Shown here: piece after piece, positions 1-64,000 of the stretch | How positions within the stretch are numbered: position 1 is the first letter of the stretch | How the letters are laid out: the number at the start of each line of letters is the position of its first letter | Origin: a virus | Taxonomy: Duplodnaviria > Heunggongvirae > Uroviricota > Caudoviricetes | Length of the DNA: 64,000 nucleotides | Direction: 5' to 3' (one strand) | Virus record (IMG/VR): IMGVR_UViG_3300042895_002216 | Made by a program: the position numbers and the translations under genes | Notes under the pieces: model-generated | What the model saw: the letters and a program-made list of their open reading frames with translations, nothing else | The model's database searches: none | What the model was told of the DNA's origin: nothing

Positions 1-146
1 TCCATGGCCAGTCAAGCTCAAACGTTGGTGGAGAGTCAAGTTGTGGGTATGGACCTGTAGAACCCGATTTATCTGGGACCTGAGCTATCAACACAACATT
101 TTTAAGAAGCGAAAGTAGCAGGCCCAGCTCTTGTATAAATAATTCC

Positions 147-650
147 ATGTTTAAGTACATTGCCGAAATATTAAAGAGCTTTACTCCAGCGCAGCGTATA
201 ACTGCCCTACTTATCCTGGTGTTTACGATTGTGATCGTGACGCTTGGACCTTCCACTATTGACCGCCACACGAACACGTGCGATGAACTTAATATTAGAA
301 TCGCAAGTCAGGAGAAACAAATCATTGCTCTTACCTCACAGGTCGAGCAGCTCAACTCAAATCTAATTTCCGGCCAGACCGAGTGTACGGCCAACCTGAT
401 TCAAAAGCAGCAAGAGATCATGAGTATCGTTAACCAAATGATTGATGAGACTCAGCGTAATATCAATTCTAAAAAGGTGCATGAAAGACGAATCATGCAC
501 GAAGAAATCGCACAGGACCCAAACGAGCCAAGGATGGCCTATTCAGTAGAGCCTGAACCTATACAAGTCCAGGTACCGGATGGCAAAGAGACCCTAATCA
601 AACTTAAGCAGCTAAAGACCAAGCTTCAAAAGACAATCGAAAAACAGTAA
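147..650 (+). CDS. hypothetical protein with N-terminal TM helix and coiled-coil region
   Basis: ORF of 167 aa with a hydrophobic N-terminal segment (ITALLILVFTIVIVTL) and heptad-like Q/E/L-rich stretches. No recognisable catalytic motif. Confidence 0.5.
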   Translation: MFKYIAEILKSFTPAQRITALLILVFTIVIVTLGPSTIDRHTNTCDELNIRIASQEKQIIALTSQVEQLNSNLISGQTECTANLIQKQQEIMSIVNQMIDETQRNINSKKVHERRIMHEEIAQDPNEPRMAYSVEPEPIQVQVPDGKETLIKLKQLKTKLQKTIEKQ

Positions 651-692
651 CTCTTGCTAATAAATAATCCTGTAAAAAAATACTAAATTACA

Positions 693-1145
693 ATGGATGA
701 ATTTTTAGCAATGATTAAATTATTTGCAGGCGGATACGAGCCAATCGGCTGGATGTACTGCGATGGTCGAGCGTTATCAATTAGAAACTACACTGCTCTG
801 TATGCAGTAATCGGAACAAATTTCGGCGGAGACGGTGTCAATACCTTCTGTTTGCCTGACCTTAGAGGTCGAGTTGCAGTTGGTGCAGGTTCAGGTAACG
901 GGCTGACTCCAGTTAATACTGGCGAAAAGGGTGGAACTGAAGCAAATGTTCTAACTCAACACCATGTTAACATTAATACCTTAACTAAAAATTTCGATAT
1001 CAAAGAAACTGGTAGAGATGGAGTTCCTAGTGTTGTAACAAGCGTAACTGCTTCAGAAGAATGGGCACCAATTAATAATCGCCAACCTTACCTAGGTATA
1101 AACTACATTATTTGCGTAGAAGGAGTATTTCCATCTAGAAGCTAA
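693..1145 (+). CDS. phage tail collar domain protein (T4 gp12-like Collar/MdpB domain)
   Basis: KLFAGGYEPIGWMYCDGRALSIRNYTALYAVIGTNFGGDGVNTFCLPDLRGRVAVGAG matches the conserved phage tail-collar fibre domain signature. An ATAAATAAT motif lies about 30 nt upstream. Confidence 0.7.
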   Translation: MDEFLAMIKLFAGGYEPIGWMYCDGRALSIRNYTALYAVIGTNFGGDGVNTFCLPDLRGRVAVGAGSGNGLTPVNTGEKGGTEANVLTQHHVNINTLTKNFDIKETGRDGVPSVVTSVTASEEWAPINNRQPYLGINYIICVEGVFPSRS

Positions 1146-1158
1146 TATAACTAGAGCA

Positions 1159-1461
1159 ATGAAGCACATTAAACTATTTGAAGAGATTAACCGAGAAGAC
1201 GAAGACGAATTATCTGCATTGGGCTTTGACACAGACGACCTTAAACTTAGACGATTTGCTCAACAAGTTTCGGACGAGATCCTTGACGAATACGATTATG
1301 CGGTAGACTCAGGCCGAATATCTGCTAGAGAATATTCCCCCGAAGAAATGTACAAGTACGTAAAGGAACTTTGTTCAGACAACGATATCACAGCAGACGA
1401 AGTAATTGCTGACTTTGAATGGCGCTCGATTACTTGGGAACTTGGGCTTGGAAACATATAA
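1159..1461 (+). CDS. leader-family small acidic protein (MKHIKLFEE N-terminus)
   Basis: 100-aa ORF starting MKHIKLFEEINREDEDELSALGFD. The N-terminus is shared with more than 15 paralogous leaders elsewhere in the window. Confidence 0.6.
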   Translation: MKHIKLFEEINREDEDELSALGFDTDDLKLRRFAQQVSDEILDEYDYAVDSGRISAREYSPEEMYKYVKELCSDNDITADEVIADFEWRSITWELGLGNI

Positions 1462-1481
1462 ACCTTATAATTTAACAACTA

Positions 1482-1877
1482 ATGAAAATTGAAGTATCTA
1501 CTGGCGAGATCTTAGATAAACTTTCTATCCTAGAAATTAAGCTTGAGCATATCTTAGACCCAGTTAAACGAAATAACGTGTTACAGGAATATGTAATACT
1601 GGTAGCAGCCGCCGAAGAAATATATGATGCAACTCTTGAAACAGAAGAGCTTAGGGTTCTTTATTTAGATTTACTAAATATTAATAAAACACTATGGAAC
1701 ATCGAAGATCAAATCAGAGAATGCGAACGAGATGAAAGTTTCGGGTCTGATTTTATTGAACTTGCAAGGTCTGTGTACTACACAAACGATGACAGAGCTG
1801 AGGTAAAGAAACAGATTAATGCGTTAACCGGTTCTAAATTAGTTGAAGAAAAATCTTACCAAGACTATCAGAACTAA
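1482..1877 (+). CDS. hypothetical protein
   Basis: 131-aa ORF in tight spacing after the previous gene. Followed by the hairpin terminator at 1936-1966. Confidence 0.5.
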   Translation: MKIEVSTGEILDKLSILEIKLEHILDPVKRNNVLQEYVILVAAAEEIYDATLETEELRVLYLDLLNINKTLWNIEDQIRECERDESFGSDFIELARSVYYTNDDRAEVKKQINALTGSKLVEEKSYQDYQN

Positions 1878-1935
1878 CAAGCGTTTGTGATCGATTAAAT
1901 CAACAGCAACCTTTACGATTTCATTCGTATTGCTA

Positions 1936-1966
1936 ATGGGCCTCAGGAAACTGTAGCCCATTTTTT
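1936..1966 (+). terminator. intrinsic terminator
   Basis: ATGGGC-ctcaggaaactgta-GCCCAT hairpin followed by TTTTTT. Confidence 0.6.
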
Positions 1967-2150
1967 AGTATAATAATCCTAACAGCAAGCCCTCTGCTTA
2001 GCGCTGAGTAAGGATCGAAGACGGGGATAGCCTCTTGACCGTTAGGTTAGAGTACTTCGGTACTCTTTAGTCAATGCGCACTACGCCCACCGAATCGTGT
2101 GTCGGCACAGTTTGTACGTTCTGGGGGTAATACAAAAACGTACATTTTTA

Positions 2151-2250
2151 GTCAGGAGTCCATTGGTTGGAAGCACCTCCCCAAGGTTGAGTAGCGGTAA
2201 GGCCGACTCTTTATGGCAAAGCGGTAACAGGTTCGAATCCTGTCCTGACT
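2151..2250 (+). ncRNA. atypical tRNA-like element, identity unresolved
   Basis: 5' GTCAGGA pairs with 3' TCCTGAC, and a canonical T-arm (CAGGTTCGAATCCTG) is present. About 71 nt of non-cloverleaf sequence lies between them. Acceptor and T-arm are identical to the element at 53354-53472. Upstream (2020-2150) are strong hairpins including a GAGTAC-UUCG-GTACTC tetraloop. Confidence 0.4.
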
Positions 2251-2369
2251 TCTAAAATTAAAAAGTAGAGTATGAATCGTAGACAGGCAATAGCAAAGCT
2301 TATTATTATTTTAGCTAGCGTTACTATATCCGTATGGGCAATCGCTCAGCTCTTAATTGCTGTACAATA

Positions 2370-2801
2370 ATGGAAACACTTCAAATATGGACGGACGGTA
2401 GTTCGTTAGGAAATCCTGGCCCAGGCGGTTGGGGCGTAGTCATGAAATTCCGAGGCAAGACCATGGAATTATCTGGATCTACACCGGCCACGACAAACAA
2501 TCGAATGGAACTCACTGCCGTGGTTGAGGCTCTTGAAACAATTCCCAAGACAAAGTATCCAGTCAAGATCGAGTCAGACTCTAAATACGTGGTTGACTCA
2601 ATCTCTAAGGGTTGGGTTGACAATTGGGCAAGGAAGCCTGATTTCGCAGGTAAAAAGAACGAGGATCTTTGGAGAAGATACTTGATGGTTGCTCCTAACT
2701 TCGACTTGACTATCAGTTGGGTTAAGGGTCATAACGGCCATCCTGAAAACGAGCGTTGCGATTACTTAGCAACGACCGCAGCAAAAAATCAGAAACTTTA
2801 A
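2370..2801 (+). CDS. rnhA: ribonuclease HI
   Basis: WTDGSSLGNPGPGGWG, TNNRMEL, DSKYVV and VKGHNGHPENERCDYLA match the RNase H catalytic motifs (D-E-D-D). Start chosen at METLQIW. Confidence 0.85.
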   Translation: METLQIWTDGSSLGNPGPGGWGVVMKFRGKTMELSGSTPATTNNRMELTAVVEALETIPKTKYPVKIESDSKYVVDSISKGWVDNWARKPDFAGKKNEDLWRRYLMVAPNFDLTISWVKGHNGHPENERCDYLATTAAKNQKL

Positions 2802-2923
2802 ATTATGTTAGATATGGAAAATTACCCAAAATGGTTGAATAACCTAATCTATTTCTTTGCAGGAATAGGCTTCTCTCAAATCTTGATCAGAGTATTAGAT
2901 TGGTACGTAGGATAAATAATCCT

Positions 2924-3505
2924 ATGAAGCATATTAAACTTTTTGAGAACTGGTTTCAGGACGTAGAAGATAACGTTGATCGTAAGAGATTTGCGCCTGA
3001 GCTAGAACCTGAAGAGACTAAACCTGCTGAGACTGAAGAAGACCCGGCTGAACCTGAAGAGGAGAAGCCCGATACTCAGGAAGAACCTAAAGCAGAAGAG
3101 CCTACTGAGCCAGAGACATATTCCGGTTGGTTAAAGACCCAAGCTGGCGTAAGCGAAGTTGTTGAAGCTGAAGAAGGTACAGACAATTCAAATGGTTGGG
3201 TTCGCTTGTCAAATGGAGTATCCATTCAATGGGAAATCGATATGCGAGACTATCCGTTCCTTTCCGTAAGTTATATGCTTGATAAAAAAGTAATTCAGTT
3301 AGCTGATAATCCAGCCGGCGATCTTGCTCGACAATTCTACAAAGAGGGCCGTGAATACATTCCTAGAGAATGGGAGTCTGTTGTAATTAAAATAGGTGCA
3401 GGTGTTCCAGCCTTGATAAAGGATGCAATTGCTTCAAACAAGCGACGAATGAAGGAGCAGGACGAGATCTTATCAGGTCAAATCGTTGCAGCTTTTAGCA
3501 AATAA
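2924..3505 (+). CDS. leader-family protein with acidic Pro/Glu-rich linker
   Basis: Starts MKHIKLFENW, followed by a PEEEKPDTQEEPKAEEPTEPE low-complexity stretch and a C-terminal globular part. ATAAATAAT at 2912-2920. Confidence 0.6.
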   Translation: MKHIKLFENWFQDVEDNVDRKRFAPELEPEETKPAETEEDPAEPEEEKPDTQEEPKAEEPTEPETYSGWLKTQAGVSEVVEAEEGTDNSNGWVRLSNGVSIQWEIDMRDYPFLSVSYMLDKKVIQLADNPAGDLARQFYKEGREYIPREWESVVIKIGAGVPALIKDAIASNKRRMKEQDEILSGQIVAAFSK

Positions 3506-3513
3506 ATAACTCT

Positions 3514-3828
3514 ATGAAGCAGCACGTAAACCTATTCGAAGAATTCGATAACGACCAAGAAGAATTAAAATCCATGGGCTTCCGTAGCAAGCCAGACGGT
3601 TCACCTGACGAAAGATTCGACGAAGCTGTATCAGAGTGGTATCAAGATCCTGAAGTAACTGCAGCAATCGCTCTTCTTAAAAGAAAATCAACTGAAATCC
3701 TTGAAAAATGGATAGATTTTTCAGACGATGAGGATGAAACTGAATTTGACCAACGAGTATCATGGGTATACGACAATGGAGTTGATGACGTAGGCTGGTT
3801 TGAATTCGTAACAATGCTTGATAATTAA
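3514..3828 (+). CDS. leader-family small acidic protein
   Basis: MKQHVNLFEEFDNDQEELKSMGFRS is paralogous to the 1159 ORF N-terminus. ATAAATAAC at 3502-3510. Confidence 0.6.
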   Translation: MKQHVNLFEEFDNDQEELKSMGFRSKPDGSPDERFDEAVSEWYQDPEVTAAIALLKRKSTEILEKWIDFSDDEDETEFDQRVSWVYDNGVDDVGWFEFVTMLDN

Positions 3829-3851
3829 TTACTACTATATAAAATTAAAGC

Positions 3852-3878
3852 AAAGGCTTCCACATGGAAGCCTTTGTT
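3852..3878 (+). terminator. intrinsic terminator
   Basis: AAAGGCTTCC-acat-GGAAGCCTTTG hairpin. It lies inside the annotated 5' end of the 3818 ORF, which argues for the downstream start at 3893. Confidence 0.5.
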
Positions 3879-3892
3879 GGTATAGTAGAATA

Positions 3893-4417
3893 ATGGAATA
3901 CGAACAACTCATTCAAGGCTGTATTGAAAACAATAGAGAATACCAAAAGACCCTGTTCGATAAGTTTGCTGGTAAATTCATGACTATCGCAAAGAGGTAC
4001 ATGAAAGACCCTATGTTAGCCGAAGACGTATTGATGGAAGGATTTTATAAAATATACAAGAATCTTGGGAAATTCAAAGGAGAAGGTTCCTTTGAAGGGT
4101 GGATGAGACGAATCATCGTGAATACTGCGCTTACTAAACTCAAGCAGAACAAGCACGAGTTTAATGAGTGTAACTTAGTAACAGCGGAGGCAGTCAGTAT
4201 AGATCCAACTTACTATGAAACAGCATCAGCCGAAGAGTTAATGTCTCTGATTAGCACTCTTCCGATTGGATATCGTACCGTTTTTAACATGTACGTAATT
4301 GACGGATTTTCCCATAGGGAAATTGCAAAGGAACTTAACATACAAGAAGCCTCAAGTAGATCACAGCTATTTAAGGCAAAGGATTTTTTACAAAAACGAA
4401 TAAACCCAAATACATGA
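3893..4417 (+). CDS. ECF-type sigma-70 family RNA polymerase sigma factor
   Basis: Region-2-like segment (FDKFAGKFMTIAKRYMKDPMLAEDVLMEGFYKIYKNLGKFKGEGSFEGWMRRIIVNTA) and region-4-like HTH (YRTVFNMYVIDGFSHREIAKELNIQEASSRSQLFKAKDFLQKRI). Start set after the terminator. Confidence 0.8.
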   Translation: MEYEQLIQGCIENNREYQKTLFDKFAGKFMTIAKRYMKDPMLAEDVLMEGFYKIYKNLGKFKGEGSFEGWMRRIIVNTALTKLKQNKHEFNECNLVTAEAVSIDPTYYETASAEELMSLISTLPIGYRTVFNMYVIDGFSHREIAKELNIQEASSRSQLFKAKDFLQKRINPNT

Positions 4418-4506
4418 AAAATTGGAAATCAAATGATTGGCTCGGATTCTTGCTTGTTGCAGGATGGTTCGTCTTTATCGCTTGGATTGCTATCAAGTTC
4501 GGATAG
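4414..4506 (+). CDS. 30-aa single-TM peptide, ATGA-coupled to the sigma factor gene
   Basis: MKNWKSNDWLGFLLVAGWFVFIAWIAIKFG. Its ATG overlaps the sigma gene's TGA. Too short for a confident call. Confidence 0.3.
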   Translation: MKNWKSNDWLGFLLVAGWFVFIAWIAIKFG

Positions 4507-4540
4507 CCCACGGATAAATAACCAAAAGAATTAATCTTTA

Positions 4541-4765
4541 ATGCAACATATTAAATTATTCGAACAATTTATAGCAGAATTCACAATGACTGAGCCGATT
4601 GTTAAACCTGCGCCAGTTAAAGAGCCTAGCACTCGACCTGCAACTAGACCCAAACCTAGTCCAATTCCTAGCAAACAACCGTTTAAACAACCTGAGCCAG
4701 CTAAGGCTCAAGCTGAGGATGTAATTGCTCGCCTAAAAAGTCTAGAATCAAATGAAGAGCTTTAA
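4541..4765 (+). CDS. leader-family Pro-rich small protein
   Basis: MQHIKLFEQF followed by a P/K/A-rich repeat region. ATAAATAAC at 4514-4522. Confidence 0.55.
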   Translation: MQHIKLFEQFIAEFTMTEPIVKPAPVKEPSTRPATRPKPSPIPSKQPFKQPEPAKAQAEDVIARLKSLESNEEL

Positions 4766-6110
4766 AACATTCTTAAATGAAGCTGACATTCGTCAGAACC
4801 CAGCAATAACTCCAGAATACTTAGGATCTCTTGATAAACGAGCAGAACAGAGCGCTCGTGAAGTTGAACAGAGACACGGTCGAGATATGGGTAGCCTAAT
4901 GAGAGCTGTCCGTGAAGTACAGATGTTACAACGCGGTAAAGAACGCCAGCTTGAAGAGTTAACTACTTCAGTAATCCTAAGCCAGTACGGTTCAATTCTT
5001 GGAGAAACTGAGTTAGACATTAAGATTCCAAACGATCCTCGTGAAATGAAAGCGAAGATGAAGGAGACTGATGACGACGATCAAGAAGATCAGGACAAAC
5101 CCAATTTCAAAGAGATTGAGGATGAGGATACTAAAACAGCAATCAATAAACGTAAGATCCTAAACATGATCGCTCAAGGCGAAGCCATTAATTCAAAGAA
5201 GATGTTAATGGGCGATGAGAACATGGAAGGTCTAACTCAATTATTTGGAGAGGCTAATGCCCGTAAAATGGTAGAGCTGCTAGTTACGATTACTGATATT
5301 TGTAATGCTAGAGACTGGAGAATACCTGAAGAGGTTGGAGCAAAAATGATTGAGCAAGGAGATTCCCTTGCCGGTATTTCAAAAATTGAATGGAAACCTA
5401 AATCTAAAAAGGATAACGATGATGATCAAGGTCAAGAAGACGGAGAGTCTGAAGAAGAGACAGTTGACGAAACGACTGTTCCTACCTTAGTTATTAGAGG
5501 AATGGACCAAGCAATGTTATTCCATGAATCTATTAAAGCAATTTGGGGACTGATTAATCAAGGAGGTCTTGCTAATCTAGACGATGAGACTATCCGAAAA
5601 GTGTTCATGAATACTGATACTGCCGCTGACGAAGTACAGGATCTTAAACGTGCTAAATTAACTGCAGCTGATCTTAGAGATTTTATCCAATCTTTCGAAG
5701 AAGTATTTGATATTGAAAACGGTAGAGAATACGTATGGGGTAAAATGATTGACTCAACAGTCGTATCTGATTCTGACTTCTTGGACCTAATGAAATTAAT
5801 ATTCACAGCAGCTCCGTTATACAGAACAGTTGGCGAACAGGAACCTCAATACACAGAGTCTGAAATCGCTGCTGCTAAAGAATCTTTTCCTAAAGCCAAA
5901 GCCATAGTAAATAACTTGATCCGTCTAATTAAACAGGAACTTGCTGATTGGGAAGACTCTCAATCTGATTCTAGCTACGATGAGCCTGACTTTACTATGC
6001 CAGCCAACGATAGAGAACTTGATCAAGTTGATATTCAGAACATGATTGATGCAGCTCTAGATAATAGAGACTTCGCTGAAGTTGAAAGGTTAAGTAACTT
6101 ACTTAAATAA
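4752..6110 (+). CDS. leader-family large acidic protein
   Basis: MKSFKTFLNEADIR N-terminus (K-x-F-x-x-F-x-NEA variant of the leader). 452 aa with D/E-rich segments. 14-nt overlap with the upstream gene. Confidence 0.6.
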   Translation: MKSFKTFLNEADIRQNPAITPEYLGSLDKRAEQSAREVEQRHGRDMGSLMRAVREVQMLQRGKERQLEELTTSVILSQYGSILGETELDIKIPNDPREMKAKMKETDDDDQEDQDKPNFKEIEDEDTKTAINKRKILNMIAQGEAINSKKMLMGDENMEGLTQLFGEANARKMVELLVTITDICNARDWRIPEEVGAKMIEQGDSLAGISKIEWKPKSKKDNDDDQGQEDGESEEETVDETTVPTLVIRGMDQAMLFHESIKAIWGLINQGGLANLDDETIRKVFMNTDTAADEVQDLKRAKLTAADLRDFIQSFEEVFDIENGREYVWGKMIDSTVVSDSDFLDLMKLIFTAAPLYRTVGEQEPQYTESEIAAAKESFPKAKAIVNNLIRLIKQELADWEDSQSDSSYDEPDFTMPANDRELDQVDIQNMIDAALDNRDFAEVERLSNLLK

Positions 6111-6113
6111 GTA

Positions 6114-6959
6114 ATGAAGCATCTTAAGATATTTGAAAGTTGGGTCAACGAATCCCTTACTGCTGATCAAATCGCTGATAAAATTCAAATAGCCGTTGCT
6201 GGTTCAGGAACTGCAGAGGGTGATTTAGTATCAGCAATCAAGTCTATTCCCGATGCTGCATCCATGGTTCGTGTAAACAAAGCACTTAAAACCGGGTTCG
6301 ATACAAAGAGCTGGGATTACGCAAGTGTTGGCGATGCAATTACCGGAGAACTTGGATCCTTTGATCAAGATTACTTGGATCAAATCAACACTCACATAAA
6401 GAATATTAGAGCTGAGAAGTACTTAGGATCTTTCGTTGCTCCTCCTCCACCTGAAGATACAGTATTAAAGGTTATTGAGCCTAGGGTAATCCAACATGAA
6501 GGCTACAAACCAAAGAAGTACATAGACTCTAAAGGAAATCCAACAGTCGGTGTAGGATTCAATCTAAACCGCTCTGACTCAACGTCAATGCTTAGGTCAG
6601 TTGGTGCAAATCCAATAAAGATAAAGTCAGGCCAGTCTGCATTAACCGATCAGCAGATTAAAGCTCTTCTGCATACTGATCTTCAAGCCGCAAAGTCTTT
6701 AGCTAAAACTTTAGTATCAGATAATGGGAAAGTCAGCATAGCTAAAGTTTGGCCAAGCTTGCCACAATCAGTACAAGGAGTCTTAATTGAAATGGTATTT
6801 AATTTAGGAGCTAAAGGCCTATCTGAGTTTAACACGTTTCTACTTCACATAGCTTCAAAGAATTTCAAGGCTGCATCCAAAGAGATGTTAAATTCTTCAT
6901 GGGCAAAACAGGTCGGTAATCGAGCAATAACTCTATCTAACATTGTTAAATCTGCATAA
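6114..6959 (+). CDS. leader-family protein with GH24 (T4-lysozyme-like) domain
   Basis: MKHLKIFESWVNE leader. HEGYKPKKYIDSKGNPTVGVGFNL carries the Glu/Asp/Thr catalytic arrangement of T4-type lysozyme. Confidence 0.75.
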   Translation: MKHLKIFESWVNESLTADQIADKIQIAVAGSGTAEGDLVSAIKSIPDAASMVRVNKALKTGFDTKSWDYASVGDAITGELGSFDQDYLDQINTHIKNIRAEKYLGSFVAPPPPEDTVLKVIEPRVIQHEGYKPKKYIDSKGNPTVGVGFNLNRSDSTSMLRSVGANPIKIKSGQSALTDQQIKALLHTDLQAAKSLAKTLVSDNGKVSIAKVWPSLPQSVQGVLIEMVFNLGAKGLSEFNTFLLHIASKNFKAASKEMLNSSWAKQVGNRAITLSNIVKSA

Positions 6960-6980
6960 CTTTAGTATATTATTACTAAG

Positions 6981-7403
6981 ATGATAGCAGAAAACCGAAA
7001 AGCCCGACACGAATACACATTTTTAGAGACATGGACCGCTGGGATCTCCTTAACTGGATCAGAGGTCAAGTCAATTAAGGCGGGTAACCTTGACTTTACT
7101 GGATCCTGGTGCGAACTTCGGTCAGGTGAATGCTTCTGTCGAGAACTGTACATAAAAGAATCAACCTCAGCATACAGTCACCAAGGTAAACGAGAGAGGA
7201 AGCTACTCTTAACTAAAAAGGAACTAAAGAAACTAAATAAACTGATGGACAGGGGCCTCACAATCGTTCCAGTAAAGATCTTCGTTAACTCGTCAGGTTT
7301 AATTAAGATTGCGATTGCTCTAGCCAAAGGAAAGAAGGATTGGGATAAGCGACATGTTATTAAAGAACGAGATCTCAGCCGAGCTTTAACCTCTGAATAC
7401 TAG
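6981..7403 (+). CDS. smpB: SsrA-binding protein SmpB
   Basis: NRKARHEYTFLETWTAGISLTGSEVKSIKAGNLDF ... RKLLLTKKELKKL ... IALAKGKKDWDKRHVIKERD aligns motif-by-motif with bacterial SmpB. The TAGTATATTAT motif at 6963-6973 sits immediately upstream, so the mRNA is probably leaderless. Confidence 0.85.
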   Translation: MIAENRKARHEYTFLETWTAGISLTGSEVKSIKAGNLDFTGSWCELRSGECFCRELYIKESTSAYSHQGKRERKLLLTKKELKKLNKLMDRGLTIVPVKIFVNSSGLIKIAIALAKGKKDWDKRHVIKERDLSRALTSEY

Positions 7404-7432
7404 AATAAATAACCCTGAAATAATTACATTAA

Positions 7433-8266
7433 ATGCCAAAGTACATTAAATTATTTGAAGCTTTCCAAAACGAAGCCCAAGCATATAAGTTCGATCCAAC
7501 TAAATCAGTCTTAACTGGAGCTGCAGTATACAGTGCTGGAACATCATACGCTAAATTTACACTAGGTCGAATCTATATTGCGACTGAAGATAATGAATCC
7601 ACCAAAAAAGCACCAGGAAACGTATTAGTCCTTTTAACGGCTAAGAACAAGGACGTTGAGAAAAAACTTACTGATCTTGGTGGAGTGGCTGCGGCTCTTC
7701 AAGCTAGCGAAATTAACGAACCGCCTGCAGCTGGAGGTGGAGTCTACAAGTATCAAGCATCCTACATATTTAATTTAACTGATCCAGTTGCAGGAGATCA
7801 AATTCTTGGTAAAATTGCAGCTGCTATTAACACAGCACCGACTGGTTCAACTGGAACAAGCGGTACAGCTGGAACTGCTGGAAGCAAGGGAGATTACGCA
7901 GAAGGTTTCTTTGGAAAAGATATTATGACAGCTTTTAGATCGCATGTCGCCGATGTTACTGGAGTTGCATATCAAGCAGCAACCAGTATTCCAGCGTATC
8001 AAGCATCTCTTCAAAACAAGGAACTAAACAAGAGACTTAATTCGGATGCTGAATTTTTAAAGTTAATGAAAGAGGTTGAAGAGCAAGCTAAGTTAACAAA
8101 CGTTGTTGACTTTACTACTGGAAAAACGAAGGATGGAAAGATCGATGCAAAATATCTTGAAATAAGAAAAAAGGTTGCAGCTAGAACTGAAGTAATTAAA
8201 AGTCAGTTAATGAATGCTGGTTCTACCGGTACATCAGGTACGGCTGGTACCGCAGGTAAAATCTAA
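7433..8266 (+). CDS. leader-family protein with Gly-X-Y (collagen-like) repeats
   Basis: MPKYIKLFEAF leader. GSTGTSGTAGTAG occurs twice. ATAAATAAC at 7405-7413. Confidence 0.6.
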   Translation: MPKYIKLFEAFQNEAQAYKFDPTKSVLTGAAVYSAGTSYAKFTLGRIYIATEDNESTKKAPGNVLVLLTAKNKDVEKKLTDLGGVAAALQASEINEPPAAGGGVYKYQASYIFNLTDPVAGDQILGKIAAAINTAPTGSTGTSGTAGTAGSKGDYAEGFFGKDIMTAFRSHVADVTGVAYQAATSIPAYQASLQNKELNKRLNSDAEFLKLMKEVEEQAKLTNVVDFTTGKTKDGKIDAKYLEIRKKVAARTEVIKSQLMNAGSTGTSGTAGTAGKI

Positions 8267-8276
8267 TTAATTGTTA

Positions 8277-9416
8277 ATGAAGCACTTACAACTGTTTGAA
8301 AACTGGAAAGACGAATTATCTACAAGCCAATCTCAATTGGCTGAGCTCGATGCTCTGCGCGATTTCGCAATTATATCAGCAGACGATTACGCTCAACAAG
8401 GAAAGGCTCTTCTGAGCAAGATCGCTGGAATTAATCGTAAACTTCTTAAAGACGCTGATGCGACTCATCCTCGATGGTCAGCTGAGTGGTTAGCTGAAAT
8501 TTCTGAGTACCCTTCTCTTACTTGGTTAACTGATTCGCTAGCTTCGCCTGAATTACAGTCACTATTGGCAAAAGGATTTTATCCATGTTCAAGTAATATT
8601 CAACTGGGAAACCGTACCTTAATGCTATCTAAAAATCCTAACTATTCTCCATTAACTGATACAGCAATTGGATTCTTTTCTTCAATTAATGTAGTACGTC
8701 GAATCGTGCAGAAGCCTAATCCTAAGATGACTTACATGGATCAAAAGCTTAAAGAACTAGATGGAGGTCTTTCTCCAGTAGAGTTCATGAAGCAGGCAAG
8801 TCTATGGGTTCAGGAGAATTTAGTTCTAGAAGTAGACTACCTTCCAAGTAAAAGAGCTTATGCAAGTGATGTAAAGAAAGAGAATCAAGTCGAATTAATG
8901 TATTCAACTCTTGAGACTAAATTTGCAGAGCGCGGCGTTAATTTAGATAGAACACAAATTAAAGCTCTTCCAATTCGAGGTCTGTATCACGGGTCAGTTG
9001 AGATGGCAAAATTAATAAAGCTGCTACAAAAGCAAACCGATCAGTCAAAACCTCTTGAGCTGCCGTTAAACGAGTGGAGTAAATACACTCAGTCAGAAAT
9101 AGATGCAATGTCTAATCCTAATTTAGTATGGACCGTTTCAGCAAACGGCCAGCTCCGATTTGGGTTAGGCTACCCTTACGACAACAATATCCCAACCGAT
9201 ATTAGCAGATTAAATATCAAGCTTGAGTCTACGACTATTCTTGATTACGTATCGGCTGCTAGTACTCAGGTTACGAATCAGTTATTAACTAAATTATCTC
9301 AAGCTGGACTGCAATTCATACAGAAGCTTGAGTGTCCAACTGAAGAGATTGACTTGGACATGTACCCAACTATTCAAGTTAATGAAATCAAAAATATCAG
9401 AGACCAACGTCGATGA
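8277..9416 (+). CDS. leader-family protein
   Basis: MKHLQLFENWKDEL leader. 380 aa. Confidence 0.6.
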   Translation: MKHLQLFENWKDELSTSQSQLAELDALRDFAIISADDYAQQGKALLSKIAGINRKLLKDADATHPRWSAEWLAEISEYPSLTWLTDSLASPELQSLLAKGFYPCSSNIQLGNRTLMLSKNPNYSPLTDTAIGFFSSINVVRRIVQKPNPKMTYMDQKLKELDGGLSPVEFMKQASLWVQENLVLEVDYLPSKRAYASDVKKENQVELMYSTLETKFAERGVNLDRTQIKALPIRGLYHGSVEMAKLIKLLQKQTDQSKPLELPLNEWSKYTQSEIDAMSNPNLVWTVSANGQLRFGLGYPYDNNIPTDISRLNIKLESTTILDYVSAASTQVTNQLLTKLSQAGLQFIQKLECPTEEIDLDMYPTIQVNEIKNIRDQRR

Positions 9417-10849
9417 AACACATACAGCTATACGAAAGCTGGATATTTGAGAATGTCCAAGCAGCAAAAGCATACATGCTTAAGAGAGCAGCACAGTCTC
9501 TAGGAAAAGAAGTAAGTGAACTTACTCCTGAGGAACAGACTCGTGCTCTAAACAATCGTCAATACCTAGAAGTACTTGAATTACTTGGTCAAAAATACAA
9601 TGGTTACTTAGGAACTTTCGTTAAATTCCATTTCGAACAGAGAATTTCAGTAGACCAATTGAAACAACTATTGGACCAAATGATTAAGTACCGTCAACTA
9701 GTTAGCACTCTTCCATATACACTAGATGCCTATTCAAACGGAAATCCTGAACCTGGATCTACAGTTTCAGGTTTTGAAGCGCTAATGGACCAGTTCAGAA
9801 CATTTGAATTTAATTCCAAAGGTAAATGGATAATTGATGCTCTTCCTAGAGAACTTAGAGATCAGGCTCGTGCTCTTGATCCGGAAAAACAAAAGGAACT
9901 TATTCGTATTGGTTGGACAATCGCTGATCAGGGCGAAGCTATTCAAAAGAGAGTAATGTCCAAAGTTGCTCGCTACCGAACTATTCAAGATTTCATGAAG
10001 TATGCATTAGATATTTCAAGCTCAGATGAAGGTTCTCAAAAATTAGTAGCTCAAGCTGAAAGTCTTTCTCCTGAAATTCAGGTAATGTACGATGATAATA
10101 ATTACGTGGTCTTTTCAGTTAGGACTGAAGCTGCACAGAAAGCAATATTCCGTATGGCTAACTGGTGTCTAAACACTGGAAGTTGGGACTCTTATGTAAG
10201 TCGTGGAGTTCAATTAAATATCCTTAACTTTAATGTTCCGAATAGTGATCCAATGTTTGTAACTGGAACAACAGTCCTTGCCTCAGACTCAAGTGTTAAA
10301 GCGTCACACGATGCAAACGACCGCAATATAAAGAAAGATTCTGATCCAGCTACTCATTTACAAATGAACGGCTATCCGGAAGATCTTGTTAATCAAGTAA
10401 TTGCACTACTTCCGTCTGAGATAGTGGTGAAGACTGTTCTTGCAAATATTATGTCTAAAGCAGGAGTTGATGCAAAGATCCAATCACTTGCGGTTGCAGG
10501 TCATGATCTAGAAACCCTAACTGATCCAGTCGCTAGAGAACAGGTTGAAAGAGATTTGCTAATTATTATTGATAACGAATTTGAATCAGAGAATTTCTCA
10601 ACTGAAGCAATGTTGGAAGGATTCAAGAAACATGGAATACTTTCAATGTTCGCTGCTAAGCTATACCATAAACTTCTAGTAGGTAAAATCTCTCAAGAAG
10701 ATGTTGATGCAATCTTTGCTAAGACAGAAAGAGGCTTTGAACTCTTAACCAGAAATGTAAACAACTGGCCTGATCCAAAGATTAAGGCAAAGATTACTGC
10801 CGTGCTTGCCGCGAAAGATCAAATTCTGAATTTAGCAAGAACTGTCTAA
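9413..10849 (+). CDS. leader-family protein
   Basis: MKHIQLYESW leader. 478 aa. ATGA-type overlap with the upstream gene. Confidence 0.6.
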   Translation: MKHIQLYESWIFENVQAAKAYMLKRAAQSLGKEVSELTPEEQTRALNNRQYLEVLELLGQKYNGYLGTFVKFHFEQRISVDQLKQLLDQMIKYRQLVSTLPYTLDAYSNGNPEPGSTVSGFEALMDQFRTFEFNSKGKWIIDALPRELRDQARALDPEKQKELIRIGWTIADQGEAIQKRVMSKVARYRTIQDFMKYALDISSSDEGSQKLVAQAESLSPEIQVMYDDNNYVVFSVRTEAAQKAIFRMANWCLNTGSWDSYVSRGVQLNILNFNVPNSDPMFVTGTTVLASDSSVKASHDANDRNIKKDSDPATHLQMNGYPEDLVNQVIALLPSEIVVKTVLANIMSKAGVDAKIQSLAVAGHDLETLTDPVAREQVERDLLIIIDNEFESENFSTEAMLEGFKKHGILSMFAAKLYHKLLVGKISQEDVDAIFAKTERGFELLTRNVNNWPDPKIKAKITAVLAAKDQILNLARTV

Positions 10850-10873
10850 GACTTATTTAGTATAATAGTCTTA

Positions 10874-11488
10874 ATGATAGACAATTTACAACTTATTAAA
10901 CCCCTTTTAAACTTTTCAGAGAAGGGAGACTTCTATATGCTGTACGTGTTTAAACGTAAGAAGGATCAGCCGGAGGGAGAGAGAGACAATCACCAGTCAG
11001 TTAGAACAATCAAAACCTATTGTATTGAAAGCCTTGACCATTTAGATAGAAGATGGGAAGAGATCTTGCAGTTATGTGAGATGTTTAAGGCTCGTGCATA
11101 CATTCATGTACAAAAACAGAATCATTTTGACGTTAGCTTAAACATGATGGTTGCTCTTGCTCAAAGAATTCAAGACGGCAACACCAATCAAAAGGGTCTG
11201 TTCGACTCAGTCGTCGGTCAAATCAAAACTCAAGAAAAGAGATGGATTGTTGATATCGATACTAAAGATGAGATCACAGTTCATAGGATCGTTCATATAA
11301 TCGATTCAAATATAAAGCCTGAGGGCTCAAAGATTATTACATGTATTCCAACCAAGAACGGTTATCACCTGATCACCAAGCGTTTTGATGTATTGGAGTT
11401 TACAAAATACATGAAACTTCAAGGAGATGTTCCAGATATTCAAAAGAAGAACCCTACTTTATTATATTATCCAAATAGTTTAGATTAA
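10874..11488 (+). CDS. hypothetical protein
   Basis: 204-aa ORF. The TAGTATAATAG motif at 10858-10868 ends about 6 nt before the ATG, suggesting a leaderless mRNA. Confidence 0.5.
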   Translation: MIDNLQLIKPLLNFSEKGDFYMLYVFKRKKDQPEGERDNHQSVRTIKTYCIESLDHLDRRWEEILQLCEMFKARAYIHVQKQNHFDVSLNMMVALAQRIQDGNTNQKGLFDSVVGQIKTQEKRWIVDIDTKDEITVHRIVHIIDSNIKPEGSKIITCIPTKNGYHLITKRFDVLEFTKYMKLQGDVPDIQKKNPTLLYYPNSLD

Positions 11489-11490
11489 TT

Positions 11491-11688
11491 ATGCAAAATC
11501 AAATCATTCAAGACGTATGTCTTTATTTCTTATTCGGTATTTGTTGGATGATACTCGTTGAGTACATCGACTCCAAACAACCTGAGAAACAGTTAACTGT
11601 AATTGCTAGAATAGTAATTATCGTAACGTGGCCGCTAGCCGCATTCATTGGGATCCTAACCCTAATTCGAAAATCATTAAACAATTAA
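11491..11688 (+). CDS. small membrane protein
   Basis: 65 aa with two hydrophobic helices. Confidence 0.4.
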   Translation: MQNQIIQDVCLYFLFGICWMILVEYIDSKQPEKQLTVIARIVIIVTWPLAAFIGILTLIRKSLNN

Positions 11689-11690
11689 CA

Positions 11691-11900
11691 ATGGCAAAAA
11701 CCGTAGTAGTAAAAGAACAGTTCAGAACAAACGAACTAAGCCTAAACCCAGGTGGGTACACAGTTACCGTAGTATATTCAAACGGCGACAAGCGAGTTTA
11801 TAATAACGTAAAGAATCCCAAAGCCTACATTGGATCAATATCGAAAGCACAAGATGTTTCTCAAGCCCTAGTTGACGGAGAACTTTATTGGTCTCGATAA
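11691..11900 (+). CDS. hypothetical protein
   Basis: Start moved to MAKTVVVKEQ to avoid overlapping the previous gene. Confidence 0.4.
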   Translation: MAKTVVVKEQFRTNELSLNPGGYTVTVVYSNGDKRVYNNVKNPKAYIGSISKAQDVSQALVDGELYWSR

Positions 11901-11916
11901 ATAACTAGAAAGCACT

Positions 11917-12723
11917 ATGCATAAATTAAGTTTCGTTTGCACGTCCTATCGTAGGTACCGTTGCGTTGAACGAATAATCGAACAGTACTTACAACAAGAC
12001 TATCGAAATGCTGAGCTAATTATCTTAAATACTGATACTGACAATCCATTTCGGTTATCTGATGGATTGCTGTATGCAAATATTACAGTAATTAATAATT
12101 CAATTGATTACGTTACTGGATTACCGTATACTAATCGTGGAGCCATTTGTAGAGATGCAGTCTCCCATGCAACTGGCGACTACTTCATGTTAGCTGATGA
12201 CGATGATGTTTACTTGCCTTGGCATTTTAGACAAGCAGTTGAAGGTATAATTGAAATCGGGCACGATTCATGGAAACCTGAGATGAGTATGTTTGCGGCT
12301 CCTAATAAGCTAGAGCTTGTTCGTAATACAATGGAGGCATCCGTTATTGTAAAGATGCACAGAATCAGAGAGATTGGTTTCCGAACTGATGCAACCGGGT
12401 ATGAAGGTTTAAGCTGGTACACCAAGCTTAGAGATGAGGGTCAATTGGACGAGCACAACCCACGATATATTCCTTCTTACTGCTTTAACTGGTCAGATCC
12501 AGCTGAATTGGCTGGCCATAAACAGAGCGGCGATATCAACAATCCAAATAACTTTGAGAACCATAAGTTAAGTTCAAGAGATATTTCAGATAAGCCACTA
12601 GATCGCTGCGGCTCTCTAGAGATTACTAAGTTCTATCAAAAGTACTTTGATTTCTTACGAGCAAATCAAGATAAGTTCAGTCAAGATCTTTGGGGCAGGT
12701 ACGCAAAAACGTATATCGGTTAA
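11917..12723 (+). CDS. glycosyltransferase-like protein (GT-A fold, DxD)
   Basis: LSFVCTSYRRYR..IILNTDTDN..GDYFMLADDDDVYLP resembles the nucleotide-sugar binding region and DxD motif of GT-A glycosyltransferases. ATAAATAAC at 11897-11905. Confidence 0.5.
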   Translation: MHKLSFVCTSYRRYRCVERIIEQYLQQDYRNAELIILNTDTDNPFRLSDGLLYANITVINNSIDYVTGLPYTNRGAICRDAVSHATGDYFMLADDDDVYLPWHFRQAVEGIIEIGHDSWKPEMSMFAAPNKLELVRNTMEASVIVKMHRIREIGFRTDATGYEGLSWYTKLRDEGQLDEHNPRYIPSYCFNWSDPAELAGHKQSGDINNPNNFENHKLSSRDISDKPLDRCGSLEITKFYQKYFDFLRANQDKFSQDLWGRYAKTYIG

Positions 12724-12747
12724 GAATTTGTCTAATAAATAACTTAG

Positions 12748-13893
12748 ATGAAACACTTAAAACCATACAACCAGTTCCTTAATGAGGGAGAATTCTACAA
12801 AGGAGAATTGAACTCTATATTCTGGCAGGACCAGAAGTTTAACCCAGAGGTTCGTACGAAACTTTTGCAGATTGCAACTGATTTCTATACTGACCTAAAA
12901 GTTGAAGCACCAATCATAGACATTCATTTGACTGGATCTCTAGCTAACTTTAACTGGACAGAACACTCTGACTTGGACGTCCATGTTATTCTAGACTTTA
13001 CTATTATCGGAGATGACGTTGAGCTTGTAAAGAAAGCAGTTGATGGATTACGTTTTATCTGGAATCTTAGACACCCAGTAAAGATCCAAGGTTTTGATGT
13101 TGAATTGTATGCACAAGACAAGGACGAACCACACGTTGCATCAGGTTTATATTCCCTAATGAAAGACGAATGGATCACGGTTCCTGAACCAAGTAATCCA
13201 CAGATTGACGAAAAGGATGTTTACCGTAAAGTAGAGGCATTCATTACTGAAATTGAGGAACTTGAAAAGGAAGTAGTTAAGTCAGATTCAGATCAGGCTA
13301 GAGAAGTACAGGACAGAATCTCTGCTCTTAAACAGAAAATCATGAAGGCTCGTAAAGAGGGTCTTGCTGCAAACGGTGAGTTCTCTATCGAGAATCTAGT
13401 ATTTAAACAGTTGCGTAATCAAGGTTACCTTGAGAGATTGATTGACTTAGGCGCTGATGCATATTCCCATATCTATTCTGAACCAAACGATTCACTAGAC
13501 GATAAGCCATCTGATGTAAACGAAAATATCTCAATGGGAAAAGGCAGTTGCGTTCTAGTACTTGGTCCTGAAGTTCAGGGTCAAAAGAGACTATTCGCGT
13601 TTCATGCAGAATACATTAATGAAGTTGAACGAAACGGTTGGCAAGTAAAAATGGTTGGACTTGGCGCTCCAAGTCTGGTTGTTAATCAAGACGGTAGACT
13701 TGTTGCAAAGCAGGTTAACATGAATGCTGCTAATCTAAAGAAGTTCGCAGGTCTTTCCAGCAATACAGTAGTCTTAAATTCAAAAACCAAGACCCCATAC
13801 TGGCACCAAACCGTTAAGTACACGAATCATCAAACTCTACTAAACGACATGGGTCGTACATTAATGTCAATTCCCGGAGTTTCTTTCGACTAA
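12748..13893 (+). CDS. leader-family protein with minimal nucleotidyltransferase (Pol-beta-like) domain
   Basis: MKHLKPYNQFLNE leader. LTGSLANFNWTEHSDLDVHVILDF matches the GS..(9-13)..D-x-D signature of the minimal NTase fold. ATAAATAAC at 12735-12743. Confidence 0.6.
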   Translation: MKHLKPYNQFLNEGEFYKGELNSIFWQDQKFNPEVRTKLLQIATDFYTDLKVEAPIIDIHLTGSLANFNWTEHSDLDVHVILDFTIIGDDVELVKKAVDGLRFIWNLRHPVKIQGFDVELYAQDKDEPHVASGLYSLMKDEWITVPEPSNPQIDEKDVYRKVEAFITEIEELEKEVVKSDSDQAREVQDRISALKQKIMKARKEGLAANGEFSIENLVFKQLRNQGYLERLIDLGADAYSHIYSEPNDSLDDKPSDVNENISMGKGSCVLVLGPEVQGQKRLFAFHAEYINEVERNGWQVKMVGLGAPSLVVNQDGRLVAKQVNMNAANLKKFAGLSSNTVVLNSKTKTPYWHQTVKYTNHQTLLNDMGRTLMSIPGVSFD

Positions 13894-14001
13894 TCTTATC
13901 ACTTACTGTAGTATAATAACAACAAGCGTAAATACTATTGGGCTTGACAGAAATATCTATGTCTTAAAACTTTTAGGACTTTTACAAATACAATAGACAA
14001 T

Positions 14002-15837
14002 ATGGCATCAAACAAAGAAATCAGTAAAAAGTACCAGTTACTTGACGAGATCGAACACGTTCTGAAAAGACCGGGTATGTACATTGGCTCGACTAAACCT
14101 CACACAGGAAACGAATGGATCCTTGAAGATGATGTTTACGAAAAATACGAGCTAAGCTACAATCCAGGATTTTTGAAGTTATTCGATGAAATCATTTCAA
14201 ACTCAGTGGACGAACACAAGAGAACTGGTAAAATCAATACAATTAAAGTAAACGTTACTCTCGATACAATTACGGTATGGGATAACGGCGGAATTCCAGT
14301 AGTACAACACCCTGACCATAAAGTTTGGATTCCTGAATTAATCTTCTCTAATCTTAGAGCCGGTTCTAATTTCAATGACGATGAAGGTCGTACTGTCGCT
14401 GGAACAAATGGAGTTGGTGCATCGCTAGTAAATATCTTTTCAAAGAAGTTTATTATTGATACAGCAGACGGCAAGAATAGACTTTTACAAATCTTTACAG
14501 ATAACATGTCAAAGAGAACCTCTGCTAAGATTTCAAAAACGGCTCAAGGCTTTACTGAAATAACTTACGTACCTGATCTTGCTCGTTTTGAAATGGAAGA
14601 GATTGACTCGGCTCATTGGAAAATGATGCGTAAGCGAGTAATCGATATTGCTGCTGCAAATCCTGGACTTAAATTAGAATTCTGTGGAGAGAAATACAAG
14701 TTTAAAACATTTAAGGAGTACGTTGATCTTTACGTAAAGGATTCCATTTGGGAAAAGTCAAAGGACTGGGAGTTTGCAATGGGAGTTTCAAAGGATGGAT
14801 ACCAATCAATATCGTTCGTTAACTCAATTCAAACAAAAGACGGTGGAACTCATGAGAACTATATCTTGAATCAGGTTATTGAGCATCTCAGAGTTATGAT
14901 AAAGAAGAAGCATAAAGTTGATGTTAAACCTTCTGAAATCAAGAATCACATATTCCTTTTTATAAATTGTACAGTAATTAATCCAGCATTCTCTTCGCAA
15001 ACTAAAGAGAAGCTTATTACTGAAGCAAAAGAATTTGGAACCAAGCATGACGTAACTGAAAAGTTCGCAAAAGCAGTCTTTACATCAGAAGTAATCCAGT
15101 CTCTACTTGATTGGATTGAACAAAAGAAAAATGCCGAGGAACGAGCAGAGCTTCGTAAACTAAACAAGTCCTTGGCGAATACAAAAGTTTTAAAATTAAT
15201 TGATGCAAAAGGTAAGGATCGTAGCAAATGTGTCTTGGGAATATTTGAAGGTATGTCAGCACTATCTGCCGTTCGTAAATTCAGAGATCCTCAAAATTTT
15301 GGGGCCTTTCCATTAAAAGGTAAGTTCTTAAACGTCAGTGAGATGACAAACTCTGGAGTCATCCAGAATGATGAGGTCGTCCAGCTTATGGCATCATTAG
15401 GAATCAAATTAGGAGAGGAACCGGGTGATCTGAGATATGGAAAAGTATACATCTATACTGATGCAGATCCAGACGGAGACTCTATTGCAAGTCTACTAAT
15501 CAACTTCTTTAATAAGTACTGGCCGGAACTATTTAATCAGGGCAGAATCTTTAAGGTAATGACCCCATTAGTTGTAGCTAAGAAAGGAAAAGAGGTAAAG
15601 CCATTCTATTCAAATGACGAGTACTCTGCATGGGAAAAGAAAACCGGCGCAAGGGGCTGGGATGTTGAATACAAAAAGGGTCTTGCTGCACTAGAGGATG
15701 TAGAGTACAGAGACATTATTCACAGCCCAGTTCTAGTTAATATACAGAATGACAAGCTGTACAAGGACAGTTTATCAAACTGGTTCGGGTCAGATTCAGA
15801 ACCACGTAAAGAGAAACTACTTAAACTTTCAATATAA
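14002..15837 (+). CDS. type II DNA topoisomerase large subunit (ATPase + Toprim; T4 gp39 / GyrB-ParE homolog)
   Basis: RPGMYIGS and IISNSVDE (GHKL ATPase). Toprim FEGMSA and YTDADPDGDSIASLL. TAGTATAATAA at 13899-13909. Confidence 0.85.
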   Translation: MASNKEISKKYQLLDEIEHVLKRPGMYIGSTKPHTGNEWILEDDVYEKYELSYNPGFLKLFDEIISNSVDEHKRTGKINTIKVNVTLDTITVWDNGGIPVVQHPDHKVWIPELIFSNLRAGSNFNDDEGRTVAGTNGVGASLVNIFSKKFIIDTADGKNRLLQIFTDNMSKRTSAKISKTAQGFTEITYVPDLARFEMEEIDSAHWKMMRKRVIDIAAANPGLKLEFCGEKYKFKTFKEYVDLYVKDSIWEKSKDWEFAMGVSKDGYQSISFVNSIQTKDGGTHENYILNQVIEHLRVMIKKKHKVDVKPSEIKNHIFLFINCTVINPAFSSQTKEKLITEAKEFGTKHDVTEKFAKAVFTSEVIQSLLDWIEQKKNAEERAELRKLNKSLANTKVLKLIDAKGKDRSKCVLGIFEGMSALSAVRKFRDPQNFGAFPLKGKFLNVSEMTNSGVIQNDEVVQLMASLGIKLGEEPGDLRYGKVYIYTDADPDGDSIASLLINFFNKYWPELFNQGRIFKVMTPLVVAKKGKEVKPFYSNDEYSAWEKKTGARGWDVEYKKGLAALEDVEYRDIIHSPVLVNIQNDKLYKDSLSNWFGSDSEPRKEKLLKLSI

Positions 15838-16220
15838 TGACAGACAACAAAACGTTAATCCTTGCAGAGTTTGAAAAACTTAAAGGACAATTTGTAATCA
15901 ATGCAAGCTGGGATATCGAAAGATTAGTAGCAGTCGGAGAAGACGAGATGGACTATTACTGGATAACATACGATGGCCGAAAACTCAAATGGAATACTTG
16001 CGTTGGAGGTCTTATGCCACTTAAAGGCCATTTACGAGATAAAGATTATGCTGAGTTAGTTAGATTAGCTAAGCTAAACCATTTCGATCAGGCAACGGTT
16101 TGGGGAAATAGAAATCCGGAAGAGGCTGAAGCCTTTAATCAAAACCATATTGCTGAGCTTGTGCAATTACCCGAAGATCACAGGTTCCTAACGAAAGTTT
16201 GTCTAGAATTAAACTCATGA
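15837..16220 (+). CDS. hypothetical protein
   Basis: 127 aa. ATGA-coupled to neighbours on both sides. Confidence 0.5.
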   Translation: MTDNKTLILAEFEKLKGQFVINASWDIERLVAVGEDEMDYYWITYDGRKLKWNTCVGGLMPLKGHLRDKDYAELVRLAKLNHFDQATVWGNRNPEEAEAFNQNHIAELVQLPEDHRFLTKVCLELNS

Positions 16221-16909
16221 AAATAGAAGCACTATTCATATCAGACGTTCACCTTGGAAGTAAGGGCTCAAACGCGGCTGCGTTATTGGAAACGCTAAAG
16301 AAGTACGAACCTAAAAGGTTATTCATTGTGGGAGACTTCATTGACGGCTGGCTCTTGAAGAAGAGACACTATTGGACTCAAGACTACACTAACGTAATTA
16401 GAAAAATCTTGTCCTACTCAAAGAAGGGAACGATTGTAACCTACATTACTGGAAATCACGATGAGTTTCTAAGACACTATTCTCCACAGACTTTCGGTAG
16501 TAATATCGAAATCGTGGATGAAGTTATTTGGAAGGGATATTACATAACTCATGGAGACCTATACGATGGAGTCGTTAGCTTAAAATGGCTAGCTCATTTA
16601 GGATCAGCCGGTTATGAATTAGCAATTACCCTTGACCGATTCATGAAACGATTAGGATACAAAAAATCTCTGTCGAAATGGGCAAAGGATTCAGTGAAAG
16701 GTGCAGTTAAATTCATTACTTCATTTGAAGATCAATTAGTTTATCAAGCAAAACGCCGAGGTTGCAAAGGAGTTATATGCGGACACATACATAAACCTGA
16801 AAACCGAACGATTGATTCAATCCACTATCTTAACTGTGGAGATTGGATAGAAAATAACAGTTACATCATTTATGATAAAGGACATTTTAACCATTATAAT
16901 TCCCTGTAA
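16217..16909 (+). CDS. calcineurin-like metallophosphoesterase (LpxH-like)
   Basis: ISDVHLG, GDFIDGW, GNHDEF and GHIHKPE are the metal-binding motifs of the metallophosphoesterase fold. ATGA start overlap. Confidence 0.7.
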   Translation: MKIEALFISDVHLGSKGSNAAALLETLKKYEPKRLFIVGDFIDGWLLKKRHYWTQDYTNVIRKILSYSKKGTIVTYITGNHDEFLRHYSPQTFGSNIEIVDEVIWKGYYITHGDLYDGVVSLKWLAHLGSAGYELAITLDRFMKRLGYKKSLSKWAKDSVKGAVKFITSFEDQLVYQAKRRGCKGVICGHIHKPENRTIDSIHYLNCGDWIENNSYIIYDKGHFNHYNSL

Positions 16910-17576
16910 GAACGAAGAGACTTACATAATTAAAACACTAGAATCAATTGAAAGACAGAAATATTCAGAGGGCTTACGAGTTATAATAGCTGATGCAAAC
17001 TCAACTGACTCTACTCGGAGTTTAATCGAAGACTTTGCAACTGATAGTAAACTATGTGTTGAAATAATTGATGGAGGTCCAGTTGCAGTAGGCCGAAACA
17101 CTGGAGCAGATTTAGTAACTACTGATTGGCTACTTTTCATAGATGCGGATACTCAATTACTAAATCATGAAACCTTATTTAATTGCGTCTACCATACCAT
17201 CTTTGGAACTTACGATATAATAACGTGCACGGTTAAACCGGCTGAACCTAATGCTAAAGTATGGATTGCACATAAGTTATTTAGAGTGACCCAAGCTATT
17301 TTACCGGAATCATTTTGCCCAGGAGTATTCTTCTTAATTAGAAAATCAACATACCTGCAATTTGGTAAATTTGACGAGAGCGTGCAGCATTCAGAAGACT
17401 ACTTATTATCTAGGAATATCAAAAAAGATAAGTTTTTAATATTACCAGACGGAGTTACTCAAGACGATAGGCGTTTTAAAAAAATGGGTTACTTTGGAAT
17501 GTTTAAATTTATATTCAATAATTACATTAATCGTAAAAACCTAGACCACTTTAGAAAAAACATAAACTATTGGTGA
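16872..17576 (+). CDS. family 2 glycosyltransferase
   Basis: ILTIIIPCKNEETYIIKTLESIERQKY ... RVIIADANSTDST ... LFIDADTQL is typical of the GT2 N-terminal region and DxD. Confidence 0.7.
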   Translation: MIKDILTIIIPCKNEETYIIKTLESIERQKYSEGLRVIIADANSTDSTRSLIEDFATDSKLCVEIIDGGPVAVGRNTGADLVTTDWLLFIDADTQLLNHETLFNCVYHTIFGTYDIITCTVKPAEPNAKVWIAHKLFRVTQAILPESFCPGVFFLIRKSTYLQFGKFDESVQHSEDYLLSRNIKKDKFLILPDGVTQDDRRFKKMGYFGMFKFIFNNYINRKNLDHFRKNINYW

Positions 17577-17598
17577 TCAATTAAAGTACAATAACTAA

Positions 17599-18741
17599 AT
17601 GAATGTAAACCAAATAAAAACAGAAATTCTTTCAGGTTTAACTATTGCAATTGCTCTTGTACCTGAAGCAATTTCATTTGCTTTATTAGTCGGAGCTTCT
17701 CCTCAAATTGGATTATGGGCAGCAGTCTTCATGGCTCTGTCTACTGCAATATTCGGCGGAAGACCTGGTTTAATTAGTGGAGCGACTGGGGCAACTGCCG
17801 TAATTATGGCCGGCCTCGTATCAATTGCTGGAATTGAATCGCTTTTCCTTGGAGTAGTAGTTGCTGGAATTATTCAATTGATAATTTGGGCTTCAGGTGC
17901 ATGGAAAATATTTAAAAAGATTCCGCCTTCTGCTATTTCAGGTTTCTTAATTGCACTAGCGATTATGATTTTAGTAAGCCAGTTTAAATACTTAACTATC
18001 GGTAATCCATCTTCTACTGGCCTAATATTAACTATATCAACTATATTATTATGCGCAGCTGCAATGATATGGTCCTCACGGAAATTTAGTTTTCCTCCAG
18101 CGTTAGTGTCGATTACAGTTGGTTGCTTAATGGGAATTCCATTAGGCTTAGCGACAGTCGGCGATCTATCGCCAGTAACCGCAAGCTTGCCAACGCTAGC
18201 TATCCCAACCTTTAGTTGGAGTCTGCTATTGACAGTCTTACCGTATTCATTCGGGATGGCTGTGTCTGGCTTAACTGAATCTCTGTTGACTGTCGATACT
18301 GTGTCTCATAAATTAAATGAACACGGCGATAAAGCAAAAGAGACATTTGCTCAAGGGCTTGGTAATATAGTTAGCGGATTCTTTGGAACAATGGGAGGCT
18401 GCGTCCTAGTCGGACAGACTAATTTAAACGTAAATGCTGGAGCAAAGCATCGACTCTCTGGAATAGTTGCAGGGATTGGGCTCTCTCTAATTATTCTATT
18501 GTTTGGGAAATGGATTGAACAACTACCGCTAGTTGGATTAATTGGAGTAATGTTGGTAGTTGTATATCAAACTGGGGATTGGCAAAGCATAAAATCAGGA
18601 AATAAACTTAACTTATTGAGTATTATATTGACAGTTATTATTTCGTTAGCTACTCATAACTTAGCAATCGGTGTAATCATCGGGTCAATTGTATTCTATT
18701 TTAGTAAATTAATATTAAAGCATGACACACGTAAAGAATAA
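17599..18741 (+). CDS. polytopic membrane protein, SulP/anion-permease-like
   Basis: About 10 predicted TM helices. The N-terminal GLTIAIALVPEAISFALLVGASPQIGLWAA resembles the SulP permease core. No STAS domain. Confidence 0.5.
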   Translation: MNVNQIKTEILSGLTIAIALVPEAISFALLVGASPQIGLWAAVFMALSTAIFGGRPGLISGATGATAVIMAGLVSIAGIESLFLGVVVAGIIQLIIWASGAWKIFKKIPPSAISGFLIALAIMILVSQFKYLTIGNPSSTGLILTISTILLCAAAMIWSSRKFSFPPALVSITVGCLMGIPLGLATVGDLSPVTASLPTLAIPTFSWSLLLTVLPYSFGMAVSGLTESLLTVDTVSHKLNEHGDKAKETFAQGLGNIVSGFFGTMGGCVLVGQTNLNVNAGAKHRLSGIVAGIGLSLIILLFGKWIEQLPLVGLIGVMLVVVYQTGDWQSIKSGNKLNLLSIILTVIISLATHNLAIGVIIGSIVFYFSKLILKHDTRKE

Positions 18742-20083
18742 AACAGTAACTGAATACTTAGATCAGGACTATGCGATGTACGGAATGTACACGTTAGAAA
18801 ACCGGGCAATTCCTTCTGTAATAGATGGTTTCAAACCTACTCAGCGTAAAATCATTTATATCTCAGATAAAGTCTGGAAATCAGGCAATGAAAAGCCATT
18901 AAAGATATTCCAGTTAGGTGGTAAGATCGCAGCAGATGCCCACTACCATCACGGTGACGGGTCTCTAAATGGTGCAATCATTGGGATGGCTCAGTCATTT
19001 AAGAATTCATTACCTCTTCTTGACGAGATAGGCCAGTTCGGATCTCTAAGATCTCCTGAAGCTGGTGCGGCTCGTTATATTTCAACTAAACTTACTGGAA
19101 ATTTTAGACTTCTTTACAAGGATTTTGAATTGCTTGAGAATCAAGTCGAAGAAGGAAATACGATTGAACCTAAATTCTTCTTGCCAATTATCCCAACCGT
19201 TCTACTAAACGGAAGCTCAGGTATTGCAGTAGGATTTGCCACTAACATATTAAATCGTAATCCATTAGACTTAGTAGACTCATGTCTTAAAGTATTAGAT
19301 GGCAAGAAAATAGGCAAACTGCTTCCATGGTGGAGAGACTACATTGGCCCAGTCGAGTCAGTCGTTGGAACTAACCAGTACATTATGCGTGGAGTATACG
19401 AAGTTCTGAATACTACTACTGTCAAGATTACAGAGCTTCCGCCATCAATGACTTTTCAGAAATACGAAGTTCATTTGAATACTCTACAAGATAGAGGAAT
19501 TATTGTTTCGTACGATGACAATTCTTCAAATGGAATCAACTACACTCTTAAATTTGCAAGAGCTACACTAGCTGACCTAATTGGAAAAGGCCGGCTCGAC
19601 CAAACCCTTAAGATGATTGAGACTGAAACTGAGAACTTAACCTGCTTAAATGAAAAGGGCAAGCTTGCAATCTTTGAGGACATTACTCAAGTGGTAGATT
19701 ACTTTGTAAACTTTAGATTAAGTTTCTATGATAAACGCAAAGCATTCTTAATCAAGAAGTACGGTGAAGAATTAATTTACTTATCGAACCGAGCTAAATT
19801 CATTAAGCTTATTATTGATGGTAAACTTAAAGTAAATAACGTTCCACGTAAAGAGATCATTCTCTACCTGCAAACGGCAGACTTCGACGAAGTTAATGGA
19901 TCGTATAACTACTTACTCAACATGCCAATCCACTCTCTGACTAAAGAAACTTACGAGCAATTATTGAAAGAAGTTGCTGATATTAAATCGCTATTAGTCG
20001 ATATTAAAAAGAAGGATCCAACTGAGATGTATCGAGAAGATTTATTTGAGCTAAAGAAAAACCTAAAGTATTCTTCAAAGTAA
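18722..20083 (+). CDS. type II DNA topoisomerase DNA-cleavage subunit (T4 gp52 / GyrA N-terminal homolog)
   Basis: RAIPSVIDGFKPTQRKIIY (GyrA-like). Candidate active-site Tyr in AARYISTKL. Confidence 0.8.
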   Translation: MTHVKNKTVTEYLDQDYAMYGMYTLENRAIPSVIDGFKPTQRKIIYISDKVWKSGNEKPLKIFQLGGKIAADAHYHHGDGSLNGAIIGMAQSFKNSLPLLDEIGQFGSLRSPEAGAARYISTKLTGNFRLLYKDFELLENQVEEGNTIEPKFFLPIIPTVLLNGSSGIAVGFATNILNRNPLDLVDSCLKVLDGKKIGKLLPWWRDYIGPVESVVGTNQYIMRGVYEVLNTTTVKITELPPSMTFQKYEVHLNTLQDRGIIVSYDDNSSNGINYTLKFARATLADLIGKGRLDQTLKMIETETENLTCLNEKGKLAIFEDITQVVDYFVNFRLSFYDKRKAFLIKKYGEELIYLSNRAKFIKLIIDGKLKVNNVPRKEIILYLQTADFDEVNGSYNYLLNMPIHSLTKETYEQLLKEVADIKSLLVDIKKKDPTEMYREDLFELKKNLKYSSK

Positions 20084-20105
20084 AATAAAAATAAAGTAAT
20101 CAACC

Positions 20106-20657
20106 ATGTTAAAATCATTTAGCCAATTCGTAACTGGATTATTTGAAAAGAAAGGAGACGCTCATAGTTATGGATGTGCAATGGTCTATTTCAATTTTCC
20201 AACAATGCCTGAACTGCATTCAAAAATAGATGAAGCAGATATCTACACAGAAGAGGGCGATCGTTCATACGGTCTTGAGGATGAACCTCATACAACTCTT
20301 TTATATGGACTTCATTCGGCAGATATTAATGACGCTAAGGTATTAGAGATATGTAAATCTAAACCAATCGGTCAACTGACTCTACATAATGCATCTCTAT
20401 TTGAGAATGCTAAATACGATGTACTTAAGTTTGATGTAGAAAATCCAGTGTTGGCTGAGATTAATGCAGAACTTAGTAAGTTACCTCACACTACTGATTT
20501 CCCAGACTACCATCCACATGCAACAATCGGGTACCTAAAGCCTGGAACCGGCAAGAAATACGTTGACTTATTTAATGGTAATCGGCATGAAGTCGCTGCT
20601 CATAAAATAGTTTATTCAAAACCTGACGACAGTCGAATCGAAGAAGAATGGAATTAA
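20106..20657 (+). CDS. 2H phosphoesterase superfamily protein (LigT-like) with degenerate leader
   Basis: Two H-x-[TS]-x motifs (EPHTTLLYG and HPHATIGYL) spaced as in 2H cyclic phosphodiesterases / 2'-5' RNA ligases. The N-terminus MLKSFSQFVTGLFEKKG resembles the leader family. Confidence 0.6.
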   Translation: MLKSFSQFVTGLFEKKGDAHSYGCAMVYFNFPTMPELHSKIDEADIYTEEGDRSYGLEDEPHTTLLYGLHSADINDAKVLEICKSKPIGQLTLHNASLFENAKYDVLKFDVENPVLAEINAELSKLPHTTDFPDYHPHATIGYLKPGTGKKYVDLFNGNRHEVAAHKIVYSKPDDSRIEEEWN

Positions 20658-21103
20658 TTAGTACATACATTTGCAAGCAAGGAGATATTGGTGTCCACAA
20701 TAATATGTTTGGTGGAATTATCCTTTCTATTATTGACGATGCTGCTGCAAGTTATGCATCTCAAATATGCGACACCCAACGAGTAGTAACCCTAAAAATT
20801 GACGAGCTGGTTTTTTCAAAGCCAGTAAAGGTCGGTAATATTATAAAAATATACGGATCAGTAAAGGCGTTTGGAACAACTTCAGTTACTCTATACATTG
20901 AAGTTCGTAAGCATAATGTTTACACTGGAGTTCAAACAGTAGTTACTCACACAAATATAAAATTCGTTCGGATTGACGATGAGGGTAATTCCCTAGCAAT
21001 TAGCGAAGGAGTCAAAGTTAGATACACTGATCGAGTTAAGGAATTCGGCAGAGCTCTACTTGATCCAGACGAAATGTCAACTCGTAAAAATAAAAACAAA
21101 TAA
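20648..21103 (+). CDS. hotdog-fold acyl-CoA thioesterase-like protein
   Basis: FGGIILSIIDDAAASYAS...VVTLKIDELVFSKPVKVGNIIKIYGSVK matches the 4HBT/YbgC-type hotdog pattern. Confidence 0.6.
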   Translation: MELISTYICKQGDIGVHNNMFGGIILSIIDDAAASYASQICDTQRVVTLKIDELVFSKPVKVGNIIKIYGSVKAFGTTSVTLYIEVRKHNVYTGVQTVVTHTNIKFVRIDDEGNSLAISEGVKVRYTDRVKEFGRALLDPDEMSTRKNKNK

Positions 21104-21104
21104 C

Positions 21105-21281
21105 ATGATAACTCAAGAAATCTTAGACTCATTCGTTTATGAAACGCTTTCCGGAGAGTGGAACGTAACTGACCCTACTGAATTTGATCAGGTCCTAGTG
21201 GCAGGCCCATTTAAAACCAAAGAAGCAGCTGAAGCTGCTCTTATTGAATACGTTAAAGTAAATGAAATTACTTTCGAGTAA
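21105..21281 (+). CDS. small hypothetical protein
   Basis: Start moved to MITQEIL. Convergent with the minus-strand cassette. Confidence 0.35.
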   Translation: MITQEILDSFVYETLSGEWNVTDPTEFDQVLVAGPFKTKEAAEAALIEYVKVNEITFE

Positions 21282-22025
21282 TTAAAAGATATACTTTAAA
21301 AGAACTGACGCAGTTTCCTGAGAAGGATTAACTGAGTCTGTTATGTAATGAGGGTAACCTTGATAGCTATACGTATAAACTAATCCTATTTCTAAATTCT
21401 TTTTAATCTTAAGTGCGATTGTGTTTGTACTTCGCATGTTTAAATTATCTAGAAAAGAAACTTCTCTGCTTGAATAAATTGCTGGCTGAAATAGAGTAAC
21501 TGACGAGATCTTAATCAATCCGCTTTCGTAATTTGCTCTAAGTCTAGATGATGCTCTTACTGTAAAGTTATTATTTGAAACCTTAATGCTGGACCAAAAA
21601 TACTCTGGCAAAATTACTTCAGAGAAAACAATATCGAACTTCTTATTCTTGATAATTGATACGCCTAATCCCAAACCAGCTGAGCTTCGAAGATCTATTT
21701 TTCTCATGTATGATCTCTCATCTTCAGTAAATCCAATAACTTTAAACTTACCTATCTGTTTTGAAATATTTCCAGTCAAGTAGACTTCATTTTCGTACTG
21801 AGTCATTTCAGATTTTCCATACGCGGATTGCTTGCTCCAACGGTAAGTAGTATTTAGATTCCATTGATACGATCCAGTATCTCTTTTTAATTCAGCTTTC
21901 GTTGTAATACCAATTGCACTAAAGTTTCCCCTAGTTCCATCTCCTCCAACCGATATTGATTTTTTAATTTGACTAAATACAGGTAATGAGACTGTCAGTA
22001 ATAGTATCGTTAATATAAACTTCAT
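21282..22025 (-). CDS. secreted protein, possible outer-membrane beta-barrel
   Basis: Signal peptide MKFILTILLLTVSLPVFSQ. Alternating hydrophobic beta-strand-like pattern and a C-terminal aromatic residue. Confidence 0.45.
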   Translation of the reverse strand: MKFILTILLLTVSLPVFSQIKKSISVGGDGTRGNFSAIGITTKAELKRDTGSYQWNLNTTYRWSKQSAYGKSEMTQYENEVYLTGNISKQIGKFKVIGFTEDERSYMRKIDLRSSAGLGLGVSIIKNKKFDIVFSEVILPEYFWSSIKVSNNNFTVRASSRLRANYESGLIKISSVTLFQPAIYSSREVSFLDNLNMRSTNTIALKIKKNLEIGLVYTYSYQGYPHYITDSVNPSQETASVLLKYIF

Positions 22026-22492
22026 TATTTGTTACGTGTATTTTTTAACTGTATTATTTGGTTAACTGCATTTAGGAATAACCAGTCCTCGACATCAGTT
22101 AACTTACATAAAAAATTATATTCATGCATGTAACACATGAGCTCCTCTTCTCTTGCTGTAAACTTAATCAAGTTATTCCATAAGTACAGGTGATACGACT
22201 CATGCACCAATACGGCCGCTAAATTATTAATAGACGGACTAGTTACGTCCTTTGTATTAATCACAATAGTATTGGGTGGAAGGTTAGTAGATCTATCGCC
22301 CATTATAAACTCAATTCGTTTACAATTCGTAATCAGAGTTTGGTAACTAACTGAGTCAGTATCTTTTACAAGTAAAATAGCCCTCTCGACTCTAGCCTTC
22401 CAGCCGTCTCCGACATCGTCTATTACTATTTGAGAAAATCCAAATACTGGAATCGTTAATATTAATACAATTAAGGCATTTTTAAAATACAT
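22025..22492 (-). CDS. secreted protein with HExxH motif
   Basis: Signal peptide ending FSQ. VLVHESYHL is a zinc-metallopeptidase-type motif. Confidence 0.45.
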   Translation of the reverse strand: MYFKNALIVLILTIPVFGFSQIVIDDVGDGWKARVERAILLVKDTDSVSYQTLITNCKRIEFIMGDRSTNLPPNTIVINTKDVTSPSINNLAAVLVHESYHLYLWNNLIKFTAREEELMCYMHEYNFLCKLTDVEDWLFLNAVNQIIQLKNTRNK

Positions 22493-22944
22493 TGTTCAAG
22501 TGCTTTTTTGATAGAATTAGATACTGTCATTTTAGAAAACGGCATAGCACCCTCTTCCAATTCAATCATTACGGCTCTCACCTCAGTCTCAGACTCGCCA
22601 GTCCCTTCGTACTTTTGCCCGTTATAATAAATTCGAACAGCGACTTGTGTAACCTGCTCAGTCTTTTCTATTCCAGCAATACGTATGGTACTTTTAGGAA
22701 TACCGAAATAATAGATCTCAATCTTAATTGGGGATCCTGCATCAGATAGACAGTATTTAGAAGAAAGTAGGTCTTCTGCTATTTGCTTTACACCAAACCG
22801 AATATCACGGTTTCCTAATTCCCTAACCTTTGCGGTAGAATATACTGTGTCTATTTTAATACACATGTGAATTGGGCTAGTTTGCGAAAAAGCCAGCAGC
22901 TGTACCAATAGTAAAACTGCAAGCAATAAAATAAACTTCTTCAT
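22471..22944 (-). CDS. secreted protein
   Basis: Signal peptide MKKFILLLAVLLLVQLLAFSQ. Confidence 0.45.
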   Translation of the reverse strand: MKKFILLLAVLLLVQLLAFSQTSPIHMCIKIDTVYSTAKVRELGNRDIRFGVKQIAEDLLSSKYCLSDAGSPIKIEIYYFGIPKSTIRIAGIEKTEQVTQVAVRIYYNGQKYEGTGESETEVRAVMIELEEGAMPFSKMTVSNSIKKALEQCILKMP

Positions 22945-22957
22945 CTTATAAAATTTA

Positions 22958-23239
22958 TTATTTTTTTAGTTCAATTATTGCATCCTCAACGTATTTATCA
23001 CGTTGGTCTTGTAAGTATTGTATTCGATCGAGCATAATTTGTTTATCATCCTTTACTGTTTGCTCAGTATAGGCTTTTTGTGCTTCATATAGTTTTTGCC
23101 AATACGCTACACGCTCTTCCATCATCACGCCTTGATACCAAATAACCGCTATCATAAGTACGATGGTAAATGATTGTTCTTTTAGTTTAGAAAAGAAGGT
23201 ATCCGTAAATCCTGAAGTAGGGTTTGTTTCTTCTGCCAT
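22958..23239 (-). CDS. small membrane protein
   Basis: One TM helix (FTIVLMIAVIWYQGVMM) and a charged C-terminal coiled segment. Confidence 0.4.
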   Translation of the reverse strand: MAEETNPTSGFTDTFFSKLKEQSFTIVLMIAVIWYQGVMMEERVAYWQKLYEAQKAYTEQTVKDDKQIMLDRIQYLQDQRDKYVEDAIIELKK

Positions 23240-23259
23240 ATTTAATTTGTTTTTTTTAT

Positions 23260-24438
23260 TTATTGTGTATAGCCAGTCCGTAACAGATAAAAGCTAGTAG
23301 TTCCTCCATTAGTTGGTGTTGAAATAATCATTGATTGAACTCCTGGTATACTGGAGCGTAGATCACTTGTCCCGGAATTAATAGTTGTCCATTGAGCTGG
23401 CGTAAATATCCGATACGACGGATATGCATTTATCCAATTTGGAAATCTACCTGAAATTTTACCGAATATGCAATAGGAATCCGTTACATTAAACCGAGTA
23501 TCTTGATTAACGTCCATTGTATAATACAATTTAGAGCTTGGCATCACCGAGTATAATAACATTTGAATAGGGTATTGAGCAGCAGTTGATATTGGATTAC
23601 TAATAGTCAGATTTTCTAATCTAATTTGGAAATCATGGGACGCGTCATCTAAATTAGGTACCATTGAATATAGACCCAACGAATTAGTGTAATATGTTCC
23701 CTTTATGCTGAATGTAGTTTCCGGTGAAGCTGGTGTAAATCTAACTGAATAATTAGTTGCGCTCCATTGAGATGCATTCTTTCCACCGACTGGAACAACC
23801 GTTGACGAAGAAGTTGATATTAGACCGGCGGTCGCGTTATTACTACCACATAAAGGTTTTGAGGCATAATTTATATCTATTAAATTCGACGTTTCATATA
23901 GAATGAACTGAAATGTGTGTAGATTTGTTCTACACCCATAATGCGGAACTGCATTAAAAGAGACAGTCAACGATCTATTGGGCGATGTTCCTGATGTTAC
24001 GTATCTGATGTTAGCTGATCCAGGAAATAAGTCCTCCCAATCCGCTAAAATTGCGTTTAATGGAGACCCTGCATTTGGAATAAAGGCTGCAGTATATCCA
24101 GTTGTTTGGCCCGAGCTAAACCCGATCCATCCATTTGATCCAACGTAAAATTGAGTATACGTATTTCCAAAGTAGGTAAAACTAAATCCTATATTAAATG
24201 GTCCATGTGTAGCATCGTCCGATGATGGAATTACGGTACCGGTTGTATAACTAGGAGAAGTCGGATAAGTAGGAAAAGTTACTTCATATTGAACAATCCT
24301 TTTGCCGTATAGCAAGACTGGTATATTTTGTAAGCCTTGACCATTAGCTCCATAAACATATCCTGAATAAGTAAATGGTTGAGCATACACCGACCCTATA
24401 ATCAATGTAGCAATTAGTGTGATGATAAACTTTCTCAT
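23260..24438 (-). CDS. secreted protein
   Basis: Signal peptide MRKFIITLIATLIIGSVYAQ. 392 aa, rich in T/S/N/Y. Confidence 0.5.
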   Translation of the reverse strand: MRKFIITLIATLIIGSVYAQPFTYSGYVYGANGQGLQNIPVLLYGKRIVQYEVTFPTYPTSPSYTTGTVIPSSDDATHGPFNIGFSFTYFGNTYTQFYVGSNGWIGFSSGQTTGYTAAFIPNAGSPLNAILADWEDLFPGSANIRYVTSGTSPNRSLTVSFNAVPHYGCRTNLHTFQFILYETSNLIDINYASKPLCGSNNATAGLISTSSSTVVPVGGKNASQWSATNYSVRFTPASPETTFSIKGTYYTNSLGLYSMVPNLDDASHDFQIRLENLTISNPISTAAQYPIQMLLYSVMPSSKLYYTMDVNQDTRFNVTDSYCIFGKISGRFPNWINAYPSYRIFTPAQWTTINSGTSDLRSSIPGVQSMIISTPTNGGTTSFYLLRTGYTQ

Positions 24439-26105
24439 AATAGCATGCGAGTTCCCAGCATGATGGTATAGTTTAATGTGGATTCATTAATCGCCCAAGC
24501 TCCACCGGCGTTTATGTTAAGCTTAAATCGTTTAGTTATCCCGATATTAGTTCCCATAATAGGTAAAACCACATGTGGTGATTTTAATAGAACATCATTA
24601 TAGTAACTAACGTATGGGGCATACACGTACAAACATAACATTTTTACTGAAATTCTCTTAGAGATTTTCCAGTCATACATTCCTCCAGCAATAGCAGCAG
24701 TTCCTATAAAAGCAGTCCCTGATACTTGGCCGACTGAACCGGTTAGCATATAAAGAGCTTTTAGGTTTTTCGGCTTATTTAGAGTCCACATTTGACCTAC
24801 TGCTAATGTTCCATAGACAGTCATTTGTCTTTCAAAACCAATAGTAAGCGATGTAGAGATTAAATCTATTCTTCGCTTATTCATGAATGCATAAAAGCCT
24901 GTAATATTTGGACCCTTTATAGCAGTCGTATAGTCTGCACTAATTCCGTGAGATCTCTTTCCGTCCCATCTCATTGATGAGTAACCTCCAGTGACCTTTC
25001 CTCCAACTGTAACATCTGAATTTTTAAAATTGAATCCAACGAAATCGCTGCTTGCTAAAATACTAGGTCGATTCCCATTTTTATTAGAGGCACCGGCTGC
25101 TCCTCCACCTGCGGAAGTTGATTCCTGTACTGAACCAACTGATCCGCCAATTAAGTTAGTTTTTCCACCTGCTTCTGTTTCAGAAGTTGGCGTTGACTGA
25201 TTATTTGAGCCGCTTGTTCCAGAGCCAGCGGTCGTTCCAGACCCGCCTCCATTAACATTGCCGCTATTTGAAGTTGATCCGCTAGCTTGAGATCCGGTAG
25301 TTCCGTTGCCGGTTGTTGATCCGCTTCCGGTAGTTGAGCCGGTCGTTGAACCGCTTCCGGTAGTTGAGCCGGTCGTTGAACCGCTTCCAGTGGTTGATCC
25401 ACCTGCTTGAGACCCAGAGGTTCCATTGCCAGCTTGAGACCCAGCTGTTCCGTTACCGGCAGTTGATCCTGGTTCTCCAGATCCTCCGCTGCTTGTCGAG
25501 CCAGTTTCGTTCGAACCTTGAGTCTGTGAGCCCTGTGTCGTAGAAGATCCACTACTGCTAGTAGAGCTCCCATTGTTACTAGTGGTCCCAGAGTTAGAGC
25601 TACCACCAGTACTTCCATTAGATTGTGCATTTGTTGAAGTACTATTTTCTGCAGGTTTATCCGCCCCGCCTTTATTTTTGGAGTTACCCTTTGACTTGGA
25701 GGAATTTTGTACACTAGAGACAGTTCCGCCAATCATATTACTTGATCCGCCAGCCATATCAGATAGAGCCGATAATGAGTTTACTATTCCTAGAAAACTA
25801 ATTGCTGTATTTTGTGCTATATTAACTGAAGTAGGCATTCCTACTAAACTTGCACATGGGTTGTTATTACCAAAGGAAGAATAAACGCCTTGAGCCCATG
25901 TCTCAAAACCTCCATTGTAAAAATCCGTTGGTTGAAATGTATTTACTTGACCGTAATAGGTTACTGTTATTCCGTTTGATGGAACTTGTATTGTTTTGTT
26001 TATTCCAGTACATGGATCAGTGTAATTGTAGGAAAAGGTTTGAGCCATTCCCAATGACGATACTAAGATCCACGCAATAAGCAGTATAATTTTTTTAACA
26101 TACAT
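24435..26105 (-). CDS. secreted protein with long G/S/T-rich low-complexity linker and C-terminal beta-barrel-like domain
   Basis: Signal peptide ending GMAQ. (GSTTGSGSTTGSTT)n linker encoded by perfect 30-bp tandem DNA repeats at 25321-25380. C-terminal ~200 aa has alternating hydrophobic residues. Confidence 0.5.
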   Translation of the reverse strand: MYVKKIILLIAWILVSSLGMAQTFSYNYTDPCTGINKTIQVPSNGITVTYYGQVNTFQPTDFYNGGFETWAQGVYSSFGNNNPCASLVGMPTSVNIAQNTAISFLGIVNSLSALSDMAGGSSNMIGGTVSSVQNSSKSKGNSKNKGGADKPAENSTSTNAQSNGSTGGSSNSGTTSNNGSSTSSSGSSTTQGSQTQGSNETGSTSSGGSGEPGSTAGNGTAGSQAGNGTSGSQAGGSTTGSGSTTGSTTGSGSTTGSTTGSGSTTGNGTTGSQASGSTSNSGNVNGGGSGTTAGSGTSGSNNQSTPTSETEAGGKTNLIGGSVGSVQESTSAGGGAAGASNKNGNRPSILASSDFVGFNFKNSDVTVGGKVTGGYSSMRWDGKRSHGISADYTTAIKGPNITGFYAFMNKRRIDLISTSLTIGFERQMTVYGTLAVGQMWTLNKPKNLKALYMLTGSVGQVSGTAFIGTAAIAGGMYDWKISKRISVKMLCLYVYAPYVSYYNDVLLKSPHVVLPIMGTNIGITKRFKLNINAGGAWAINESTLNYTIMLGTRMLL

Positions 26106-26119
26106 TTGCGTTTCATATT

Positions 26120-26839
26120 TTAATTTTTGAAGATATTCTTCTTAATCATTCTCACCACTATCCTAGACGATGCTGTCTCTAACGCCTTTTTAGTTGTAAT
26201 ACCAATGGTAGATTGGTTAAATTTAATTTCACTATCGTCCACTCCATCTAAAATAGAAACGGTTTTAATAGTGGAAGCTTCGCCTAATCCTGAACCAACT
26301 AGAACTTCTCCAGTCTCAGCATCAACGAATTTTACCTGTAAACCCAGTCGAGTTGTTTGAGTTGTTTTAGACTCGCCGTTTATTCTAACGACTTCATCTT
26401 CTGATACAGAGAAATCGTAAACTTCAATATAGACAAAGTATTTTGCTAACTTGATTTTACCACGGCCGTCTAGTTTATTCTCAGTGAATCCTTTATCAGA
26501 CGCTTTAAATTGACTAATCATTCTCTCTTTAATTTCAAGTTTGTCTTCAGTAAATACAAAACGGTTTGTGTATTCCAAATATTCCAATACAATATTTGTT
26601 ACACCAAGACCAACCCGTTTATCCTTTAACTCAGGATACATTTCGTAAAGCTCCTCATTAATTCCAATCTTTAATAATTGAATAGGAATTTTAATTGTGT
26701 CAGTATATTCCGGAACAGAGTCAATTGACATCTTCTTTTCAAAAGAAGCTCGGTACTGCTCAGTCTTGATTGAACCAGGCTGAGCAATACATAAGCTTAC
26801 TGAGAAAAGCATTATTAAGATAAGTGCTAATCTCTTCAT
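26120..26839 (-). CDS. lipoprotein
   Basis: MKRLALILIMLFSVSLCIAQ with a lipobox-like SLC. Confidence 0.5.
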   Translation of the reverse strand: MKRLALILIMLFSVSLCIAQPGSIKTEQYRASFEKKMSIDSVPEYTDTIKIPIQLLKIGINEELYEMYPELKDKRVGLGVTNIVLEYLEYTNRFVFTEDKLEIKERMISQFKASDKGFTENKLDGRGKIKLAKYFVYIEVYDFSVSEDEVVRINGESKTTQTTRLGLQVKFVDAETGEVLVGSGLGEASTIKTVSILDGVDDSEIKFNQSTIGITTKKALETASSRIVVRMIKKNIFKN

Positions 26840-26841
26840 GA

Positions 26842-27204
26842 TTATTCGGTTACGTTATTTGAAGTAGTATTAGAAAGAGATACTCCATCTTCTTCGTCAA
26901 CCTTTTGAATTAACATTTTATCACGATCTTCTGAATTGAACCAGTAGTCAACTACTTTATTTAGGTTACCAACAAAGGCTCCCAATAAAAGAAGTAGTAA
27001 TTCTTTCCAATCTTCTGCGATTGTTACTCCAAAAAATACAGCTGAATTAATTCCAGCAATAATAAAGAAGAAAAGAAATAGAACGATTCCTGTAATTTTC
27101 CAACGGTTTGACTGCATTTGTTGTAGCATGTAGTAGAAGCGATTCTTGTCTTCAACCTTTACGTATGCAGATTCACCGATTAATAATTTTTTCAAATTAG
27201 ACAT
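26842..27204 (-). CDS. membrane protein (holin-like candidate)
   Basis: 120 aa with two adjacent TM segments, upstream of the endolysin on the same strand. Confidence 0.35.
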   Translation of the reverse strand: MSNLKKLLIGESAYVKVEDKNRFYYMLQQMQSNRWKITGIVLFLFFFIIAGINSAVFFGVTIAEDWKELLLLLLGAFVGNLNKVVDYWFNSEDRDKMLIQKVDEEDGVSLSNTTSNNVTE

Positions 27205-27265
27205 TGTAGTAGTAGTTTATTTTTAGTTCTGAAAATAAAAAGGCGGACGTTAATCCGCCTTCTGA

Positions 27266-27607
27266 TTACCAAGGAGCGTCTTCAGACTCGCTCTTCTTCT
27301 TTTCCGCTGGTTTTTCAGCTGGAGCTTTCTCAACAACTCTCTCACGGATTACTGTGTTAGTTCCGCCTGATTGTTTTTGTTGATTTGTATTATTGTTTTC
27401 AAGATTAACGTTGATAACTGGTTGAGCTGCTGGTGCAACCTGTTCAGTTTTCGTTTCTTCTTTTTCATGGTCACCTCCGTTAAATAGAGTAGTTGTAAGC
27501 CATGTACCTCCAGCTAAAACTGCCGTAGAGATCGTACCGATCAGGGTCTTCTTAAGACCTGACCATGTTCCATCATTTGTTTCTGCTGCGTTTGTTTCCT
27601 CAGACAT
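27266..27607 (-). CDS. membrane-anchored protein
   Basis: One TM helix (LIGTISTAVLAGGTWLTTTLF). C-terminal K/E/P-rich tail. Hairpin terminator on the minus strand at 27231-27260. Confidence 0.4.
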   Translation of the reverse strand: MSEETNAAETNDGTWSGLKKTLIGTISTAVLAGGTWLTTTLFNGGDHEKEETKTEQVAPAAQPVINVNLENNNTNQQKQSGGTNTVIRERVVEKAPAEKPAEKKKSESEDAPW

Positions 27608-27614
27608 TGTTTGT

Positions 27615-29537
27615 TTATTTTTTTATGATTTTAGTAGAGTTAATTTGATCAACTGCCTGTAAAGAAGCAACGTATAATCCGCTAGTTAACTGATTAATAT
27701 TGGAAGAGTATACGTATTTTCCAGCTGGCATGTCTTGATCAAGTATAACAAATTGTTCTGATCCGTTTAGGTCAACGATTACTAACTTAACCATTCCGCT
27801 ATTCTTAACTGAGAAGTCAAAGCTTATCTCTCCAGTAGTTGGATTGGGAAATGCGGTAATTTCAAAGTTATCCAATTGACCAGAAGGTCCAGCCATTTTA
27901 GCAACGATTAAGATGCCGTTTGCTGCGGTGATTGATAAATCCCTAGATTGATTGTCTCCTGAGAATTTTCTAGAAGTATACAAAGGCGATGCCTCCCAAT
28001 CAATTTGAGGTTTAAGTGCGATAAATCTCAATTTAAAAACTTCATAATTATCTGGAATCATGTAGCTTTTGTTAGCTGATGGATCGTAACCGGCCCATTC
28101 GATAATTCCGCCAGTTGGATTGAATGAAGACATCCACTGCATTGATTTAGCAGAGTTAGTAATGTCTTTAAATTCCAATAAGGTCTGATCGTATAACATT
28201 GCTAATTGAAGAGACGAAATATCCTTTCCTCCAGTTTTAACAGTAACCGGTATTTCTACTAGATTTCCTGAATTTACAGAAAGATTAGGAAGATTAACTT
28301 CAATTGAGCTCGTTGGAAAATCGTATTCAACTGTCATATCAATTACGTTTTCAGTTTGAGCTGGGGTTCCAGCCGGTGGATTGATCATTACTTCAATTGG
28401 CGTTAAACGAGCCATGTTGTAACCCGTACCGTTTGCATCTCCTGGAACAAGTACGTAATATTGAACTGAATCAGGTTGTCCTGGTAAAATGTCGTAGTAG
28501 AAGTTTGTTACTCCAGCATAAGTTGAAGTATAGTTAGTCGATGGAGATCCTGTGATTGTTGTGTATTGGGCAGCAGTAAAGAACTTAACATCCTCAACGG
28601 CATTAGGCCATTCAGTGAATCTTCCAGCAATTCTACCAAATACTCCGTATGCATCAGTTATTGTTACGTTAGTTGAACCGTTAACATCTGCTGTATAGAA
28701 GTCGAATCCGGAAGGAGTCGCTGACCCTAACACCCATTGATTAATTAATTGAGCATCTGCTGTTGATATAACGTTTCCTACCGTCATCGTATCACCTTTA
28801 ATTGCAAGGCGTACATCATAATAAGTAGTATCAATAATTTCGCTAAATGCAAAATTTCCACTTAGGTCAGTTACGTACGTATCATGAGTTCCCCAAGTAC
28901 CTCCAGCTTTTACCTTTTTCTCAAGAGCTAAAGTTAAGTTCTTTGCTCCAGTTCCAGTAACGTTTGTAAATTTACCATGGAAGTCTAAAGTAGGCTGTTC
29001 CCATACACCGCCGTAGCTATGCTTGCTTAGAGTAGTATCTAAACCTGTCTGAGATGCAGCGAGTGTAGTAAAAGAAGCTGCGCCACTAAACGTAAGAGCA
29101 CTGATTGAGGGTAACGCATAAAACGATGCAGCTGCAACGTGAGTAAAGGTTATTTCAAAGGTTTCACCGTCCGCTAGAGTATAAGTACTGCTGTTTCCAG
29201 TATACACTAATGAAAGGGTTACGTAACCGGTAGCATTACTATCTACTGACTGTAAATATAAGTTAGTAGGCGATCCAACTAGCGCAACTGATGCACTAGC
29301 AAATGCATCCTTATCGTAAAATATTCGAGTTTGAATACCTGTGTATTTTGAGATAGTTGCATTCTTTAGCGTGATTCTGGCTTTGGACTGACCTAGCGTA
29401 CTTGTACCAACTTGATATGTCGTATCAATGATTGTCCAAATTCCTGCGCCTGGGGCAGGAGGTCCACTTTGAGCATAAACTCCAGTAGAGAGTGCGCACG
29501 TGACTAGTGCGAATAGAATAAAGATTATTTTTTTCAT
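27615..29537 (-). CDS. secreted protein with type IX secretion system C-terminal sorting domain
   Basis: Signal peptide MKKIIFILFALVTCALSTGVYAQ. The last ~80 aa (FPNPTTGEISFDFSV..VKLVIVDLNGSEQFVILDQ..LTSGLYVASLQAVDQINSTKIIK) matches the Por secretion tail (T9SS CTD) pattern. Confidence 0.7.
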   Translation of the reverse strand: MKKIIFILFALVTCALSTGVYAQSGPPAPGAGIWTIIDTTYQVGTSTLGQSKARITLKNATISKYTGIQTRIFYDKDAFASASVALVGSPTNLYLQSVDSNATGYVTLSLVYTGNSSTYTLADGETFEITFTHVAAASFYALPSISALTFSGAASFTTLAASQTGLDTTLSKHSYGGVWEQPTLDFHGKFTNVTGTGAKNLTLALEKKVKAGGTWGTHDTYVTDLSGNFAFSEIIDTTYYDVRLAIKGDTMTVGNVISTADAQLINQWVLGSATPSGFDFYTADVNGSTNVTITDAYGVFGRIAGRFTEWPNAVEDVKFFTAAQYTTITGSPSTNYTSTYAGVTNFYYDILPGQPDSVQYYVLVPGDANGTGYNMARLTPIEVMINPPAGTPAQTENVIDMTVEYDFPTSSIEVNLPNLSVNSGNLVEIPVTVKTGGKDISSLQLAMLYDQTLLEFKDITNSAKSMQWMSSFNPTGGIIEWAGYDPSANKSYMIPDNYEVFKLRFIALKPQIDWEASPLYTSRKFSGDNQSRDLSITAANGILIVAKMAGPSGQLDNFEITAFPNPTTGEISFDFSVKNSGMVKLVIVDLNGSEQFVILDQDMPAGKYVYSSNINQLTSGLYVASLQAVDQINSTKIIKK

Positions 29538-29555
29538 CGAAGAACATTTGTTTTT

Positions 29556-30380
29556 TTATTTTAATAAAGCGTAATACTCGTTAAAGTGTTTAATACGGTC
29601 AGCCAAACCAATCGTTCCACCATTAACTCTCTTAGTTACCGCAGTTACAGCAGCAGTGTCTGCTCCTTTATCACAAATCGCCCATAAGCCATTAGACTGA
29701 AAAAAGAAAGCAGCCGATGCGAGTGGGTATTTTGTAGCGACTAGATCCGGATTAGCAACAGTATCCTCGCCGATAAATTTTGCAAAGTTTGTGTAATTCG
29801 ATTTACCAGTCAATTGAATGTAACCGCGACCTCTGAATTTAAAACCTTCTTTCGAAGCTTCATCTCCATTACCCATTCTAGAAGCATACACTCTAGCAGC
29901 GATTTTTTCAGGTTGACGAGCATAAGACTCGTTTAAGTTACCAGGAAAATACTTTCCGAAGATCTTTTTAAGACCGTCAGCTGAATAGTTTAGATTCTCG
30001 TTAACTGCTTTGAATCCTCCACTTTCGTGTCCACATTGCGCAAGGAAGTGAGCTAATCTTAAAGGATTAGTGATTCCGAATTTTGCAGCTGTGTCAGGAA
30101 TTTGAGCGATTACTGCTGCTGGTACATGTCCAGCTAGTTTTTCAAGTTTAAAACTTGATGGTGGGATTGGCGTAGCTGCTGGAGCTGCAACTGGAGCTGC
30201 ACCAAACATCTTAGCCCAAGTAGCATCTCCGACGATACCGTCAGGAGTAAGCCCGTTTGCTTGCTGCCATGCTTTGACAGCGGTTTCTGTTCCAGGTCCG
30301 AAGCTTCCATCTGCGCCTACTCCTAGGAGTGCTTGCATTTTGGCAACCTCTGGGCCATTAGATCCATTCTTTAATAGCAT
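29556..30380 (-). CDS. endolysin: peptidoglycan-binding domain plus GH19-like lytic domain
   Basis: N-terminal PG_binding_1-like repeat (NGPEVAKMQALLGV..GSFGPGTETAVKAWQQANGLTPDGIVG). AHFLAQCGHESGGF is the GH19 catalytic-region signature. Confidence 0.8.
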   Translation of the reverse strand: MLLKNGSNGPEVAKMQALLGVGADGSFGPGTETAVKAWQQANGLTPDGIVGDATWAKMFGAAPVAAPAATPIPPSSFKLEKLAGHVPAAVIAQIPDTAAKFGITNPLRLAHFLAQCGHESGGFKAVNENLNYSADGLKKIFGKYFPGNLNESYARQPEKIAARVYASRMGNGDEASKEGFKFRGRGYIQLTGKSNYTNFAKFIGEDTVANPDLVATKYPLASAAFFFQSNGLWAICDKGADTAAVTAVTKRVNGGTIGLADRIKHFNEYYALLK

Positions 30381-30432
30381 TTGAAAAGGGTTTTTTGTTA
30401 TTTATCAATTACTGACCTAAAAAAGAGTCATT

Positions 30433-30461
30433 AAAAAACCCCCAGTTTAAGCTGGGGGTTA
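30433..30461 (-). terminator. intrinsic terminator (minus strand)
   Basis: AACCCCCAG-tttaa-GCTGGGGGTT hairpin with a T-run on the minus strand, downstream of the 30481-31083 gene. Confidence 0.55.
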
Positions 30462-30480
30462 CTAGTAAACTCGTAAATTC

Positions 30481-31083
30481 TTAAACAATATCAGTTGATT
30501 CCAATAGAGTGTAAGTGAATGAATTTCCGTGGATTGCTTTAGCTAGATTTGCAAGTTTCATTAAGGCATTAAAGTCTGCAACCTTTTTAAATACTTGACA
30601 ACCTTCGGACCAGTTTTCAACGTATTCAGATTGAGTTTTTGGGTTAGAGCGGTGACCGTTAATTCCAAAGATTCCTTCTTGAATTGTTGTTTCGTCATAC
30701 TTCATGTCTTTGTTTTTATCACGATAAACTTTAACTGGCTTAACCTGTCTTAGTGCTTCGTATTTGCCCTGGTGTAATCCAATCGCCCACATTCCACGAT
30801 ATTGTCCTGGAACTACTCGAGCAACTCCATTTGGATTGTGATATTCAAGCATAGCTTTCTTACCCGGATCAGTAGTTATTGGCCAGCAGTTAAATTGCCA
30901 TACGCCGTTAACTTTATAAGAAGCAGTCATCCAATCGTCAAATAGATTAGTAACTTTATCTGCGATTGCCGCTGAGTTATTTCTAACCCCAACTAGATTT
31001 AGGTCATAGTCTTTGGCCCCTTCGAACCAAGCATAACCCTTTGCCTTAACTGCAGCCTCGATCATTTCTTTTGTGTAATTCAT
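30481..31083 (-). CDS. hypothetical protein (possible cell-wall-active enzyme)
   Basis: 200 aa, no signal peptide. Adjacent to the endolysin. No secure motif. Confidence 0.4.
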   Translation of the reverse strand: MNYTKEMIEAAVKAKGYAWFEGAKDYDLNLVGVRNNSAAIADKVTNLFDDWMTASYKVNGVWQFNCWPITTDPGKKAMLEYHNPNGVARVVPGQYRGMWAIGLHQGKYEALRQVKPVKVYRDKNKDMKYDETTIQEGIFGINGHRSNPKTQSEYVENWSEGCQVFKKVADFNALMKLANLAKAIHGNSFTYTLLESTDIV

Positions 31084-31124
31084 AATATTTTCCTTTGTAC
31101 TTTTTATTATTTAACTAACAGGCT

Positions 31125-31526
31125 ATGCTTAAAACTATGATAAATAACCTTACCGTGAGAGAATACATTAATAAGAAGAGTGCGAATCTTCTTTTGGGAT
31201 GGTGTATTGAAAAGTATGGCCCAAGTAAGTACAACAATCTCAAAACGTTGAAGATTCAGATTGATCCGAACCATATACATTTCGGAATGTATGAACCTTG
31301 TCAAAACACAATCATTTTAAATCCAAAAAGACACAGGTCGTTACTTTCTTGGTGCAGCACAGTAATCCATGAATACACCCATTTCAAACAGGACATGGAA
31401 AAATACGGAGAATACCGAACAAGTTACGAAAAACATCCATACGAGATAACGTGTAATAAGAGAGGATATCGCGATCAACTTGAGGCCAGAAGATGGCTTA
31501 TTCGGAAACTCTGCACAAATTCTTAG
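31125..31526 (+). CDS. hypothetical protein with HExxH motif
   Basis: WCSTVIHEYTHF is a zinc-peptidase-like motif in a 133-aa ORF. Confidence 0.45.
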   Translation: MLKTMINNLTVREYINKKSANLLLGWCIEKYGPSKYNNLKTLKIQIDPNHIHFGMYEPCQNTIILNPKRHRSLLSWCSTVIHEYTHFKQDMEKYGEYRTSYEKHPYEITCNKRGYRDQLEARRWLIRKLCTNS

Positions 31527-31567
31527 TATAATAATTCTCTAAATTAAAAACAAAAATAACCAGAAAC

Positions 31568-31741
31568 ATGAAGAAATCAATTTTGCTTTTCGCTTTTGCA
31601 CTAGTTGCAATGATCGCTATCACTAGCTGTTCTAACTCTGCTCCAGCTGACTCTACTGTTACTGTTGCTGACTCAACTCTAGTTGACTCAACTTCAGTAA
31701 CCACTGACTCAACTCTAGTTGACACAGTTACTGTAAAGTAA
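31568..31741 (+). CDS. small lipoprotein
   Basis: MKKSILLFAFALVAMIAITSC has a lipobox. D/S/T/V repeats follow. Hairpin terminator at 31767-31789 lies just downstream. Confidence 0.4.
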   Translation: MKKSILLFAFALVAMIAITSCSNSAPADSTVTVADSTLVDSTSVTTDSTLVDTVTVK

Positions 31742-31843
31742 TCAGAGAAACCTCTCGACTCTAAGTGCCTAGATTTCTAGGCATTTTTTGTTTAACTTGT
31801 TAAACCCTTTCGACTTTTATAGTAGAATAAATTAAACTGAAAT

Positions 31844-32089
31844 ATGGATCAAAATGTCAGAGTCGGTCTTGAAAATTCAAGCCCAATCGTTTGCGAATCT
31901 TGCGGGAACGATACGTTTAAAGAAGCGAGCTACTTACGTAGAGTTTCTAAATTATTAACAGGATCAGCTGAGGATATGATTGTCCCAGTTCCTACTTTTA
32001 CCTGCTCAAAGTGCTCTCACGTAAATGAACAGTTTCAAGTAAAGGACGCTAAACCTCAATCAACTGACAAACCTAAAATTATCTCTTAA
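31844..32089 (+). CDS. zinc-ribbon protein
   Basis: CESCGN...CSKCSH forms a two-CxxC zinc ribbon. Confidence 0.45.
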   Translation: MDQNVRVGLENSSPIVCESCGNDTFKEASYLRRVSKLLTGSAEDMIVPVPTFTCSKCSHVNEQFQVKDAKPQSTDKPKIIS

Positions 32090-32092
32090 CTT

Positions 32093-32371
32093 ATGTTAAT
32101 TATAACAGACTATTGGGCTCCATGGTGCGGTCCTTGTAAAGTAATGATGCCAGCTATTTCAGAATTATCGGAACGATTTAATGTACCTGATTCTCAAATT
32201 GAGATTAGAAAGGTAAACGTTGACGAAAATCCTGAACTTGCCAGTAAATTTGGAATCAGGGGAATCCCTACTCTTATTTTTGTTAAAGACGATCAAGAAG
32301 TAAAGAGACTTAGTGGTCTTAGAACAAAGAATCAGATACTTGAAGAAATCGAAACAATACAAAATTCATAA
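32093..32371 (+). CDS. trxA: thioredoxin
   Basis: WAPWCGPCK active site and overall thioredoxin length (92 aa). Confidence 0.8.
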   Translation: MLIITDYWAPWCGPCKVMMPAISELSERFNVPDSQIEIRKVNVDENPELASKFGIRGIPTLIFVKDDQEVKRLSGLRTKNQILEEIETIQNS

Positions 32372-33054
32372 TGGAAATTACATTTATAAGTGATACACAT
32401 TGGATTGTATCTGATCCAGTTAATACAGAAGACCTAAATGATCTTCTGCCTGGAGGTCCTATCTTGGTCCACGCAGGTGATGTATCTGGGCGTGGAACTG
32501 AGCGTGAAATTAGAGTATTCCTTAAATGGTTTAGTTCACAACCCTATATGCATAAGATCCTAATTGCTGGAAACCACGACTTCTTTTTTGAGGTAGCAAA
32601 ACCAGAGGAGGTTCAGGCTCTGCTTGCTGAGTATCCTGGAATTACCTACTTAAATGATAGTGGCGTAACGATTGAGGGTATTAAATTCTGGGGAAGTCCA
32701 GTAACTCCATTCTTTCATAATTGGGCATTTAATCGATATGAAAATGAAATAGGTCCACATTGGGATCTTATTCCGGAAGGAATTGATGTTCTGATAACGC
32801 ACGGGCCTCCTCATGGAATCTTGGATAAAACTATCAGAGAAGGTTGGAGCGTTGGTTGTAAAAGTCTAAAGGCTAAGGTTGATCAAATTAAACCCCAAGT
32901 TCATGTATTCGGCCACATACACGAAGAGATGGGCCAAGTAGAAATAGGCGGTACTACATTTATTAATGCGTCAGTGGTCGATGAACGATATCGACTATGG
33001 CATAATCGCCCGCCAGTTATTAACGTTGAACCAAGATCAGAAAATTTAGTATAA
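32371..33054 (+). CDS. calcineurin-like metallophosphoesterase
   Basis: GDVSGRG, GNHDFF, THGPPHG and GHIHE metal-ligand motifs. Confidence 0.7.
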   Translation: MEITFISDTHWIVSDPVNTEDLNDLLPGGPILVHAGDVSGRGTEREIRVFLKWFSSQPYMHKILIAGNHDFFFEVAKPEEVQALLAEYPGITYLNDSGVTIEGIKFWGSPVTPFFHNWAFNRYENEIGPHWDLIPEGIDVLITHGPPHGILDKTIREGWSVGCKSLKAKVDQIKPQVHVFGHIHEEMGQVEIGGTTFINASVVDERYRLWHNRPPVINVEPRSENLV

Positions 33055-33061
33055 TAACTCT

Positions 33062-33280
33062 ATGGAAATAGAAACTAATAAACCACGAGTTGTTTGGAAT
33101 CCTGGAATTTATTCAATCTTTGCACTGCTAACTGCGATGATCGGTTATCAGATTCACAATAGCATTTTTTGGGCGATCATGGACTTCTTTTTCATGCCAT
33201 TCGCTTGGATTAAATGGTTAATCATGCATGAAGTAAATATCACAATCATTAAGGAAACGTTTTCCTTTTTTCTAAAATAA
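33062..33280 (+). CDS. small membrane protein
   Basis: Two TM helices. TAGTATAATAA at 33047-33057 lies immediately upstream. Confidence 0.4.
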   Translation: MEIETNKPRVVWNPGIYSIFALLTAMIGYQIHNSIFWAIMDFFFMPFAWIKWLIMHEVNITIIKETFSFFLK

Positions 33281-33288
33281 AAATCAAT

Positions 33289-33552
33289 ATGAAAAAATTA
33301 GTAATTTTAACAGCGATCCTATTCTCATTCGCTTCATGTACTGAAAACTCGCGAGTTAAAAACTTCGGCGGTGAAGGCACTATCAATTTACCAAAGGGCA
33401 GAAAATTGGTAACTGTAACGTGGAAAGAGACTCAAATCTGGTATTTGACTCGGCCGATGGATTCAAGTGATGTTGCTCAAACCTATCAGTTCCATGAAGA
33501 ATCGAGTTATGGCGTAATGGAAGGTACGTATAATATAATCGAGTCTAAGTAA
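33289..33552 (+). CDS. small lipoprotein
   Basis: MKKLVILTAILFSFASC has a lipobox. Confidence 0.45.
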   Translation: MKKLVILTAILFSFASCTENSRVKNFGGEGTINLPKGRKLVTVTWKETQIWYLTRPMDSSDVAQTYQFHEESSYGVMEGTYNIIESK

Positions 33553-33558
33553 CTCAAA

Positions 33559-33646
33559 GGAGGATTGGCAGAGTGGTCGATCGCGGCAGTCTTGAAAACT
33601 GTTGTACCGCAAGGTACCGTAGGTTCGAATCCTACATCCTCCGCCA
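33559..33646 (+). tRNA. tRNA-Ser (anticodon TGA), class II with long variable arm, CCA encoded
   Basis: Acceptor GGAGGAT/ATCCTCC. Anticodon loop CTTGAAA. Variable hairpin GTACCgcaaGGTAC. T-arm GGTTCGAATCC. Confidence 0.8.
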
Positions 33647-33662
33647 AAAAAATCAATAAACA

Positions 33663-33851
33663 ATGGGACTATTCGGAGCAATCGCTAATATAGCAAGCGC
33701 AACAGTAAAAACAGCATTGTCACCAATCGCAGTCGTAAAGGATGCAGTTGACGTGGCAACCGGTGGCGAAGCTACCGCAACAAAGGATTTAATAAACTCG
33801 GTCGGCGAAGACTTATCTGACGCAGTCGATGAGGTAGTTGATCCTTATTAA
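33663..33851 (+). CDS. small hypothetical protein
   Basis: 62-aa A/V/D-rich ORF. Confidence 0.35.
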   Translation: MGLFGAIANIASATVKTALSPIAVVKDAVDVATGGEATATKDLINSVGEDLSDAVDEVVDPY

Positions 33852-33865
33852 AAAAATAACAGTAT

Positions 33866-34564
33866 ATGTTAATTAAAAATCAAACGCCATACCTTGGCAA
33901 AATTCAGTTGAAGTTCGAGAGATTTCCTCACTACACTGGCAAAACTAAATTAAATAAGATCCACTTGGATCTGGGATTTACTAAGTTAGTAAGCCGAATC
34001 CGACCTGAAAGAGATTTGGAAGGTTGGGCTGTAAATCCTGAATGTATTAAACAAATTGAAGCAACTACTGGGCTAAAGGTAGGAGTTCATAAGTTCGGAC
34101 CAGACGATGAGTACTCATTACCCAATTCATGCATGAATCCAGACGGAGTTTACGTTGGATCAATTGAAGAAGGTTGGTGGTACTACAACAATGGCCTCAG
34201 AGCAACAAAGGGATCTCATCCTCATACTGCATGGAGTAAGAAGGCAAAGCAGTGGATTGGTTATTCTCACCGTGCTTCTTGTGCATTCGGAAAAGGCGAT
34301 AAACTATTTGATGCTAAATGGAAACCTGCTGAACAAGACCTTCCTCAATACGAAAAGTTCTACGGCAAGCACCTGGACTCGTATTATAAAGAGTGCGAAG
34401 AATGGGCAAAGAGTACCTCTGACCATAAAGCGTCAGAAGAAGAAATGACCCTTGCTGGTTGGGCAGTAGATCATATTCCTTTTAGACTACGTGGTGCTAA
34501 GACAATTCATTCGTATGAAGATGCTTACAAGGCAGCAGTTAACTTTGCAAAATACGTATCGTAA
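33866..34564 (+). CDS. hypothetical protein
   Basis: 232 aa, W/Y/K-rich. No clear motif. Confidence 0.5.
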   Translation: MLIKNQTPYLGKIQLKFERFPHYTGKTKLNKIHLDLGFTKLVSRIRPERDLEGWAVNPECIKQIEATTGLKVGVHKFGPDDEYSLPNSCMNPDGVYVGSIEEGWWYYNNGLRATKGSHPHTAWSKKAKQWIGYSHRASCAFGKGDKLFDAKWKPAEQDLPQYEKFYGKHLDSYYKECEEWAKSTSDHKASEEEMTLAGWAVDHIPFRLRGAKTIHSYEDAYKAAVNFAKYVS

Positions 34565-34821
34565 TGGCAAAAGGCTCTATATTAAATGCACTAAAGAACG
34601 AGGCGGACATGAAACGTCTCGTTCTTGAGTTTACTGAGAAATTAGAACATGACCCGTACCAACCGGGGCTAGTTCATCCGGAAGTCTATCCGGACGATGT
34701 TCAGGAAGTACTTGAAGATCTACTGTGGATTAGGGGATTCGATGAAGCGACTATCAGAGTTAGAAAGAATCCAGATGGAGTATCTGTATCAGTAGAAGTT
34801 TTGGGCAGAACTAAGGGATAA
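34564..34821 (+). CDS. hypothetical protein
   Basis: 85 aa. ATGA-coupled. Confidence 0.45.
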   Translation: MAKGSILNALKNEADMKRLVLEFTEKLEHDPYQPGLVHPEVYPDDVQEVLEDLLWIRGFDEATIRVRKNPDGVSVSVEVLGRTKG

Positions 34822-34842
34822 ATAATAAAAATAAGATCCCTA

Positions 34843-35394
34843 ATGAAACTTAAGAGATTTTCACAATTTGTAAAAGAGAGCTTGATAACAGAATCTTCGT
34901 CAGTTATTGAAGTTGAAGAAAATATATTCTTAATAGACGAAATAATCTACATAATTTGGCTTGTTACACTAGACGTATCTTTCGATTATGAGCCTGACGA
35001 TAGCAGTGTCGGATTCGTTGGCGGCTATTCAGTTGATGATGTTGACTTTGATGGAGTAGACGGAGTGTATAAAGTAACTGATCCTTCAGTAATTTCGCAG
35101 GTTAAAGCCATGCTAGATTCCCCTGAAGCTGAAGAGTTAAAAAGCATGGGATTTGAAGGAGCTGATGAATATGCAGCAATTGGCGATTTAATATACGATG
35201 CAGAGCAAGAAGAAATTACAGGAGAAGAGCTCAAGGACTTCATTAATAAATTCAAAGCTCTTTACGATTCAAATACTCTAGTCGATTTAACTGGTACTTT
35301 CAAAAAAAGAACTGACTCTGCTCTCGATAGAGCGGTTGAGGATTTTGAACCTGATGAGCCTGACTACGATGATTACGACGATGATCGTTATTAA
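34843..35394 (+). CDS. leader-family acidic protein
   Basis: MKLKRFSQFVKESL leader, C-terminal D/E/Y-rich tail. ATAAATAAT at 34818-34826. Confidence 0.6.
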   Translation: MKLKRFSQFVKESLITESSSVIEVEENIFLIDEIIYIIWLVTLDVSFDYEPDDSSVGFVGGYSVDDVDFDGVDGVYKVTDPSVISQVKAMLDSPEAEELKSMGFEGADEYAAIGDLIYDAEQEEITGEELKDFINKFKALYDSNTLVDLTGTFKKRTDSALDRAVEDFEPDEPDYDDYDDDRY

Positions 35395-35420
35395 TAAATA
35401 AACAAAAATTACTTTTTAAA

Positions 35421-35984
35421 ATGAAACTTAAAAGATTCACACAATTTGTTAACGAAGCAAAGATTAACGAAGCTCAAATCAAAGATAAAACTATCGTTGC
35501 TAAGCTTGATAGAATTCACGAAATCAAAACTCGATTAAAAGAATTGACAGCTGAAACAAAAGCTATCAATACTGAGCTTGGTGCATTTGATGCAACAATG
35601 AAGCCGATCTTTGATGCAATGAAAGTCCTAAATGATAAGCTTGCAACAACTGAAAAATACGTTATCAAGATTTCAAGATACGGCGGATCTTCTGAAAACC
35701 CATCTTATGCTAAAGCTGTAGAGCAGGCACTAGGGTTAGTCGATGCTGCTGCTCAAGCAATTATCAACGAATGTGTTAGACAAAACACAGCAATATCAAA
35801 CGTAAAACACTCATACGATATTGAAAAACTAGATGAATCTAAATTAACTGATAAAGCTAAAGCGATCGTTGCTAGGTTGTCTGGTAAAATCACAGCAATC
35901 GTTGCCAAGTTAAAGTCTTTCTTTGAGTCTAAATTCTCTAAGATCGATCAAGCAAACGAAAAACTTGCAGCAATGATAAAGTAA
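35421..35984 (+). CDS. leader-family protein
   Basis: MKLKRFTQFVNEAK leader. ATAAATAAA at 35394-35402. Confidence 0.6.
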   Translation: MKLKRFTQFVNEAKINEAQIKDKTIVAKLDRIHEIKTRLKELTAETKAINTELGAFDATMKPIFDAMKVLNDKLATTEKYVIKISRYGGSSENPSYAKAVEQALGLVDAAAQAIINECVRQNTAISNVKHSYDIEKLDESKLTDKAKAIVARLSGKITAIVAKLKSFFESKFSKIDQANEKLAAMIK

Positions 35985-36016
35985 TTTTTAGTAAAGGGAA
36001 ACCTTTTTTAAAAAGT

Positions 36017-36040
36017 TGGTATAATAACTAGATAAATAAC
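36017..36040 (+). promoter_or_regulatory. tandem promoter-like motifs (TTGGTATAATAAC + ATAAATAAC) ahead of the tRNA island
   Basis: Both recurrent motif classes occur back-to-back about 100 nt upstream of a short leader ORF and the first tRNA. Confidence 0.5.
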
Positions 36041-36138
36041 TAGACAAAAAAATTAAACTCGTGCAAATAACTACGAACATATCAAAAAATACTCAAAACT
36101 GGAATCAGTATCCGGCAGGCACAGTTAATGTGATTGCA

Positions 36139-36192
36139 ATGGAGACGATTAAAGATTTTGGGGTATTGCGAGGTTCTAGTGGTATAAGTTAA
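36139..36192 (+). CDS. 17-codon leader ORF upstream of tRNA island (METIKDFGVLRGSSGIS)
   Basis: ATG..TAA ORF between the promoter motifs and the terminator at 36217-36247. Codons 2-9 (GAG ACG ATT AAA GAT TTT GGG GTA) are each decoded by a tRNA in the downstream island. Confidence 0.3.
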   Translation: METIKDFGVLRGSSGIS

Positions 36193-36216
36193 GAAATTAC
36201 ATAACTAACAACAACG

Positions 36217-36247
36217 AACCTCGAACCTAAAAAATTCGAGGTTTTTT
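36217..36247 (+). terminator. intrinsic terminator between leader ORF and tRNA-Phe
   Basis: ACCTCGAA-cctaaaaaa-TTCGAGGT hairpin followed by TTTTTT. Confidence 0.6.
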
Positions 36248-36256
36248 GTTTTAGCA

Positions 36257-36332
36257 TGGTGAGGTAGCTCAGATGGTAGAGCACAGGACTGAAAATCCTG
36301 GTGTCGGCGGTTCGATCCCGCCCCTCACCACC
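36257..36332 (+). tRNA. tRNA-Phe (GAA), CCA encoded
   Basis: Acceptor GGTGAGG/CCTCACC. Anticodon loop CTGAAAA. T-arm GGTTCGATCC. Confidence 0.85.
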
Positions 36333-36411
36333 AACAAAAAAATGAATAAGAATATGAAACGTAAACGCTAAAGGCCCAGTGACTCCCAGAGTTACAGGTC
36401 TAAATACACAG

Positions 36412-36485
36412 GTCTTCGTAGCTCAGTTGGTTAGAGCACCTCACTTTTAATGAGGGAGTCACAGGTTCGAGTCCTGTCGGGGACA
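36412..36485 (+). tRNA. tRNA-Lys (TTT)
   Basis: Anticodon arm CCTCA-CTTTTAA-TGAGG. T-arm AGGTTCGAGTCCT. Confidence 0.8.
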
Positions 36486-36491
36486 CTAAAC

Positions 36492-36568
36492 TGGAATATA
36501 GCTCAATTGGTTAGAGCATTCGCCTGATACGCGAAAGGTTATAGGTTCGATTCCTATTATTCCAACCA
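36492..36568 (+). tRNA. tRNA-Ile (GAT), CCA encoded
   Basis: Anticodon loop CTGATAC. T-arm AGGTTCGATTCCT. Confidence 0.8.
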
Positions 36569-36573
36569 AACAT

Positions 36574-36651
36574 TGCGGGATGCGTAGAAAGCGGTTATCT
36601 CGTCAGTCTCATAAGCTGAAGTTCCCGGTTCGAGTCCGGGTCCCGCAACCA
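36574..36651 (+). tRNA. tRNA-Met (CAT), elongator-type
   Basis: Anticodon arm TCAGT-CTCATAA-GCTGA. T-arm CCGGTTCGAGTCCGG. Confidence 0.75.
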
Positions 36652-36660
36652 AAAGAATAC

Positions 36661-46383: not shown

Positions 46384-47052
46384 ATGAAAATTACATTACA
46401 GCCTCATCAGCGAATATGGTTCACGTCAGATACTCACTACAAACACTCAAATATTTGTAGAGGAACGTCTAATTGGCCGGCCGAGAGTAAGACCAGAGAT
46501 TTCGATACCCTGGATAAAATGAATGATACGATTGTTAACAATATCAATCACCTAGTCAGCGAAGACGATATTCTTTTCCACTTAGGAGACTGGTCGTTCG
46601 GAGGATTTGATAACATCCAGGAGTTCAGAGACAGGTTGCTCTGTAAGAACATTCATTTGGTTCTAGGTAATCACGACCAGCACATCGAGAATGACAAGGG
46701 AGGAGTCAAGGCTCTATTTGCATCAGTGAATCATTACGTTAGACTGGAACTTACTGTTCCAAACGTGCCGAACGAAATAAATCCAGCGAAGACTATTAAG
46801 AAAACGTTTGTGCTATGTCATTACCCAATCGCAAGTTGGCACGATATGAACCGTGGAGTAATTCAATTACATGGTCACGTTCACTTAGGCCCACACAATA
46901 AATTACATGCAGGTAAAGCAATGGACGTTGGCATGGACGGCAACTTCATGGACCCATATTCTCTTCAAGAAATCGCAAAGATTATGAGAGACCGTCCAGT
47001 TAAGTGTTTGGTTTTACCGAACGATCACCATGAAACAAACGAAGGAAGATGA
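46384..47052 (+). CDS. calcineurin-like metallophosphoesterase
   Basis: GDWSFGG, GNHDQH and HGHVHLG motifs. Confidence 0.65.
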   Translation: MKITLQPHQRIWFTSDTHYKHSNICRGTSNWPAESKTRDFDTLDKMNDTIVNNINHLVSEDDILFHLGDWSFGGFDNIQEFRDRLLCKNIHLVLGNHDQHIENDKGGVKALFASVNHYVRLELTVPNVPNEINPAKTIKKTFVLCHYPIASWHDMNRGVIQLHGHVHLGPHNKLHAGKAMDVGMDGNFMDPYSLQEIAKIMRDRPVKCLVLPNDHHETNEGR

Positions 47053-47486
47053 TACAGAATACACACAATAAAATCGGCGAGGGTAATCGACTCCTTGCGC
47101 AATTCATGGGAGGCACAATTGTCTCTAGTGAAACCTACGAAATGCCACACGGCTCAAACGGCAAAGGCGTCTTTGAAAAATGGGGTGGACTCTCTGGAAT
47201 TCCCAGTCACGATCAGGAATTGGCTGCACTTGGAATATTTAGATATGAAACCTCATGGAGCTGGATTTTTCCAGTAATCGAAAAGATCGAGAGTCTTGGT
47301 TTCTGCGTCAGCATTCACCGTAGAGGAATTCAAATTATTAAGTACGACAAGGATCGAAGATTTGAAGCGACTGACCTAATTATCGATGAAGACTTCTTAG
47401 ATGATTATTCTGGAGATGTTAAGCGAATTGCTGCATGGGACTGTTGCGTTTCTTTTGTTGACTGGTACACAAAGAGGAGCCAATAA
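47049..47486 (+). CDS. hypothetical protein
   Basis: 145 aa, ATGA-coupled. Confidence 0.45.
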   Translation: MIQNTHNKIGEGNRLLAQFMGGTIVSSETYEMPHGSNGKGVFEKWGGLSGIPSHDQELAALGIFRYETSWSWIFPVIEKIESLGFCVSIHRRGIQIIKYDKDRRFEATDLIIDEDFLDDYSGDVKRIAAWDCCVSFVDWYTKRSQ

Positions 47487-47872
47487 TGGAATTAACGGGA
47501 CCCTCTAAACTAGTAGTCGCATCCAGTCCAATACACGGACTTGGAGTATTCGCAACGCAATCTATTAGCCCAGGCGAGATTATTGAAGAATGTCATTTCA
47601 TAACATTCGATGCGACATCAGATGATCCTATTTTTAATGATTATCGATTCATAGTCGGCCGTTCTGAGAAATTAGGCTGCGTAGAGTATGGCGTTCTTCT
47701 TGGATTCGGAGGAATCTACAATCACAGTGAAACTCCAAATATAAATTGGAGACATGATACTGAAAAGAATTGTTTTACGTTCTTTGCACTAGTCGATATT
47801 AATCCAGGAGACGAATTGTGCTCGTATTACGGAGGGCCTGAATATTGGAAATCAATTGGTATGGAAATTTAG
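47486..47872 (+). CDS. SET-domain protein (putative protein-lysine methyltransferase)
   Basis: GLGVFATQSISPGEIIEEC ... YNHSETPNINW ... INPGDELCSYYG match the SET-domain core motifs (GxG, NHS..PN, ELxxxY) in a minimal ~128-aa protein. Confidence 0.65.
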   Translation: MELTGPSKLVVASSPIHGLGVFATQSISPGEIIEECHFITFDATSDDPIFNDYRFIVGRSEKLGCVEYGVLLGFGGIYNHSETPNINWRHDTEKNCFTFFALVDINPGDELCSYYGGPEYWKSIGMEI

Positions 47873-47946
47873 TATAATAACAAAGTAGTTAGCTAATCGG
47901 GCTAATGTAATCTCTATATTTTAATAATTAATAAAAACAAAAAAAA

Positions 47947-49380
47947 ATGACAGAAATCATCACATCATCACTTATGTACGGACTACCGGCCTTAATAGGG
48001 GTAATCGTATTTTTTTATGCACTATCTCTACGTCGAATCGTGCCAACTAACGTAGTCCACATCGTTCAACGAGGAGACAAAACTGTTTCCTATGGCGTAG
48101 GTAAAGGCTCTAACGTTTATTATGAGTGGCCGAAGTGGTTACCTAAAATCGGAGTTATGGTCAGATCATTGCCAGTATCTAACTTTGATATTGACTTAGC
48201 TAAATATTCAGCGTATGATAAGGACCGTGTCCCTTTCGTAGTTGACGTTAAGGCATTCTTCCACATTGCTGATACAAATAAAGCTGCCGAGAAAGTAGAA
48301 TCATTTGACGAGTTGAAAAAGCAGCTGGAAAATGTAGTTCAAGGAGCAGTTCGTTCTATTTTAGCAAAGTCTAAATTGGAGGAAATTATGGAAGAACGAT
48401 CTATCTTTGGCGAAAAATTTACTGAAAGTGTTAAAGTTGATTTATCTAATTGGGGAGTTGAGCCTATTAAAAATATCGAGTTAATGGATGTTAGAGATAC
48501 TGACGGTTCGAGCGTTATTCACCAGATTATGGCTAAGCGAATGTCTGCGATTGATATGGAATCCAGAACTGAAGTTGCTAAAAACACTAAATTGGCAGAG
48601 CAGGCGGAACTAACTGCTCAACAAGAAATTGATGTAACTAAAGCAGAAACTCAGAAAATTGCAGGAGAGGCGCAAGCTCAATCAATACAGGCAATCGGTA
48701 TTGCCAAAGCAGAGGCTACAAAAAAGGCAGGTATTGCAGAACAAGAGTCAATATCAGATATCGCTCAAGCTGAACGAGCTACTGCTGAACAGCAAATGGA
48801 GGTCGTTAAAGTTAATGAGATTAAGCAGGCTGAAATTGATAAGGAAAAGGCAATTATTGCAGCTGAGCAACAAAAACGCAAAACTGAAATTGACGCAGAG
48901 GCTAATAAATTTAGAATTGAGACTGAGGCTTCTGCTACACTTGAAGCACAGATCAAAAATGCAGAAGGTGTTAAAACTCTGGGCCAAGCAGAAGCAGATA
49001 TTATTAAAGCAAAGGGTATATCGCAGGCTGAATCCAAGAAAGCAATGGAGCTTGCTGGAGTAACTGCCCAAACAACCCTAGCAAAAGAGATTGGCGAAAA
49101 CAAATCTTACCAAGAATACTTGATCAAAATTAGAGAAGTTGAAGTAACTCAAGTAGTCGGAGTTGCACAATACGAATCGATGGCAAAAGCAATGGCTGGA
49201 GCTGACTTGAAACTATTGGTAAATAGTGGAGACGTACACTCAGGAATTGGCAAGTTAAGCGACCTATTCACAGCTAAAGGAGGTTCACAGATTAACGGGC
49301 TTCTTGAATCATTGAAACAGACACCTGAAGGTAAAGGCTTACTGGCTATGCTTAACAAGCTTACACCAGGCGCAGAATAA
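47947..49380 (+). CDS. SPFH/band-7 (flotillin-like) membrane protein
   Basis: N-terminal TM helix, SPFH-like region, then a long A/E/Q/K-rich coiled (flotillin-type) repeat region. Confidence 0.65.
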   Translation: MTEIITSSLMYGLPALIGVIVFFYALSLRRIVPTNVVHIVQRGDKTVSYGVGKGSNVYYEWPKWLPKIGVMVRSLPVSNFDIDLAKYSAYDKDRVPFVVDVKAFFHIADTNKAAEKVESFDELKKQLENVVQGAVRSILAKSKLEEIMEERSIFGEKFTESVKVDLSNWGVEPIKNIELMDVRDTDGSSVIHQIMAKRMSAIDMESRTEVAKNTKLAEQAELTAQQEIDVTKAETQKIAGEAQAQSIQAIGIAKAEATKKAGIAEQESISDIAQAERATAEQQMEVVKVNEIKQAEIDKEKAIIAAEQQKRKTEIDAEANKFRIETEASATLEAQIKNAEGVKTLGQAEADIIKAKGISQAESKKAMELAGVTAQTTLAKEIGENKSYQEYLIKIREVEVTQVVGVAQYESMAKAMAGADLKLLVNSGDVHSGIGKLSDLFTAKGGSQINGLLESLKQTPEGKGLLAMLNKLTPGAE

Positions 49381-49401
49381 TTTTTAATAAATTTAAGACA
49401 A

Positions 49402-49432
49402 AAAGTCTCTAGATTTGTCTAGAGACTTTTTT
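49402..49432 (+). terminator. intrinsic terminator
   Basis: AAAGTCTCTAGA-tttg-TCTAGAGACTTTT followed by a T-run. Confidence 0.65.
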
Positions 49433-49461
49433 ATTTTGGTATAATAGTAAAAAGAAATAAC

Positions 49462-50199
49462 ATGACAGCACCATTTGAATTTTACGAAGTAGGCGGAAAG
49501 GTAAGAGACGAGATCTTGGGACTTCAGTCCAAAGACGTTGATTACGTAGCCGTGCCGAAAGCAACTCTGCTTGAGGAATTTCCTGAGGCGGCTGATATGT
49601 TTGACTTGCTAGTTGACTACTTAACTCGTGAAAAATTCCAGATATTCCTGATCACCAAAGAATGTTACACAATCAGAGCAAAATTTCCAGACGGACATAA
49701 GTACCAAGGAGTTGCTGATTTTGTAATGTCTAGAAAAGAGACTGGATACGTGCCGTTTACCAGAACTCCGATCATTAAGCCTGGAACCCTATTCGACGAT
49801 TTACAGAGAAGAGACTTTACTCTTAATGCCCTGGCAAGAGAAGCGGACGGCTCGATCATTGACTACTTTGATGGGCTGACTCACTTGAAGCTTGGGCTAT
49901 TAGTAACGCCATTACCTTGCGAGGAAACGTTTCACGATGATCCTTTGAGAATCTTGAGAGCTATTAGATTTTCAATCACTAAAGGATTTACTATCCCTGA
50001 GGAAATGTCTCAAGTAATAAAGCACTACGATTACGAAGTTAAGATGTGTGTAGTATCAGCTGAGAGAATCAGGGAAGAGCTCTTTAAGTGTTTCAAACAT
50101 GACACTCATGCAACGATACTTAAGTTATCAGAGTACCCTTTCCTTATGGAATACATTTTTAGAACACAAATCTGGTTAAAACCAACAATGGAAGAATAA
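49462..50199 (+). CDS. tRNA nucleotidyltransferase (CCA-adding) head domain protein
   Basis: FYEVGGKVRDEILGLQSKDVDYVA is the polymerase-beta-type head-domain signature of class II CCA-adding enzymes. Only 245 aa. Confidence 0.7.
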   Translation: MTAPFEFYEVGGKVRDEILGLQSKDVDYVAVPKATLLEEFPEAADMFDLLVDYLTREKFQIFLITKECYTIRAKFPDGHKYQGVADFVMSRKETGYVPFTRTPIIKPGTLFDDLQRRDFTLNALAREADGSIIDYFDGLTHLKLGLLVTPLPCEETFHDDPLRILRAIRFSITKGFTIPEEMSQVIKHYDYEVKMCVVSAERIREELFKCFKHDTHATILKLSEYPFLMEYIFRTQIWLKPTMEE

Positions 50200-50753
50200 T
50201 GGAAGCAACAATAAATGGAAGAATAATGGAAGCAAAAATAAACTGGGTTCTAGACCAACATAGAGACACGAATCACATGTACGATAAGTACTTGCCTTAT
50301 GAATTTCATTTACGTATGGTCGTTGAAGTTGCAAAGAAATTTCAATCTTTAATTACGTATGAGAAAGATTTTGAGCATGTACTACTTGGAGCATGGGGCC
50401 ATGATCTTATTGAAGACACCAGAGTTTCATACAATGATGTTAAGCAGGCGCTTGGAGAAATGGCAGCAGATATTGTCTATGCGTGCTCAAACGAGAAAGG
50501 CAAGAGTCGTAATGATCGGGCTAACTACCGATACTACGATGGAATCAGAACAACGCCGTATGCGATATTCGTTAAGTTATGCGACCGAATTGCAAACGTG
50601 CAGTACTCAAAAATGTCTGGCAGCAGAATGTTCGAGATGTACAGAAAAGAAAATCCCGAATTCATGCAGCAATTAGGCTGGACGGCTGAAGAAAAATATC
50701 TTCATGAGTATGCCAATATGTTTGTATACTTAAGTAAATTATTCGAAGACTGA
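50199..50753 (+). CDS. HD-domain phosphohydrolase
   Basis: GAWGHDLIEDT is an HD motif. The protein lies immediately after the CCA head-domain gene, making a split two-ORF arrangement. Confidence 0.7.
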   Translation: MEATINGRIMEAKINWVLDQHRDTNHMYDKYLPYEFHLRMVVEVAKKFQSLITYEKDFEHVLLGAWGHDLIEDTRVSYNDVKQALGEMAADIVYACSNEKGKSRNDRANYRYYDGIRTTPYAIFVKLCDRIANVQYSKMSGSRMFEMYRKENPEFMQQLGWTAEEKYLHEYANMFVYLSKLFED

Positions 50754-50772
50754 AAATAAAAAAATTAATATA

Positions 50773-51975
50773 ATGGAAAATCAAAACAGCGTATGTTACA
50801 TTGGAAAAGTAACAGAAATCAAGGCAATCGAAGGAGCTGACAATATTGAGTTAGCGATCATCGGTGGATGGAATTGTATTACTAAAAAAGGACTACACAA
50901 GGCGGACGAATTTGTTATCATTGCAACAACTGATGCAGTTATTCCGGAAGAGTTATCCGAAAAATTGGGAGTAACCGGTTACCTGCGTAAGGGCAATCGA
51001 GTTAGAACAGTTAAGTTGAGAGGAGTTTACAGTGAGTGTCTAATCATTCCGCTTAATGTGCTTGAAGGTTCAGAAGAAATGAAGATCGGAGTTAGTAAAC
51101 AGCCTTGGGGCGATCAATTACAGTTGGGCCCTTATGACGATGCACTCGTTATTGAAGAAGGAGTTGACGTTAGTGAGATGCTTGGAATTTTCAAGTACGA
51201 ACCGCCAGTTAGACAGGTCCAACTTGCTTCAGGTAAAAAGGTTCGTTATCAAGACAATCCAAACTTTCATGTCTACTACAAGTTTCCTAACTTGAAAAAT
51301 GTTAGTGGAATGTTTACTGAAGAGGATATTGTGCAAATCACGCGTAAGATCCACGGTACGAATGCACGATACGGTATAGTTAAGAAGAATCGCTTGTCCT
51401 TCATGGATAGGATTAAAAAATTCTTTGGATTCGCCGGAGAGCTCTTTGAGTACGAGTACGTTTATGGATCTCATAATGTCGAGAAGGGTTCTGATTCTCA
51501 AGGGTTCTATTCAACTGATGTCTGGAGAACAATTGCCGAGAAGTACGATATCAAGAACAGGTTGCTTACCTTAGCAAAAACTAAAAATAGGATTGGTGAA
51601 CTTGGAGCTGGTATTGTAATTTACGGAGAAATTTACGGTGCAGGTATTCAAAAGAATTACGAGTACGGTCTGACTGATATTGAATTCGTTGGATTCGATG
51701 CCACAGTAAACGGCAAATACGAGTCCACTATTTACACTGAATTCCTTTTCAAAGAAGCGCTAGAGTTACCTCACGTTGGAGTCCTATACACAGGACCGTG
51801 GTCACAAGAGACACAAGACCAGTTCGTCTTTGGTAATATGATCAAAGGAACTAAGGTGCCGCATGAAGGCATTGTTATTAAGCACATAAGCGGTGAGCGT
51901 AATCGAGTAGCAAAGGTAATTAATCCAGACTATTTGATTTACGGAGAAAAGCACGATATTGGAGACTCACATTAA
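50773..51975 (+). CDS. ATP-dependent RNA/DNA ligase-family nucleotidyltransferase (RNA-ligase-like)
   Basis: Candidate motif I KIHGTN, motif IV EGIVIK and motif V-like VAKVINP in the expected order and spacing. Confidence 0.5.
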   Translation: MENQNSVCYIGKVTEIKAIEGADNIELAIIGGWNCITKKGLHKADEFVIIATTDAVIPEELSEKLGVTGYLRKGNRVRTVKLRGVYSECLIIPLNVLEGSEEMKIGVSKQPWGDQLQLGPYDDALVIEEGVDVSEMLGIFKYEPPVRQVQLASGKKVRYQDNPNFHVYYKFPNLKNVSGMFTEEDIVQITRKIHGTNARYGIVKKNRLSFMDRIKKFFGFAGELFEYEYVYGSHNVEKGSDSQGFYSTDVWRTIAEKYDIKNRLLTLAKTKNRIGELGAGIVIYGEIYGAGIQKNYEYGLTDIEFVGFDATVNGKYESTIYTEFLFKEALELPHVGVLYTGPWSQETQDQFVFGNMIKGTKVPHEGIVIKHISGERNRVAKVINPDYLIYGEKHDIGDSH

Positions 51976-51989
51976 TAAAACAAATACAA

Positions 51990-52463
51990 ATGGAAGAAGA
52001 AAAATTACCGATCAGAATCTATTTAGATGACGTTCGAACACCAATTGAACAGGACTGGATAGTTGTTAGATCATACCAGGAGTTCAAGGACAAGGTGATG
52101 GAAATTGGATTAAAGAACATTCACATGATCTCATTGGATCACGACTTGGGTGACTCAGCTATGTCAGAGTACTTCACGAATGTAAGTCCTAACTATAAGC
52201 TAGACTACACGAACATTACTGAAAAAACTGGAATGGATTGCACTAAGTGGTTGGTGAATCAGTTCTACGACGAGAATCCAAAGAGAATTGAGATGAGTCG
52301 TTTCGATAAGCGTAATGTGCCGATTCGGTTTCCAGCAGTCTACGTACACTCAGCGAATCCAATTGGATCAGCGAACATGATGGGTTACATTAATAACTTC
52401 TTCATGAATGAGGGAGAACCTCAAAACTGCGTGAGAGTTCAGATACCTCACACGGTAATGTAA
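51990..52463 (+). CDS. hypothetical protein
   Basis: 157 aa. Confidence 0.45.
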   Translation: MEEEKLPIRIYLDDVRTPIEQDWIVVRSYQEFKDKVMEIGLKNIHMISLDHDLGDSAMSEYFTNVSPNYKLDYTNITEKTGMDCTKWLVNQFYDENPKRIEMSRFDKRNVPIRFPAVYVHSANPIGSANMMGYINNFFMNEGEPQNCVRVQIPHTVM

Positions 52464-52484
52464 TTATTAAAAATAGATTAACTA

Positions 52485-53027
52485 ATGAAAGTTGTACAAG
52501 AATTTCCTAACGGGCTTATATCAGTTTATCCATCCGTGTTTGGCGATGAAAGAGGATTTTTTCTAGAATCGTTTAATCAGCTGAAATATTCTGAATTTCT
52601 TAATGAGCATTCATTTGTTCAGGATAATTTATCTAGATCCAAAAAAGGAGTCCTTCGTGGATTGCATTTTCAAGCTCCACCGTTTGATCAAGGAAAATTG
52701 GTTCAGGTAATTACAGGAAGCGTGTTGGATGTTGCGGTAGATATTCGTCGAGACTCTCCAAGCTACGGTAAATCCTTTCAAGTTGTATTAAATACGACTG
52801 ATCGCAATCAACTTTGGATTCCACCAGGCTTTGCGCATGGCTTCGTTAGCCTAGAAGACGACACTATTTTTTCCTATAAATGCACAAACGGTTATTCAAA
52901 AGAACATGAAGGCTGTATATTATGGAATGATGCGGACTTAGCGATTGATTGGGAAATTGAAAATCCTATCATTTCGGATAAAGATCAATTGGGAACCCCG
53001 TTTAAAGAGTTAATCAGCCCATTCTAA
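52485..53027 (+). CDS. rmlC: dTDP-4-dehydrorhamnose 3,5-epimerase
   Basis: FGDERGFF, GVLRGLHFQ and LWIPPGFAHGF are cupin RmlC hallmarks. Confidence 0.8.
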   Translation: MKVVQEFPNGLISVYPSVFGDERGFFLESFNQLKYSEFLNEHSFVQDNLSRSKKGVLRGLHFQAPPFDQGKLVQVITGSVLDVAVDIRRDSPSYGKSFQVVLNTTDRNQLWIPPGFAHGFVSLEDDTIFSYKCTNGYSKEHEGCILWNDADLAIDWEIENPIISDKDQLGTPFKELISPF

Positions 53028-53119
53028 CGAGAATTGCTGAAAATAAAAAATGACCTCAGGAAATTATTAATAGTTATTGGGTATAATAACTTTATAACAA
53101 AACAAACGTTCTTTAAGTT

Positions 53120-53200
53120 GCCCTCTTGGCGGAATTGGTAGACGCGCTAGACTTAGGATCTAGTCTTAGGGTGAGAGTTCGAGTCTCTCAGAGGGTACCA
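53120..53200 (+). tRNA. tRNA-Leu (TAG), CCA encoded
   Basis: Leu-type D-arm GGCGGAATTGGTAGACGC. Anticodon arm CTAGA-CTTAGGA-TCTAG. 9-nt variable region. TGGGTATAATAAC at 53088-53100. Confidence 0.75.
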
Positions 53201-53353
53201 AACACATATCACAAATAAAAATGTGAGTTACTTTGAAATAGCCAATTATAAGCCAACATAAAGCCGTTGGGTACAGAAGGAGTAATTAACCGGAGTATAG
53301 GCAACAATTGTGACACTGTAACAAATACCCATTTGAGTGGTATGTTTTAAATA

Positions 53354-53472
53354 GTCAGGTGGCGGAATTGGTAGACGCTATGTGGTGCGGAACTCGCTTC
53401 GTTCACCACTCCCTTAGCGGGGAAAACAAAGGTAAGAGATGTGACCATGCAGGTTCGAATCCTGTCCTGACT
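53354..53472 (+). ncRNA. atypical 119-nt tRNA-like gene (possible intron-containing or insertion-bearing tRNA)
   Basis: Acceptor GTCAGGT/TCCTGAC. Leu-like D-arm (GGCGGAATTGGTAGACGC). Canonical T-arm. The central region is a ~45-nt extended hairpin (GCTATGTGGTG...CACCACTCCCTTAGC) instead of a normal anticodon arm. Confidence 0.4.
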
Positions 53473-53638
53473 ACGATTGTTAACACGCTTGCTTCGTGTT
53501 GAAATTGTCAGATAACGTGCAACGATAGTTTAAAGACTGTAGAAAAAGAAACACTGACTGGAAGGATTCTTATGGACGCATAAGAAGTAAAAGTCCACAA
53601 CTAAACCTACTTACAATTGGCAAGGTAAATTGAATTAA

Positions 53639-53666
53639 GGCGATCGATCTAACGGTCGCCTTTTTT
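53639..53666 (+). terminator. intrinsic terminator
   Basis: GGCGATCG-atctaa-CGGTCGCC followed by TTTTTT. TAGTATATTAG follows at 53667-53677. Confidence 0.65.
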
Positions 53667-53680
53667 AGTATATTAGACTT

Positions 53681-54424
53681 ATGAAAGTACTACACAAACA
53701 GGAGAATTCAAAGCTTATTAATTATGAGTTGTATGAAATCGCTCCAAAGATTTATGCAGTCTTGGCAAAGGACTCTTTTGAGAGAGCGATGCTCTTTCTT
53801 AGAGCACAAGAGTATTATGAATCCCCTTTTCCTGAATTTAGAGGACAGGACTTTGATATTTTTGTCTACATGAATCGTTACCGAAAAGAGAGATCAGCTA
53901 ACTATTTTAGTTACACAGCGGACTGGAGCGGATACAATGTTCCTAGCGAATCTCTTGAAGCCTGTATGCGAGGAGTTTATCAGTATCATACTGACATAAC
54001 TTCGTACGATCATGAAATGACAGAGGTTGTGTCTATTATTAGACAGTACCAGAAAAAAGGTAAGTTCTATCTACTTGGAGTCGATTCATTGGAATCAAGA
54101 GTAATGGATCATGAATTTGCTCACGGGCTATTCTATACAAATAAGGCGTATAAAACCGAGATGATGGAGTTAGTATTATCTTTAAAGCGAGATCTATACG
54201 AACAGCTTGAAAGCTACTTGATTCAAATCGGCTACACAAGCCACGTAATCGCGGATGAGATTCAGGCTTATATGGCGACAGGATTAACGGCAACGATGGC
54301 AAAGACCAGAGGCTCAGTTACGGCAGCTAAGAAATTCGAAAAGATATTTAAGAAATACAAGAAACAATATGGCAAACACGATAATATCAATAACCCTAAA
54401 CGACAAGCAGCAGAAAAAGTTTGA
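53681..54424 (+). CDS. hypothetical protein with HExxH motif
   Basis: MDHEFAHGLFY is a zinc-peptidase-like motif. Likely leaderless. Confidence 0.5.
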   Translation: MKVLHKQENSKLINYELYEIAPKIYAVLAKDSFERAMLFLRAQEYYESPFPEFRGQDFDIFVYMNRYRKERSANYFSYTADWSGYNVPSESLEACMRGVYQYHTDITSYDHEMTEVVSIIRQYQKKGKFYLLGVDSLESRVMDHEFAHGLFYTNKAYKTEMMELVLSLKRDLYEQLESYLIQIGYTSHVIADEIQAYMATGLTATMAKTRGSVTAAKKFEKIFKKYKKQYGKHDNINNPKRQAAEKV

Positions 54425-54558
54425 TGCTTGGGGTAAGCACCTAAAAGCCCTGTTTGGCGAATGGGGAAACTTAACCTGGACAGTATCATCATGTGGAATC
54501 GGAGACACAATCACTGTCACTAGCAGCAATGCACCAAAACATCCATTAGACTTAACTG

Positions 54559-54867
54559 ATGTCGGTAGCTGGTAAGGAACGTTGCGACTGCGGAAAGATC
54601 GCAACTTGGTGTTACGGGCCAGGTTATAGAGATGGAGGTAATCCAAATTCATGTGATGATTGTGTCTCTCGTGGATGTGATTGTAATCACAATTACGTTA
54701 GTGTAAACTCGTATCATCCACCACTAGACTCACCTAATTTACCGGAAGGCGAAGAGGGAGTTGACTGGAAGTGGATTAAAGCTGATAAAGTTTGGTGCTG
54801 GATTGATGAGCGCGGTAGAGAATATCCATGCTGTGAGTACGACTACATAATAGGATCAGAAGATTAA
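54559..54867 (+). CDS. Cys-rich small protein
   Basis: Several CxxC/CDC motifs. Confidence 0.4.
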   Translation: MSVAGKERCDCGKIATWCYGPGYRDGGNPNSCDDCVSRGCDCNHNYVSVNSYHPPLDSPNLPEGEEGVDWKWIKADKVWCWIDERGREYPCCEYDYIIGSED

Positions 54868-54878
54868 TTAAACGAAAT

Positions 54879-55259
54879 ATGAGAATAGCAGTAATTGCAC
54901 ACGATAATAAAAAGGCGGACATGGTGGCATTCATCATGAAGCGTCTTGATTTTTTTAAGCAGCACGAGGTTGTTGCAACTGGTACGACCGGTACTCACAT
55001 TGAGCATGCAGGTCTTGAGGTCGACCGAATGAAGTCTGGACCGCAAGGCGGAGACGCTCAGATCGCAGCAGAGTTAGTCAACGGTAAAATAGATGGAGTT
55101 ATCTTCTTTATTGATCCATTAACTGCACATCCGCATGAAGTTGACGTTCAAATGTTACTTAGATTGTGTAATGTGTATAATATTCCTATTGCAACGAACT
55201 ATTCGACTGCAAGCTTGTTGATACAGGCAGTTTCTTCTAAAAATAACAACGATAAATGA
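54879..55259 (+). CDS. mgsA: methylglyoxal synthase
   Basis: RIAVIAHDNKK, ATGTTG, SGPQGGDAQIAAELVNGKIDGVIFFIDPLTAHPHEVDVQMLLRLCNVYNIPIATN align residue-by-residue with bacterial MgsA, including the catalytic His/Asp positions. Confidence 0.75.
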   Translation: MRIAVIAHDNKKADMVAFIMKRLDFFKQHEVVATGTTGTHIEHAGLEVDRMKSGPQGGDAQIAAELVNGKIDGVIFFIDPLTAHPHEVDVQMLLRLCNVYNIPIATNYSTASLLIQAVSSKNNNDK

Positions 55260-56992
55260 GTAAACTCACACGGGACTTTGAAGAGTTCATAAAAGGTAAA
55301 CATCCGAGCATTGAGTTTAGACCTCAGCAAAAAGAAGCGATAATCGATATTATTTCAGCATACGAAGAAGACCATAATGGAATTTATCTACTTGATGCGC
55401 CGACTGGATCAGGCAAGTCAGTTATCGCAATGTTATTTGCTGATTTTCTTGCATTTAAGGGAAATCGCGGCTATATCTTAGCATCTGACCTCTCTCTTCA
55501 TGAACAATACGTCAAAGATTTTAAAAAGTTGCAGGTATGGAATTGGGGTAATATAAAAGGTGTTGATAACTACCGATGCGTTGTGAACGACGAGAAATTT
55601 TCAGTCGGTGAGTGCAAGAGTAAAGGAACCTCTTATGAAAAGGCTGAATCTCTTCCGTGTTTCAAACAATGTGGCTACTTGACCTCAAGAAAAAAGGCAA
55701 TCAAGTCGCCAGTCTCTCTGTTAACCTATCCATACGCCCTGATTCAACGAAATTACGTTGAGCAAAATCAGCAAGGCAACGGTAAGGGCTCCCCATTTCC
55801 ACAAAGAGATTTTGTAGTATGCGATGAGGCCCATAAGCTACTTGATATTGTACAGAGCCATTTCAGTCCAATCGTTTCGCATGAAATTGTTAAAAAGACT
55901 GAGAGCTTAATTGAAAGCACCGGCGATATTGGCCAAAAGATACCACAAGTGGACACTGAACGATTAGCAAAAGTGATTGATATGATTTACGAACAGGAGG
56001 ATCATGGCAACTTGCTTAAATTACTTAAGGAGGTTACTAGACTCTTGAGCATTGCAGTTCAGGCAACCTCTTCGCTTAGAGAAAATGCATCAATTGAATT
56101 TTTAGAGGGCAGCATTCCATCCGAATGGTTGGCTGTCTTTGGCATGGCGGACTGGTGTAAGGACGTTCACTGTAAACTAGAAGACTATTGTAAAATCATT
56201 GAACAAGTAGGTCTTGAGAAGCTCGTAAAGAATCCTGGCGAAAAGTCAATCACATTCAACTGTATCGATGAGTACTACCTATTACAGAAACACTTCTTTA
56301 CGAAATTTGGATTCAAGTTACTGATGACTGCTACAATGGGCAGTCCCAGCGATTTCATGAGAAATCACGGAATCAAGAAGGCTAAGTACTTTAAGATTGA
56401 AAGTCATTTCAATTGGGAGAAGTCACCTATCATTTTCTATCCAGGTAAAAAAATGTCAACCAGATTCCTACAAGAGAATCTACAATGGGCAATTGATTCA
56501 GTAACCAGAATAGTCAGGGAGAACTCTGAGCACTCCGGAATCATTCATTCAGGTTCTTATGAATTGAATACTAAGATCTGGACAGGTCTTCCCAAAGATG
56601 TTAAGAAACGCATTGTTCTCTATAAAGGATCTGAAGAGAAAGAGATCGCGCTAAAGATAATGAAGAAGAAGAAGGCAATGGTACTGATGGGTCCATCTAT
56701 TCTTGAAGGCTTGAACATGGTTGACGACCAGAGTAGATTCCAAATCTTCTTAAAGGTTCCGTACCCTCATCTCGGCGACAAGTACGTTGCTGCTAAATTG
56801 GAATACAGCCAGCAATGGTACAATTGGAAGACCTCAATCGCTGTCCTGCAAGGAGTAGGCCGCTCAATACGTACACCTGAGGATTGGGCGGTGACTCATC
56901 TACTTGATGGATGTTTCGCAGACCTAATGAAATCCGCAGGTGATCAATTCCCACCTGACTTCAAAGCGAGATTGCGAATAGAGTATAAATAA
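55256..56992 (+). CDS. SF2 DEAH-box helicase, DinG/Rad3-like
   Basis: Walker A LLDAPTGSGKS. DEAH box VVCDEAHKLLD. C-terminal motif VI LQGVGRSIRT. Confidence 0.7.
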   Translation: MSKLTRDFEEFIKGKHPSIEFRPQQKEAIIDIISAYEEDHNGIYLLDAPTGSGKSVIAMLFADFLAFKGNRGYILASDLSLHEQYVKDFKKLQVWNWGNIKGVDNYRCVVNDEKFSVGECKSKGTSYEKAESLPCFKQCGYLTSRKKAIKSPVSLLTYPYALIQRNYVEQNQQGNGKGSPFPQRDFVVCDEAHKLLDIVQSHFSPIVSHEIVKKTESLIESTGDIGQKIPQVDTERLAKVIDMIYEQEDHGNLLKLLKEVTRLLSIAVQATSSLRENASIEFLEGSIPSEWLAVFGMADWCKDVHCKLEDYCKIIEQVGLEKLVKNPGEKSITFNCIDEYYLLQKHFFTKFGFKLLMTATMGSPSDFMRNHGIKKAKYFKIESHFNWEKSPIIFYPGKKMSTRFLQENLQWAIDSVTRIVRENSEHSGIIHSGSYELNTKIWTGLPKDVKKRIVLYKGSEEKEIALKIMKKKKAMVLMGPSILEGLNMVDDQSRFQIFLKVPYPHLGDKYVAAKLEYSQQWYNWKTSIAVLQGVGRSIRTPEDWAVTHLLDGCFADLMKSAGDQFPPDFKARLRIEYK

Positions 56993-56996
56993 CTCT

Positions 56997-57581
56997 ATGA
57001 AACACCTTAAACTATACGAAGAATTTGATCTTGACAGATTCCTAGACAATCCAGAAAAGGAATTAGCTGATGACAATTCACCAGAGATCAATGTAGGAAA
57101 TTACGTTGACTCATACCGAGGTAAAGGCCAAGTGCTTGATATCGATAGCGATTTTGCAAAAGTTGAATTACATAACTCAAAAGGCAATATTGTTAAAGTT
57201 CCAGTTTTTGCTCTAACTAAAATATCTCACGAAGACCTAACTTCAGCCAAGGTCGGAGATTCTCAAGCTGAACTTGCGGAGCTAGTGAGTCAGGCCAGAC
57301 AGTACAATGATTACCTTGACTCAACTGAAGATTATGATAACGAAGATGAAGAGGATGGAGTTTACTCAGCAAGTCAGGTAAATTTCGATACCCTACTAGC
57401 ATATATTCAAGATACAACGATCGATGTTATCTCTATTAAAAATAACGATAGTGCATACGATACCTATTCAGAATATCACGAACTGATTAATTTAGTCGGC
57501 TCAATCGCTGGAGCAATTCAGAGAGCAAGACCGGACTTAATGGATGAAGTTGATGCAGCACTAGACAATTTCCCAGGATAA
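56997..57581 (+). CDS. leader-family acidic protein
   Basis: MKHLKLYEEF leader. TATAAATAAC at 56984-56993. Confidence 0.6.
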   Translation: MKHLKLYEEFDLDRFLDNPEKELADDNSPEINVGNYVDSYRGKGQVLDIDSDFAKVELHNSKGNIVKVPVFALTKISHEDLTSAKVGDSQAELAELVSQARQYNDYLDSTEDYDNEDEEDGVYSASQVNFDTLLAYIQDTTIDVISIKNNDSAYDTYSEYHELINLVGSIAGAIQRARPDLMDEVDAALDNFPG

Positions 57582-58912
57582 TGAGACTTAAACGATTTAC
57601 ACAATTCGTTAATGAAAATACTGATGATGCTGAAGAATTAGCAGCATTAGGTTTTAATTCAAAGATTGACACGGATGAAATTCAAGGATTAATGGCCGAA
57701 TACAACCCAGAGGAGAAGACCGACACGACATTAGGTTTCGATTTGGGATTTGATATGACAGCTGATGATTTAGGACTTGATCCAGAAAGAGCAGAGGCTG
57801 CTGAATTAGATAGCGTGTTCCTTGTTCAGTACTATGTTGATTTCGACTTTGAGACAATGAAATCTAAAGTACAAGTGGCAGTCTTAAATTCTGGGATTGA
57901 TTTTGACGGTGCAGGTAATGCGTATGAAGTTGATTTTAAACTGGATTCAGAAAATCACGATTCTCAAGGAATCGCTGATGAGTTAACTCAGATTTTGCAG
58001 CGAATTGAATACGAAGGCATGTTTGTAGACATGGCAGTCGATATAGTAAATGACATAATCGATAGACGTCTTGGAGAAGTATCAGAAAAGAAGAAACTTA
58101 AATGGCATGATTCTGATGAGCCTAACACAAAAGGAAAATTCATAATTGAGAACTTATCTGATGAAGAAGCTGCAGAACTAAGAGCAATGGGTTTTGGTGG
58201 AGTTGACACTGATGCAATCGCAGAACTAGTCAATGGAGCAACTGCAGAAGATCAAATCGTTATTGTTTCAGGCCAGTTCAATCAATCTATAGATGATTAC
58301 GGAATAGATTCATCCGAATATCCGGATATAGAAAGAGACGTATGGACTGATTTTGAAGTCAGAATAAACTTTATCGATGAAACTGTTAAGTCGTCAGTTA
58401 GTGTCGCACAAAAAGATATCGGACTTTACGAAGATGCTGAACTTGAAGACTATGAATGGTCTGACCTATTCCAAAATGGAGATCCAGTTTCAATGAAGTC
58501 TAATGAGATAGCTGAAGATATTGAACTCTTTATGAGTGCCGTAACTGGTTTCGAAGACTCGCTTGGAATGTACGACAAAATTCAAGATCTTTTAAATAAG
58601 GCAATTGAGGAACAGTATCACAGATGGGATGACGAAGAAGATGATGAAGCTGATGAAGATGAAATTTCAGAAAAGAAAAAACTTAAATGGCACGATTCTG
58701 ATGCACCTGATGCAAATGGAAAATTCAGAGACCTTGGAGTTAATAAATTAGCGGATTGGTTAATCAGAACAAGAGGTGGTAACATGCAAAAGATTACTGG
58801 ATCGCTAAATCAACAAATTAATTTTAACAAGCGAAAAAATCCAAGTTATGCCAAGAAAATGGAGTCGACTCGGGAAGCAGTTAAAAGAAAATTAGCAAAA
58901 AGAAAAGAATAA
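57581..58912 (+). CDS. leader-family large acidic protein
   Basis: MRLKRFTQFVNEN leader. 443 aa, extremely D/E-rich with an internal duplicated EKKKLKWHDSD motif. Confidence 0.6.
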   Translation: MRLKRFTQFVNENTDDAEELAALGFNSKIDTDEIQGLMAEYNPEEKTDTTLGFDLGFDMTADDLGLDPERAEAAELDSVFLVQYYVDFDFETMKSKVQVAVLNSGIDFDGAGNAYEVDFKLDSENHDSQGIADELTQILQRIEYEGMFVDMAVDIVNDIIDRRLGEVSEKKKLKWHDSDEPNTKGKFIIENLSDEEAAELRAMGFGGVDTDAIAELVNGATAEDQIVIVSGQFNQSIDDYGIDSSEYPDIERDVWTDFEVRINFIDETVKSSVSVAQKDIGLYEDAELEDYEWSDLFQNGDPVSMKSNEIAEDIELFMSAVTGFEDSLGMYDKIQDLLNKAIEEQYHRWDDEEDDEADEDEISEKKKLKWHDSDAPDANGKFRDLGVNKLADWLIRTRGGNMQKITGSLNQQINFNKRKNPSYAKKMESTREAVKRKLAKRKE

Positions 58913-58949
58913 ATAAAACCAATTAGAAATATTGTAGTATATTATTAAC

Positions 58950-59021
58950 ATGAAAACATTATCCTTACATTCACTTTGTTTACGTTCGTTGAGATTAAGT
59001 CTCGATGTGTCTAGGCCGTGA
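58950..59021 (+). CDS. 23-codon leader ORF upstream of second tRNA island (MKTLSLHSLCLRSLRLSLDVSRP)
   Basis: Follows the TAGTATATTAT motif at 58935-58945 by about 5 nt. Rich in Leu/Ser/Arg/His/Cys codons that match the downstream Cys, Ser, His, Leu, Leu, Ser, Arg and Arg tRNAs. Ends 26 nt before the terminator. Confidence 0.35.
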   Translation: MKTLSLHSLCLRSLRLSLDVSRP

Positions 59022-59046
59022 TGTAAGATAAGAAAACTTCTACTGA

Positions 59047-59078
59047 AAAGGCTTAGACTAACGTTTAAGCCTTTTTTG
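59047..59078 (+). terminator. intrinsic terminator between leader ORF and tRNA-Cys
   Basis: AAGGCTTA-gactaacgtt-TAAGCCTT followed by TTTTTT. Confidence 0.6.
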
Positions 59079-59083
59079 TTTTT

Positions 59084-59153
59084 GGTCAGTTTGGTCGTGG
59101 AGGCCGTCAGGTCTGCAAAATCTGAGGAGTTGGTTCGATTCCAACATTGACCT
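59084..59153 (+). tRNA. tRNA-Cys (GCA)
   Basis: Anticodon arm CAGGT-CTGCAAA-ATCTG. T-arm GTTGGTTCGATTCCAAC. Confidence 0.75.
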
Positions 59154-59161
59154 CAAAAACT

Positions 59162-59245
59162 GGAAGAGTAATTCAGCTGGCGCTGGACCTAGTCTTGAAA
59201 ACTAGTGGTACCTTCGGGTATGGGGATCGATACCTCACTCTTCCG
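59162..59245 (+). tRNA. tRNA-Ser (TGA), class II, unusual T-loop
   Basis: Acceptor GGAAGAG/CTCTTCC. Anticodon arm CTAGT-CTTGAAA-ACTAG. Variable hairpin TACC-TTCG-GGTA. T-loop ATCGATA is non-canonical. Confidence 0.65.
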
Positions 59246-59260
59246 CTCGTTCTTTTACAT

Positions 59261-59338
59261 GGTAGACGTAGCTCAGTTGGTTAGAGCGCCTGATTGTGGT
59301 TCAGGAGGTCGTCGGTTCGATCCCGATCGTTTACCCCA
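59261..59338 (+). tRNA. tRNA-His (GTG) with encoded G-1 and C73, CCA encoded
   Basis: The extra 5' G pairs opposite discriminator C. Anticodon arm CCTGA-TTGTGGT-TCAGG. Confidence 0.85.
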
Positions 59339-59341
59339 ACT

Positions 59342-59417
59342 GCCTCTGTGGGTAAACTGGTAAAGCCGCTTGACTTAGGATCAAGAGATTTTGTGGGTTC
59401 GAATCCCACCAGAGGTA
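59342..59417 (+). tRNA. tRNA-Leu-like (TAG) with short variable region
   Basis: Anticodon arm CTTGA-CTTAGGA-TCAAG. Discriminator A. Variable region only ~7 nt. Confidence 0.55.
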
Positions 59418-59424
59418 CAAAAAT

Positions 59425-59505
59425 GCTCCCGTGGTGAAACTGGTAAACACGCTCGGCTTAAGATCGAGTGCGCAATGCTTGTGGGTTCGAGTCCCACCGG
59501 GAGTA
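59425..59505 (+). tRNA. tRNA-Leu (TAA), class II
   Basis: Anticodon arm CTCGG-CTTAAGA-TCGAG. 12-nt variable arm. T-arm GTGGGTTCGAGTCCCAC. Confidence 0.75.
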
Positions 59506-59510
59506 CTAAT

Positions 59511-59598
59511 GGAGAGTGAAGCAACAAGGTGTTGTCGCCGCCTGCTAAGCGAGCGGTTCCCGAAAGGGAATGGGGATCGAGACCTCCACTCTCCGCCA
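59511..59598 (+). tRNA. tRNA-Ser-like (GCT), class II, CCA encoded
   Basis: Acceptor GGAGAGT/ACTCTCC. Loop CTGCTAA with a weak anticodon stem. Variable hairpin TTCCC-GAAA-GGGAA. Same unusual T-loop (ATCGAGA) as 59162. Confidence 0.55.
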
Positions 59599-59599
59599 T

Positions 59600-59673
59600 A
59601 GTCCAGTAGCTCAGTGGAATAGAGCAACCGCCTTCTAAGCGGTAGGTCGCAGGTTCGAGTCCTGCCTGGATTA
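59600..59673 (+). tRNA. tRNA-Arg (TCT)
   Basis: Anticodon arm ACCGC-CTTCTAA-GCGGT. T-arm GCAGGTTCGAGTCCTGC. Confidence 0.8.
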
Positions 59674-59697
59674 CAAATTATTTAGTACAATATAGCT

Positions 59698-59928
59698 ATG
59701 GAAGAAATAACAAACGCAGAAAGAGAATTCATGTTCTATAAGATTGGAACAGCTGGATCGTTTCACACAGCCTTGATTCAGACAATTATGAAGGCTGATA
59801 TTCGTAATCAGGCTAAGCTTGCACTAGGTTTTCCCGAAGATGTTCAAGTGGTTCAACGTTTTCAAAACGAAAGTGGCTACTGGGAAGGTCTGCAAGAGCG
59901 CTGGAAAGCTGCACATAACCGAAACTAA
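59698..59928 (+). CDS. hypothetical protein
   Basis: 76-aa ORF between tRNA genes. Confidence 0.4.
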   Translation: MEEITNAEREFMFYKIGTAGSFHTALIQTIMKADIRNQAKLALGFPEDVQVVQRFQNESGYWEGLQERWKAAHNRN

Positions 59929-59937
59929 TTAGTACCT

Positions 59938-60010
59938 GCCCCGGTAGTTCAATGGATCAGAACACACGGCTACGGACCGTGAGATGGGGGTTCGAATCCC
60001 TCCTGGGGTA
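59938..60010 (+). tRNA. tRNA-Arg (ACG)
   Basis: Anticodon arm CACGG-CTACGGA-CCGTG. T-arm GGGGGTTCGAATCCCTC. Confidence 0.8.
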
Positions 60011-60025
60011 CTTAACTTAATCAAC

Positions 60026-60238
60026 ATGGCAAATTTAAAAAAGGGTAATATCATAGTCTTTTCTAGAAAGGACAAACCTAATGAAACTATAATTAAGGGC
60101 TCAAGCGATCCAATTAATGGAATGGTCACTACCGACAAGCAGGAATACTCAGTAGATTTCCTTAATCGATGGGTCCATTTTGGTTTCTGTAGAGTATTTA
60201 AACCTGCAGATCTGCCTTCAGAATACGTAGGGAAGTAG
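60026..60238 (+). CDS. hypothetical protein
   Basis: Start trimmed to MANLKKG so it does not overlap tRNA-Arg. Confidence 0.4.
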   Translation: MANLKKGNIIVFSRKDKPNETIIKGSSDPINGMVTTDKQEYSVDFLNRWVHFGFCRVFKPADLPSEYVGK

Positions 60239-60277
60239 TCGAGTCGTATAAATAAACTTCAAATAGAATGATTAATT

Positions 60278-61174
60278 TTGAAGTTACTTAAATTTACACA
60301 ATTCATAACTGAAGCCCGAATCTCTTCTCACGGAGAGGGTCGTATAGATCAACGAATCTATAATCTAGAGTCAATTAACTTACCTAAGCCAGCGAGACAA
60401 TTTATTCGAGAAGCTGGATTTGAAATAAACGAAGTCTACTCTCAACTCATTGATGCTATTAAATCTGAATTTAAAAAGAGCCAAGACCATATTGAGAGAA
60501 CTCAATTTCCATCAGGCCATAAAGCCCTACCAGTAGTTGCACCATTCTTAAAGATAGAGGGTACCTCTTATCCAGTAACAATGTCTGTAAAATCATTTAG
60601 TGGAGAGATTGAAAAAATTCACATCGGCGAGCGAGTTTTCGCCTATATTTCAGATGATGTTCTTACAACAATCAAGGTGCTCCCTCACAGAATGTCTCAT
60701 AAAGATATTCAAATGGATTTGGAAAATCATCTTTCTAGAAAGGGTAAAACTGGATCAGTTACCGTATATGAATTACCAGAAGAGACAGTAAATAGCGTAT
60801 TTGAACTTACAGAAGACGGTCAAGTAATCCCAGAAAGAAGAGCTGCCTATACTCCAGCAGTTATTAGCGGAGAACAACAATACTCAGTCGCAGCTGGTAG
60901 AAAAATTAAGGTGTTTATTCCATTCCTAAAAGAGTTCACTGAATGCACAATTGATGGTGTCCTAAACCGTGATTCTTTTAGAGAAGACCGATTCTTGAAA
61001 TTGGGAATTATTTTACCGGATGGCAGAAAGATTGCCAAAACTCTAAATCCTGGAGATACAGTCGAGCTCCCAATTGGAGAAAATGGGGACTGGGTAAAGA
61101 CAAAAATCGCAGATTCACTTTACGTATACGATAAGAGAACTGCTGAACCTATTTCACTTAAAGCAATCGCTTAA
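60278..61174 (+). CDS. leader-family protein (apparent TTG start)
   Basis: KLLKFTQFITEAR leader begins at a TTG codon. TATAAATAAAC at 60247-60257. Confidence 0.5.
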   Translation: MKLLKFTQFITEARISSHGEGRIDQRIYNLESINLPKPARQFIREAGFEINEVYSQLIDAIKSEFKKSQDHIERTQFPSGHKALPVVAPFLKIEGTSYPVTMSVKSFSGEIEKIHIGERVFAYISDDVLTTIKVLPHRMSHKDIQMDLENHLSRKGKTGSVTVYELPEETVNSVFELTEDGQVIPERRAAYTPAVISGEQQYSVAAGRKIKVFIPFLKEFTECTIDGVLNRDSFREDRFLKLGIILPDGRKIAKTLNPGDTVELPIGENGDWVKTKIADSLYVYDKRTAEPISLKAIA

Positions 61175-61313
61175 TCTTCTCGAGAAACTTTCTAAATTTT
61201 CTGAGTTAAATATTACTGGAACATAGAGCCTCGCTCTGTTCGTCTAGGGTTTACGAGCCCTTGAGTAATCGCGAAAGGTTACAAATAGATGAGCAAAAAA
61301 TAACATAACTACT

Positions 61314-62120
61314 ATGTACCAACAAACAATCACAACTGGTGGTTCAACTGCAGTATTTAATACTTTCAGCAGCCAACCCCAACCTACTGCCCACATAACA
61401 AAGGGCAGGGGAAGACTAAAGACCTACGGTCAGTCAGTCTATCTAAAAGACAGTTCACATTTTGAAATTGAACTGCACAATCCAAAAACAACACCAGTTC
61501 TTGCAAAAATCTGGATAAATGGGAAACTGTTATCGAATGCAGGAATTATCGTGAAACCAGGCCAGAGAGTCTATCTTGAAAGATTTATGGATGTTGCTAA
61601 AAAATTCAAGTTTGAAACTTACGACGTTGATACGTCAACTGGAACTGTTCGAGCAATCGCCGATAACGGCAAGGTCGAAGTACAGTTCTATGATGAATCG
61701 TCTTATCAGCTAAACGGCAATTCAGGTACGAATATTTGGCAACAGCCATTTACGTACACGACTCACCAGTGGCCAGGTCATACGCTAACTTCTAATATTG
61801 GAGGTTCAGCTAATGCATTTTACTGCGCAAGTTCGCTAGGTCCACAAGGTTCAAACGGCCCTCAAGGTCCAGCCGGAATACCGGGGTCGATGGAAACGGG
61901 TCGAATTGAAAAGGGCGAAAGCTCTAGTCAAAACTTCGAATATGCAGACGGCCAATACAATTCATGGAGCTGTACAACCGTCAGGTGGCAGATTCTACCG
62001 GAAAGTAAAAAACCTGTTGAAATGGGAGAAATTCGCTCTTATTGCACAGGTTGCGGTACTCGCCACAAAAAATCAAGTTGGAAATTCTGCCCTAATTGCG
62101 GAACCTCCATAACTGAGTAA
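61314..62120 (+). CDS. hypothetical protein with Gly-X-Y repeat and C-terminal zinc ribbon
   Basis: GPQGSNGPQGPAGIPG collagen-like stretch. C-terminal CTGCGTRHKKSSWKFCPNCG zinc ribbon. Confidence 0.5.
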   Translation: MYQQTITTGGSTAVFNTFSSQPQPTAHITKGRGRLKTYGQSVYLKDSSHFEIELHNPKTTPVLAKIWINGKLLSNAGIIVKPGQRVYLERFMDVAKKFKFETYDVDTSTGTVRAIADNGKVEVQFYDESSYQLNGNSGTNIWQQPFTYTTHQWPGHTLTSNIGGSANAFYCASSLGPQGSNGPQGPAGIPGSMETGRIEKGESSSQNFEYADGQYNSWSCTTVRWQILPESKKPVEMGEIRSYCTGCGTRHKKSSWKFCPNCGTSITE

Positions 62121-62188
62121 CATTAGTCCTGAGCGGGGCTCTAAATGTTCCAGTTATACAGATAAATAAACTCAAATTATTCAAACAA

Positions 62189-62485
62189 ATGCATAATAAT
62201 AAAATTTTAAGTTTCGAAGAATTCGTTCAACAAGGAACAGGCGAAATGGGTCAGGAAATGGGCCACGAAATGGACCATACTGCTGAAATGCCACAGGGCG
62301 GAGAAGATCAAGCACTATTACCAGCACCAGCTGAAGAAGTAGAAGGCGGAGAAACTGAACACAACGTTCCAAACCACATGCAAGATGATTCAGAAGAAGG
62401 AACTTCTGACAATGAACCTAATATTGAAGTTGAAACATCAGCTAACGATATTGAAGCACACACCGACGAAAACGGCGGATTCTAA
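62189..62485 (+). CDS. small acidic protein with leader-like N-terminus
   Basis: MHNNKILSFEEFVQQG. ATAAATAAAC at 62162-62171. Confidence 0.45.
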   Translation: MHNNKILSFEEFVQQGTGEMGQEMGHEMDHTAEMPQGGEDQALLPAPAEEVEGGETEHNVPNHMQDDSEEGTSDNEPNIEVETSANDIEAHTDENGGF

Positions 62486-62506
62486 AAAACTTTTCTTGCT
62501 AATCAA

Positions 62507-62899
62507 ATGAGCGGTAGAACTAGAAATAACCAAGATGTCGATACTATGATGAACGACATACTTGATGCGCTCGACGTAATCAAGGCCAAATTGCCAAATG
62601 GCGAACTTAAGATAATTCAAGAGAGAATGGAAGGTTTAGAATCTTCCCAAGAGGACATGCACGAAGATCTGAGACAGATCAAAAAGCAGCTGCTTGATCC
62701 TGAAGACGGTATTGTCGTTAGAGTAAATAAGAACACTGAATTTCGTAAAAGGAAGGAAGAGGAGGCTAGAATTTATCAAGTAATATTGGATGAACATAAG
62801 GAGCTTATGTCATGGAAATCTACTGTAACTAAAATACTATGGATTATAGTAACGGCAGTTGTCGGAATTGCAGTGGGTATGATTTTTAAGTCAAATTAA
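62507..62899 (+). CDS. C-terminally TM-anchored protein
   Basis: Coiled N-terminal part and a C-terminal TM helix ILWIIVTAVVGIAVGMIF. Confidence 0.5.
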   Translation: MSGRTRNNQDVDTMMNDILDALDVIKAKLPNGELKIIQERMEGLESSQEDMHEDLRQIKKQLLDPEDGIVVRVNKNTEFRKRKEEEARIYQVILDEHKELMSWKSTVTKILWIIVTAVVGIAVGMIFKSN

Positions 62900-62922
62900 C
62901 GATTCATCATTTTTTTTTTTTG

Positions 62923-62949
62923 AAGTCTCACTTTTGTGGGACTTTTTTT
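62923..62949 (+). terminator. intrinsic terminator
   Basis: AAGTCTCAC-tttt-GTGGGACTTTTTTTG. TAGTATATTAT follows at 62958-62968. Confidence 0.6.
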
Positions 62950-62992
62950 GTTTTTATTAGTATATTATAAGTAATAAACAAAAAATATACTT

Positions 62993-63265
62993 ATGGCAAC
63001 ATTCGAAGTAGACGTAGACGTTTCTGATATCTTATCGGAATTATCATCTCGTGAAAAGCGAGAAATGTACGAAGATTTAAAAGAAGAACTTGAAGAGGAC
63101 GATGTTTCAAAAAATCCTGAGGATCTATTTAACAGCGGCACCTCCTACATGGAACAGGAAATTGGAAAGGCTTTGGCTTGGATGTGGGAATACCGCAATA
63201 TGCTGACGACCTCTCAAAGAAACCGAATCCTAGCAATCACAAAAGAAAACTTCGTTGAGCAATGA
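62993..63265 (+). CDS. small acidic protein
   Basis: 90 aa, D/E-rich. Confidence 0.45.
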   Translation: MATFEVDVDVSDILSELSSREKREMYEDLKEELEEDDVSKNPEDLFNSGTSYMEQEIGKALAWMWEYRNMLTTSQRNRILAITKENFVEQ

Positions 63266-63507
63266 AATACTACACTAGTCTCTTAATCGTGGCTTTGTTG
63301 GTAACAAGCTGCGGTTATAACAAACCGGAACCAATTCGAATTGAAAAGTACAAGGTGGTACGTACCTTTAAAAAGACCCCAATATCAATTCACGATGAAA
63401 TGTCTCCACGATATAGAGCAGTATTGACGAATGGAGATACGGTTGCATGCAGAGAACACTGCAAGGCTGGAGACACAATAACATTTGAATATTATGGGAC
63501 TAGATAA
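63262..63507 (+). CDS. small lipoprotein
   Basis: LLIVALLVTSC lipobox. ATGA-coupled. Confidence 0.45.
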   Translation: MKYYTSLLIVALLVTSCGYNKPEPIRIEKYKVVRTFKKTPISIHDEMSPRYRAVLTNGDTVACREHCKAGDTITFEYYGTR

Positions 63508-63706
63508 AATAGACTACAAAGAAGACTTGTATGAGGCAGTGCTTATTAAGCAAGCATACGACTTCATGAGTTCAGGCAAAGAAAATATAATAGTCTTTTT
63601 TGAAGAGAATTGCAACGGCCCAATTTTCCAGGAAATGGTAAGATTAAATGGAGCAAAGAGCGTTATCAACGACTTAGTAGACACAATTAACAATTTAAAC
63701 TCGTAA
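63485..63706 (+). CDS. hypothetical protein
   Basis: 73 aa. Confidence 0.4.
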   Translation: MNIMGLDKIDYKEDLYEAVLIKQAYDFMSSGKENIIVFFEENCNGPIFQEMVRLNGAKSVINDLVDTINNLNS

Positions 63707-63708
63707 AC

Positions 63709-64000
63709 ATGAAAAATTTATTTTTATCGATGGTATGTGCAATTATCACCATCTCAGCAAGTGCACAAATGCCGATAATAACGGCAGAAAATTCAAAGAC
63801 CGTATTTGTTGATAAACCTGGAAAATGGTTAATCTATCAAACTGGAGAAATTGTAGAATTACCTGAATCAGCGGATGCTCGCAAAATATTGGTAGAGTGC
63901 GCAGATCAAGGCTGTTTTGGCTGGGTTGTTGAAAACTTGGAAGGTCAACAGTGCTACGTAACGATTACTGACGAAGGTGTTAAATTTCGCCACTCAAGAA
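63709..64000 (+). CDS. secreted protein (partial, runs off window)
   Basis: Signal peptide MKNLFLSMVCAIITISASAQ. Confidence 0.4.
   Translation, partial: MKNLFLSMVCAIITISASAQMPIITAENSKTVFVDKPGKWLIYQTGEIVELPESADARKILVECADQGCFGWVVENLEGQQCYVTITDEGVKFRHSR

Follow-up and report, generated by a model that had tools for sequence, protein, structure and literature searches.

The smpB gene of a large phage and its surroundings

The window, that is, the whole stretch of 64,000 nucleotides analysed here, has a GC content of 39% and carries 86 ORFs; ARAGORN recognises 26 tRNAs, and there are two class-II tRNA-like genes that ARAGORN missed. The smpB gene is preceded by a lysozyme gene and followed by a 277-aa ORF; tail-collar, sigma-factor and gyrase genes are likewise encoded in the window, together with a kinase-like P-loop protein and phosphoesterases. 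The protein-coding and promoter features discussed below are the following.

6943-6971, + strand: promoter-like site before smpB (TTGTTA, 17 nt, TATATT)
6981-7403, + strand: smpB coding sequence, 140 aa, 7403 being the last base of the stop codon
41139-41804, + strand: ClpP homologue (Pfam CLP_protease, 196 bits, full length)
49462-52463, + strand: RNA repair and tRNA maturation genes, namely the next three
49462-50199, + strand: CCA-adding-type nucleotidyltransferase
50773-51975, + strand: RNA ligase
51990-52463, + strand: cyclic-phosphate receiver domain protein

The sequence-only reading of this DNA had reported an SmpB at 6963-7403. The protein is there, both Pfam and NCBIfam cut-offs being passed, with the refinement that the motif TAGTATATT begins at 6963, whereas the coding sequence occupies 6981-7403. 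This ORF matches Pfam SmpB (PF01668) with 152.2 bits (cut-off 27) over profile positions 1-138 of 143, and the NCBIfam equivalogs for the SsrA-binding protein with 150.7 bits (NF003843, cut-off 130) and 146.8 bits (TIGR00086, cut-off 119.1). A sequence search of the PDB places SmpBs at the top, namely those of Thermotoga, Thermus, Aquifex, Mycobacterium and E. coli, the lowest E-value being 1e-35. In the AlphaFold model, built with 27 homologues (pLDDT 85.6), the SmpB barrel leads into a C-terminal helix that spans residues 123-139; the best 21 matches in a Foldseek search of the PDB are SmpB throughout (TM-scores 0.65-0.80, core rmsd 1.8-2.5 Å), and no non-SmpB match appears under E = 0.1 in that search.

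In bacteria, the central loop and the N-terminal RHEY-type residues of SmpB touch the tRNA-like domain of tmRNA and the decoding centre, the tail with its GKKxxDKR motif is needed for entry into the A site, and the known loss-of-function variants have lost the tail or the DKR motif. The phage protein retains the invariant SmpB columns in an alignment of phage and bacterial SmpBs, that of E. coli included. It has the NRKARHEY segment, containing the RHEY motif, and the central loop STSAYSHQGKRERK, with H67, R71 and R73 conserved. Its C-terminal tail reads GKKDWDKRHVIKERDLSRALTSEY and contains a complete GKKxxDKRxxIKERD; the segment GKKDWDKRHVIKERD is kept relative to phage and bacterial SmpBs alike, G117, K118, K123 and K128 are invariant, R124 is nearly so, and the tail ends at most three residues from the Thermus C-terminus in the alignment, so that its length is about that of Thermus. 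The earlier proviso that the ORF might be a diverged protein of SmpB fold, devoid of the key residues contacting tmRNA and the ribosome, was checked in these alignments, and the residues are kept. Within the protein's own clade, dN/dS amounts to 0.05-0.17, which denotes purifying selection. The ORF is a genuine full-length SmpB under constraint.

Compared with the bacterial SmpBs (E. coli P0A832, and those of Thermus thermophilus and Thermotoga maritima in the structures 1j1h, 2czj, 4v8q and 7ljp), the protein shares the fold, the conserved residues, the central loop and the GKKxxDKR tail, and is 37-49% identical to the solved SmpBs. It differs from them in being phage-encoded, in belonging to a clade of its own and in having no tmRNA gene in sight nearby; moreover, its N-terminus is short, and Bacteroidota SmpBs exceed it by 2-5 residues in the central loop. 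Its closest homologues are grouped in a clade of metagenome proteins of 135-143 aa, at least 58% identical to one another and encoded on viral contigs, and the nearest cellular SmpBs are those of Bacteroidota, at about 50% identity.

An identical protein is present on many metagenome contigs, some of them 0.2-1 Mb long. The contig JBFDNG010000453.1 (109 kb) extends about 100 kb upstream of smpB, and B570J40625_100000021 (179.6 kb) about 170 kb downstream; therefore, the phage genome measures at least about 270 kb. Ga0453055_0000091 (104 kb) is a further contig of this phage. About 30% of the genome was read directly, and the contigs continue some 90 kb further upstream and 110 kb further downstream. 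Just upstream of the window lie a serine recombinase and a GC-rich region at which contigs break. Upstream of the 86 ORFs, Shine-Dalgarno-like 4-mers are rarer than in the background (4.7% versus 13.5%) and the leaders are rich in A, as is the case in Bacteroidota; judging from these traits and from the nearest cellular SmpBs, the host of this large freshwater phage is probably a member of the Bacteroidota.

Could the gene itself be bacterial, either as host DNA or through a mis-binned contig? One of the carrier contigs is indeed filed in a bacterial metagenome-assembled genome (GCA_043533675.1), and many SmpB matches in the INPHARED collection are prophage borders adjoining the smpB of the host. 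Against this, smpB is flanked by the phage lysozyme and further phage genes, the contigs that carry it (100-180 kb, 39% GC) have 28 tRNAs and phage promoter motifs, the nearest relatives form a separate clade on viral contigs, and the best cellular match stays at about 50%; a bacterial origin of this copy is thus very improbable.

Phage-encoded SmpB is not a novelty. Megablast of the smpB locus against INPHARED phages returned no match; tblastn finds SmpB homologues in phages of 735, 642 and 635 kb, as well as in the Lak megaphages, and in IMG/VR at least 573 stretches encode an SmpB relative. In their account of huge phages, Al-Shayeb et al. 2020 count tmRNAs and SmpB among the translation genes, and an SsrA-binding protein is annotated in at least eight of their supplementary GenBank files, its best matches being mostly in Bacteroidetes; they report smpB and tmRNA genes, not the linkage between the two (PMC7162821). 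Those phages are likewise large, rich in tRNAs and translation genes, and carry SmpBs of Bacteroidota affinity. The SmpB of the window belongs to a different clade, being 47% identical to that of the 735-kb phage LR756501 and 37% to those of the Lak megaphages. SmpB is already known from huge phages, and an smpB without a partner tmRNA nearby is an ordinary feature of theirs.

As to expression, the final nine bases of the promoter-like site (6963-6971, TAGTATATT) are the recurrent motif of this phage, with the -10 element TATATT ending at 6971. The motif TAGTATAWT occurs 12 times in the window, on the + strand only, against 1.6 ± 1.4 expected from shuffles. The ATG of smpB, at 6981, stands 9 nt past the end of the motif, and four other copies of the motif precede an ATG by 6-7 nt. 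This short distance predicts an smpB leader of 0-4 nt, and the start is devoid of a Shine-Dalgarno sequence. It is therefore plausible, as had been proposed, that the smpB mRNA is leaderless or nearly so, beginning at the ATG or only a few bases away from it. There is no terminator between the lysozyme gene and smpB, so that read-through from the lysozyme gene is also possible.

The sequence-only reading had further connected the phage SmpB with the translation of damaged or truncated mRNAs. The connection is a plausible one: the RNA ligase, the kinase-like protein, the phosphoesterases, the CCA-adding-type enzyme, the cyclic-phosphate receiver protein and ClpP make up a context that fits a phage expecting RNA damage. 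ClpP belongs to the protease family that degrades ssrA-tagged proteins. A role of the ClpP homologue as prohead protease is possible, but the full-length match of 196 bits suggests a true ClpP.

The tmRNA in the window, its flanks and sister lineages

The sequence-only reading had recognised no canonical tmRNA in the window, and four approaches agree with it. ARAGORN returns the 26 tRNAs and no tmRNA. Rfam/Infernal gives no tmRNA at the gathering threshold and, at E ≤ 10, only a 19-bit tmRNA_permuted chance match inside the tRNA array. An nhmmer profile made from nine phage tmRNAs, which recovers 32 full-length tmRNAs in other loci, has no match in the window. Likewise, a custom scan that looks for T arms with a 7-bp acceptor stem, the partner strand lying upstream or downstream (standard or permuted order), retrieves only the known tRNAs and two scaffold RNAs (see below). 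Among the known genes of the window, a G3.U70 acceptor is found in tRNA-Ala only; the few other pairings flagged for G3.U70 derive from a weak all-wobble acceptor at about 36159-36254 or are spurious.

Related phages in IMG/VR, with SmpBs 45-57% identical to that of the window, present a different picture. In several of them (L182, L161, L181, L191 and others) there is a conserved order of GOLLD RNA, smpB and tmRNA. About 100 nt separate the end of the GOLLD RNA (Rfam RF02032, 282-326 bits) from the ATG of smpB downstream; the tmRNA is convergent and follows smpB after one or two small ORFs, at 0.5-2 kb, scoring 65-68 bits with Rfam RF00023 in three loci. According to the nhmmer profiles, both GOLLD and tmRNA accompany smpB in 24 of 83 loci, GOLLD only in 5, tmRNA only in 3 (these being truncated loci), and neither in 51. 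The cassette tmRNAs are canonical: the acceptor GGGAGUG/CACUUCC contains G3.U70, the ACCA end is fully encoded in about half of them, and the tags end, for example, in ..VVA, ..AVAA, ...EEVVVA or ...SKVAA. ARAGORN detects only 2 of the 27 tmRNAs present in smpB loci. Hence, of the check that had been suggested, the ARAGORN part alone would have been misleading and is not a sufficient test in this phage group.

The window shares with the cassette phages a homologous smpB and a tRNA-like RNA (type A, below) upstream on the same strand. It differs in having no GOLLD before smpB and no convergent tmRNA after it: Rfam and nhmmer give no GOLLD or tmRNA match in the window, and protein-coding genes fill both cassette positions. 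The lineage of the window has lost the GOLLD-smpB-tmRNA linkage. A literature search returned nothing relevant on GOLLD linked with smpB or tmRNA.

The absence extends to the flanks. No tmRNA is found in the 17 kb upstream of the window in the same phage, on the contig of a close relative out to -27 kb, in the loci of 20 other relatives (about 355 kb), or, in close relatives, within 10 kb on either side of the sequences homologous to the right end of the window; a metagenome scan with the ORF 62507-62899 yielded relatives of at most 80% identity, with no tmRNA found nearby. Overall, the region from about -27 to +66 kb around smpB (about 93 kb), in the same or closely related phages, contains no tmRNA according to ARAGORN, Infernal and nhmmer. 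A further 65 kb or so of the smpB clade was screened with the PK1 pattern alone, a degenerate 36-mer for the pseudoknot-1 region block of the cassette-type phage tmRNA, with which IMG/VR was also scanned exhaustively; an exact match is required, so that a diverged copy would be missed. The PK1 block occurs in 117 IMG/VR stretches. It is absent from four contigs of the window's SmpB clade (66.6, 39.6, 128 and 36.5 kb, the longest being IMGVR_UViG_3300027749_000049), from a collinear 253-kb relative (IMGVR_UViG_3300027759_000046) and from 185,579 GTDB species-representative genomes, a set in which the carrier assembly is not included. The presence in 117 IMG/VR stretches and in none of the GTDB genomes indicates that the cassette-type tmRNA is phage-specific. 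The blastn search of a phage tmRNA against INPHARED gave nothing useful.

To extend the absence of a tmRNA from the window to the phage as a whole is not warranted: the genome measures at least about 270 kb, and sister phages have a tmRNA beside smpB and once some 190 kb away. The latter case is the 309-kb contig IMGVR_UViG_3300033995_001164, in which GOLLD and smpB lie at about 23 kb and a tmRNA block at 211-224 kb. Unlinked arrangements of smpB and tmRNA therefore exist, and this precedent makes an unlinked tmRNA a real possibility in the window's phage too. Accordingly, the phage SmpB may pair with a canonical phage tmRNA encoded elsewhere in the genome, the ancestral cassette having been split by rearrangement. 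I regard this as a credible possibility, one that falls short of an even chance. It is favoured by the 27 of 83 loci with a cassette-type tmRNA at 0.5-2 kb from smpB, by the 309-kb contig, by the tmRNAs that related phages carry within tRNA or scaffold-RNA arrays, by the serine recombinase and contig-breaking GC-rich region just beyond the upstream edge of the window, and by the approximately 200 kb of the phage genome that lie outside the sequence read. Opposed to it are the 93 kb around smpB in which three programs find no tmRNA, the lack of a PK1 block on the 128-, 66-, 39- and 36-kb contigs of the clade and on the collinear 253-kb relative, and the fact that six out of six tRNA arrays seen are devoid of tmRNA.

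tRNA-like scaffold RNAs

The one candidate for an associated RNA that had been pointed out near smpB was a structured tRNA-like element at 2020-2250. Two related elements of this kind are found in the window:

2149-2250, + strand: type-A tRNA-like scaffold RNA (acceptor AGUCAGG/CCUGACU, D arm, T arm, three internal hairpins)
53353-53473, + strand: second scaffold RNA, with T arm and acceptor stem identical to those of type A and a different 70-nt insert

The element is real, and its extent needs correcting. The conserved type-A unit is 101 nt long: conservation across phages begins at AGUCAGG and stops at CCUGACU, whereas the preceding 175 nt or so (1975-2147) are unrelated between phages and end with a terminator-like hairpin, which argues against a single RNA made of both parts. 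In the consensus fold, the 7-bp acceptor stem is invariable, the D stem covaries, and the T arm (ACAGG-UUCGAAU-CCUGU, followed by CCUGACU) is a normal one whose stem covaries in relatives. In the place of the anticodon arm there is a 4-bp hairpin with a 5-nt loop; of the further hairpins, one is supported by the consensus and one was drawn by eye. The first acceptor pairs, A1-U72, G2-C71 and U3-A70, are invariant in 8 homologues and, the third pair being U3-A70, the RNA is devoid of the alanine identity pair.

A tmRNA comprises an mRNA-like domain with a tag frame as well as pseudoknots, and measures about 250-400 nt. The element at 2149-2250 has tRNA-like topology, yet it possesses no G3.U70, tag ORF or pseudoknots and is matched by no tmRNA model; it was therefore rejected both as a one-piece and as a two-piece tmRNA. 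Instead, it is one of at least 188 scaffold RNAs. At least 120 IMG/VR stretches contain the exact 21-mer that covers the T arm and the acceptor strand; the loci examined yielded 188 distinct elements, 68-190 nt long and with 146 insert types. The D arm is mostly of the tRNA-Leu type (UGGCGGAAUUGGUAGACGC); 93% of the elements have A73, usually followed by C, and a full CCA is rarely encoded. Structured inserts of 20-130 nt replace the anticodon arm, and there is no 7-nt anticodon loop. The second element of the window has a D arm identical to that of a neighbouring tRNA-Leu and is located just downstream of the RNA repair genes, and two more members lie about 2 kb upstream of the window.

The family has in common with tRNA-Leu, and with the engineered RNAs called 'tRNA scaffolds', the 7-bp acceptor, the tRNA-Leu-type D arm, the canonical T arm and A73. 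It differs from tRNA-Leu by the missing 7-nt anticodon loop and by an acceptor of one and the same sequence in different phages, combined with a covarying T stem. In Rfam, some members score as weak tRNAs with a large insertion, and no other family matches. As for other identities, ARAGORN calls one relative tRNA-SeC(tca), yet the arm in question is an 8-bp stem with a tetraloop, and suppressor tRNAs were discarded on this ground. YrlA-type Y RNAs were discarded too: the best Rfam score at a family element or array is 18.5 bits (L005), and a match in L182 (8763-8860) attains 40 bits, against a cut-off of 69. The literature search on the scaffold sequence yielded nothing relevant.

The relationship of these RNAs with smpB bears on another reading, namely that the phage SmpB is uncoupled from tmRNA and acts on the anticodon-less, tRNA-Leu-like scaffold RNAs, type A especially, either in a tag-less form of ribosome rescue or with the RNAs serving as decoys or switches that titrate or regulate SmpB. 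The type-A insert is present in 19 loci and, in all 16 with enough flank, smpB lies 1.4-5.3 kb downstream on the same strand, across SmpBs that share only about 46% identity; in L122, the type-A RNA is directly upstream of a two-piece tmRNA rather than of smpB. The scaffold RNAs have no anticodon loop, and a precedent exists in the mycobacteriophage DS6A, which encodes a molecule that hardly goes beyond the tRNA-like domain of tmRNA; molecules of this sort inhibit tmRNA, and titration of SmpB may be the way in which they do so (Hudson et al. 2014, PMC4131195). However, the RNAs of the window differ from that of DS6A by lacking the alanine identity pair in the acceptor, and their normal D stem and inserts fill the place that SmpB takes on the tRNA-like domain of tmRNA. 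In addition, the family is broad (at least 188 distinct members, 146 insert types), and in 118 of 140 element-bearing loci the examined stretch contains no smpB. The synteny of type A and smpB can be explained as an inherited RNA island; a functional tie to SmpB has a small chance. Since the intact tail and the DKR motif also argue for canonical trans-translation, an SmpB working on scaffold RNAs is improbable.

The partner of the phage SmpB

All the features of canonical trans-translation are present in the phage SmpB and under selection, and the protein should therefore need a tmRNA. The best explanation, to which I would give an even chance, is that of a functional phage SmpB working with the host's own tmRNA. 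In bacteria, SmpB binds the tRNA-like domain of alanyl-tmRNA; the phage protein, transcribed from the phage promoter abutting its ATG, would do the same during infection, and would then enter the empty A site of ribosomes stalled on truncated mRNAs. There its C-terminal tail would license trans-translation, whereby ribosomes would be freed and aborted peptides tagged. The partner would be a host tmRNA of Bacteroidota type, and the phage would top up the protein half of the system at a time when host expression is off and RNA damage is high. In this proposal, it is inferred that the protein binds host tmRNA, when it is expressed and how the phage profits, while the identity, integrity and selective constraint of SmpB, the promoter motif and the lack of a tmRNA in the window and its flanks are shown. 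What speaks against a host partner, besides the points listed above in favour of a phage tmRNA elsewhere in the genome, is that in the sister lineages smpB usually travels with a phage tmRNA (27 of 83 loci).

The same observations might be turned around, with the phage SmpB as an antagonist that sequesters host tmRNA or blocks stalled ribosomes, thereby shutting down trans-translation in the host. Phages do interfere with the quality-control pathways of their hosts, and no phage tmRNA is seen near smpB. On the other hand, the tail, the DKR motif and the decoding-centre residues are conserved and under purifying selection, and sister phages pair the homologous SmpB with a tmRNA of their own; antagonism is for these reasons a quite remote prospect.

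Parts of the trans-translation machinery are known from other phages in the opposite configuration: mycobacteriophages of the Bxz1 group, Bacillus phage G and DS6A encode the RNA and not the protein (PMC4131195), and the window the reverse.

With regard to the functional SmpB favoured above, the presence of this gene indicates that large phages devote coding capacity to ribosome rescue, the probable reason being that truncated mRNAs arise from infection and from the RNA-cleaving defences of the host. The window's smpB is useful mainly as a contrast to those relatives in which smpB is joined to tmRNA and GOLLD and, its lineage having separated smpB from both, it offers a natural test of a phage SmpB running on host tmRNA. 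The by-products of the analysis may outweigh the smpB gene itself in importance: the conserved GOLLD-smpB-tmRNA cassette provides a concrete starting point for working out what GOLLD, a large RNA of unknown function, does, and the tRNA-scaffold RNAs constitute a large, apparently undescribed class of phage small RNAs.

A family of tRNA-Leu-like scaffold RNAs

The phages compared carry a large family of small-RNA genes, all built on one tRNA-Leu-like scaffold (AGUCAGG-UG-GCGGAAUUGGUAGACGC ... ACAGGUUCGAAUCCUGU-CCUGACU-A) in which the anticodon arm is replaced by a variable insert of 20-130 nt, often structured. In the loci examined, 188 distinct elements were counted, and their inserts are of 146 types. 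At least 120 IMG/VR stretches carry the scaffold 21-mer, namely the exact sequence of T arm and acceptor strand. The T stem covaries and the acceptor sequence is fixed. The family is absent from Rfam, and no description of it was found in the literature. Copies are found in the window and in other phage loci, two of which (L001 and L005) reach upstream of the window start.

Scaffold RNAs
window 2149-2250, type A
window 53353-53473
L001 1032-1122
L001 1197-1322
L005 887-1495
L016, seven copies within 5 kb

The type-A RNA is separated from a promoter motif at 1966 by some 170 nt (window 1975-2147). They include a UUCG hairpin as well as one that resembles a terminator (GTACGTT...AACGTAC, then TTTTT). 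This stretch may be a separate small RNA; it is not conserved in other phages carrying type A.

Upstream of the window, an ORF-free region with many short repeats reaches 55-70% GC in a genome of 39% GC (L001 500-860, about 2.2-2.5 kb before the window start; L005 1-700). It is flanked by a serine recombinase gene and a scaffold-RNA array, several assemblies end in it, and Rfam gave no match there. Candidate explanations for this region are a site of recombination, an end of the genome and a structured RNA.

Promoter-like motif, tRNA-like genes and RNA repair in the window

The window contains 12 copies of the promoter-like motif TAGTATAWT, every one on the plus strand, against 1.6 expected.

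TAGTATAWT copies (+)
window 6963, 10858, 33047, 53666, 58935, each with an ATG 6-9 nt downstream
window 1966, 11770, 13909, 31524, 43632, 47870, 62958

The close spacing of the ATG downstream of five of these copies suggests a class of leaderless phage transcripts.

Two class-II tRNA-like genes are missed by ARAGORN, and their T loops are unusual (GAUCGAUAC and GAUCGAGAC, respectively).

Class-II tRNA-like genes
window 59162-59244, scored by Rfam as tRNA-Sec (47.9 bits), yet with the anticodon loop CUUGAAA, that is anticodon UGA, serine
window 59512-59597, loop CUGCUAA, that is GCU, serine

Within the main tRNA array, window 37371-37432 resembles the freshwater-1 RNA motif (RF02979; 67.3 bits, E = 2e-13, slightly below the gathering score of 72).

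A set of RNA-repair and tRNA-maturation genes occupies window 41139-42222 and 46384-52463.

Members of the set
ClpP, full-length, 196 bits
AAA_33 kinase-like protein
metallophosphoesterase
CCA-adding-type nucleotidyltransferase, 245 aa
RNA ligase with PHA02142 OB domain
cyclic-phosphate receiver domain protein

A homologue of Tad6, a Thoeris inhibitor, is also encoded within the window.

The GOLLD-smpB-tmRNA cassette and its variants

Freshwater phage contigs share a conserved cassette, in the order type-A scaffold RNA, tRNA(s), GOLLD RNA, smpB and a convergent canonical tmRNA. Its GOLLD RNA scores 282-326 bits and ends about 100 nt ahead of smpB; both GOLLD and tmRNA are present in 24 of the 83 smpB loci.

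Cassettes and their tmRNAs
L182 8582-11662, cassette
L161, L181, L184, L191, L153, L154 and others, cassette
L161 11277-11673, tmRNA
L181 11912-12307, tmRNA
L191 11273-11669, tmRNA
about 25 more loci, tmRNA

The promoters of the cassette phages are Bacteroidota-type in appearance (TTG ... TAnnTTTG; L182 8690-9990), and one in this interval stops 4 nt before the smpB ATG (tatctttgtcctATG). A promoter abutting smpB is thus found at this locus as well as in the window phage, with the promoter type differing.

Most cassette-type tmRNAs escape ARAGORN, which recovers 2 of the 27 located in smpB loci; they are detected by Infernal with RF00023 (65-68 bits) and by an nhmmer profile. A conserved block from their pseudoknot-1 region, the degenerate 36-nt pattern GGCACGYAGTGAGANNTNNNCTATCACTTWAATCTA, is carried by 117 IMG/VR stretches and by none of 185,579 GTDB representative genomes.

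tmRNAs also occur apart from smpB.

tmRNAs not adjacent to smpB
IMGVR_UViG_3300033995_001164 (L157 and L217), 309-kb phage contig, GOLLD and smpB near 23 kb, tmRNA block between 211 and 224 kb, hence about 190 kb between smpB and tmRNA in one phage genome
L122 8664-9600 (-), viral contig of 123 kb, type-A scaffold RNA plus a tmRNA of circularly permuted (two-piece) form, tag DNVYQLGGVQRRFAA

The two-piece tmRNA has the acceptor GGGGGUG/CACCUCC with G3.U70 present and a type-A scaffold RNA directly upstream; smpB is absent from this 14-kb locus.

No report tying GOLLD to smpB or tmRNA was found in the literature, and the cassette could provide a functional lead for GOLLD.

Follow-up and report, generated by a model that had tools for sequence, protein, structure and literature searches.

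The gene studied here lies in a 64,000-nucleotide stretch of viral DNA (IMG/VR record IMGVR_UViG_3300042895_002216; hereafter, the window) and encodes a 2H phosphoesterase whose nearest characterised relatives are viral cyclic-oligonucleotide nucleases, namely phage Acb1 and the poxvirus cGAMP phosphodiesterase. The protein begins with a leader that is statistically real, modular and T4-like. Both features can be joined in a single reading, in which an Acb1-like nuclease would be loaded into the prohead by its leader, trimmed at an L-x-E site and injected with the DNA; the probability of this reading as a whole is placed at about 0.45.

Results

Identity and predicted structure of the 2H protein

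The coordinates of the gene, its motifs and the other features discussed are collected in Table 1. By a rough hand estimate from amino-acid composition, about 0.3 occurrences of two H-x-T motifs are expected by chance in 183 residues, so the motifs alone are not strong evidence for a 2H enzyme, and the strength of the assignment comes from homology. A word-indexed search with the protein returned 1057 homologs at E<=1e-3 and an exhaustive search returned 5495 cluster representatives; at the nucleotide level, the 7 kb around the gene had no megablast match among 50,697 phage records. H62, T64, H138 and T140 were invariant in an alignment of 44 homologs (50-90% identity). A third H-x-T, H128-T-T130, varied among homologs and, judged from the sequences, is not catalytic. 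The original prediction of a 2H phosphoesterase was thus borne out by the two motifs, the fold and the homologs. It had named loss of either histidine among homologs as evidence against this identity; neither H62 nor H138 was lost in any of the 44 aligned sequences, and the 2H identity is therefore not refuted on that count.

Table 1. Positions of the 2H gene, its motifs, the overlapping gene and the other leader-bearing open reading frames in the window.
Feature	Position	Strand	Remarks
2H phosphoesterase ORF	20106..20657	+	183 aa; stop codon included; starts MLKSFSQFVTGLFEKK
N-terminal leader, aa 1-14 (MLKSFSQFVTGLFE)	20106..20147	+	outside fold
Leader core 9-mer K3-G11 (KSFSQFVTG)	20112..20138	+	K-x-[FY]-x-x-[FW]-[ILV]-x-E pattern, Gly replacing final Glu
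L12-F13-E14, candidate L-x-E prohead-protease site	20139..20147	+	Glu 8 residues before G-C-A-M core motif
First catalytic motif H62-T-T64-L (HTTL, aa 62-65)	20289..20300	+	H62, T64 invariant
Acb1-like signature D-F-P-D-Y-H-P-H138-A-T140-I	20496..20528	+	contains second catalytic motif; aligned to Acb1
Second catalytic motif HATI, aa 138-141	20517..20528	+	
4HBT thioesterase gene	20648..21103	+	overlaps 2H stop by 10 nt
Leader-bearing ORF (MKHIKLFEEINRE)	1159..1461	+	leader matrix
Leader-bearing ORF (MKHIKLFENWFQD)	2924..3505	+	ATAAATAA 12 nt upstream
Leader-bearing ORF (MKQHVNLFEEFDND)	3514..3828	+	leader matrix and upstream-motif search
Leader-bearing ORF (MQHIKLFEQFIAE)	4541..4765	+	FIAE identical to that of the T4 capsid-targeting sequence
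Leader-bearing ORF (MKSFKTFLNE)	4752..6110	+	452 aa; no family match
Leader-bearing ORF with phage lysozyme domain	6114..6959	+	
Leader-bearing ORF (MPKYIKLFEAFQNE)	7433..8266	+	leader matrix
Leader-bearing ORF (MKHLQLFENWKDE)	8277..9416	+	leader matrix
Leader-bearing ORF (MKHIQLYESWIFE)	9413..10849	+	leader matrix
Leader-bearing ORF (MKHLKPYNQFLNE)	12748..13893	+	weak nucleotidyltransferase-like matches
Leader-bearing ORF (MKLKRFSQFVKE)	34843..35394	+	leader nearest to that of the 2H protein
Leader-bearing ORF (MKLKRFTQFVNE)	35421..35984	+	leader matrix
Leader-bearing ORF (MKHLKLYEEFDLD)	56997..57581	+	leader matrix
Leader-bearing ORF (MRLKRFTQFVNE)	57581..58912	+	leader matrix
Leader-bearing ORF (MHNNKILSFEEFVQQ)	62189..62485	+	borderline, 10.5 bits

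The AlphaFold model of the protein (pLDDT 87.2, pTM 0.80) and its fold matches exhibited the bilobed alpha+beta fold with pseudo-twofold symmetry, which was formed by residues 21-183. Residues 1-19 had a pLDDT of about 42, and the leader was therefore placed outside the fold and predicted to be disordered. The best Foldseek matches were the penguinpox cGAMP phosphodiesterase, phage BCSR5 Acb1 and phage FBB1 Acb1, with Usb1 and LigT ranking lower; Usb1 was nevertheless high-ranking in both fold searches with the model, at an identity of only 7-8%. Fold comparison did not separate Acb1-like from LigT-type function.

Relationship to Acb1

The original prediction offered two functions for the gene, and the profile searches favoured the one in cyclic-nucleotide signalling over RNA repair of the LigT type. 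With the family profile as the query against all PDB sequences, only Acb1 chains were retrieved (E 0.012-0.12); no Usb1 chain was found in this search, nor any LigT or CPDase chain even at E<=10. Alignment of the 2H family with the Acb1 alignment by hhalign gave a probability of 90% (E 1.6e-6) across the T-x-D-F-x-D-Y-x-P-H-x-T block, the similarity of the profiles being limited to the second lobe. In head-to-head comparison against single sequences, where hhalign produced short local alignments only, T4 Acb1 reached a probability of 47.7% versus 2.4% for E. coli ThpR/LigT. Similarly, hmmsearch with the family profile gave scores of 8-24 bits for most Acb1 proteins, against -1.6 bits for LigT. 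The Pfam Acb1 family (PF23474) scored 25.0 bits on the 2H protein, which is under its gathering cut-off of 27 and tied with PF13563 (25.3 bits, cut-off 27). PF23474 matched 38 of the 44 homologs at E<=1e-3 (best 1.8e-8), and the fusion homologs P0146, P0218 and P0237 scored above 27 bits with it; PF02834 (LigT_PEase) had no match to the 2H protein and matched three of the 44. The 2H protein also matched PHROG 755, which is labelled 'RNA ligase'.

At the residue level, F132 aligned confidently with F107 of Acb1, a base-stacking residue (PMC9117128). Other correspondences came from the low-confidence global alignment only, in which Y12 and W147 of T4 Acb1 fell opposite Y22 and W182, respectively, and W74 fell opposite S97 with the invariant F99 two residues off. 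The adenine-reading E141 of Acb1, which contacts adenine N6 and sets the requirement for adenosine, aligned by global hhalign at equally low confidence with S176, and the family has no conserved Glu at this place. On the whole, the sequence comparisons favour an Acb1-like cyclic-oligonucleotide phosphodiesterase over LigT-type RNA repair, from which we infer that cyclic oligonucleotides are the probable substrate class.

The N-terminal leader

The leader was scored with a nine-column matrix derived from the leaders of 13 other ORFs in the window, the 2H ORF being left out. The core of the 2H leader scored 11.1 bits, which falls among the leave-one-out scores of true members (10.2-21.7); the highest-scoring non-member ORF of the window reached 6.0 bits and the remaining non-members at most 2.0, and none of 18,399 internal 9-mers of the window ORFs reached 11.1 bits. 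The N-terminus had been described as a form of the packaged-protein leader, and these scores agree with that description. It had also been called degenerate, which holds for the canonical Glu of F-V-x-E, lost here as G11, but not for K-x-F-x-x-F-V, which is intact and followed by L12-F13-E14, whose E14 is the Glu that the 2H family as a whole conserves. In the window, at least 16 ORFs for otherwise unrelated proteins scored at least 10 bits, always at the extreme N-terminus. Moreover, the capsid-targeting sequence of T4 IPII/IPIII, MKTYQEFIAE, scored 8.3 bits with the window matrix, compared with 10.6-11.1 bits for the 2H leader; the T4 score is above that of every non-leader ORF of the window.

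The extension was also analysed in homologs, the majority of which have one of this kind. In the 222 homologs whose extension was 10 residues or longer, 62% had an aromatic i/i+3 pair (controls, 6-10%) and 96% had [LIVFM]-x-E within the extension (controls, 40-45%); the extension Glu lay 6-9 residues ahead of the core in 146 of 213. Several homologs had leaders nearly identical to the T4 capsid-targeting sequence, such as MKTYNDFITE in P0091, and the homolog from Molly, an unrelated phage that is not T4-like, had none. The cleavage specificity of T4 gp21 is I/L-x-E (PMC12991175), and the single [FYW]xx[FYW][ILV]xE motif of T4 gp23 has as its last residue E65, where gp23 is known to be cleaved during maturation (PMC9958956). 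The N-terminus of T4 Acb1 itself (MMEFKDFS), whose gene adjoins ipI, was considered as a capsid-targeting remnant and rejected: it scored -0.1 bits and runs into the strand with the catalytically important Y12.

In the window, leaders were found only on accessory or effector-like proteins and were absent from replication, tail and RNA-repair proteins; most of the leader-bearing cargo proteins had no Pfam or PHROGs family match. Nine leader genes have ATAAATAA upstream, which is similar to the T4 late promoter TATAAATA. The exact motif was not found upstream of the 2H gene, and late expression of this gene is therefore not supported.

Genomic context and homologous loci

The immediate neighbours of the 2H gene encode topoisomerase II subunits, a sulfate permease (SulP) and the 4HBT thioesterase, and the gene begins 22 nt after the early-type topoisomerase genes. 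Because of its overlap with the 2H stop codon, the thioesterase gene is probably co-translated. A functional tie between the two was rejected, since their adjacency was kept only in close relatives and was absent in loci L006-L008 and L010. The window also contains 26 tRNAs, a CCA-adding enzyme, an RNA ligase and an AAA_33 kinase, and the original prediction took the tRNA and repair genes to be near enough to fit either role. This proximity was not found: the tRNA array begins 13 kb from the 2H gene, which is separated by about 30 kb from the genes for the CCA-adding enzyme and the RNA ligase, so that a link to tRNA repair is weak. RNA ligase adjoined the 2H gene in none of seven homologous loci and lay 6-7 kb away in L006 and L008. 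Elsewhere in the window there were a ClpP match (41139-41804, E 5.6e-58) and Tad6 (78.8 bits), another inhibitor of nucleotide-signalling immunity; no head or prohead-protease gene was found within the 64 kb.

Homologs of the 2H domain occurred as fusions to a PolyA_pol/CCA-adding enzyme (P0237), to ART, GNAT and topoisomerase I domains, and, in megaphage LR745206 (first 344 kb), to a DEDD-type exonuclease-like domain. Both contig L007 and LR745206 have their 2H gene within arrays of leader-bearing genes, more than 10 of them around the LR745206 homolog, and these arrays include ART-PolyVal ADP-ribosyltransferases, the class of the packaged T4 Alt. LR745206 encodes Portal_T4 (2.7e-57) and the Gp23 major capsid protein (1.8e-26), with a weak, sub-threshold Peptidase_S77 match between them (16.8 versus 27 bits, E 0.005) that is fused to a scaffold-like region of 10 tandem YSEY[LI]AE repeats. 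A tblastn search with T4 gp21 detected no protease in the first 344 kb at E<=1e-3; the candidate gave a pairwise BLASTP E of 0.001 with gp21.

Discussion

Under the preferred reading, the predicted metal-independent enzyme would use its H62/T64 and H138/T140 tetrad to cut the 3'-5' bonds of cyclic di- or trinucleotide immune signals, with a 2',3'-cyclic phosphate as intermediate, and CBASS-type signalling, possibly also that of type III CRISPR through cA3, would be blunted in a Bacteroidota host. The separable leader of about 14-20 residues ends at E14 and is followed by a linker to about residue 20. It may dock the enzyme into the prohead scaffolding core, where a T4-type prohead protease would remove it after L12-F13-E14 to leave a mature enzyme of about 169 residues. 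Injected with the DNA, the mature enzyme could degrade the signal before any phage gene is expressed. Packaging, cleavage and injection are the presumed steps of the pathway. Packaged polyvalent-protein 2H domains were earlier proposed to degrade signalling nucleotides (Iyer et al. 2017, PMC5512222), and no report of a packaged Acb1 was found in literature searches. A bolder version, offered tentatively and with the odds somewhat against it, holds that the leader is a true capsid-targeting signal imitating one unit of the phage scaffold repeats, [FY]-x-x-[FY]-[ILV]-x-E, that the arrays of leader genes in these Bacteroidota megaphage relatives are an arsenal of injected effectors, and that the 2H enzyme would be the first ready-made catalytic anti-signalling nuclease among them. 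The prohead protease, which is able to set off CBASS (Hobbs & Kranzusch 2026 preprint), would in that case mature the antidote as well.

The leader is one point on which the readings differ. The 2H protein may instead be a cytoplasmic Acb1-like nuclease whose N-terminal motif is a vestige of recombination, a helix for oligomerisation or as a lid, or a degron by which the phage ClpP times the turnover of accessory proteins, an explanation that we consider unlikely while giving it real weight. The canonical Glu of the leader has been replaced by Gly, the gene sits in a replication-gene cluster lacking the late-promoter-like motif, and sixteen tagged genes in 64 kb make a large cargo list; the strong ClpP match in the window (41139-41804) suits the degron version, and no packaging is reported for T4 Acb1, which has the low-scoring N-terminus described above. 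However, hundreds of divergent homologs retain both the extension and the placing of its Glu, as they would not retain a vestige. The leader is moreover predicted to be disordered and outside the fold, is restricted to accessory or effector-like proteins, and matches both the capsid-targeting sequence that experiments defined in T4 and the residues around the gp23 cleavage site.

The substrate is the other point on which the readings differ. A LigT/ThpR-type RNA 2',3'-cyclic phosphodiesterase could heal the ends left on tRNA or mRNA by anticodon nucleases of the host, together with the phage RNA ligase, kinase and CCA-adding enzyme. The PF13563 score (2'-5' RNA ligase superfamily), equal to that of Acb1, and the PHROG 755 label are in keeping with such a role, as are the 26 tRNAs and repair genes of the window, the RNA ligase at 6-7 kb in L006 and L008, and the CCA-adding fusion of P0237, which fits equally well. 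We regard this role as improbable, given the E. coli ThpR results (2.4% by hhalign, -1.6 bits by hmmsearch) and the PDB profile search at E<=10, which held no LigT or CPDase chain; besides, the repair genes are about 30 kb off and never operonic with the 2H gene, and such phage 2H domains were noted never to occur in association with RNA ligases (Iyer et al. 2017, PMC5512222). More improbable still would be another 2H target, the protein acting as a Usb1-like 3' exoribonuclease on host RNA or as a phosphodiesterase for 2'-5'-linked oligoadenylates or ADP-ribose 1''-2'' cyclic phosphate. A Usb1-like RNase role has been proposed for packaged 2H domains (Iyer et al. 2017, PMC5512222), and the rank of Usb1 in both fold searches and the DEDD-type fusion in LR745206 point the same way, whereas the identity to Usb1 of 7-8%, the lack of a Usb1 chain in the PDB profile search and the D-F-x-D-Y-x-P-H-x-T signature in common with Acb1 argue against it.

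Acb1-type nucleases are known as cytoplasmic enzymes expressed by the phage, and the internal proteins of T4 as inhibitors that are injected and act stoichiometrically. If the preferred reading is true, a leader-bearing catalytic nuclease that degrades signals would unite the two ideas, and phages could pre-load erasers of immunity signals into the virion. The leader would also provide a simple sequence handle by which uncultivated T4-related megaphages could be surveyed for candidate injected effectors; the leader-carrying genes (at least 16 in the window and more than 10 near the LR745206 homolog) mostly lack known function.

Among known systems, Acb1 (T4 gp57B and Erwinia phage FBB1 Acb1; PF23474; Hobbs et al. 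2022, PMC9117128) is, like the 2H protein, a small phage protein of 2H fold with the HxT/HxT tetrad. It occurs in T4-related phages, is the one family that the 2H sequence profile reached in the PDB, and has in common with the 2H protein the T-x-D-F-x-D-Y-x-P-H-x-T block including the base-stacking Phe. The two differ in that identity is about 18-19%, the core of the 2H protein is about 20 residues larger, and canonical Acb1 has no cleavable leader, its MM/KxFxDFS continuing directly into strand 1, the carrier of Y12. The poxvirus cGAMP phosphodiesterase (penguinpox, 9bkq/9ciw) and the Burkholderia phage BCSR5 phosphodiesterase (9q2g/9q2y), for the latter of which the literature search found nothing, are likewise viral enzymes of the 2H type; they degrade cyclic dinucleotides and resemble the 2H protein in fold (Foldseek E 6e-6 to 1e-5, TM about 0.6). 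At 15-17% identity, however, they are not members of the family at the sequence level, and their substrates include 2'3'-cGAMP, an animal signal. The LigT/ThpR RNA 2',3'-cyclic phosphodiesterases (PF02834/PF13563; PDB 4qak, 5ldm, 1vgj) have no detectable profile relationship to the 2H protein and no operonic RNA-repair link here.

For the leader, the closest parallel is provided by T4 IPI, IPII and IPIII with their capsid-targeting sequence (Mullaney & Black 1996; PMC3012670, PMC9958956, PMC12373910), a tag of about 10 residues at the extreme N-terminus, as here, with the similar pattern K-x-[FY]-x-x-F-[ILV]-x-E. The T4 tag ends in an I/L-x-E protease site, for which L12-F13-E14 is the candidate counterpart here. 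In T4, as in the window, the tag is common to unrelated accessory proteins clustered in variable loci, and the T4 cargo consists of anti-defence proteins injected with the DNA. The known T4 cargo proteins are small stoichiometric inhibitors of the GmrSD nuclease, whereas the cargo here would be a predicted catalytic 2H nuclease together with no fewer than 15 further proteins encoded within 64 kb; the window phage is a distant uncultivated relative of T4 infecting Bacteroidota, and packaging by its leader is a prediction. The 2H domains of polyvalent proteins (Iyer, Burroughs, Anand, de Souza & Aravind 2017, PMC5512222) are likewise predicted to be packaged and injected and are never linked to RNA ligase. 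Those domains are fused to MuF or portal domains or lie in a giant multidomain protein, whereas the 2H domain described here stands alone and would enter the capsid by way of a short cleavable leader.

Results

The gene at the centre of this analysis encodes a 183-aa product with the N-terminus MLKSFSQFVTGLFEKK, and its start is the first ATG of the frame; the overlapping opposite-strand ORFs (55 and 42 aa) found no support. The catalytic motifs are HTTL (aa 62-65) and HATI (aa 138-141), and H62, T64, H138 and T140 were invariant among 44 homologs of 50-90% identity, which confirmed the original prediction of a two-histidine (2H) phosphoesterase. The AlphaFold model from this 44-homolog alignment reached a pLDDT of 87.2 and a pTM of 0.80, with residues 1-19 (pLDDT ~42) lying outside the fold. 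At E<=1e-3, the Foldseek matches in the PDB were all 2H enzymes, led by penguinpox cGAMP PDE and the Acb1 proteins of phages BCSR5 and FBB1. Moreover, the protein matched PHROG 755 (2e-10) and, just below the Pfam cut-off of 27, both 2_5_RNA_ligase2 (25.3 bits) and Acb1 (25.0 bits). The protein is almost certainly a 2H enzyme and, taken alone, is unremarkable within its family, which is very large and mostly metagenomic, with 1057 homologs in a word-indexed search and 5495 cluster representatives at E<=1e-3 in an exhaustive profile search.

The start of the 2H gene lies 22 nt past the stop codon of a gene for a gp52-type topoisomerase II subunit, and the 2H stop falls within a 10-nt overlap with the beginning of a 4HBT thioesterase gene. 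This order is retained in relatives at 70-90% identity and lost in the more distant relatives examined. The SulP permease gene nearby, unusual in a phage as an auxiliary transporter gene, is present in the relatives L002 and L003 and missing in L004; in L004 and L005, a PRPP-synthetase-like gene directly follows the 2H-thioesterase pair.

Coordinates of features in the window and in related records
Feature	Location	Strand	Remarks
2H gene	20106-20657	+	
Leader-tagged ORFs, at least 16	1159-13893, 34843-35984, 56997-58912, 62189-62485		three or four clusters; most without recognisable function
ATAAATAA, example sites	2912, 3502, 4514, 7405, 12735, 34818, 35394, 56985, 62162	+	
ATAAATAA, minus-strand sites	30405, 23263	-	
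Non-leader genes preceded by ATAAATAA	693 (tail-collar), 40240 (PA14/GLEYA), 29556-30380 (endolysin-like, -), 147, 11917, 22958		
SulP-family sulfate permease	17599-18741	+	380 aa; E 9e-40; between two topoisomerase II subunit genes
Block of signal-peptide proteins	21282-31083	-	
Cohesin-domain protein	27615-29537	-	T9SS C-terminal sorting domain; within 21282-31083
Tad6 homolog, type I Thoeris inhibitor	33866-34564	+	PF25188, 78.8 bits (cut-off 27)
Host-like genes	41139-41804, 45085-46014, 47947-49380, 49462-50199, 50773-51975		
2H homolog of megaphage LR745206	L010 7995-9311		438 aa; leader, 2H and DEDD-exonuclease-like (DNA polymerase exonuclease-like) domain
707-aa protein of LR745206	L018 2546-4666 (record 198546-200669)		between portal and major capsid genes; weak gp21/S77-like N-terminus
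T4 acb1 (57B) and ipI	T4 record 73591-74410 (L001 11592-12411)		directly adjoining

When the N-termini of all window ORFs were compared, a recurrent motif emerged, MKH[LI]K[LI]FE.[FW].NE or MKLKRF[ST]QFV[KN]E, here called the leader; its general pattern is K-x-[FY]-x-x-[FW]-[ILV]-x-E. A nine-column matrix, built from 13 leader ORFs with the 2H gene left out, separated 16 ORFs (>=10 bits) from all the rest (<=6.0 bits). The N-terminus of the 2H protein scored 11.1 bits, a value reached by none of 18,399 internal 9-mers of the window, so that the protein very probably belongs to the leader family. Because codon usage differs among the copies (AAG/AAA, CAC/CAT, TTT/TTC, GAA/GAG), conservation acts on the peptide and does not reflect a DNA repeat. 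Most cargo proteins are ORFans, one other has a lysozyme domain, and another shows weak nucleotidyltransferase-like matches. The motif is absent from the replication, tail and RNA-repair proteins of the window.

Nearly all of the best 120 2H homologs begin with a leader variant followed by a conserved Y-G-C-A-M strand. In the 222 homologs whose N-terminal extension is 10 aa or longer (median, 22 aa), an aromatic i/i+3 pair occurs within residues 1-14 in 62%, against 6-10% in controls, and 96% have [LIVFM]-x-E, against 40-45%. The extension Glu lies 6-9 residues ahead of the core in 146 of 213 homologs; in the 2H protein it is E14 of L12-F13-E14, the earlier canonical Glu being replaced by G11. 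The homolog of Molly, a Maribacter phage of an unrelated family, has no leader. The leader accompanies the 2H family, yet is separable from the 2H domain. Furthermore, the 2H gene of contig L007 sits amid about 10 leader-tagged genes, several of them ART-PolyVal ADP-ribosyltransferases, and the LR745206 homolog sits in an array of at least 10. The 2H domain also occurs in proteins of 800-1475 aa (P0124, P0237, P0217 and P0211), with an ADP-ribosyltransferase toxin, a CCA-adding enzyme together with DUF5661, a type IB topoisomerase or GNAT as fusion partners; in their layout these resemble 'polyvalent proteins'.

An octamer of the window, ATAAATAA, is similar to TATAAATA, the late promoter of T4. 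The octamer occurs at 17 plus-strand and 2 minus-strand sites, 19 against ~10 expected from shuffles, and stands 12-33 nt ahead of 15 ORF starts, nine of them those of leader genes. It is absent upstream of the 2H gene. ATAAATAA is probably the late promoter of the phage.

The window has a low GC content (39%) and encodes 26 tRNAs and a sigma factor. The nearest relatives of its topoisomerase subunit are found in the uncultured megaphages LR745206, LR756502, LR756504 and LR756500 (460-640 kb; 50-58% identity), followed by distant T4-like phages. A Bacteroidota host is indicated by the T9SS sorting domain that a neighbouring gene encodes and by the surrounding minus-strand block, whose proteins, including a DUF481 protein, carry Bacteroidota-style signal peptides. 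An endolysin-like PG_binding_1 and GH19 protein in the block is without such a peptide, and the gene content of the block differs between L002 and L003. Host-like genes elsewhere include those for ClpP (E 6e-58), a PRPP-synthetase-like protein, an SPFH/Band 7 protein, a tRNA nucleotidyltransferase that adds CCA, and an RNA ligase that has a PHA02142 OB domain.

Discussion

The original prediction left the enzyme between RNA-end repair of the LigT type and cleavage of signalling nucleotides, and invoked repair genes nearby; this interpretation was supported in part. The argument from nearby repair genes was dropped, as those for the CCA-adding enzyme, the RNA ligase and the AAA_33 kinase are 21-31 kb away from the 2H gene, and an Acb1-like reading is favoured over a LigT-like one by profile comparisons. 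Against all PDB sequences, the family profile found Acb1 chains only (E 0.012-0.12). A profile-profile match to 16 canonical Acb1 proteins reached a probability of 90% (E 1.6e-6), covering only 45 columns centred on T-x-D-F-x-D-Y-x-P-H-x-T. Like-for-like comparison gave 47.7% for T4 Acb1 versus 2.4% for E. coli ThpR/LigT, and in hmmsearch canonical Acb1 proteins mostly scored 8-24 bits versus -1.6 bits for LigT. F132 is the counterpart of the base-stacking F107 of Acb1 (PMC9117128). The remaining ligand residues map at low confidence only, and in this mapping the adenine-reading E141 of Acb1 is not kept. We conclude from these alignments that the protein falls in an Acb1-like clade of the 2H superfamily, outside Acb1 in the strict sense; a signalling nucleotide is the somewhat likelier substrate. 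The Tad6 gene, which immediately precedes two leader-tagged genes and recurs in the relative L004/L005, shows that the phage does invest against nucleotide-signalling immunity.

The leader claim of the original prediction was strengthened, and the leader resembles the capsid-targeting sequence of T4. In T4 internal proteins such a leader is the sole common feature; it targets them to the scaffolding core, gp21 cleaves it off, and injection of the proteins follows (PMC3012670, PMC9958956, PMC12373910). The N-terminus of IPII and IPIII, MKTYQEFIAE, scored 8.3 bits under the window's matrix; that of IPI is MKTFKEFTS. The protease gp21 prefers I/L-x-E (PMC12991175), and the sole [FYW]xx[FYW][ILV]xE motif of T4 gp23, FGSFLTE, ends precisely at E65, the known maturation site (PMC9958956). 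The N-terminus MMEFKDFST of T4 Acb1 resembles the IPI leader only superficially, scoring -0.1 bits and entering the strand that bears Y12.

The 634-kb LR745206 has T4-type genes for the portal (2.7e-57) and for the major capsid protein (1.8e-26). The N-terminus of its 707-aa protein matches Pfam S77 weakly (E 0.005) and gp21 by BLASTP (E 0.001), with D-H-P paired to the N-H-P of gp21; a gp21-like V-S-S-R motif lies farther along, beyond the alignment. The rest contains 10 tandem 14-residue repeats, YSEY[LI]AENLDKNI, which share the pattern [FY]xx[FY][ILV]xE with the leaders and the gp23 cleavage site. Since these scaffold-like repeats carry the leader pattern, the sequences suggest mimicry of a scaffold unit by the leader. 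The chance that the leader causes packaging is about even.

The analysis shows a 2H core whose catalytic tetrad is intact, preceded by a T4-type leader that is conserved, modular and predicted to be disordered. In the mechanism proposed, the leader would dock the protein into the prohead core, a gp21-type protease would cleave after E14, and the mature enzyme would be injected and would linearise cyclic oligonucleotide signals in the fashion of Acb1. This complete sequence is tentative, with a probability of roughly 0.45. The 2H and DEDD fusion of LR745206 could first open cyclic oligonucleotides into linear ones and afterwards degrade these.

Packaged 2H domains of polyvalent proteins have already been proposed to degrade signalling nucleotides, and were never associated with RNA ligases (Iyer et al. 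2017, PMC5512222); the ART, GNAT, topoisomerase I and CCA-enzyme fusions of the homologs agree with this picture. A literature search found no report of an Acb1 or Acb1-like enzyme with a capsid-targeting leader. New here are the joining of a 2H enzyme to a leader of the T4 type and the large number of genes that carry such a leader; their clusters are similar to the variable loci of internal proteins in T-even phages, though far larger in scale.

Follow-up and report, generated by a model that had tools for sequence, protein, structure and literature searches.

A conserved envelope module of a large Bacteroidota phage encodes a candidate type IX secretion cargo with cohesin and dockerin-like domains

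The locus studied here raises the question of why a phage would carry a long antisense block of secreted and envelope proteins, and whether one of them is a cargo of the host type IX secretion system (T9SS), as an earlier note on this DNA had claimed. The window, i.e. the whole 64,000-nucleotide stretch of IMG/VR record IMGVR_UViG_3300042895_002216, was analysed and the region 21282-31083 was found to be filled by 12 co-oriented minus-strand ORFs. These are the sole real antisense genes of the window, since all remaining minus-strand ORFs of 90 aa or more overlap genes on the plus strand; the description of this region as the only long antisense block, with convergent gene ends at 21281/21282, was borne out. 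From high to low coordinates the ORFs are:

30481..31083, minus strand: 200-aa protein without signal peptide (phrog_3000, 5.8e-38)
29556..30380, minus strand: endolysin, 274 aa (PG_binding_1 54 bits, GH19 36.6 bits, phrog_181 4.6e-70)
27615..29537, minus strand: 640-aa scaffold with signal peptide, N-terminal domain, transthyretin-like sandwich, dockerin-like module, cohesin and type-A T9SS sorting domain
27266..27607, minus strand: 113-aa protein with one weak hydrophobic segment (about aa 20-42) and an invariant C-terminal Trp
26842..27204, minus strand: 120-aa protein with two hydrophobic segments and a charged C-terminal tail
26120..26839, minus strand: 239-aa secreted protein, a remote CsgG/LpoB superfamily member
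24435..26105, minus strand: 556-aa protein with signal peptide, two-Cys N-terminal domain, disordered G/S/T linker and predicted C-terminal 12-stranded barrel
23260..24438, minus strand: 392-aa secreted lectin-slot protein with variable head, conserved beta-sandwich and dockerin-like tail
22958..23239, minus strand: 93-aa protein with one hydrophobic segment (3/88 loci)
22471..22944, minus strand: 157-aa secreted protein (72/88 loci)
22025..22492, minus strand: 155-aa secreted protein with a zincin-type HExxH motif (60/88 loci)
21282..22025, minus strand: 247-aa DUF481 outer-membrane barrel protein (PF04338 35.1 bits, cut-off 21.1)

The block is a composite of two cell-wall hydrolase genes, a DUF481 barrel gene and a conserved eight-gene envelope module. 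When 88 related loci were surveyed, the module order 640 > 113 > (120) > 239 > 556 > 392 (lectin) > 157 > 155 aa was kept in about 80 loci on viral contigs, with homologues of the scaffold and of the 556-aa protein in 86/88 each and the 113-aa homologue (84/88) invariably directly downstream of the scaffold gene. The antisense orientation is not conserved, and in three close relatives the module sits on the sense strand. The block is not the single functional cassette proposed earlier; it is a rearranged juxtaposition of lysis enzymes, the DUF481 barrel and the separately conserved module.

The T9SS claim rests on the scaffold, in which three domains were mapped, one of them with a counterpart in the lectin-slot protein:

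27618..27851, minus strand: type-A T9SS C-terminal sorting domain, aa 563-640 (PF18962, TIGR04183)
28005..28304, minus strand: cohesin domain, aa 412-511 (PF00963)
28614..28811, minus strand: dockerin-like module, aa 243-308 (family profile; Pfam Dockerin_1 in relatives)
about 23263-23715, minus strand: dockerin-like tail of the 392-aa protein (40% identity to scaffold residues 214-328)

Residues 563-640 scored 32.0 bits against PF18962 Por_Secre_tail (cut-off 27) and 31.6 bits against TIGR04183 (cut-off 23), the latter being one of the two HMMs that the earlier note had named for a check. This domain forms the extreme C-terminus and was present in 36/36 relatives scanned for scaffold domains, and the scaffold family profile matched the solved sorting domain 8glj_D (E = 0.013). 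As the protein combines a signal peptide with a sorting domain that exceeds both curated thresholds and is conserved in all relatives, the claim is supported at the sequence level and the 640-aa protein is a bona fide type-A T9SS cargo candidate. The cohesin scored 42.2 bits (cut-off 24.1), was found in 33/36 relatives and matched the cohesin structure 6kg8_A (E = 9.5e-4) through the family profile. The dockerin-like module matched the ScaB dockerin 4uyp_B (E = 1.1e-3) in the same way, so that with the family profile the cohesin, dockerin and sorting-domain structures each fell at the expected scaffold position. Pfam Dockerin_1 matched 11/36 relatives and the window copy stayed at 13.3 bits, below the 22.9 cut-off. 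Residues D284, N286 and D295 are invariant in the alignment, which we take to fit the Ca-binding loop pattern of dockerins, and the first Ca-binding loop of the window's module looks degenerate.

The heads of the lectin-slot protein are swapped between relatives (Laminin_G_3 in 12, Lectin_C in 9, Ig_7 in 5, GEVED in 3 and PA14 in 2) on a constant dockerin-like tail, for which Dockerin_1 was matched in 10/41 relatives. The head of the window's own protein gave no match in Pfam, and the protein is without a T9SS sorting domain. The module, with its gene order kept, is also present in the complete genome of an isolated phage, the Flavobacterium phage immuto, the only cultured relative (host Flavobacterium sp. 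LMO8, of a T9SS-bearing genus). In immuto, the cohesin and sorting domain stand apart as a 243-aa protein that has a signal peptide of its own, and the dockerin-like gp13 (Lectin_C) and gp14 have signal peptides and no sorting domain. The earlier note had recognised neither the cohesin and dockerin-like domains nor the exchangeable lectin heads, and it had overlooked the CsgG/LpoB-like protein and how widely the module is distributed.

Signal peptides were called with a simple heuristic of hydrophobicity and charge. Signal-peptide-like N-termini were found in 7/12 block proteins and in 1/61 other ORFs of the window (Fisher p = 3.6e-6), and all seven carry a Gln beside the expected cleavage site, indicating substrates of signal peptidase I and not lipoproteins. 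In the 239-aa protein, the Cys that looks like part of a lipobox is not a conserved residue. The eight proteins with signal peptides or lipoboxes reported before are thus reduced to seven by this heuristic, and the two reported transmembrane proteins become three small proteins (93, 113 and 120 aa) with internal hydrophobic segments. The Gln beside the cleavage site agrees with the Bacteroidetes Q-rule (PMC5837995).

The 113-aa protein is probably a membrane anchor. The 120-aa protein, with segments at aa 40-58 by hydrophobicity scan and at about aa 68-85 as read from the sequence, showed a median identity of 81% over the 42 loci where it was detected; its sole family match was weak (phrog_38564, E = 0.0014) and it may be called holin-like in shape only. 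Of the module proteins with a wide distribution, the 239-aa protein is the most strongly conserved, at a median identity of 76% over the loci, with 6366 clusters in a large protein database and the top 120 at 81-91% identity. It gave no direct match in Pfam or PDB; among 36 full-length family members scanned, however, 22 matched Pfam CsgG and 10 LpoB, and the wider family profile reached E. coli CsgG (E = 0.021), so that through intermediate sequences it can be placed as a remote member of this superfamily. Channel formation is doubtful because the stretch that aligns with the membrane hairpin of CsgG is charged. CsgG/CsgF are encoded by pelagimyophages and the OM43 phage Melnitz (PMC7029224, PMC9004378), and for the Melnitz protein a predicted structure similar to the E. 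coli CsgG channel is reported (PMC9004378). Here as there, a CsgG-superfamily gene occurs in lytic aquatic phages without curli subunit genes, and the speculations overlap (sibling capture, uptake, lysis control; PMC7029224, PMC9004378); unlike Melnitz CsgG, the 239-aa protein lacks a direct Pfam CsgG match and a conserved lipobox Cys, and the hosts are Bacteroidota instead of Proteobacteria.

The 556-aa protein was modelled with AlphaFold2 as a folded N-terminal domain followed by a long disordered linker and a barrel:

25077..25748, minus strand: low-complexity linker, aa 120-343 (AlphaFold2 pLDDT ~30)
25308-25397: 30-bp tandem repeat within the linker (TRF, 3.0 copies, 93% identity)
24441..25064, minus strand: predicted 12-stranded beta-barrel domain, aa 348-555 (AlphaFold2 pLDDT 80-92, Foldseek)

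The G/S/T-rich spacer reported earlier was recovered as this disordered linker, although its repeats are not perfect, and its length (about 20 to 250 residues) and sequence vary highly among relatives. The suspected beta-barrel-like C-terminus agrees with the model, which predicts a 12-stranded outer-membrane barrel. No Pfam or NCBIfam family matched the protein. Foldseek matched the barrel to FapF, NanC, KdgM and PcoB and to the barrels of EstA, BrkA, NalP and intimin; FapF had the lowest E-value (3.5e-6) yet TM-scores of 0.42-0.52, and the best superpositions were with the small porins KdgM (0.69), PcoB (0.65) and NanC (0.64), a fold match generic to all 12-stranded barrels. FapF and the type V autotransporters share the arrangement of a C-terminal 12-stranded barrel after a tether and an N-terminal domain, but no sequence similarity to them was detected, no plug or pore helix is predicted, and a small two-Cys alpha/beta domain stands in place of their coiled coil or beta-helix passenger.

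The reading that we prefer, and to which we give about an even chance, is that a cohesin anchor, exported by the T9SS, holds dockerin-tagged lectins on the surface of infected cells, most likely for adhesion. All module proteins would reach the periplasm through Sec, the host T9SS would take the scaffold over the outer membrane, where it would remain attached or near the surface, and its cohesin would capture the lectin protein by the dockerin-like tail and possibly further scaffold copies by their dockerin-like modules. Phage-chosen glycan-binding heads would thereby be shown on an infected cell, which could adhere to neighbouring host cells or glycan-rich particles, with receptor masking as the close alternative. 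Together with the tethered barrel and the pair of small secreted proteins, the 113-aa, 120-aa and CsgG/LpoB-like proteins would make up the part of the same apparatus that is embedded in the envelope. This reading is drawn from the separation of cohesin and sorting domain from gp13/gp14 in immuto, the swapping of heads on a constant tail, the above-threshold sorting domain in every relative scanned, the three structural matches at their expected positions, the kept gene order together with the clustering of secreted proteins, the confident barrel model and the tie of the 239-aa protein to CsgG/LpoB; the Flavobacterium host of immuto and the fit to the Q-rule (PMC5837995) supply the host link. 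Two papers, going by their titles, tie Flavobacterium phage resistance to gliding-motility and T9SS genes, so that T9SS-dependent surface proteins would matter for adsorption. Against it stand the sub-threshold dockerin-like module with its seemingly degenerate loop, five conserved proteins that get no defined role, and the difficulty of masking an abundant glycan receptor one-for-one by a lectin. Piggy-back export via the T9SS of a lectin protein devoid of sorting domain is speculation. On this reading, a large Bacteroidota phage would probably exploit the secretion machinery of its host to place sugar-binding proteins on the cell it infects. Among the roles suggested in the earlier note, virion decoration fits Sec and T9SS export least.

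An unlikely alternative is that the module forms the envelope-disruption part of a Bacteroidota lysis system, a functional equivalent of holin and spanin in which the 120-aa protein would be the holin and the 113-, 239- and 556-aa proteins would link both membranes and break the outer one after the endolysin cuts the wall. The endolysin gene is immediately upstream of the scaffold gene and co-oriented in the window and many relatives, and in 51/88 loci the endolysin is no more than 10 kb from the module, which, like the very conserved holin-like 120-aa protein, fits lysis and weighs against display; the three other proteins could jointly span inner membrane, periplasm and outer membrane, and searches of the block turned up no canonical spanin. 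For CsgG of Melnitz, a part in regulating lysis has been proposed (PMC9004378). As in Gram-negative holin/endolysin/spanin cassettes, an endolysin adjoins small membrane proteins and proteins for both membranes, but a recognisable spanin pair is missing, the holin assignment is weak, as are the matches behind it, and the cohesin scaffold, lectins and barrel have no counterpart there. T9SS export requires a living, energised cell well ahead of lysis, and an exported cohesin scaffold with swappable lectin heads would have no obvious use in it. The variable linker is ill-suited to a fixed-span bridge, the endolysin gene changes place and strand relative to the module, and in immuto replication genes surround the module, the annotated lysis enzyme is ~7 kb off and no 120-aa homologue was detected.

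Still less likely is superinfection exclusion or receptor masking, in which the same displayed complex would cover or displace the phage's own receptor, in Flavobacterium often a T9SS-dependent surface component, so that later phages are blocked and progeny are kept from adsorbing to debris. Its molecular anatomy is identical to that of display, and variable heads suit strain-specific receptors; masking abundant glycans of the same cell would, however, need very large protein amounts, and the exclusion proteins known to us are single small membrane proteins, not eight-gene modules. The two papers on Flavobacterium phage resistance count for this reading as well. Exclusion or masking was also raised for the variable T9SS cargo of Cryophage (PMC7468147), whose T9SS-tagged glycoside hydrolases (PMC7468147) also bear on a third reading, nutrient capture, which we consider improbable. 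Here, polysaccharide would be collected by lectins on the cohesin scaffold, with the barrel serving as a KdgM/NanC-like porin for oligosaccharides, and the gain would feed the replication of a very large genome. The carbohydrate-binding types of the heads, the superpositions on KdgM, NanC and the copper transporter PcoB, and viral structure matches that include phage-encoded porins and outer-membrane barrels favour it; the generic nature of the fold match speaks against it, domain searches of the module found no glycoside hydrolase or inner-membrane transporter, and the reading would account neither for the tethered N-terminal domain nor for why the 239-aa protein is so extremely conserved. 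That the block is host-derived or mis-assembled bacterial DNA is scarcely credible and effectively refuted. Its outer-membrane and secreted content is typical of bacteria and two module matches lie in metagenome-assembled bacterial genomes (one labelled Bacteroidetes, one Sediminibacterium), but both contigs bear the same phage genes, the 239-aa gene is carried by 250 IMG/VR viral contigs, the immuto genome contains the module, the flanks are phage genes collinear with relatives, and block GC (~0.35-0.42) is near that of the remaining window.

Phage-encoded T9SS cargo has already been noted in metagenomic Bacteroidetes phages, namely Cryophage (Bellas et al, 2020; PMC7468147), and in crAss-like BACON contigs (de Jonge et al, 2019; PMC6949934), where surface modification or exclusion was proposed. 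As here, a type-A sorting domain is carried on phage genes, variability and a relation to carbohydrates are seen (there endoglucanase, GH39, PA14, BACON), and hijack of the host T9SS is presumed. Those cargoes are single unrelated genes in 76-kb or crAss-like phages, whereas here the cargo is a cohesin/dockerin-like scaffold in a fixed module of eight genes that also encodes membrane, periplasmic and barrel proteins, and the variable heads are on proteins without a sorting domain. No description of this module was found in the literature, and it is apparently undescribed. With the cellulosome it shares an above-threshold cohesin, a two-segment dockerin-like module with conserved Asp/Asn, variable functional heads on a constant docking tail and low-complexity linkers. 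It differs in its viral and diderm context, in a putative T9SS sorting-domain anchor in place of an SLH domain or sortase, in heads that are lectins and not enzymes, and in having one cohesin and one dockerin-like module (below Pfam threshold) in the same polypeptide, with binding putative.

The claim that terminators flank the block on both sides held in part. A clean plus-strand hairpin (31763-31786) lies outside one end, but the site at the distal end (21240-21223) is weak and the two strongest minus-strand hairpins are internal:

30437..30460, minus strand: terminator-like hairpin after the 200-aa gene (9-bp stem, 6 GC pairs, then a T run)
27238..27263, minus strand: terminator-like hairpin between the 113-aa and 120-aa genes (11-bp stem, then a T run)

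Terminator-like sites were not above chance (9 observed, 6.5 ± 2.9 expected). For the 157-aa protein no informative Pfam or PDB match was obtained, even with the family profile. The H, E and H of the 155-aa HExxH motif are invariant in 33/33 aligned sequences, and this protein showed weak SprT-like and BSP matches. The 93-aa protein, with a weak holin PHROG match (E = 0.0069), is outside the conserved core. The DUF481 protein, found in 16/88 loci, has no sequence relation to the 556-aa barrel. The two-domain endolysin had been recognised correctly, and its strand and side relative to the module vary. The 200-aa protein, which had no match in Pfam or PDB, shares a domain with endolysin PHROG phrog_33083 (4.5e-14) and is a probable second cell-wall hydrolase-type protein; its gene is near the module in 25/88 loci, at variable positions.

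The region between 21282 and 31083 of the window contains 12 co-oriented minus-strand ORFs and all the other real genes are on the plus strand, in agreement with the antisense block described in an earlier, sequence-only note. The block has a GC content of ~0.35–0.42, close to that of the remaining window, and the whole of it gave zero matches in a nucleotide search of GenBank phages. The earlier note had placed terminators on both sides of the block; the two strongest minus-strand terminator hairpins sit inside it, 3′ of the 200-aa gene and 3′ of the 113-aa gene, and the total of terminator-like sites was not above chance. Inverted repeats able to explain an inversion were searched at the block borders and none was convincing. 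The features referred to below, with block proteins named by length, are:

3818–4417, plus strand: phage-type RNA polymerase sigma factor (phrog_1740, 3.5e-23)
18722–20083, plus strand: topoisomerase II subunit
21282–22025, minus strand: 247-aa DUF481 barrel protein
23260–24438, minus strand: 392-aa protein, the lectin slot
26120–26839, minus strand: 239-aa protein
27615–29537, minus strand: 640-aa scaffold
36258–39216, also 33559, 53120 and 59084–60011: tRNA genes

The window has 26 tRNA genes, 18 of which lie in a single GC-rich cluster of 3 kb (GC ~0.5 vs ~0.39 elsewhere), consistent with a phage genome of very large size. The GenBank sequences most like the topoisomerase II subunit (50–58% identity) likewise belong to uncultured phage genomes of 460–640 kb (LR745206, LR756502, LR756504, and LR756500), and the window is therefore taken to come from a large phage. 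In the GenBank phage search, neither the 239-aa nor the 640-aa protein matched any of these four genomes, which appear to lack the gene module to which the two proteins belong.

Signal peptides were scanned with a simple heuristic that looks for a positive N-terminus followed by a hydrophobic core. They were found in 7 of the 12 block ORFs and in 1 of the 61 other ORFs of the window (Fisher p = 3.6e-6), the sole protein outside the block being a 57-aa lipoprotein. All seven signal peptides carry a Gln beside the expected cleavage site, which is kept in the family alignments and matches the Bacteroidetes Q-rule, that is, Gln at the cleavage site of signal peptidase I substrates (PMC5837995). 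Gln of this type has been noted in Porphyromonas phages too (PMC10367356). Internal hydrophobic segments were found in three small proteins of 93, 113 and 120 aa. Thus, the content of secreted proteins noticed earlier in the block was upheld and the counts given with it, eight proteins with Sec signal peptides or lipoboxes and two TM proteins, were revised to seven by the heuristic and three with hydrophobic segments.

Relatives of the 239-aa protein are encoded on 250 viral contigs of up to 434 kb in IMG/VR and on just two contigs in GTDB species genomes, both from metagenome bins and both carrying phage genes, and among 50,697 GenBank phage records only the isolates of the cultured Flavobacterium phage vB_FspM_immuto (immuto) matched. 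Host contamination was ruled out by the IMG/VR viral contigs and by the phage genes on both the GTDB contigs. The conserved unit is an eight-gene module, whose order of 640, 113, (120), 239, 556, lectin slot, 157 and 155 aa is kept and co-oriented across the 88 loci fetched. These genes were detected in 86, 84, 42, 88, 86, 87, 72 and 60 loci, respectively, the count of 87 for the lectin slot being somewhat inflated by matches to a shared module within the scaffold gene. Non-fixed neighbours, which vary in position and strand, are the endolysin (51 loci), the 200-aa protein (25), the DUF481 protein (16) and the 93-aa protein (3). Among the closest collinear relatives, one locus (L015) shares the antisense arrangement of the window. 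In three others (L046, L049, and L007), homologues of the genes at 31125 and 31844 flank the module, which is on the sense strand, and the antisense part consists of the endolysin only, with or without DUF481; the antisense cassette is therefore a product of rearrangement. The median identity to the window proteins across the loci was 81% for the 120-aa protein, 78% for the endolysin, 76% for the 239-aa protein, 55% for the scaffold, 52% for the 556-aa protein, and 35% for the lectin slot, the absolute values being biased by the selection of loci on 239-aa similarity. In one sub-lineage (L002–L006, L013, L014, and L022), a sigma factor gene precedes the scaffold gene by 127 bp. A constant association of the module with an upstream sigma factor was rejected, because such a gene adjoins it in just these 8 loci and the sigma factor of the window is 17 kb off. 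A variant module was seen at 3006–8971 of a contig from a Sediminibacterium metagenome bin (L008), where a 589-aa scaffold with cohesin (31 bits) and without sorting domain is followed by a 118-aa lipoprotein-like ORF having a sub-threshold Por_Secre_tail match (20.1 bits vs cut-off of 27), and then by the 113-, 239-, and 556-aa homologues, after which the lectin slot is absent.

The 640-aa scaffold had been claimed to end in a type IX secretion system (T9SS) sorting domain, and this was confirmed at its extreme C-terminus (residues 563–640), where both TIGR04183 (31.6 bits, cut-off of 23) and PF18962 (32.0 bits, cut-off of 27) scored above their curated cut-offs. The same model matched all the 36 non-redundant scaffold relatives, and the family profile matched the solved T9SS sorting domain 8glj_D. 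The type-B domain (TIGR04131/CHU_C), also named earlier as a model to be searched, was absent from this protein in NCBIfam and Pfam; CHU_C is present in the lectin-slot protein of one relative. By the heuristic, the N-terminus has two Lys, a hydrophobic core at residues 4–22 and then YAQ, whose Gln falls at the expected site of cleavage. At the level of sequence, the 640-aa protein is thus a type-A T9SS cargo. T9SS is present in Flavobacterium, the genus infected by the sole cultured relative.

The scaffold also contains a cohesin and, upstream of it, a dockerin-like module, both of which were overlooked in the earlier note. The cohesin scored 42.2 bits with PF00963 (cut-off of 24.1) and is present in 33 of 36 relatives, and the family profile matched the cohesin structure 6kg8_A (E = 9.5e-4) and the dockerin 4uyp_B (E = 1.1e-3). 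The dockerin-like module of the window scaffold scored 13.3 bits, below the Dockerin_1 cut-off of 22.9, and at E < 0.01 Dockerin_1 matched 11 of the 36 scaffold relatives and, among lectin relatives, 10 of 41. D284, N286, and D295 of its second loop do not vary in the alignment, and the first loop looks degenerate on our reading of the sequence. Together with the preceding beta-sandwich and the following segment, this module is 40% identical to the last 150 residues of the 392-aa protein. When relatives were scanned by Pfam, the 392-aa position was found to have a constant tail and a swapped head, with Laminin_G_3 in 12, Lectin_C in 9, Ig_7 in 5, GEVED in 3, and PA14 in 2.

In immuto (L001, 8930–14812), alone among the 88 loci, the scaffold is split into two genes, each with its own signal peptide. 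The gp14 has a signal peptide, an N-terminal domain and the dockerin-like module, and gp15 has its own signal peptide (MKSWIVILLLSINSLYSQ) followed by cohesin (36.6 bits) and Por_Secre_tail (36.7 bits). In gp13, a signal peptide precedes Lectin_C and a dockerin-like tail. A frameshift artefact was rejected as the origin of the split, since the downstream ORF starts with a separate signal peptide, complete with the cleavage-site Gln. Thus, the T9SS tag is only on the cohesin carrier and both the dockerin-like proteins are without it, which is the arrangement expected if the carrier exports and anchors the dockerin-like proteins. Specific cohesin–dockerin binding is indirectly supported by these domains being fused in the window and split into secreted proteins in immuto. 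No homologue of the 120-aa or 155-aa protein was detected at the immuto locus.

The C-terminus of the 556-aa protein, described earlier as barrel-like, was predicted by AlphaFold2 (121 sequences) to form twelve strands at residues 348–555 with pLDDT of 80–92. It is preceded by a folded N-terminal domain (residues 23–118) with two Cys invariant in the alignment and by a linker (residues 120–343) that is predicted to be disordered, without helix, and highly variable among relatives. The 30-bp repeats in this gene, reported as perfect, are 93% identical over 3.0 copies. Foldseek matched the model to the 12-stranded outer-membrane barrels FapF, NanC, KdgM, and PcoB, to the autotransporter barrels of EstA, BrkA, NalP, and Hbp, and to intimin. 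The predicted C-terminal 12-stranded barrel with an N-terminal passenger is shared with type Va autotransporters, but the protein has no Pfam or NCBIfam match to their beta-domain family and no predicted pore helix. The top viral-model fold match was a phage DUF481 protein; the barrel as a diverged DUF481 was rejected, with a profile comparison probability of 1.2% and no sequence relation to the 247-aa DUF481 protein of the window (PF04338, 35.1 bits vs gathering score of 21.1).

Direct sequence searches of Pfam, NCBIfam, PHROG, and PDB were uninformative for the 239-, 157-, 113-, 392-, and 556-aa proteins, and so were those with the 239-aa and 157-aa family profiles. The 239-aa protein has relatives in 6366 clusters of a large protein database, the best 120 being 81–91% identical, and a profile search of 1.84 billion representatives gave 248 relatives. 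Directly, it had no match to Pfam CsgG (PF03783) at E ≤ 0.1 or to any PDB sequence; through intermediates, Pfam CsgG matches 22 and LpoB 10 of the 36 full-length members of the family that were scanned, and a wider family profile matched E. coli CsgG (E = 0.021). A charged segment aligns to the first CsgG membrane hairpin, at what we take to be the boundaries of that hairpin. The structure model was poor. On these sequence relations, the protein is placed in the CsgG/LpoB superfamily and is not called a channel. Its conservation is far above that of its neighbours (62–88% identity among phages whose scaffolds are 45–73% identical), with long runs of invariant residues including the charged hairpin FSVSEDE. 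A lipobox Cys is not conserved in the phage proteins: the window copy has a Cys near the cleavage site that is missing in most relatives, and the Gln after the signal peptide is invariant.

Among the smaller proteins, the 155-aa protein has an invariant HExxH motif, and the 113-aa protein has an invariant C-terminal Trp and a single weak hydrophobic segment that is probably a membrane anchor. The 120-aa protein has two hydrophobic segments and a charged tail, making it holin-like by shape alone, and weakly matched phrog_38564, of unassigned function (E = 0.0014); the 93-aa protein weakly matched the holin phrog_9316 (E = 0.0069). The two-domain endolysin was recovered as described, with PG_binding_1 and GH19 (phrog_181, 4.6e-70), and no spanin family was matched in the block in Pfam, NCBIfam, or PHROG. 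The 200-aa protein (30481–31083, minus strand; phrog_3000) has no Pfam or PDB match and contains a pattern H...SEGC, reminiscent of the catalytic motif of YkuD-type L,D-transpeptidases.

The mechanism with the best support is a surface complex specified by the phage. Its domain content, conservation and split-gene architecture are shown by the sequences, and we infer its export, binding, location and purpose. All its parts would enter the periplasm by Sec export, the host T9SS would take the cohesin scaffold to the surface, and cohesin–dockerin binding would then retain the lectin proteins with interchangeable heads. The envelope part would comprise the tethered barrel, the CsgG/LpoB-like protein, the small proteins with hydrophobic segments, the 157-aa protein, and the zincin-like protein. 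The preferred purpose is adhesion to neighbouring cells or particles, which matches the sibling capture proposed for phage curli genes (PMC9004378). Masking of receptors is a close alternative, because phage resistance in Flavobacterium is reported to be linked to gliding and T9SS genes. The main rival is a lysis-accessory role of the module, given the frequent presence of the endolysin in its neighbourhood and the holin-like 120-aa protein.

Within the surface complex, a more elaborate display machine can be envisaged, which we consider unlikely. Here, the carrier with cohesin and sorting domain would piggy-back the dockerin-tagged lectins through the host T9SS, so that lectins without their own secretion tag would cross as folded complexes and afterwards stay bound to the infected cell through the carrier. 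Support would come from an envelope complex that the phage builds out of its 113-, 120-, 239-, and 556-aa proteins. Before it bursts, the cell would seize glycan particles or host cells nearby.

Phage genes with T9SS sorting domains have already been reported from metagenomes (PMC7468147; PMC6949934), and CsgG-like genes from pelagimyophages and Melnitz (PMC7029224; PMC9004378). A full-text literature search did not find descriptions of the module, of lectin-head swapping, or of a T9SS-tagged viral pairing of cohesin with dockerin-like domains. If the surface complex holds true, a large and widespread group of Bacteroidota phages, mostly from freshwater samples, would reprogramme the infected-cell surface through the host T9SS, with a docking logic of cohesin and dockerin otherwise best known from cellulosomes. 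It would offer lytic phages a new means of controlling the host during infection, namely its adhesion, aggregation or receptor access, and would give functions to several unannotated, metagenome-abundant families, the 239-aa family alone having >6000 clusters. The question is directly testable with immuto and Flavobacterium sp. LMO8, the only cultured phage–host pair carrying the module.

Three small genes next to the block were also observed. Just upstream of it, a 183-aa protein (20106–20657, plus strand) scored 25.3 bits for 2′-5′ RNA ligase and 25.0 bits for the anti-CBASS protein Acb1, just below the cut-off of 27 bits for both families, and by these similarities may be an anti-defence phosphodiesterase. 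The 57-aa lipoprotein-like ORF (31568–31741, plus strand; lipobox ITSC) adjoins the block, holds a 36-bp direct repeat encoding DSTLVD-type units and is accompanied by a terminator-like hairpin at 31763–31786; its site is the place of the whole module in three relatives. A 133-aa protein (31125–31526, plus strand) has an HExxH motif (VIHEYTH) and a weak match to the metallopeptidase-like family DUF6782, and in L046, L049, L007, and L015 its homologue is a neighbour of either the endolysin or the module.

Follow-up and report, generated by a model that had tools for sequence, protein, structure and literature searches.

A putative leader-peptide attenuator, matched in codon content to its tRNA genes, ahead of a phage tRNA array

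The window analysed here, a 64,000-nucleotide (64-kb) stretch of Caudoviricetes DNA (IMG/VR record IMGVR_UViG_3300042895_002216), carries two islands of tRNA genes on the plus strand. Island 1 (36258..39216, +), whose genes we presume to be the regulated ones, contains 18 tRNA genes by ARAGORN and Rfam, in the order Phe, Lys, Ile, Met, Trp, Gln, Met, Asp, Glu, Ala, Thr, Gly, Gly, Val, Pro, Asn, Tyr, Met, and covers 15 of the 20 amino acids (F, K, I, M, W, Q, D, E, A, T, G, V, P, N and Y). An initial, sequence-only reading of this DNA correctly placed tRNA-Phe first (the gene starts at 36258), but its count of 18 further tRNAs was one too many, the total being Phe plus 17. Island 2 (59084..60011, +; ARAGORN, Rfam) comprises Cys, Ser(TGA), His, Leu, Leu, Arg and Arg. 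Its tRNA-Ser(TGA), at 59162-59244, was missed by ARAGORN and recognised from the anticodon loop CTTGAAA in the sequence; the homologous tRNA-Ser(tga) is called in the relative L021. Relatives split the amino acids between two islands in the same way. No close cultured relative was found, a DNA similarity search of GenBank phages returning tRNA matches only; by topoisomerase, the nearest hits to cultured phages include Chryseobacterium phages MA9V-1 and MA9V-2.

Ahead of island 1 lies a promoter-like, extended -10 element, TGGTATAAT (36017..36025, +), followed by a direct repeat of ATAACTAGA, so that the tandem motifs noted earlier at 36017 can be read directly from the sequence. Transcription of this first unit is predicted to start near 36032. 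The GGTATAAT of this element, upstream of leader ORF 1, is unchanged in relatives, and the motif family (T/A)GGTATAAT / TAGTATAAT has 39 matches in the 64-kb window against 19.8 expected, a count reached in none of 100 shuffles; most of the matches are intergenic and on the plus strand. Immediately 3′ of the -10 is a conserved ATAAATAACTAGAC (36032..36045, +), within which TATAAATAAC is invariant in alignments A1 and A2. This stretch may be another -10, reading TATAAA in relatives, or else the region of the start site. Homology to the relative L040 starts at ATAAATAACTAGAC, the promoter further upstream having been replaced, and no copies of ATAAATAACTAGAC beyond chance were found elsewhere in the window. 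Another promoter-like element, TGGTATAGT at 36771-36779, lies inside island 1 and could make the tRNAs 3′ of Trp independent of read-through.

Directly before the tRNA genes stands an intrinsic terminator (36216..36252, +), which the earlier reading had placed at 36217-36247 and which is evident on direct reading as a hairpin of AACCTCGAA (36217-36225) and TTCGAGGTT followed by a T-run. It consists of a 5′ arm, (G)AACCTCGAA (36216-36225), a loop, CCTAAAAAA, a 3′ arm, TTCGAGGTT (36235-36243), and the T-run TTTTTTGTTTT, with a GC-containing stem of 9 bp and an end 5 nt before tRNA-Phe. The stem is 100% paired in 10 variants, and CTCGA/TCGAG is replaced by the compensated CTTGA/TCAAG in L006 and L007.

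Between promoter and terminator runs an open reading frame of 43 codons plus TAA, leader ORF 1 (36061..36192, +; VQITTNISKNTQNWNQYPAGTVNVIAMETIKDFGVLRGSSGIS). The sequence-only reading had proposed a 17-codon ORF at 36139-36192; an ATG..TAA frame encoding METIKDFGVLRGSSGIS is indeed present there, but it is the 3′ part of the longer conserved frame rather than the functional unit. Its ATG is not conserved, being ATA in L004 and ACG in L016 and L040; the start codon, and hence the length, had been misassigned. None of the 13 distinct variants interrupts the longer frame; both other frames contain stops. These variants include three added by a metagenome scan and a diverged clade with an ATG start added by a protein search; a search of IMG/VR for leader-1 variants with degenerate third positions yielded nine loci and added none. 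The start is an invariant GTG, replaced by ATG at the identical position in the diverged clade (L053, L057, L059), and in the L009 group an in-frame TAA lies 6 nt 5′ of it. Indels within the frame are of 3 or 6 nt only, whereas the flanks have indels of 1-2 nt. An invariant core (SK..QNWNQYPAGT, KDFG and RG) carries synonymous changes in L059, as GCT GGT ACG. The overall pN/pS is ~0.66, with variable columns spread almost evenly over the three codon positions (15/16/19), and in public metagenomes gene callers annotate the ORF as a hypothetical protein. It has no Shine-Dalgarno sequence and, in the window's clade, a GTG start, both of which would be acceptable if the host, as we suppose, is a member of the Bacteroidota. 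From the behaviour of the frame we infer that leader ORF 1 is translated.

Leader 1 is present only where a large array follows. It is missing from L002, L006 and L007, which have 2-5 tRNAs at this place and which nevertheless retain a promoter and a terminator before them, so the terminator is not exclusive to an attenuator; L006 and L007 have a separate promoter 3′ of the terminator. Loci that lack island 2 also lack leader 2, described below.

The composition of leader 1 mirrors that of its island. Codons 1-35 include all 15 amino-acid types served by island 1, while Ser, Leu, Arg, His and Cys are almost absent, and the head of the leader in all 13 variants has 14-15 of the 15 types and one to three residues of the other class. 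This avoidance is specific to the frame: Ser/Leu/Arg/His/Cys account for 14% of the residues read in frame 0 and for 33% of those read in the remaining two. A stop-free frame with all 15 types arose in 29 of 20000 shuffles, and a stop-free stretch of codons 2-35 with at most one Ser/Leu/Arg/His/Cys residue in 0 of 20000, for a split between head and tail that was chosen post hoc, with the data already seen. W, Y, P, E, D and F, which occur once or twice, hold invariant positions, and the multi-copy residues T, I, N, A, V and M interchange. A plain count of own-array residues shows no significant enrichment (36/42, P = 0.14), given that as many as 15 amino acids belong to the array; the significance of leader 1 therefore lies in type coverage and in avoidance of the other class. 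For the same reason the match from which the idea arose carries little weight. The sequence-only reading had pointed to codons 2-9 of the shorter ORF and to the tRNAs that decode them, and all eight (Glu-TTC, Thr-TGT, Ile-GAT, Lys-TTT, Asp-GTC, Phe-GAA, Gly-TCC and Val-TAC) are confirmed in island 1 by ARAGORN/Rfam. Taken alone, however, the eight-codon match is equalled in 829 of 20000 dinucleotide shuffles and has a probability of 0.777^8, or ~0.13, under real-protein composition, since island 1 serves 15 of the 20 amino acids. The refuting condition set at the outset, a codon match that is not significant, applies to these eight codons alone; over the extended frame the match is significant. 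Codon-anticodon matching at the level of wobble was dropped as a discriminator, as nearly one tRNA per amino acid leaves it no power to discriminate.

The transcript of the first unit can be drawn as four regions with alternative partners, regions 3 and 4 being the terminator. Region 1 (CTCAAAACT..AATC; 36092..36106, +), covering codons 11-16, is the 5′ strand of a conserved hairpin and pairs with 36147-36163 in both RNAalifold and minimum free energy (MFE) folds. It is invariant in 10 variants except for a single A-to-G change that keeps a G-U pair, and, as no compensatory change is available, the helix is deduced from invariance and energy. Region 2 (36147..36176, +) consists of block B (GATT..AGATTTTGGGG) and CGAGGTTC (36169-36176), and is the alternative partner of region 1 or region 3. 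Further out, ACTACGAAC (36070..36078, +) is the 5′ partner of region 2 in the terminated fold, where the window MFE pairs 36075-36078 with 36173-36176. Of 10 variants, 8-10 retain this outer GAAC:GTTC helix, which has undergone one compensatory change; the adjoining ACTA:TAGT is not conserved and is specific to the window, and the L009 group has the outer 1:2 helix in a different register. A pairing of the start-codon region AACTCGTGC with region 2, also seen in the window MFE, was rejected, not being conserved in the L009 group.

The competing antiterminator joins CGAGGTTC (36169-36176) to GAACCTCG (36216-36223) over 8 bp (-11.6 kcal/mol). TTTTGGG at 36156-36162 can in addition pair with the terminator loop, CCTAAAA at 36226-36232, which brings the total to -19.5 kcal/mol, a value matched in 4 of 2000 shuffles. 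Complementarity between the ORF and the 5′ arm had been noticed earlier for CGAGGTT and AACCTCG; the pairing holds (it is equalled in 1 of 2000 shuffles), with the position corrected from 36168-36174 to 36169-36175. Compensatory changes in two lineages favour the alternative structure CGAGGTT(C):(G)AACCTCG. In L004, C36176T is matched by G36216A and also by G36075A, and these make up three of just seven private substitutions; in L059, GAGGTTTT facing AAAACCTC represents an independent U-A at the pair that is also changed in L004. Across the 10 variants most helices are invariant, and covariation in leader 1 overall is not above controls. The region folds with a z-score of -4.7. The two folds are nearly isoenergetic, with an MFE of -51.5 kcal/mol with the terminator and -50.4 kcal/mol with the antiterminator enforced, a gap within 1.1 kcal/mol, and a modelled ribosome footprint placed anywhere in codons 3-30 makes the nascent RNA fold as the 2:3 antiterminator. 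Termination before island 1 is presumed to be conditional.

The arrangement recurs at island 2, as had been proposed, in an independent unit with the same predicted 1:2 / 2:3 / 3:4 design and stronger statistics. Its -10 element, TATATT (58938..58943, +), lies in TAGTATATT, the recurrent promoter motif with one mismatch, and L046 has TATAAT at equal spacing before its leader 2. The element ends 6 nt before A58950, the first base of the ORF, so the mRNA of leader 2 is probably leaderless, given the predicted start site. Leader ORF 2 (58950..59021, +; MKTLSLHSLCLRSLRLSLDVSRP) has 23 codons plus TGA, and 17 of its 22 residues are Ser, Leu, Arg, His or Cys (P = 7e-8), matching the Cys, Ser, His, Leu and Arg tRNAs of island 2. 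This is the maximum among 705 small ORFs in the window and was reached in 0 of 200000 real-protein segments and 0 of 20000 shuffles. Synonymous change predominates (pS 0.36-0.42 vs pN 0.06-0.11 for the window against L021, L023 and L046, among six variants in all). L046 has a Cys/Arg position swap, and L026 and L049 keep the composition with the order of residues changed. Region 2 of this leader (GTCTAGGCC, 59009-59017) adjoins the stop codon, and the terminator (59047..59082, +) reads AAAGGCTTAGAC / TAAC / GTTTAAGCCTTT plus a T-run. The antiterminator (59009-59017 with 59050-59058) is 96% paired with two compensatory pairs, and the 1:2 helix and terminator are 100% paired with four, one of which is in the 1:2 helix, so that all three helices (1:2, 2:3 and 3:4) contain compensatory changes. 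Complementarity to the 5′ arm is matched in 0 of 2000 shuffles, and in 2 of 2000 when the loop is included. The earlier claim of another amino-acid set enriched in the second leader, in keeping with another set of tRNAs, is borne out by the leader-by-island contingency (36 vs 6 for leader 1, 5 vs 17 for leader 2; Fisher P = 1e-6).

A held-out test was made in LR756502.1, a distant uncultured phage of 642 kb, of which 49 kb were examined. All four tRNA array heads in these 49 kb have a short ORF and a terminator, and these are four further, non-homologous units. Enrichment for the residues of the own array is F/H/K 12/27 (P = 1.5e-4), R/S 10/23 (P = 5.5e-5), E/Y 6/29 (P = 0.10) and I/G/A 8/26 (P = 0.13), or P = 2.6e-7 for the four combined. 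The match extends to the codon level in the I/G/A unit (H6, L061), where all three Ile codons are ATA, ahead of tRNA-Ile-TAT. The true pairing of leaders with arrays ranks 1 of 24 for these four units and 1 of 720 for all six, and in the 6x6 leader-by-array matrix the diagonal is the row maximum in six of six rows. Antiterminator complementarity in LR756502.1 is not significant for the 5′ arm alone (16-40% of shuffles, four units) and marginal for arm plus loop (3-11% of shuffles per unit).

Once the ORF is extended 5′ in frame, computation supports the original proposal that a leader ORF, an alternative structure and a terminator control island 1. We consider it likely that 36017-36256 is a ribosome-mediated, leader-peptide transcription attenuator before this island, a reading that draws on computed ORF conservation, the composition match, the terminator, compensatory changes in the alternative pairings and the reappearance of the design in units without homology. 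Transcription would be started by the TGGTATAAT promoter, and the 43-codon leader (36061-36192) would be translated by a ribosome whose progress through codons 1-35 samples each island-1 amino acid with one or a few codons apiece, avoiding Ser, Leu, Arg, His and Cys, which would be served by island 2. With all these charged tRNAs plentiful, the ribosome would reach codons 36-43 and the stop, a position that either covers region 2 (36147-36176) and region 3 (36216-36234) or lies between them; the 3:4 terminator would then form and transcription would end before tRNA-Phe. Should any sensed tRNA be scarce, a stall upstream would mask region 1, and region 2, thereby free, would form an antiterminator with the terminator loop and region 3, letting polymerase enter the tRNA genes. 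In the absence of translation, 1:2 and 3:4 would both form and lead to termination. As the Asp, Phe and Gly codons at 36154-36162 are themselves part of region 2, a ribosome stalled on them may hinder antitermination instead of promoting it. The outcome would be negative feedback on tRNA supply, with island 2 under its own unit tuned to Ser, Leu, Arg, His and Cys. We infer that the physiological signal is a shortage of tRNA, for example through loss of host tRNA in infection, and not amino-acid starvation. An attenuator of this kind also answers amino-acid starvation, where extra tRNA would not help.

Other explanations of the locus share parts of this evidence. The 43-codon frame might be the gene of a small phage protein with a function of its own, equipped with a separate promoter and merely adjacent to the island, which its terminator insulates, as its conserved frame, invariant core, synonymous changes in L059 and hypothetical-protein annotation in public metagenomes would allow, and as would the persistence of promoter and terminator without the ORF in L002, L006 and L007. 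We regard this as unlikely: pN/pS is ~0.66, variable patches swap residues almost solely within the island-1 set, and the terminator 3′ arm recurs inside the ORF in a copy that changes in step with the 5′ arm. The leader is confined to loci with a large array behind it, and leader 2 re-orders its residues yet keeps its composition. Nor would a small protein explain why five other non-homologous ORFs are enriched for their own arrays. Quite unlikely, too, is a regulatory RNA without coding function, be it a riboswitch, a T-box-like leader that binds a protein or tRNA, or an sRNA whose 3′ end is set by the terminator, in which the frame is incidental. The frame is open in 13 variants with in-frame indels only and GTG/ATG alternation at its start, its composition is frame-specific, and L059 has third-position changes within the otherwise 'invariant' core. 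These findings weigh against the nucleotide-invariant blocks at 36092-36123, 36147-36163 and 36169-36175 in the 10-variant clade and the fold z-score of -4.7, both of which a structured RNA would account for, and against the point that a ligand-stabilised 1:2 hairpin would serve the terminator/antiterminator switch equally well. Six units share the design with unrelated sequences, which makes a common ligand-binding fold less plausible, and in Rfam every family stays below threshold and a T-box is undetected.

Translation of the leader could instead report general translation capacity or coupling, through any slowdown or through Rho or processing effects, the composition match being a by-product. 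Leader 1 lends itself to this reading in that it samples 15 amino acids, mostly once, and is thus near-generic (own-array binomial P 0.14), and the units H5 and H6 are not significant individually. What makes it improbable in our estimation is the near-absence of Ser/Leu/Arg/His/Cys from the leader 1 head (0/20000 shuffles) with the reciprocal composition of leader 2, together with a 6x6 matrix whose diagonal is highest in every row and the three ATA codons facing tRNA-Ile(TAT) in H6. An AT-rich spacer, open by accident beside the ordinary terminator of an upstream gene, can hardly be the explanation: stop-free frames do arise in 4.9% of shuffles of the 126-nt segment, and the P of the eight-codon match is only ~0.04-0.13, but chance does not account for conservation over 13 variants, compensatory changes and held-out replication, and the relatives, which come from distinct samples and have distinct flanks, are not assembly duplicates.

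The leader-peptide attenuator we favour has clear counterparts in bacteria. It resembles the enterobacterial trpL, hisL, leuL, thrL, ilvL and pheL attenuators in its short, putatively translated leader ORF with regulatory codons, its predicted 1:2 / 2:3 / 3:4 layout and its intrinsic terminator directly before the regulated genes. The thrL and ilvL leaders are multivalent and sense several amino acids. Unlike the enterobacterial attenuators, the present unit lies in a phage, in array-specific versions, and precedes 18 tRNA genes rather than biosynthetic (or synthetase) genes, and as many as 15 amino acids are represented in its leader, most of them by a single codon, where theirs have runs of one. 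What seems new is tRNA genes as the target of an attenuator. The pheM leader of the E. coli pheST operon is an attenuator on a component of the translation apparatus acting on the sensed tRNA, and is alike in its leader-peptide control of that apparatus; it differs in that its target is a synthetase and a single amino acid is sensed. For one E. coli tRNA-Phe gene, pheV of K-12, an attenuator-like leader is not supported: it has neither a leader ORF nor an attenuator, and its promoter abuts the tRNA. T-box riboswitches, too, are 5′ leaders with a terminator/antiterminator switch that sense the state of a specific tRNA. They bind uncharged tRNA directly, without translation, via a specifier loop and the T-box sequence, and are found chiefly in Firmicutes, where they regulate genes for synthetases, biosynthesis and transporters; the sensing part here, by contrast, would be a conserved ORF, and the T-box model (RF00230) has no match even at E <= 10 in 35990-36262 or 58915-59090. 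No known leader, riboswitch or sRNA family was found with Rfam at gathering or permissive thresholds. Among the leader families (Thr_leader, Phe_leader, His_leader, Leu_leader and Trp_leader), none of which reached its gathering threshold, Thr_leader gave the best match, 25.9 bits against a gathering score of 55 and mainly over the terminator, and Phe_leader gave 16.1 against 55.

In leader-peptide attenuators the signal is ribosome speed at specific codons, that is, the availability of charged tRNA (PMC3082878, PMC1183508), and in E. coli the loss of one of two tRNA-Phe genes de-represses pheA 6-7-fold (PMC3082878; theory in PMC1183508). Leaderless polycysteine short ORFs of mycobacteria are reported to be cysteine-responsive attenuators (bioRxiv 10.1101/834739). 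Like the ORF of unit 2, whose -10 element ends 6 nt before the AUG, they are very short and open a transcript that has no leader, and their codons determine how the genes behind them are expressed; they differ in their target, cysteine metabolism, in responding to one amino acid and in residing on a bacterial chromosome.

To our knowledge, next to nothing is known about the regulation of phage tRNA genes. We found no description of attenuators ahead of tRNA genes in the full-text literature searched, whose coverage is incomplete, so that this is absence of evidence only. The purpose of phage tRNAs is debated, with codon compensation on one side and, on the other, a substitute for host tRNAs that degradation or anticodon-nuclease defences have removed (PMC10264068). 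Taking the six units together, we think it somewhat more probable than the contrary that in large Bacteroidota phages, both the ~250-kb group to which this window belongs and the huge-phage relatives of >600 kb, each tRNA sub-array is under its own codon-matched leader-peptide attenuator, switched on when those tRNAs are limiting during infection, as they could become through decay of host tRNA or cleavage by tRNA-targeting defences. If so, the tRNA genes would be governed by a direct, per-array feedback loop that senses tRNA, and these phages would keep track of how much of each tRNA group is available and replenish it as needed, which would provide a testable link from tRNA depletion to phage tRNA expression. 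Such units would also be compact, natural, codon-specific sensors of tRNA availability, usable as reporters, and would extend attenuation of the trp type to viruses and to RNA genes of the translation apparatus.

We propose that each of the two tRNA islands of this phage is preceded by a trp-type attenuator, a leader ORF and terminator whose output would be tRNA genes; all support for this is computational. Direct reading of the sequence bears out the anatomy described earlier for 36017-36256. The upstream gene ends at 35984, and an extended -10-like element (TGGTATAAT, 36017-36025, + strand) lies ~190 nt from a terminator hairpin at 36217-36243 on the same strand, in which AACCTCGAA and TTCGAGGTT flank a 9-nt loop and are followed by TTTTTTGTTTT. 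tRNA-Phe starts at 36258 (+ strand) as the first of 18 tRNA genes, not 19 as had been counted, the last of which ends at 39216. The window has 39 matches to the TGGTATAAT/TAGTATAAT motif where 19.8 are expected, most of them intergenic and on the + strand; this enrichment fits a predicted phage promoter. Within the island, the promoter-like TGGTATAGT lies between tRNA-Trp and tRNA-Gln (36771-36779), with GTGACT 18 nt upstream; this site could drive the distal tRNAs without the leader, and most of the array could then escape attenuation. ORFs of 72 codons (36988-37206) and 76 codons (59698-59928) are found between tRNA genes of the first and second islands, respectively.

Comparison with relatives revised the frame of the first leader. 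A DNA-level search of GenBank phages returned no close relative of the window, and relatives were gathered via a neighbouring protein, via DNA patterns, exact or degenerate, searched in IMG/VR and JGI metagenomes, and via proteins matching the leader peptide, whose contigs were then retrieved. Thirteen distinct versions of leader 1 were collected; they differ in sample of origin and in the genes upstream. The 17-codon ORF of the sequence-only reading is present (ATG 36139 to TAA 36192) but is ruled out as the true ORF, its start codon being ATA in one retrieved locus (L004) and ACG in two others (L016/L040). No stop interrupts, in any variant, the frame from an invariant GTG at 36061 to the same TAA, which includes that ORF in phase; both alternative frames contain stops. 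A diverged clade (L053, L057 and L059) has ATG at the position of the GTG, and the L009 group has an in-frame TAA two codons upstream, which leaves no other canonical start usable. Indels within the frame are of 3 and 6 nt only, whereas the flanks have 1- and 2-nt indels, and L059 carries synonymous GCT GGT ACG in place of the GCA GGC ACA of all other variants. Overall pN/pS is only ~0.66, and conserved nucleotides come in blocks among the close variants. What appears to be maintained is therefore a frame, constrained in composition and in RNA pairing, and not a folded protein.

The first island serves F, K, I, M, W, Q, D, E, A, T, G, V, P, N and Y. All eight tRNAs previously matched to consecutive leader codons are found there; by itself that match is weak (829/20000 shuffles; ~0.13 on real-protein frequencies) because the island covers 15 amino acids, and it is the extended frame that reaches significance. 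All 15 types are represented in codons 2-35, together with just one Ser. An open frame with all 15 types arose in 29/20000 shuffles, and one with at most one Ser/Leu/Arg/His/Cys residue in codons 2-35 in 0/20000, with the head/tail split picked post hoc. Over the whole ORF, 0.6% of 42-residue segments of real proteins combine all 15 types with at least 36/42 island-1 residues, and the Ser/Leu/Arg/His/Cys share is 14% in frame 0 versus 33% in either of the other frames. In all 13 variants, the head preceding a conserved Arg-Gly retains 14-15 of the 15 types with just 1-3 Ser/Leu/Arg/His/Cys residues; amino acids that occur once or twice (W, Y, P, E, D, F) hold invariant positions, and multi-copy positions swap. 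By the simplest test, own-array enrichment of leader 1 is not significant.

The second leader, MKTLSLHSLCLRSLRLSLDVSRP (58950-59021, + strand), has 23 codons, with 17/22 residues Ser, Leu, Arg, His or Cys, and its island encodes tRNAs for Cys, Ser, His, Leu, Leu, Arg and Arg. ARAGORN did not call the Ser gene (59162-59244), and Rfam assigned it to tRNA-Sec at 47.9 bits against a threshold of 47; its anticodon loop, CTTGAAA, is that of tRNA-Ser(UGA), and its homologue in L021, a retrieved relative, is called tRNA-Ser(tga), so the island serves Ser too. The composition of leader 2 is the most extreme among the 705 small ORFs of the window and was reached in 0/200000 real-protein segments and 0/20000 shuffles. 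The earlier suggestion that the two leaders are enriched for different amino-acid sets matching different tRNA sets is upheld (island-1 and island-2 classes: 36 and 6 residues in leader 1, 5 and 17 in leader 2; Fisher P = 1e-6). Among six variants, 7 synonymous (pS 0.42) and 3 non-synonymous (pN 0.06) changes separate the window from L021, Cys and Arg positions are exchanged in L046, and L026 and L049 retain the composition in a changed order. The -10 element of this unit ends 6 nt short of the AUG, which makes a leaderless mRNA probable.

A held-out comparison came from LR756502.1, a 642-kb uncultured phage (L061) whose DNA similarity to the window is limited to one tRNA. In a 49-kb stretch, each of the four array heads that come after real non-tRNA spacers has a short ORF with an ATG start and, behind it, a hairpin and T-run, and no homology of the four leaders to those of the window was found. 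MRTINKHKHFSKLNKWFSNHRFEAKAFC precedes (His-like), Phe, His, Phe and further tRNAs through Lys x3 (12/27 F/H/K, P = 1.5e-4), MKTTIKNTSSRSRSSKSGEVRLYS precedes Arg, Ser, Arg (10/23 R/S, P = 5.5e-5), MNRFTNIETIGYTGYEGAYSELLVRPLSML precedes Glu, Tyr, Glu, Tyr, Glu (6/29 E/Y, P = 0.10) and MKNLHNISVGVIAIGAGSVCLWLNYVS precedes Ile(TAT), Gly x3, Ala (8/26 I/G/A, P = 0.13); in the last, all three Ile codons are ATA, and the array has tRNA-Ile(TAT). The combined P for own-array enrichment is 2.6e-7. In a 6x6 leader-by-array matrix every leader scores highest with its own array, the true assignment ranking 1/720 for six units and 1/24 for the four held-out ones. Each of these units is predicted to fold as an ORF hairpin plus terminator and, with a simulated stalled ribosome, to bring the 3' end of its ORF into pairing with the 5' arm of the terminator, a complementarity that is marginal (3-11% of shuffles each). 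Also in L061, a mini-ORF, MKTKRKYKR (23590-23619; four AAA Lys codons among the eight after ATG), lies directly 5' of three tRNA-Lys genes. The hairpin after it is imperfect and has no T-run, and the mini-ORF may be an additional leader of minimal size. In the same phage, spacers separating called tRNAs at 23410-23580, 25635-25798, 25887-26121 and 40896-41153 hold tRNA-like sequences (GGTTCGAATCC/GGTTCAATTCC T-arms) uncalled by ARAGORN, which may be non-canonical or interrupted tRNA genes.

In trp-type attenuators, regions 1:2 form a hairpin, 2:3 the antiterminator and 3:4 the terminator. The full leader of unit 1 is predicted to fold as a long hairpin plus terminator (-51.5 kcal/mol, z = -4.7), and forcing CGAGGTTC (36169-36176) to pair with GAACCTCG (36216-36223) costs a predicted 1.1 kcal/mol. 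CGAGGTT, noted earlier as complementary to the terminator 5' arm, is indeed present, its position corrected to 36169-36175. The CGAGGTTC:GAACCTCG antiterminator is the RNAalifold consensus, and it is the best fold when a simulated ribosome footprint is placed anywhere in codons 3-30 and the RNA ends at the terminator loop. It extends by pairing of TTTTGGG (36156-36162) with the loop sequence CCTAAAA (36226-36232), which accounts for the strong conservation of that loop (one variant group differs); the total of -19.5 kcal/mol was equalled by 4/2000 shuffles. In the terminated state TTTTGGG pairs upstream with CTCAAAACT (36092-36100, codons 11-13), which occupies the region-1 position of the trp scheme. 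An alternative structure with covariation in related phages is found to differing degrees. Unit 1 offers limited covariation, as most of its positions do not vary; of just seven private substitutions in L004 over 243 columns, three (G36075A, C36176T and G36216A) affect one nucleotide and its two alternative partners, and in L059, of another clade, GAGGTTTT faces AAAACCTC, changes that point the right way for the proposed pairing. In unit 2, helices 1:2, 2:3 and 3:4 are each 96-100% paired over six variants, compensatory pairs number six across the three helices, and region 2 adjoins the stop codon exactly as in trp. A stall at the Asp, Phe or Gly codons of leader 1 would fall inside region 2 and might be unfavourable to read-through.

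Leader presence tracks the array: relatives without leader 1 (L002, L006, L007) have 2-5 tRNAs at the site, and loci without island 2 also lack leader 2. The terminator is retained in the leader-less relatives, a caveat for the attenuator reading; in L006/L007 a TTGGTATATT promoter follows it, so tRNA transcription there needs no read-through. In relatives whose island has two tRNAs, the terminator hairpin AACCTTGAACCTAAAAAATTCAAGGTT occurs on both island sides as a direct repeat (L018, 2607-2633 and 3686-3712; L019, 2676-2702 and 3087-3113), each copy followed by a TTGGTATA(A/T)T promoter, and an inserted GIY-YIG-like ORF separates tRNA-Met from tRNA-Asp in L018. Suppressor-type tRNAs lie inside or near island 1 in three relatives, with anticodon TTA, reading TAA, in L008 (9250-9327) and L055 (3293-3368), and TCA, reading TGA, in L044 (1996-2068). 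As leader ORF 1 ends in TAA, such phages could also sense its stop codon or read through it.

The nearest homologues of the window's topoisomerase are in uncultured phages of 460-640 kb, and a 640-aa protein (27615-29537, - strand) combines a cohesin domain with a type-9-secretion C-terminal sorting domain (Por_Secre_tail); together these make a Bacteroidota host likely, which, if right, would account for the missing Shine-Dalgarno sequences. A PA14/GLEYA-domain protein is encoded at 40240-41109.

In structure and proposed working mode the two units of the window resemble enterobacterial leader-peptide attenuators, with tRNA genes as the presumed targets here. They belong to no Rfam leader family, do not match the T-box, the proposed sensing part here being an ORF, and E. 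coli pheV is without a leader of this kind. For use of the leader-peptide type before tRNA genes, in phages or elsewhere, we found no report in full-text searches of a literature set that is incomplete, which does not prove absence. Under the proposed mechanism, a rapidly translating ribosome would cover or pass region 2, letting the terminator form, whereas a stall at any sensed codon would free region 2, allowing the antiterminator to form and the array to be transcribed. The signal would be the level of charged tRNA, and classical attenuators react to tRNA gene dosage besides amino acids (PMC3082878; PMC1183508). We speculate that the relevant condition for the phage is perhaps the loss of host tRNAs, in the course of infection or through tRNA-targeting defences (PMC10264068).
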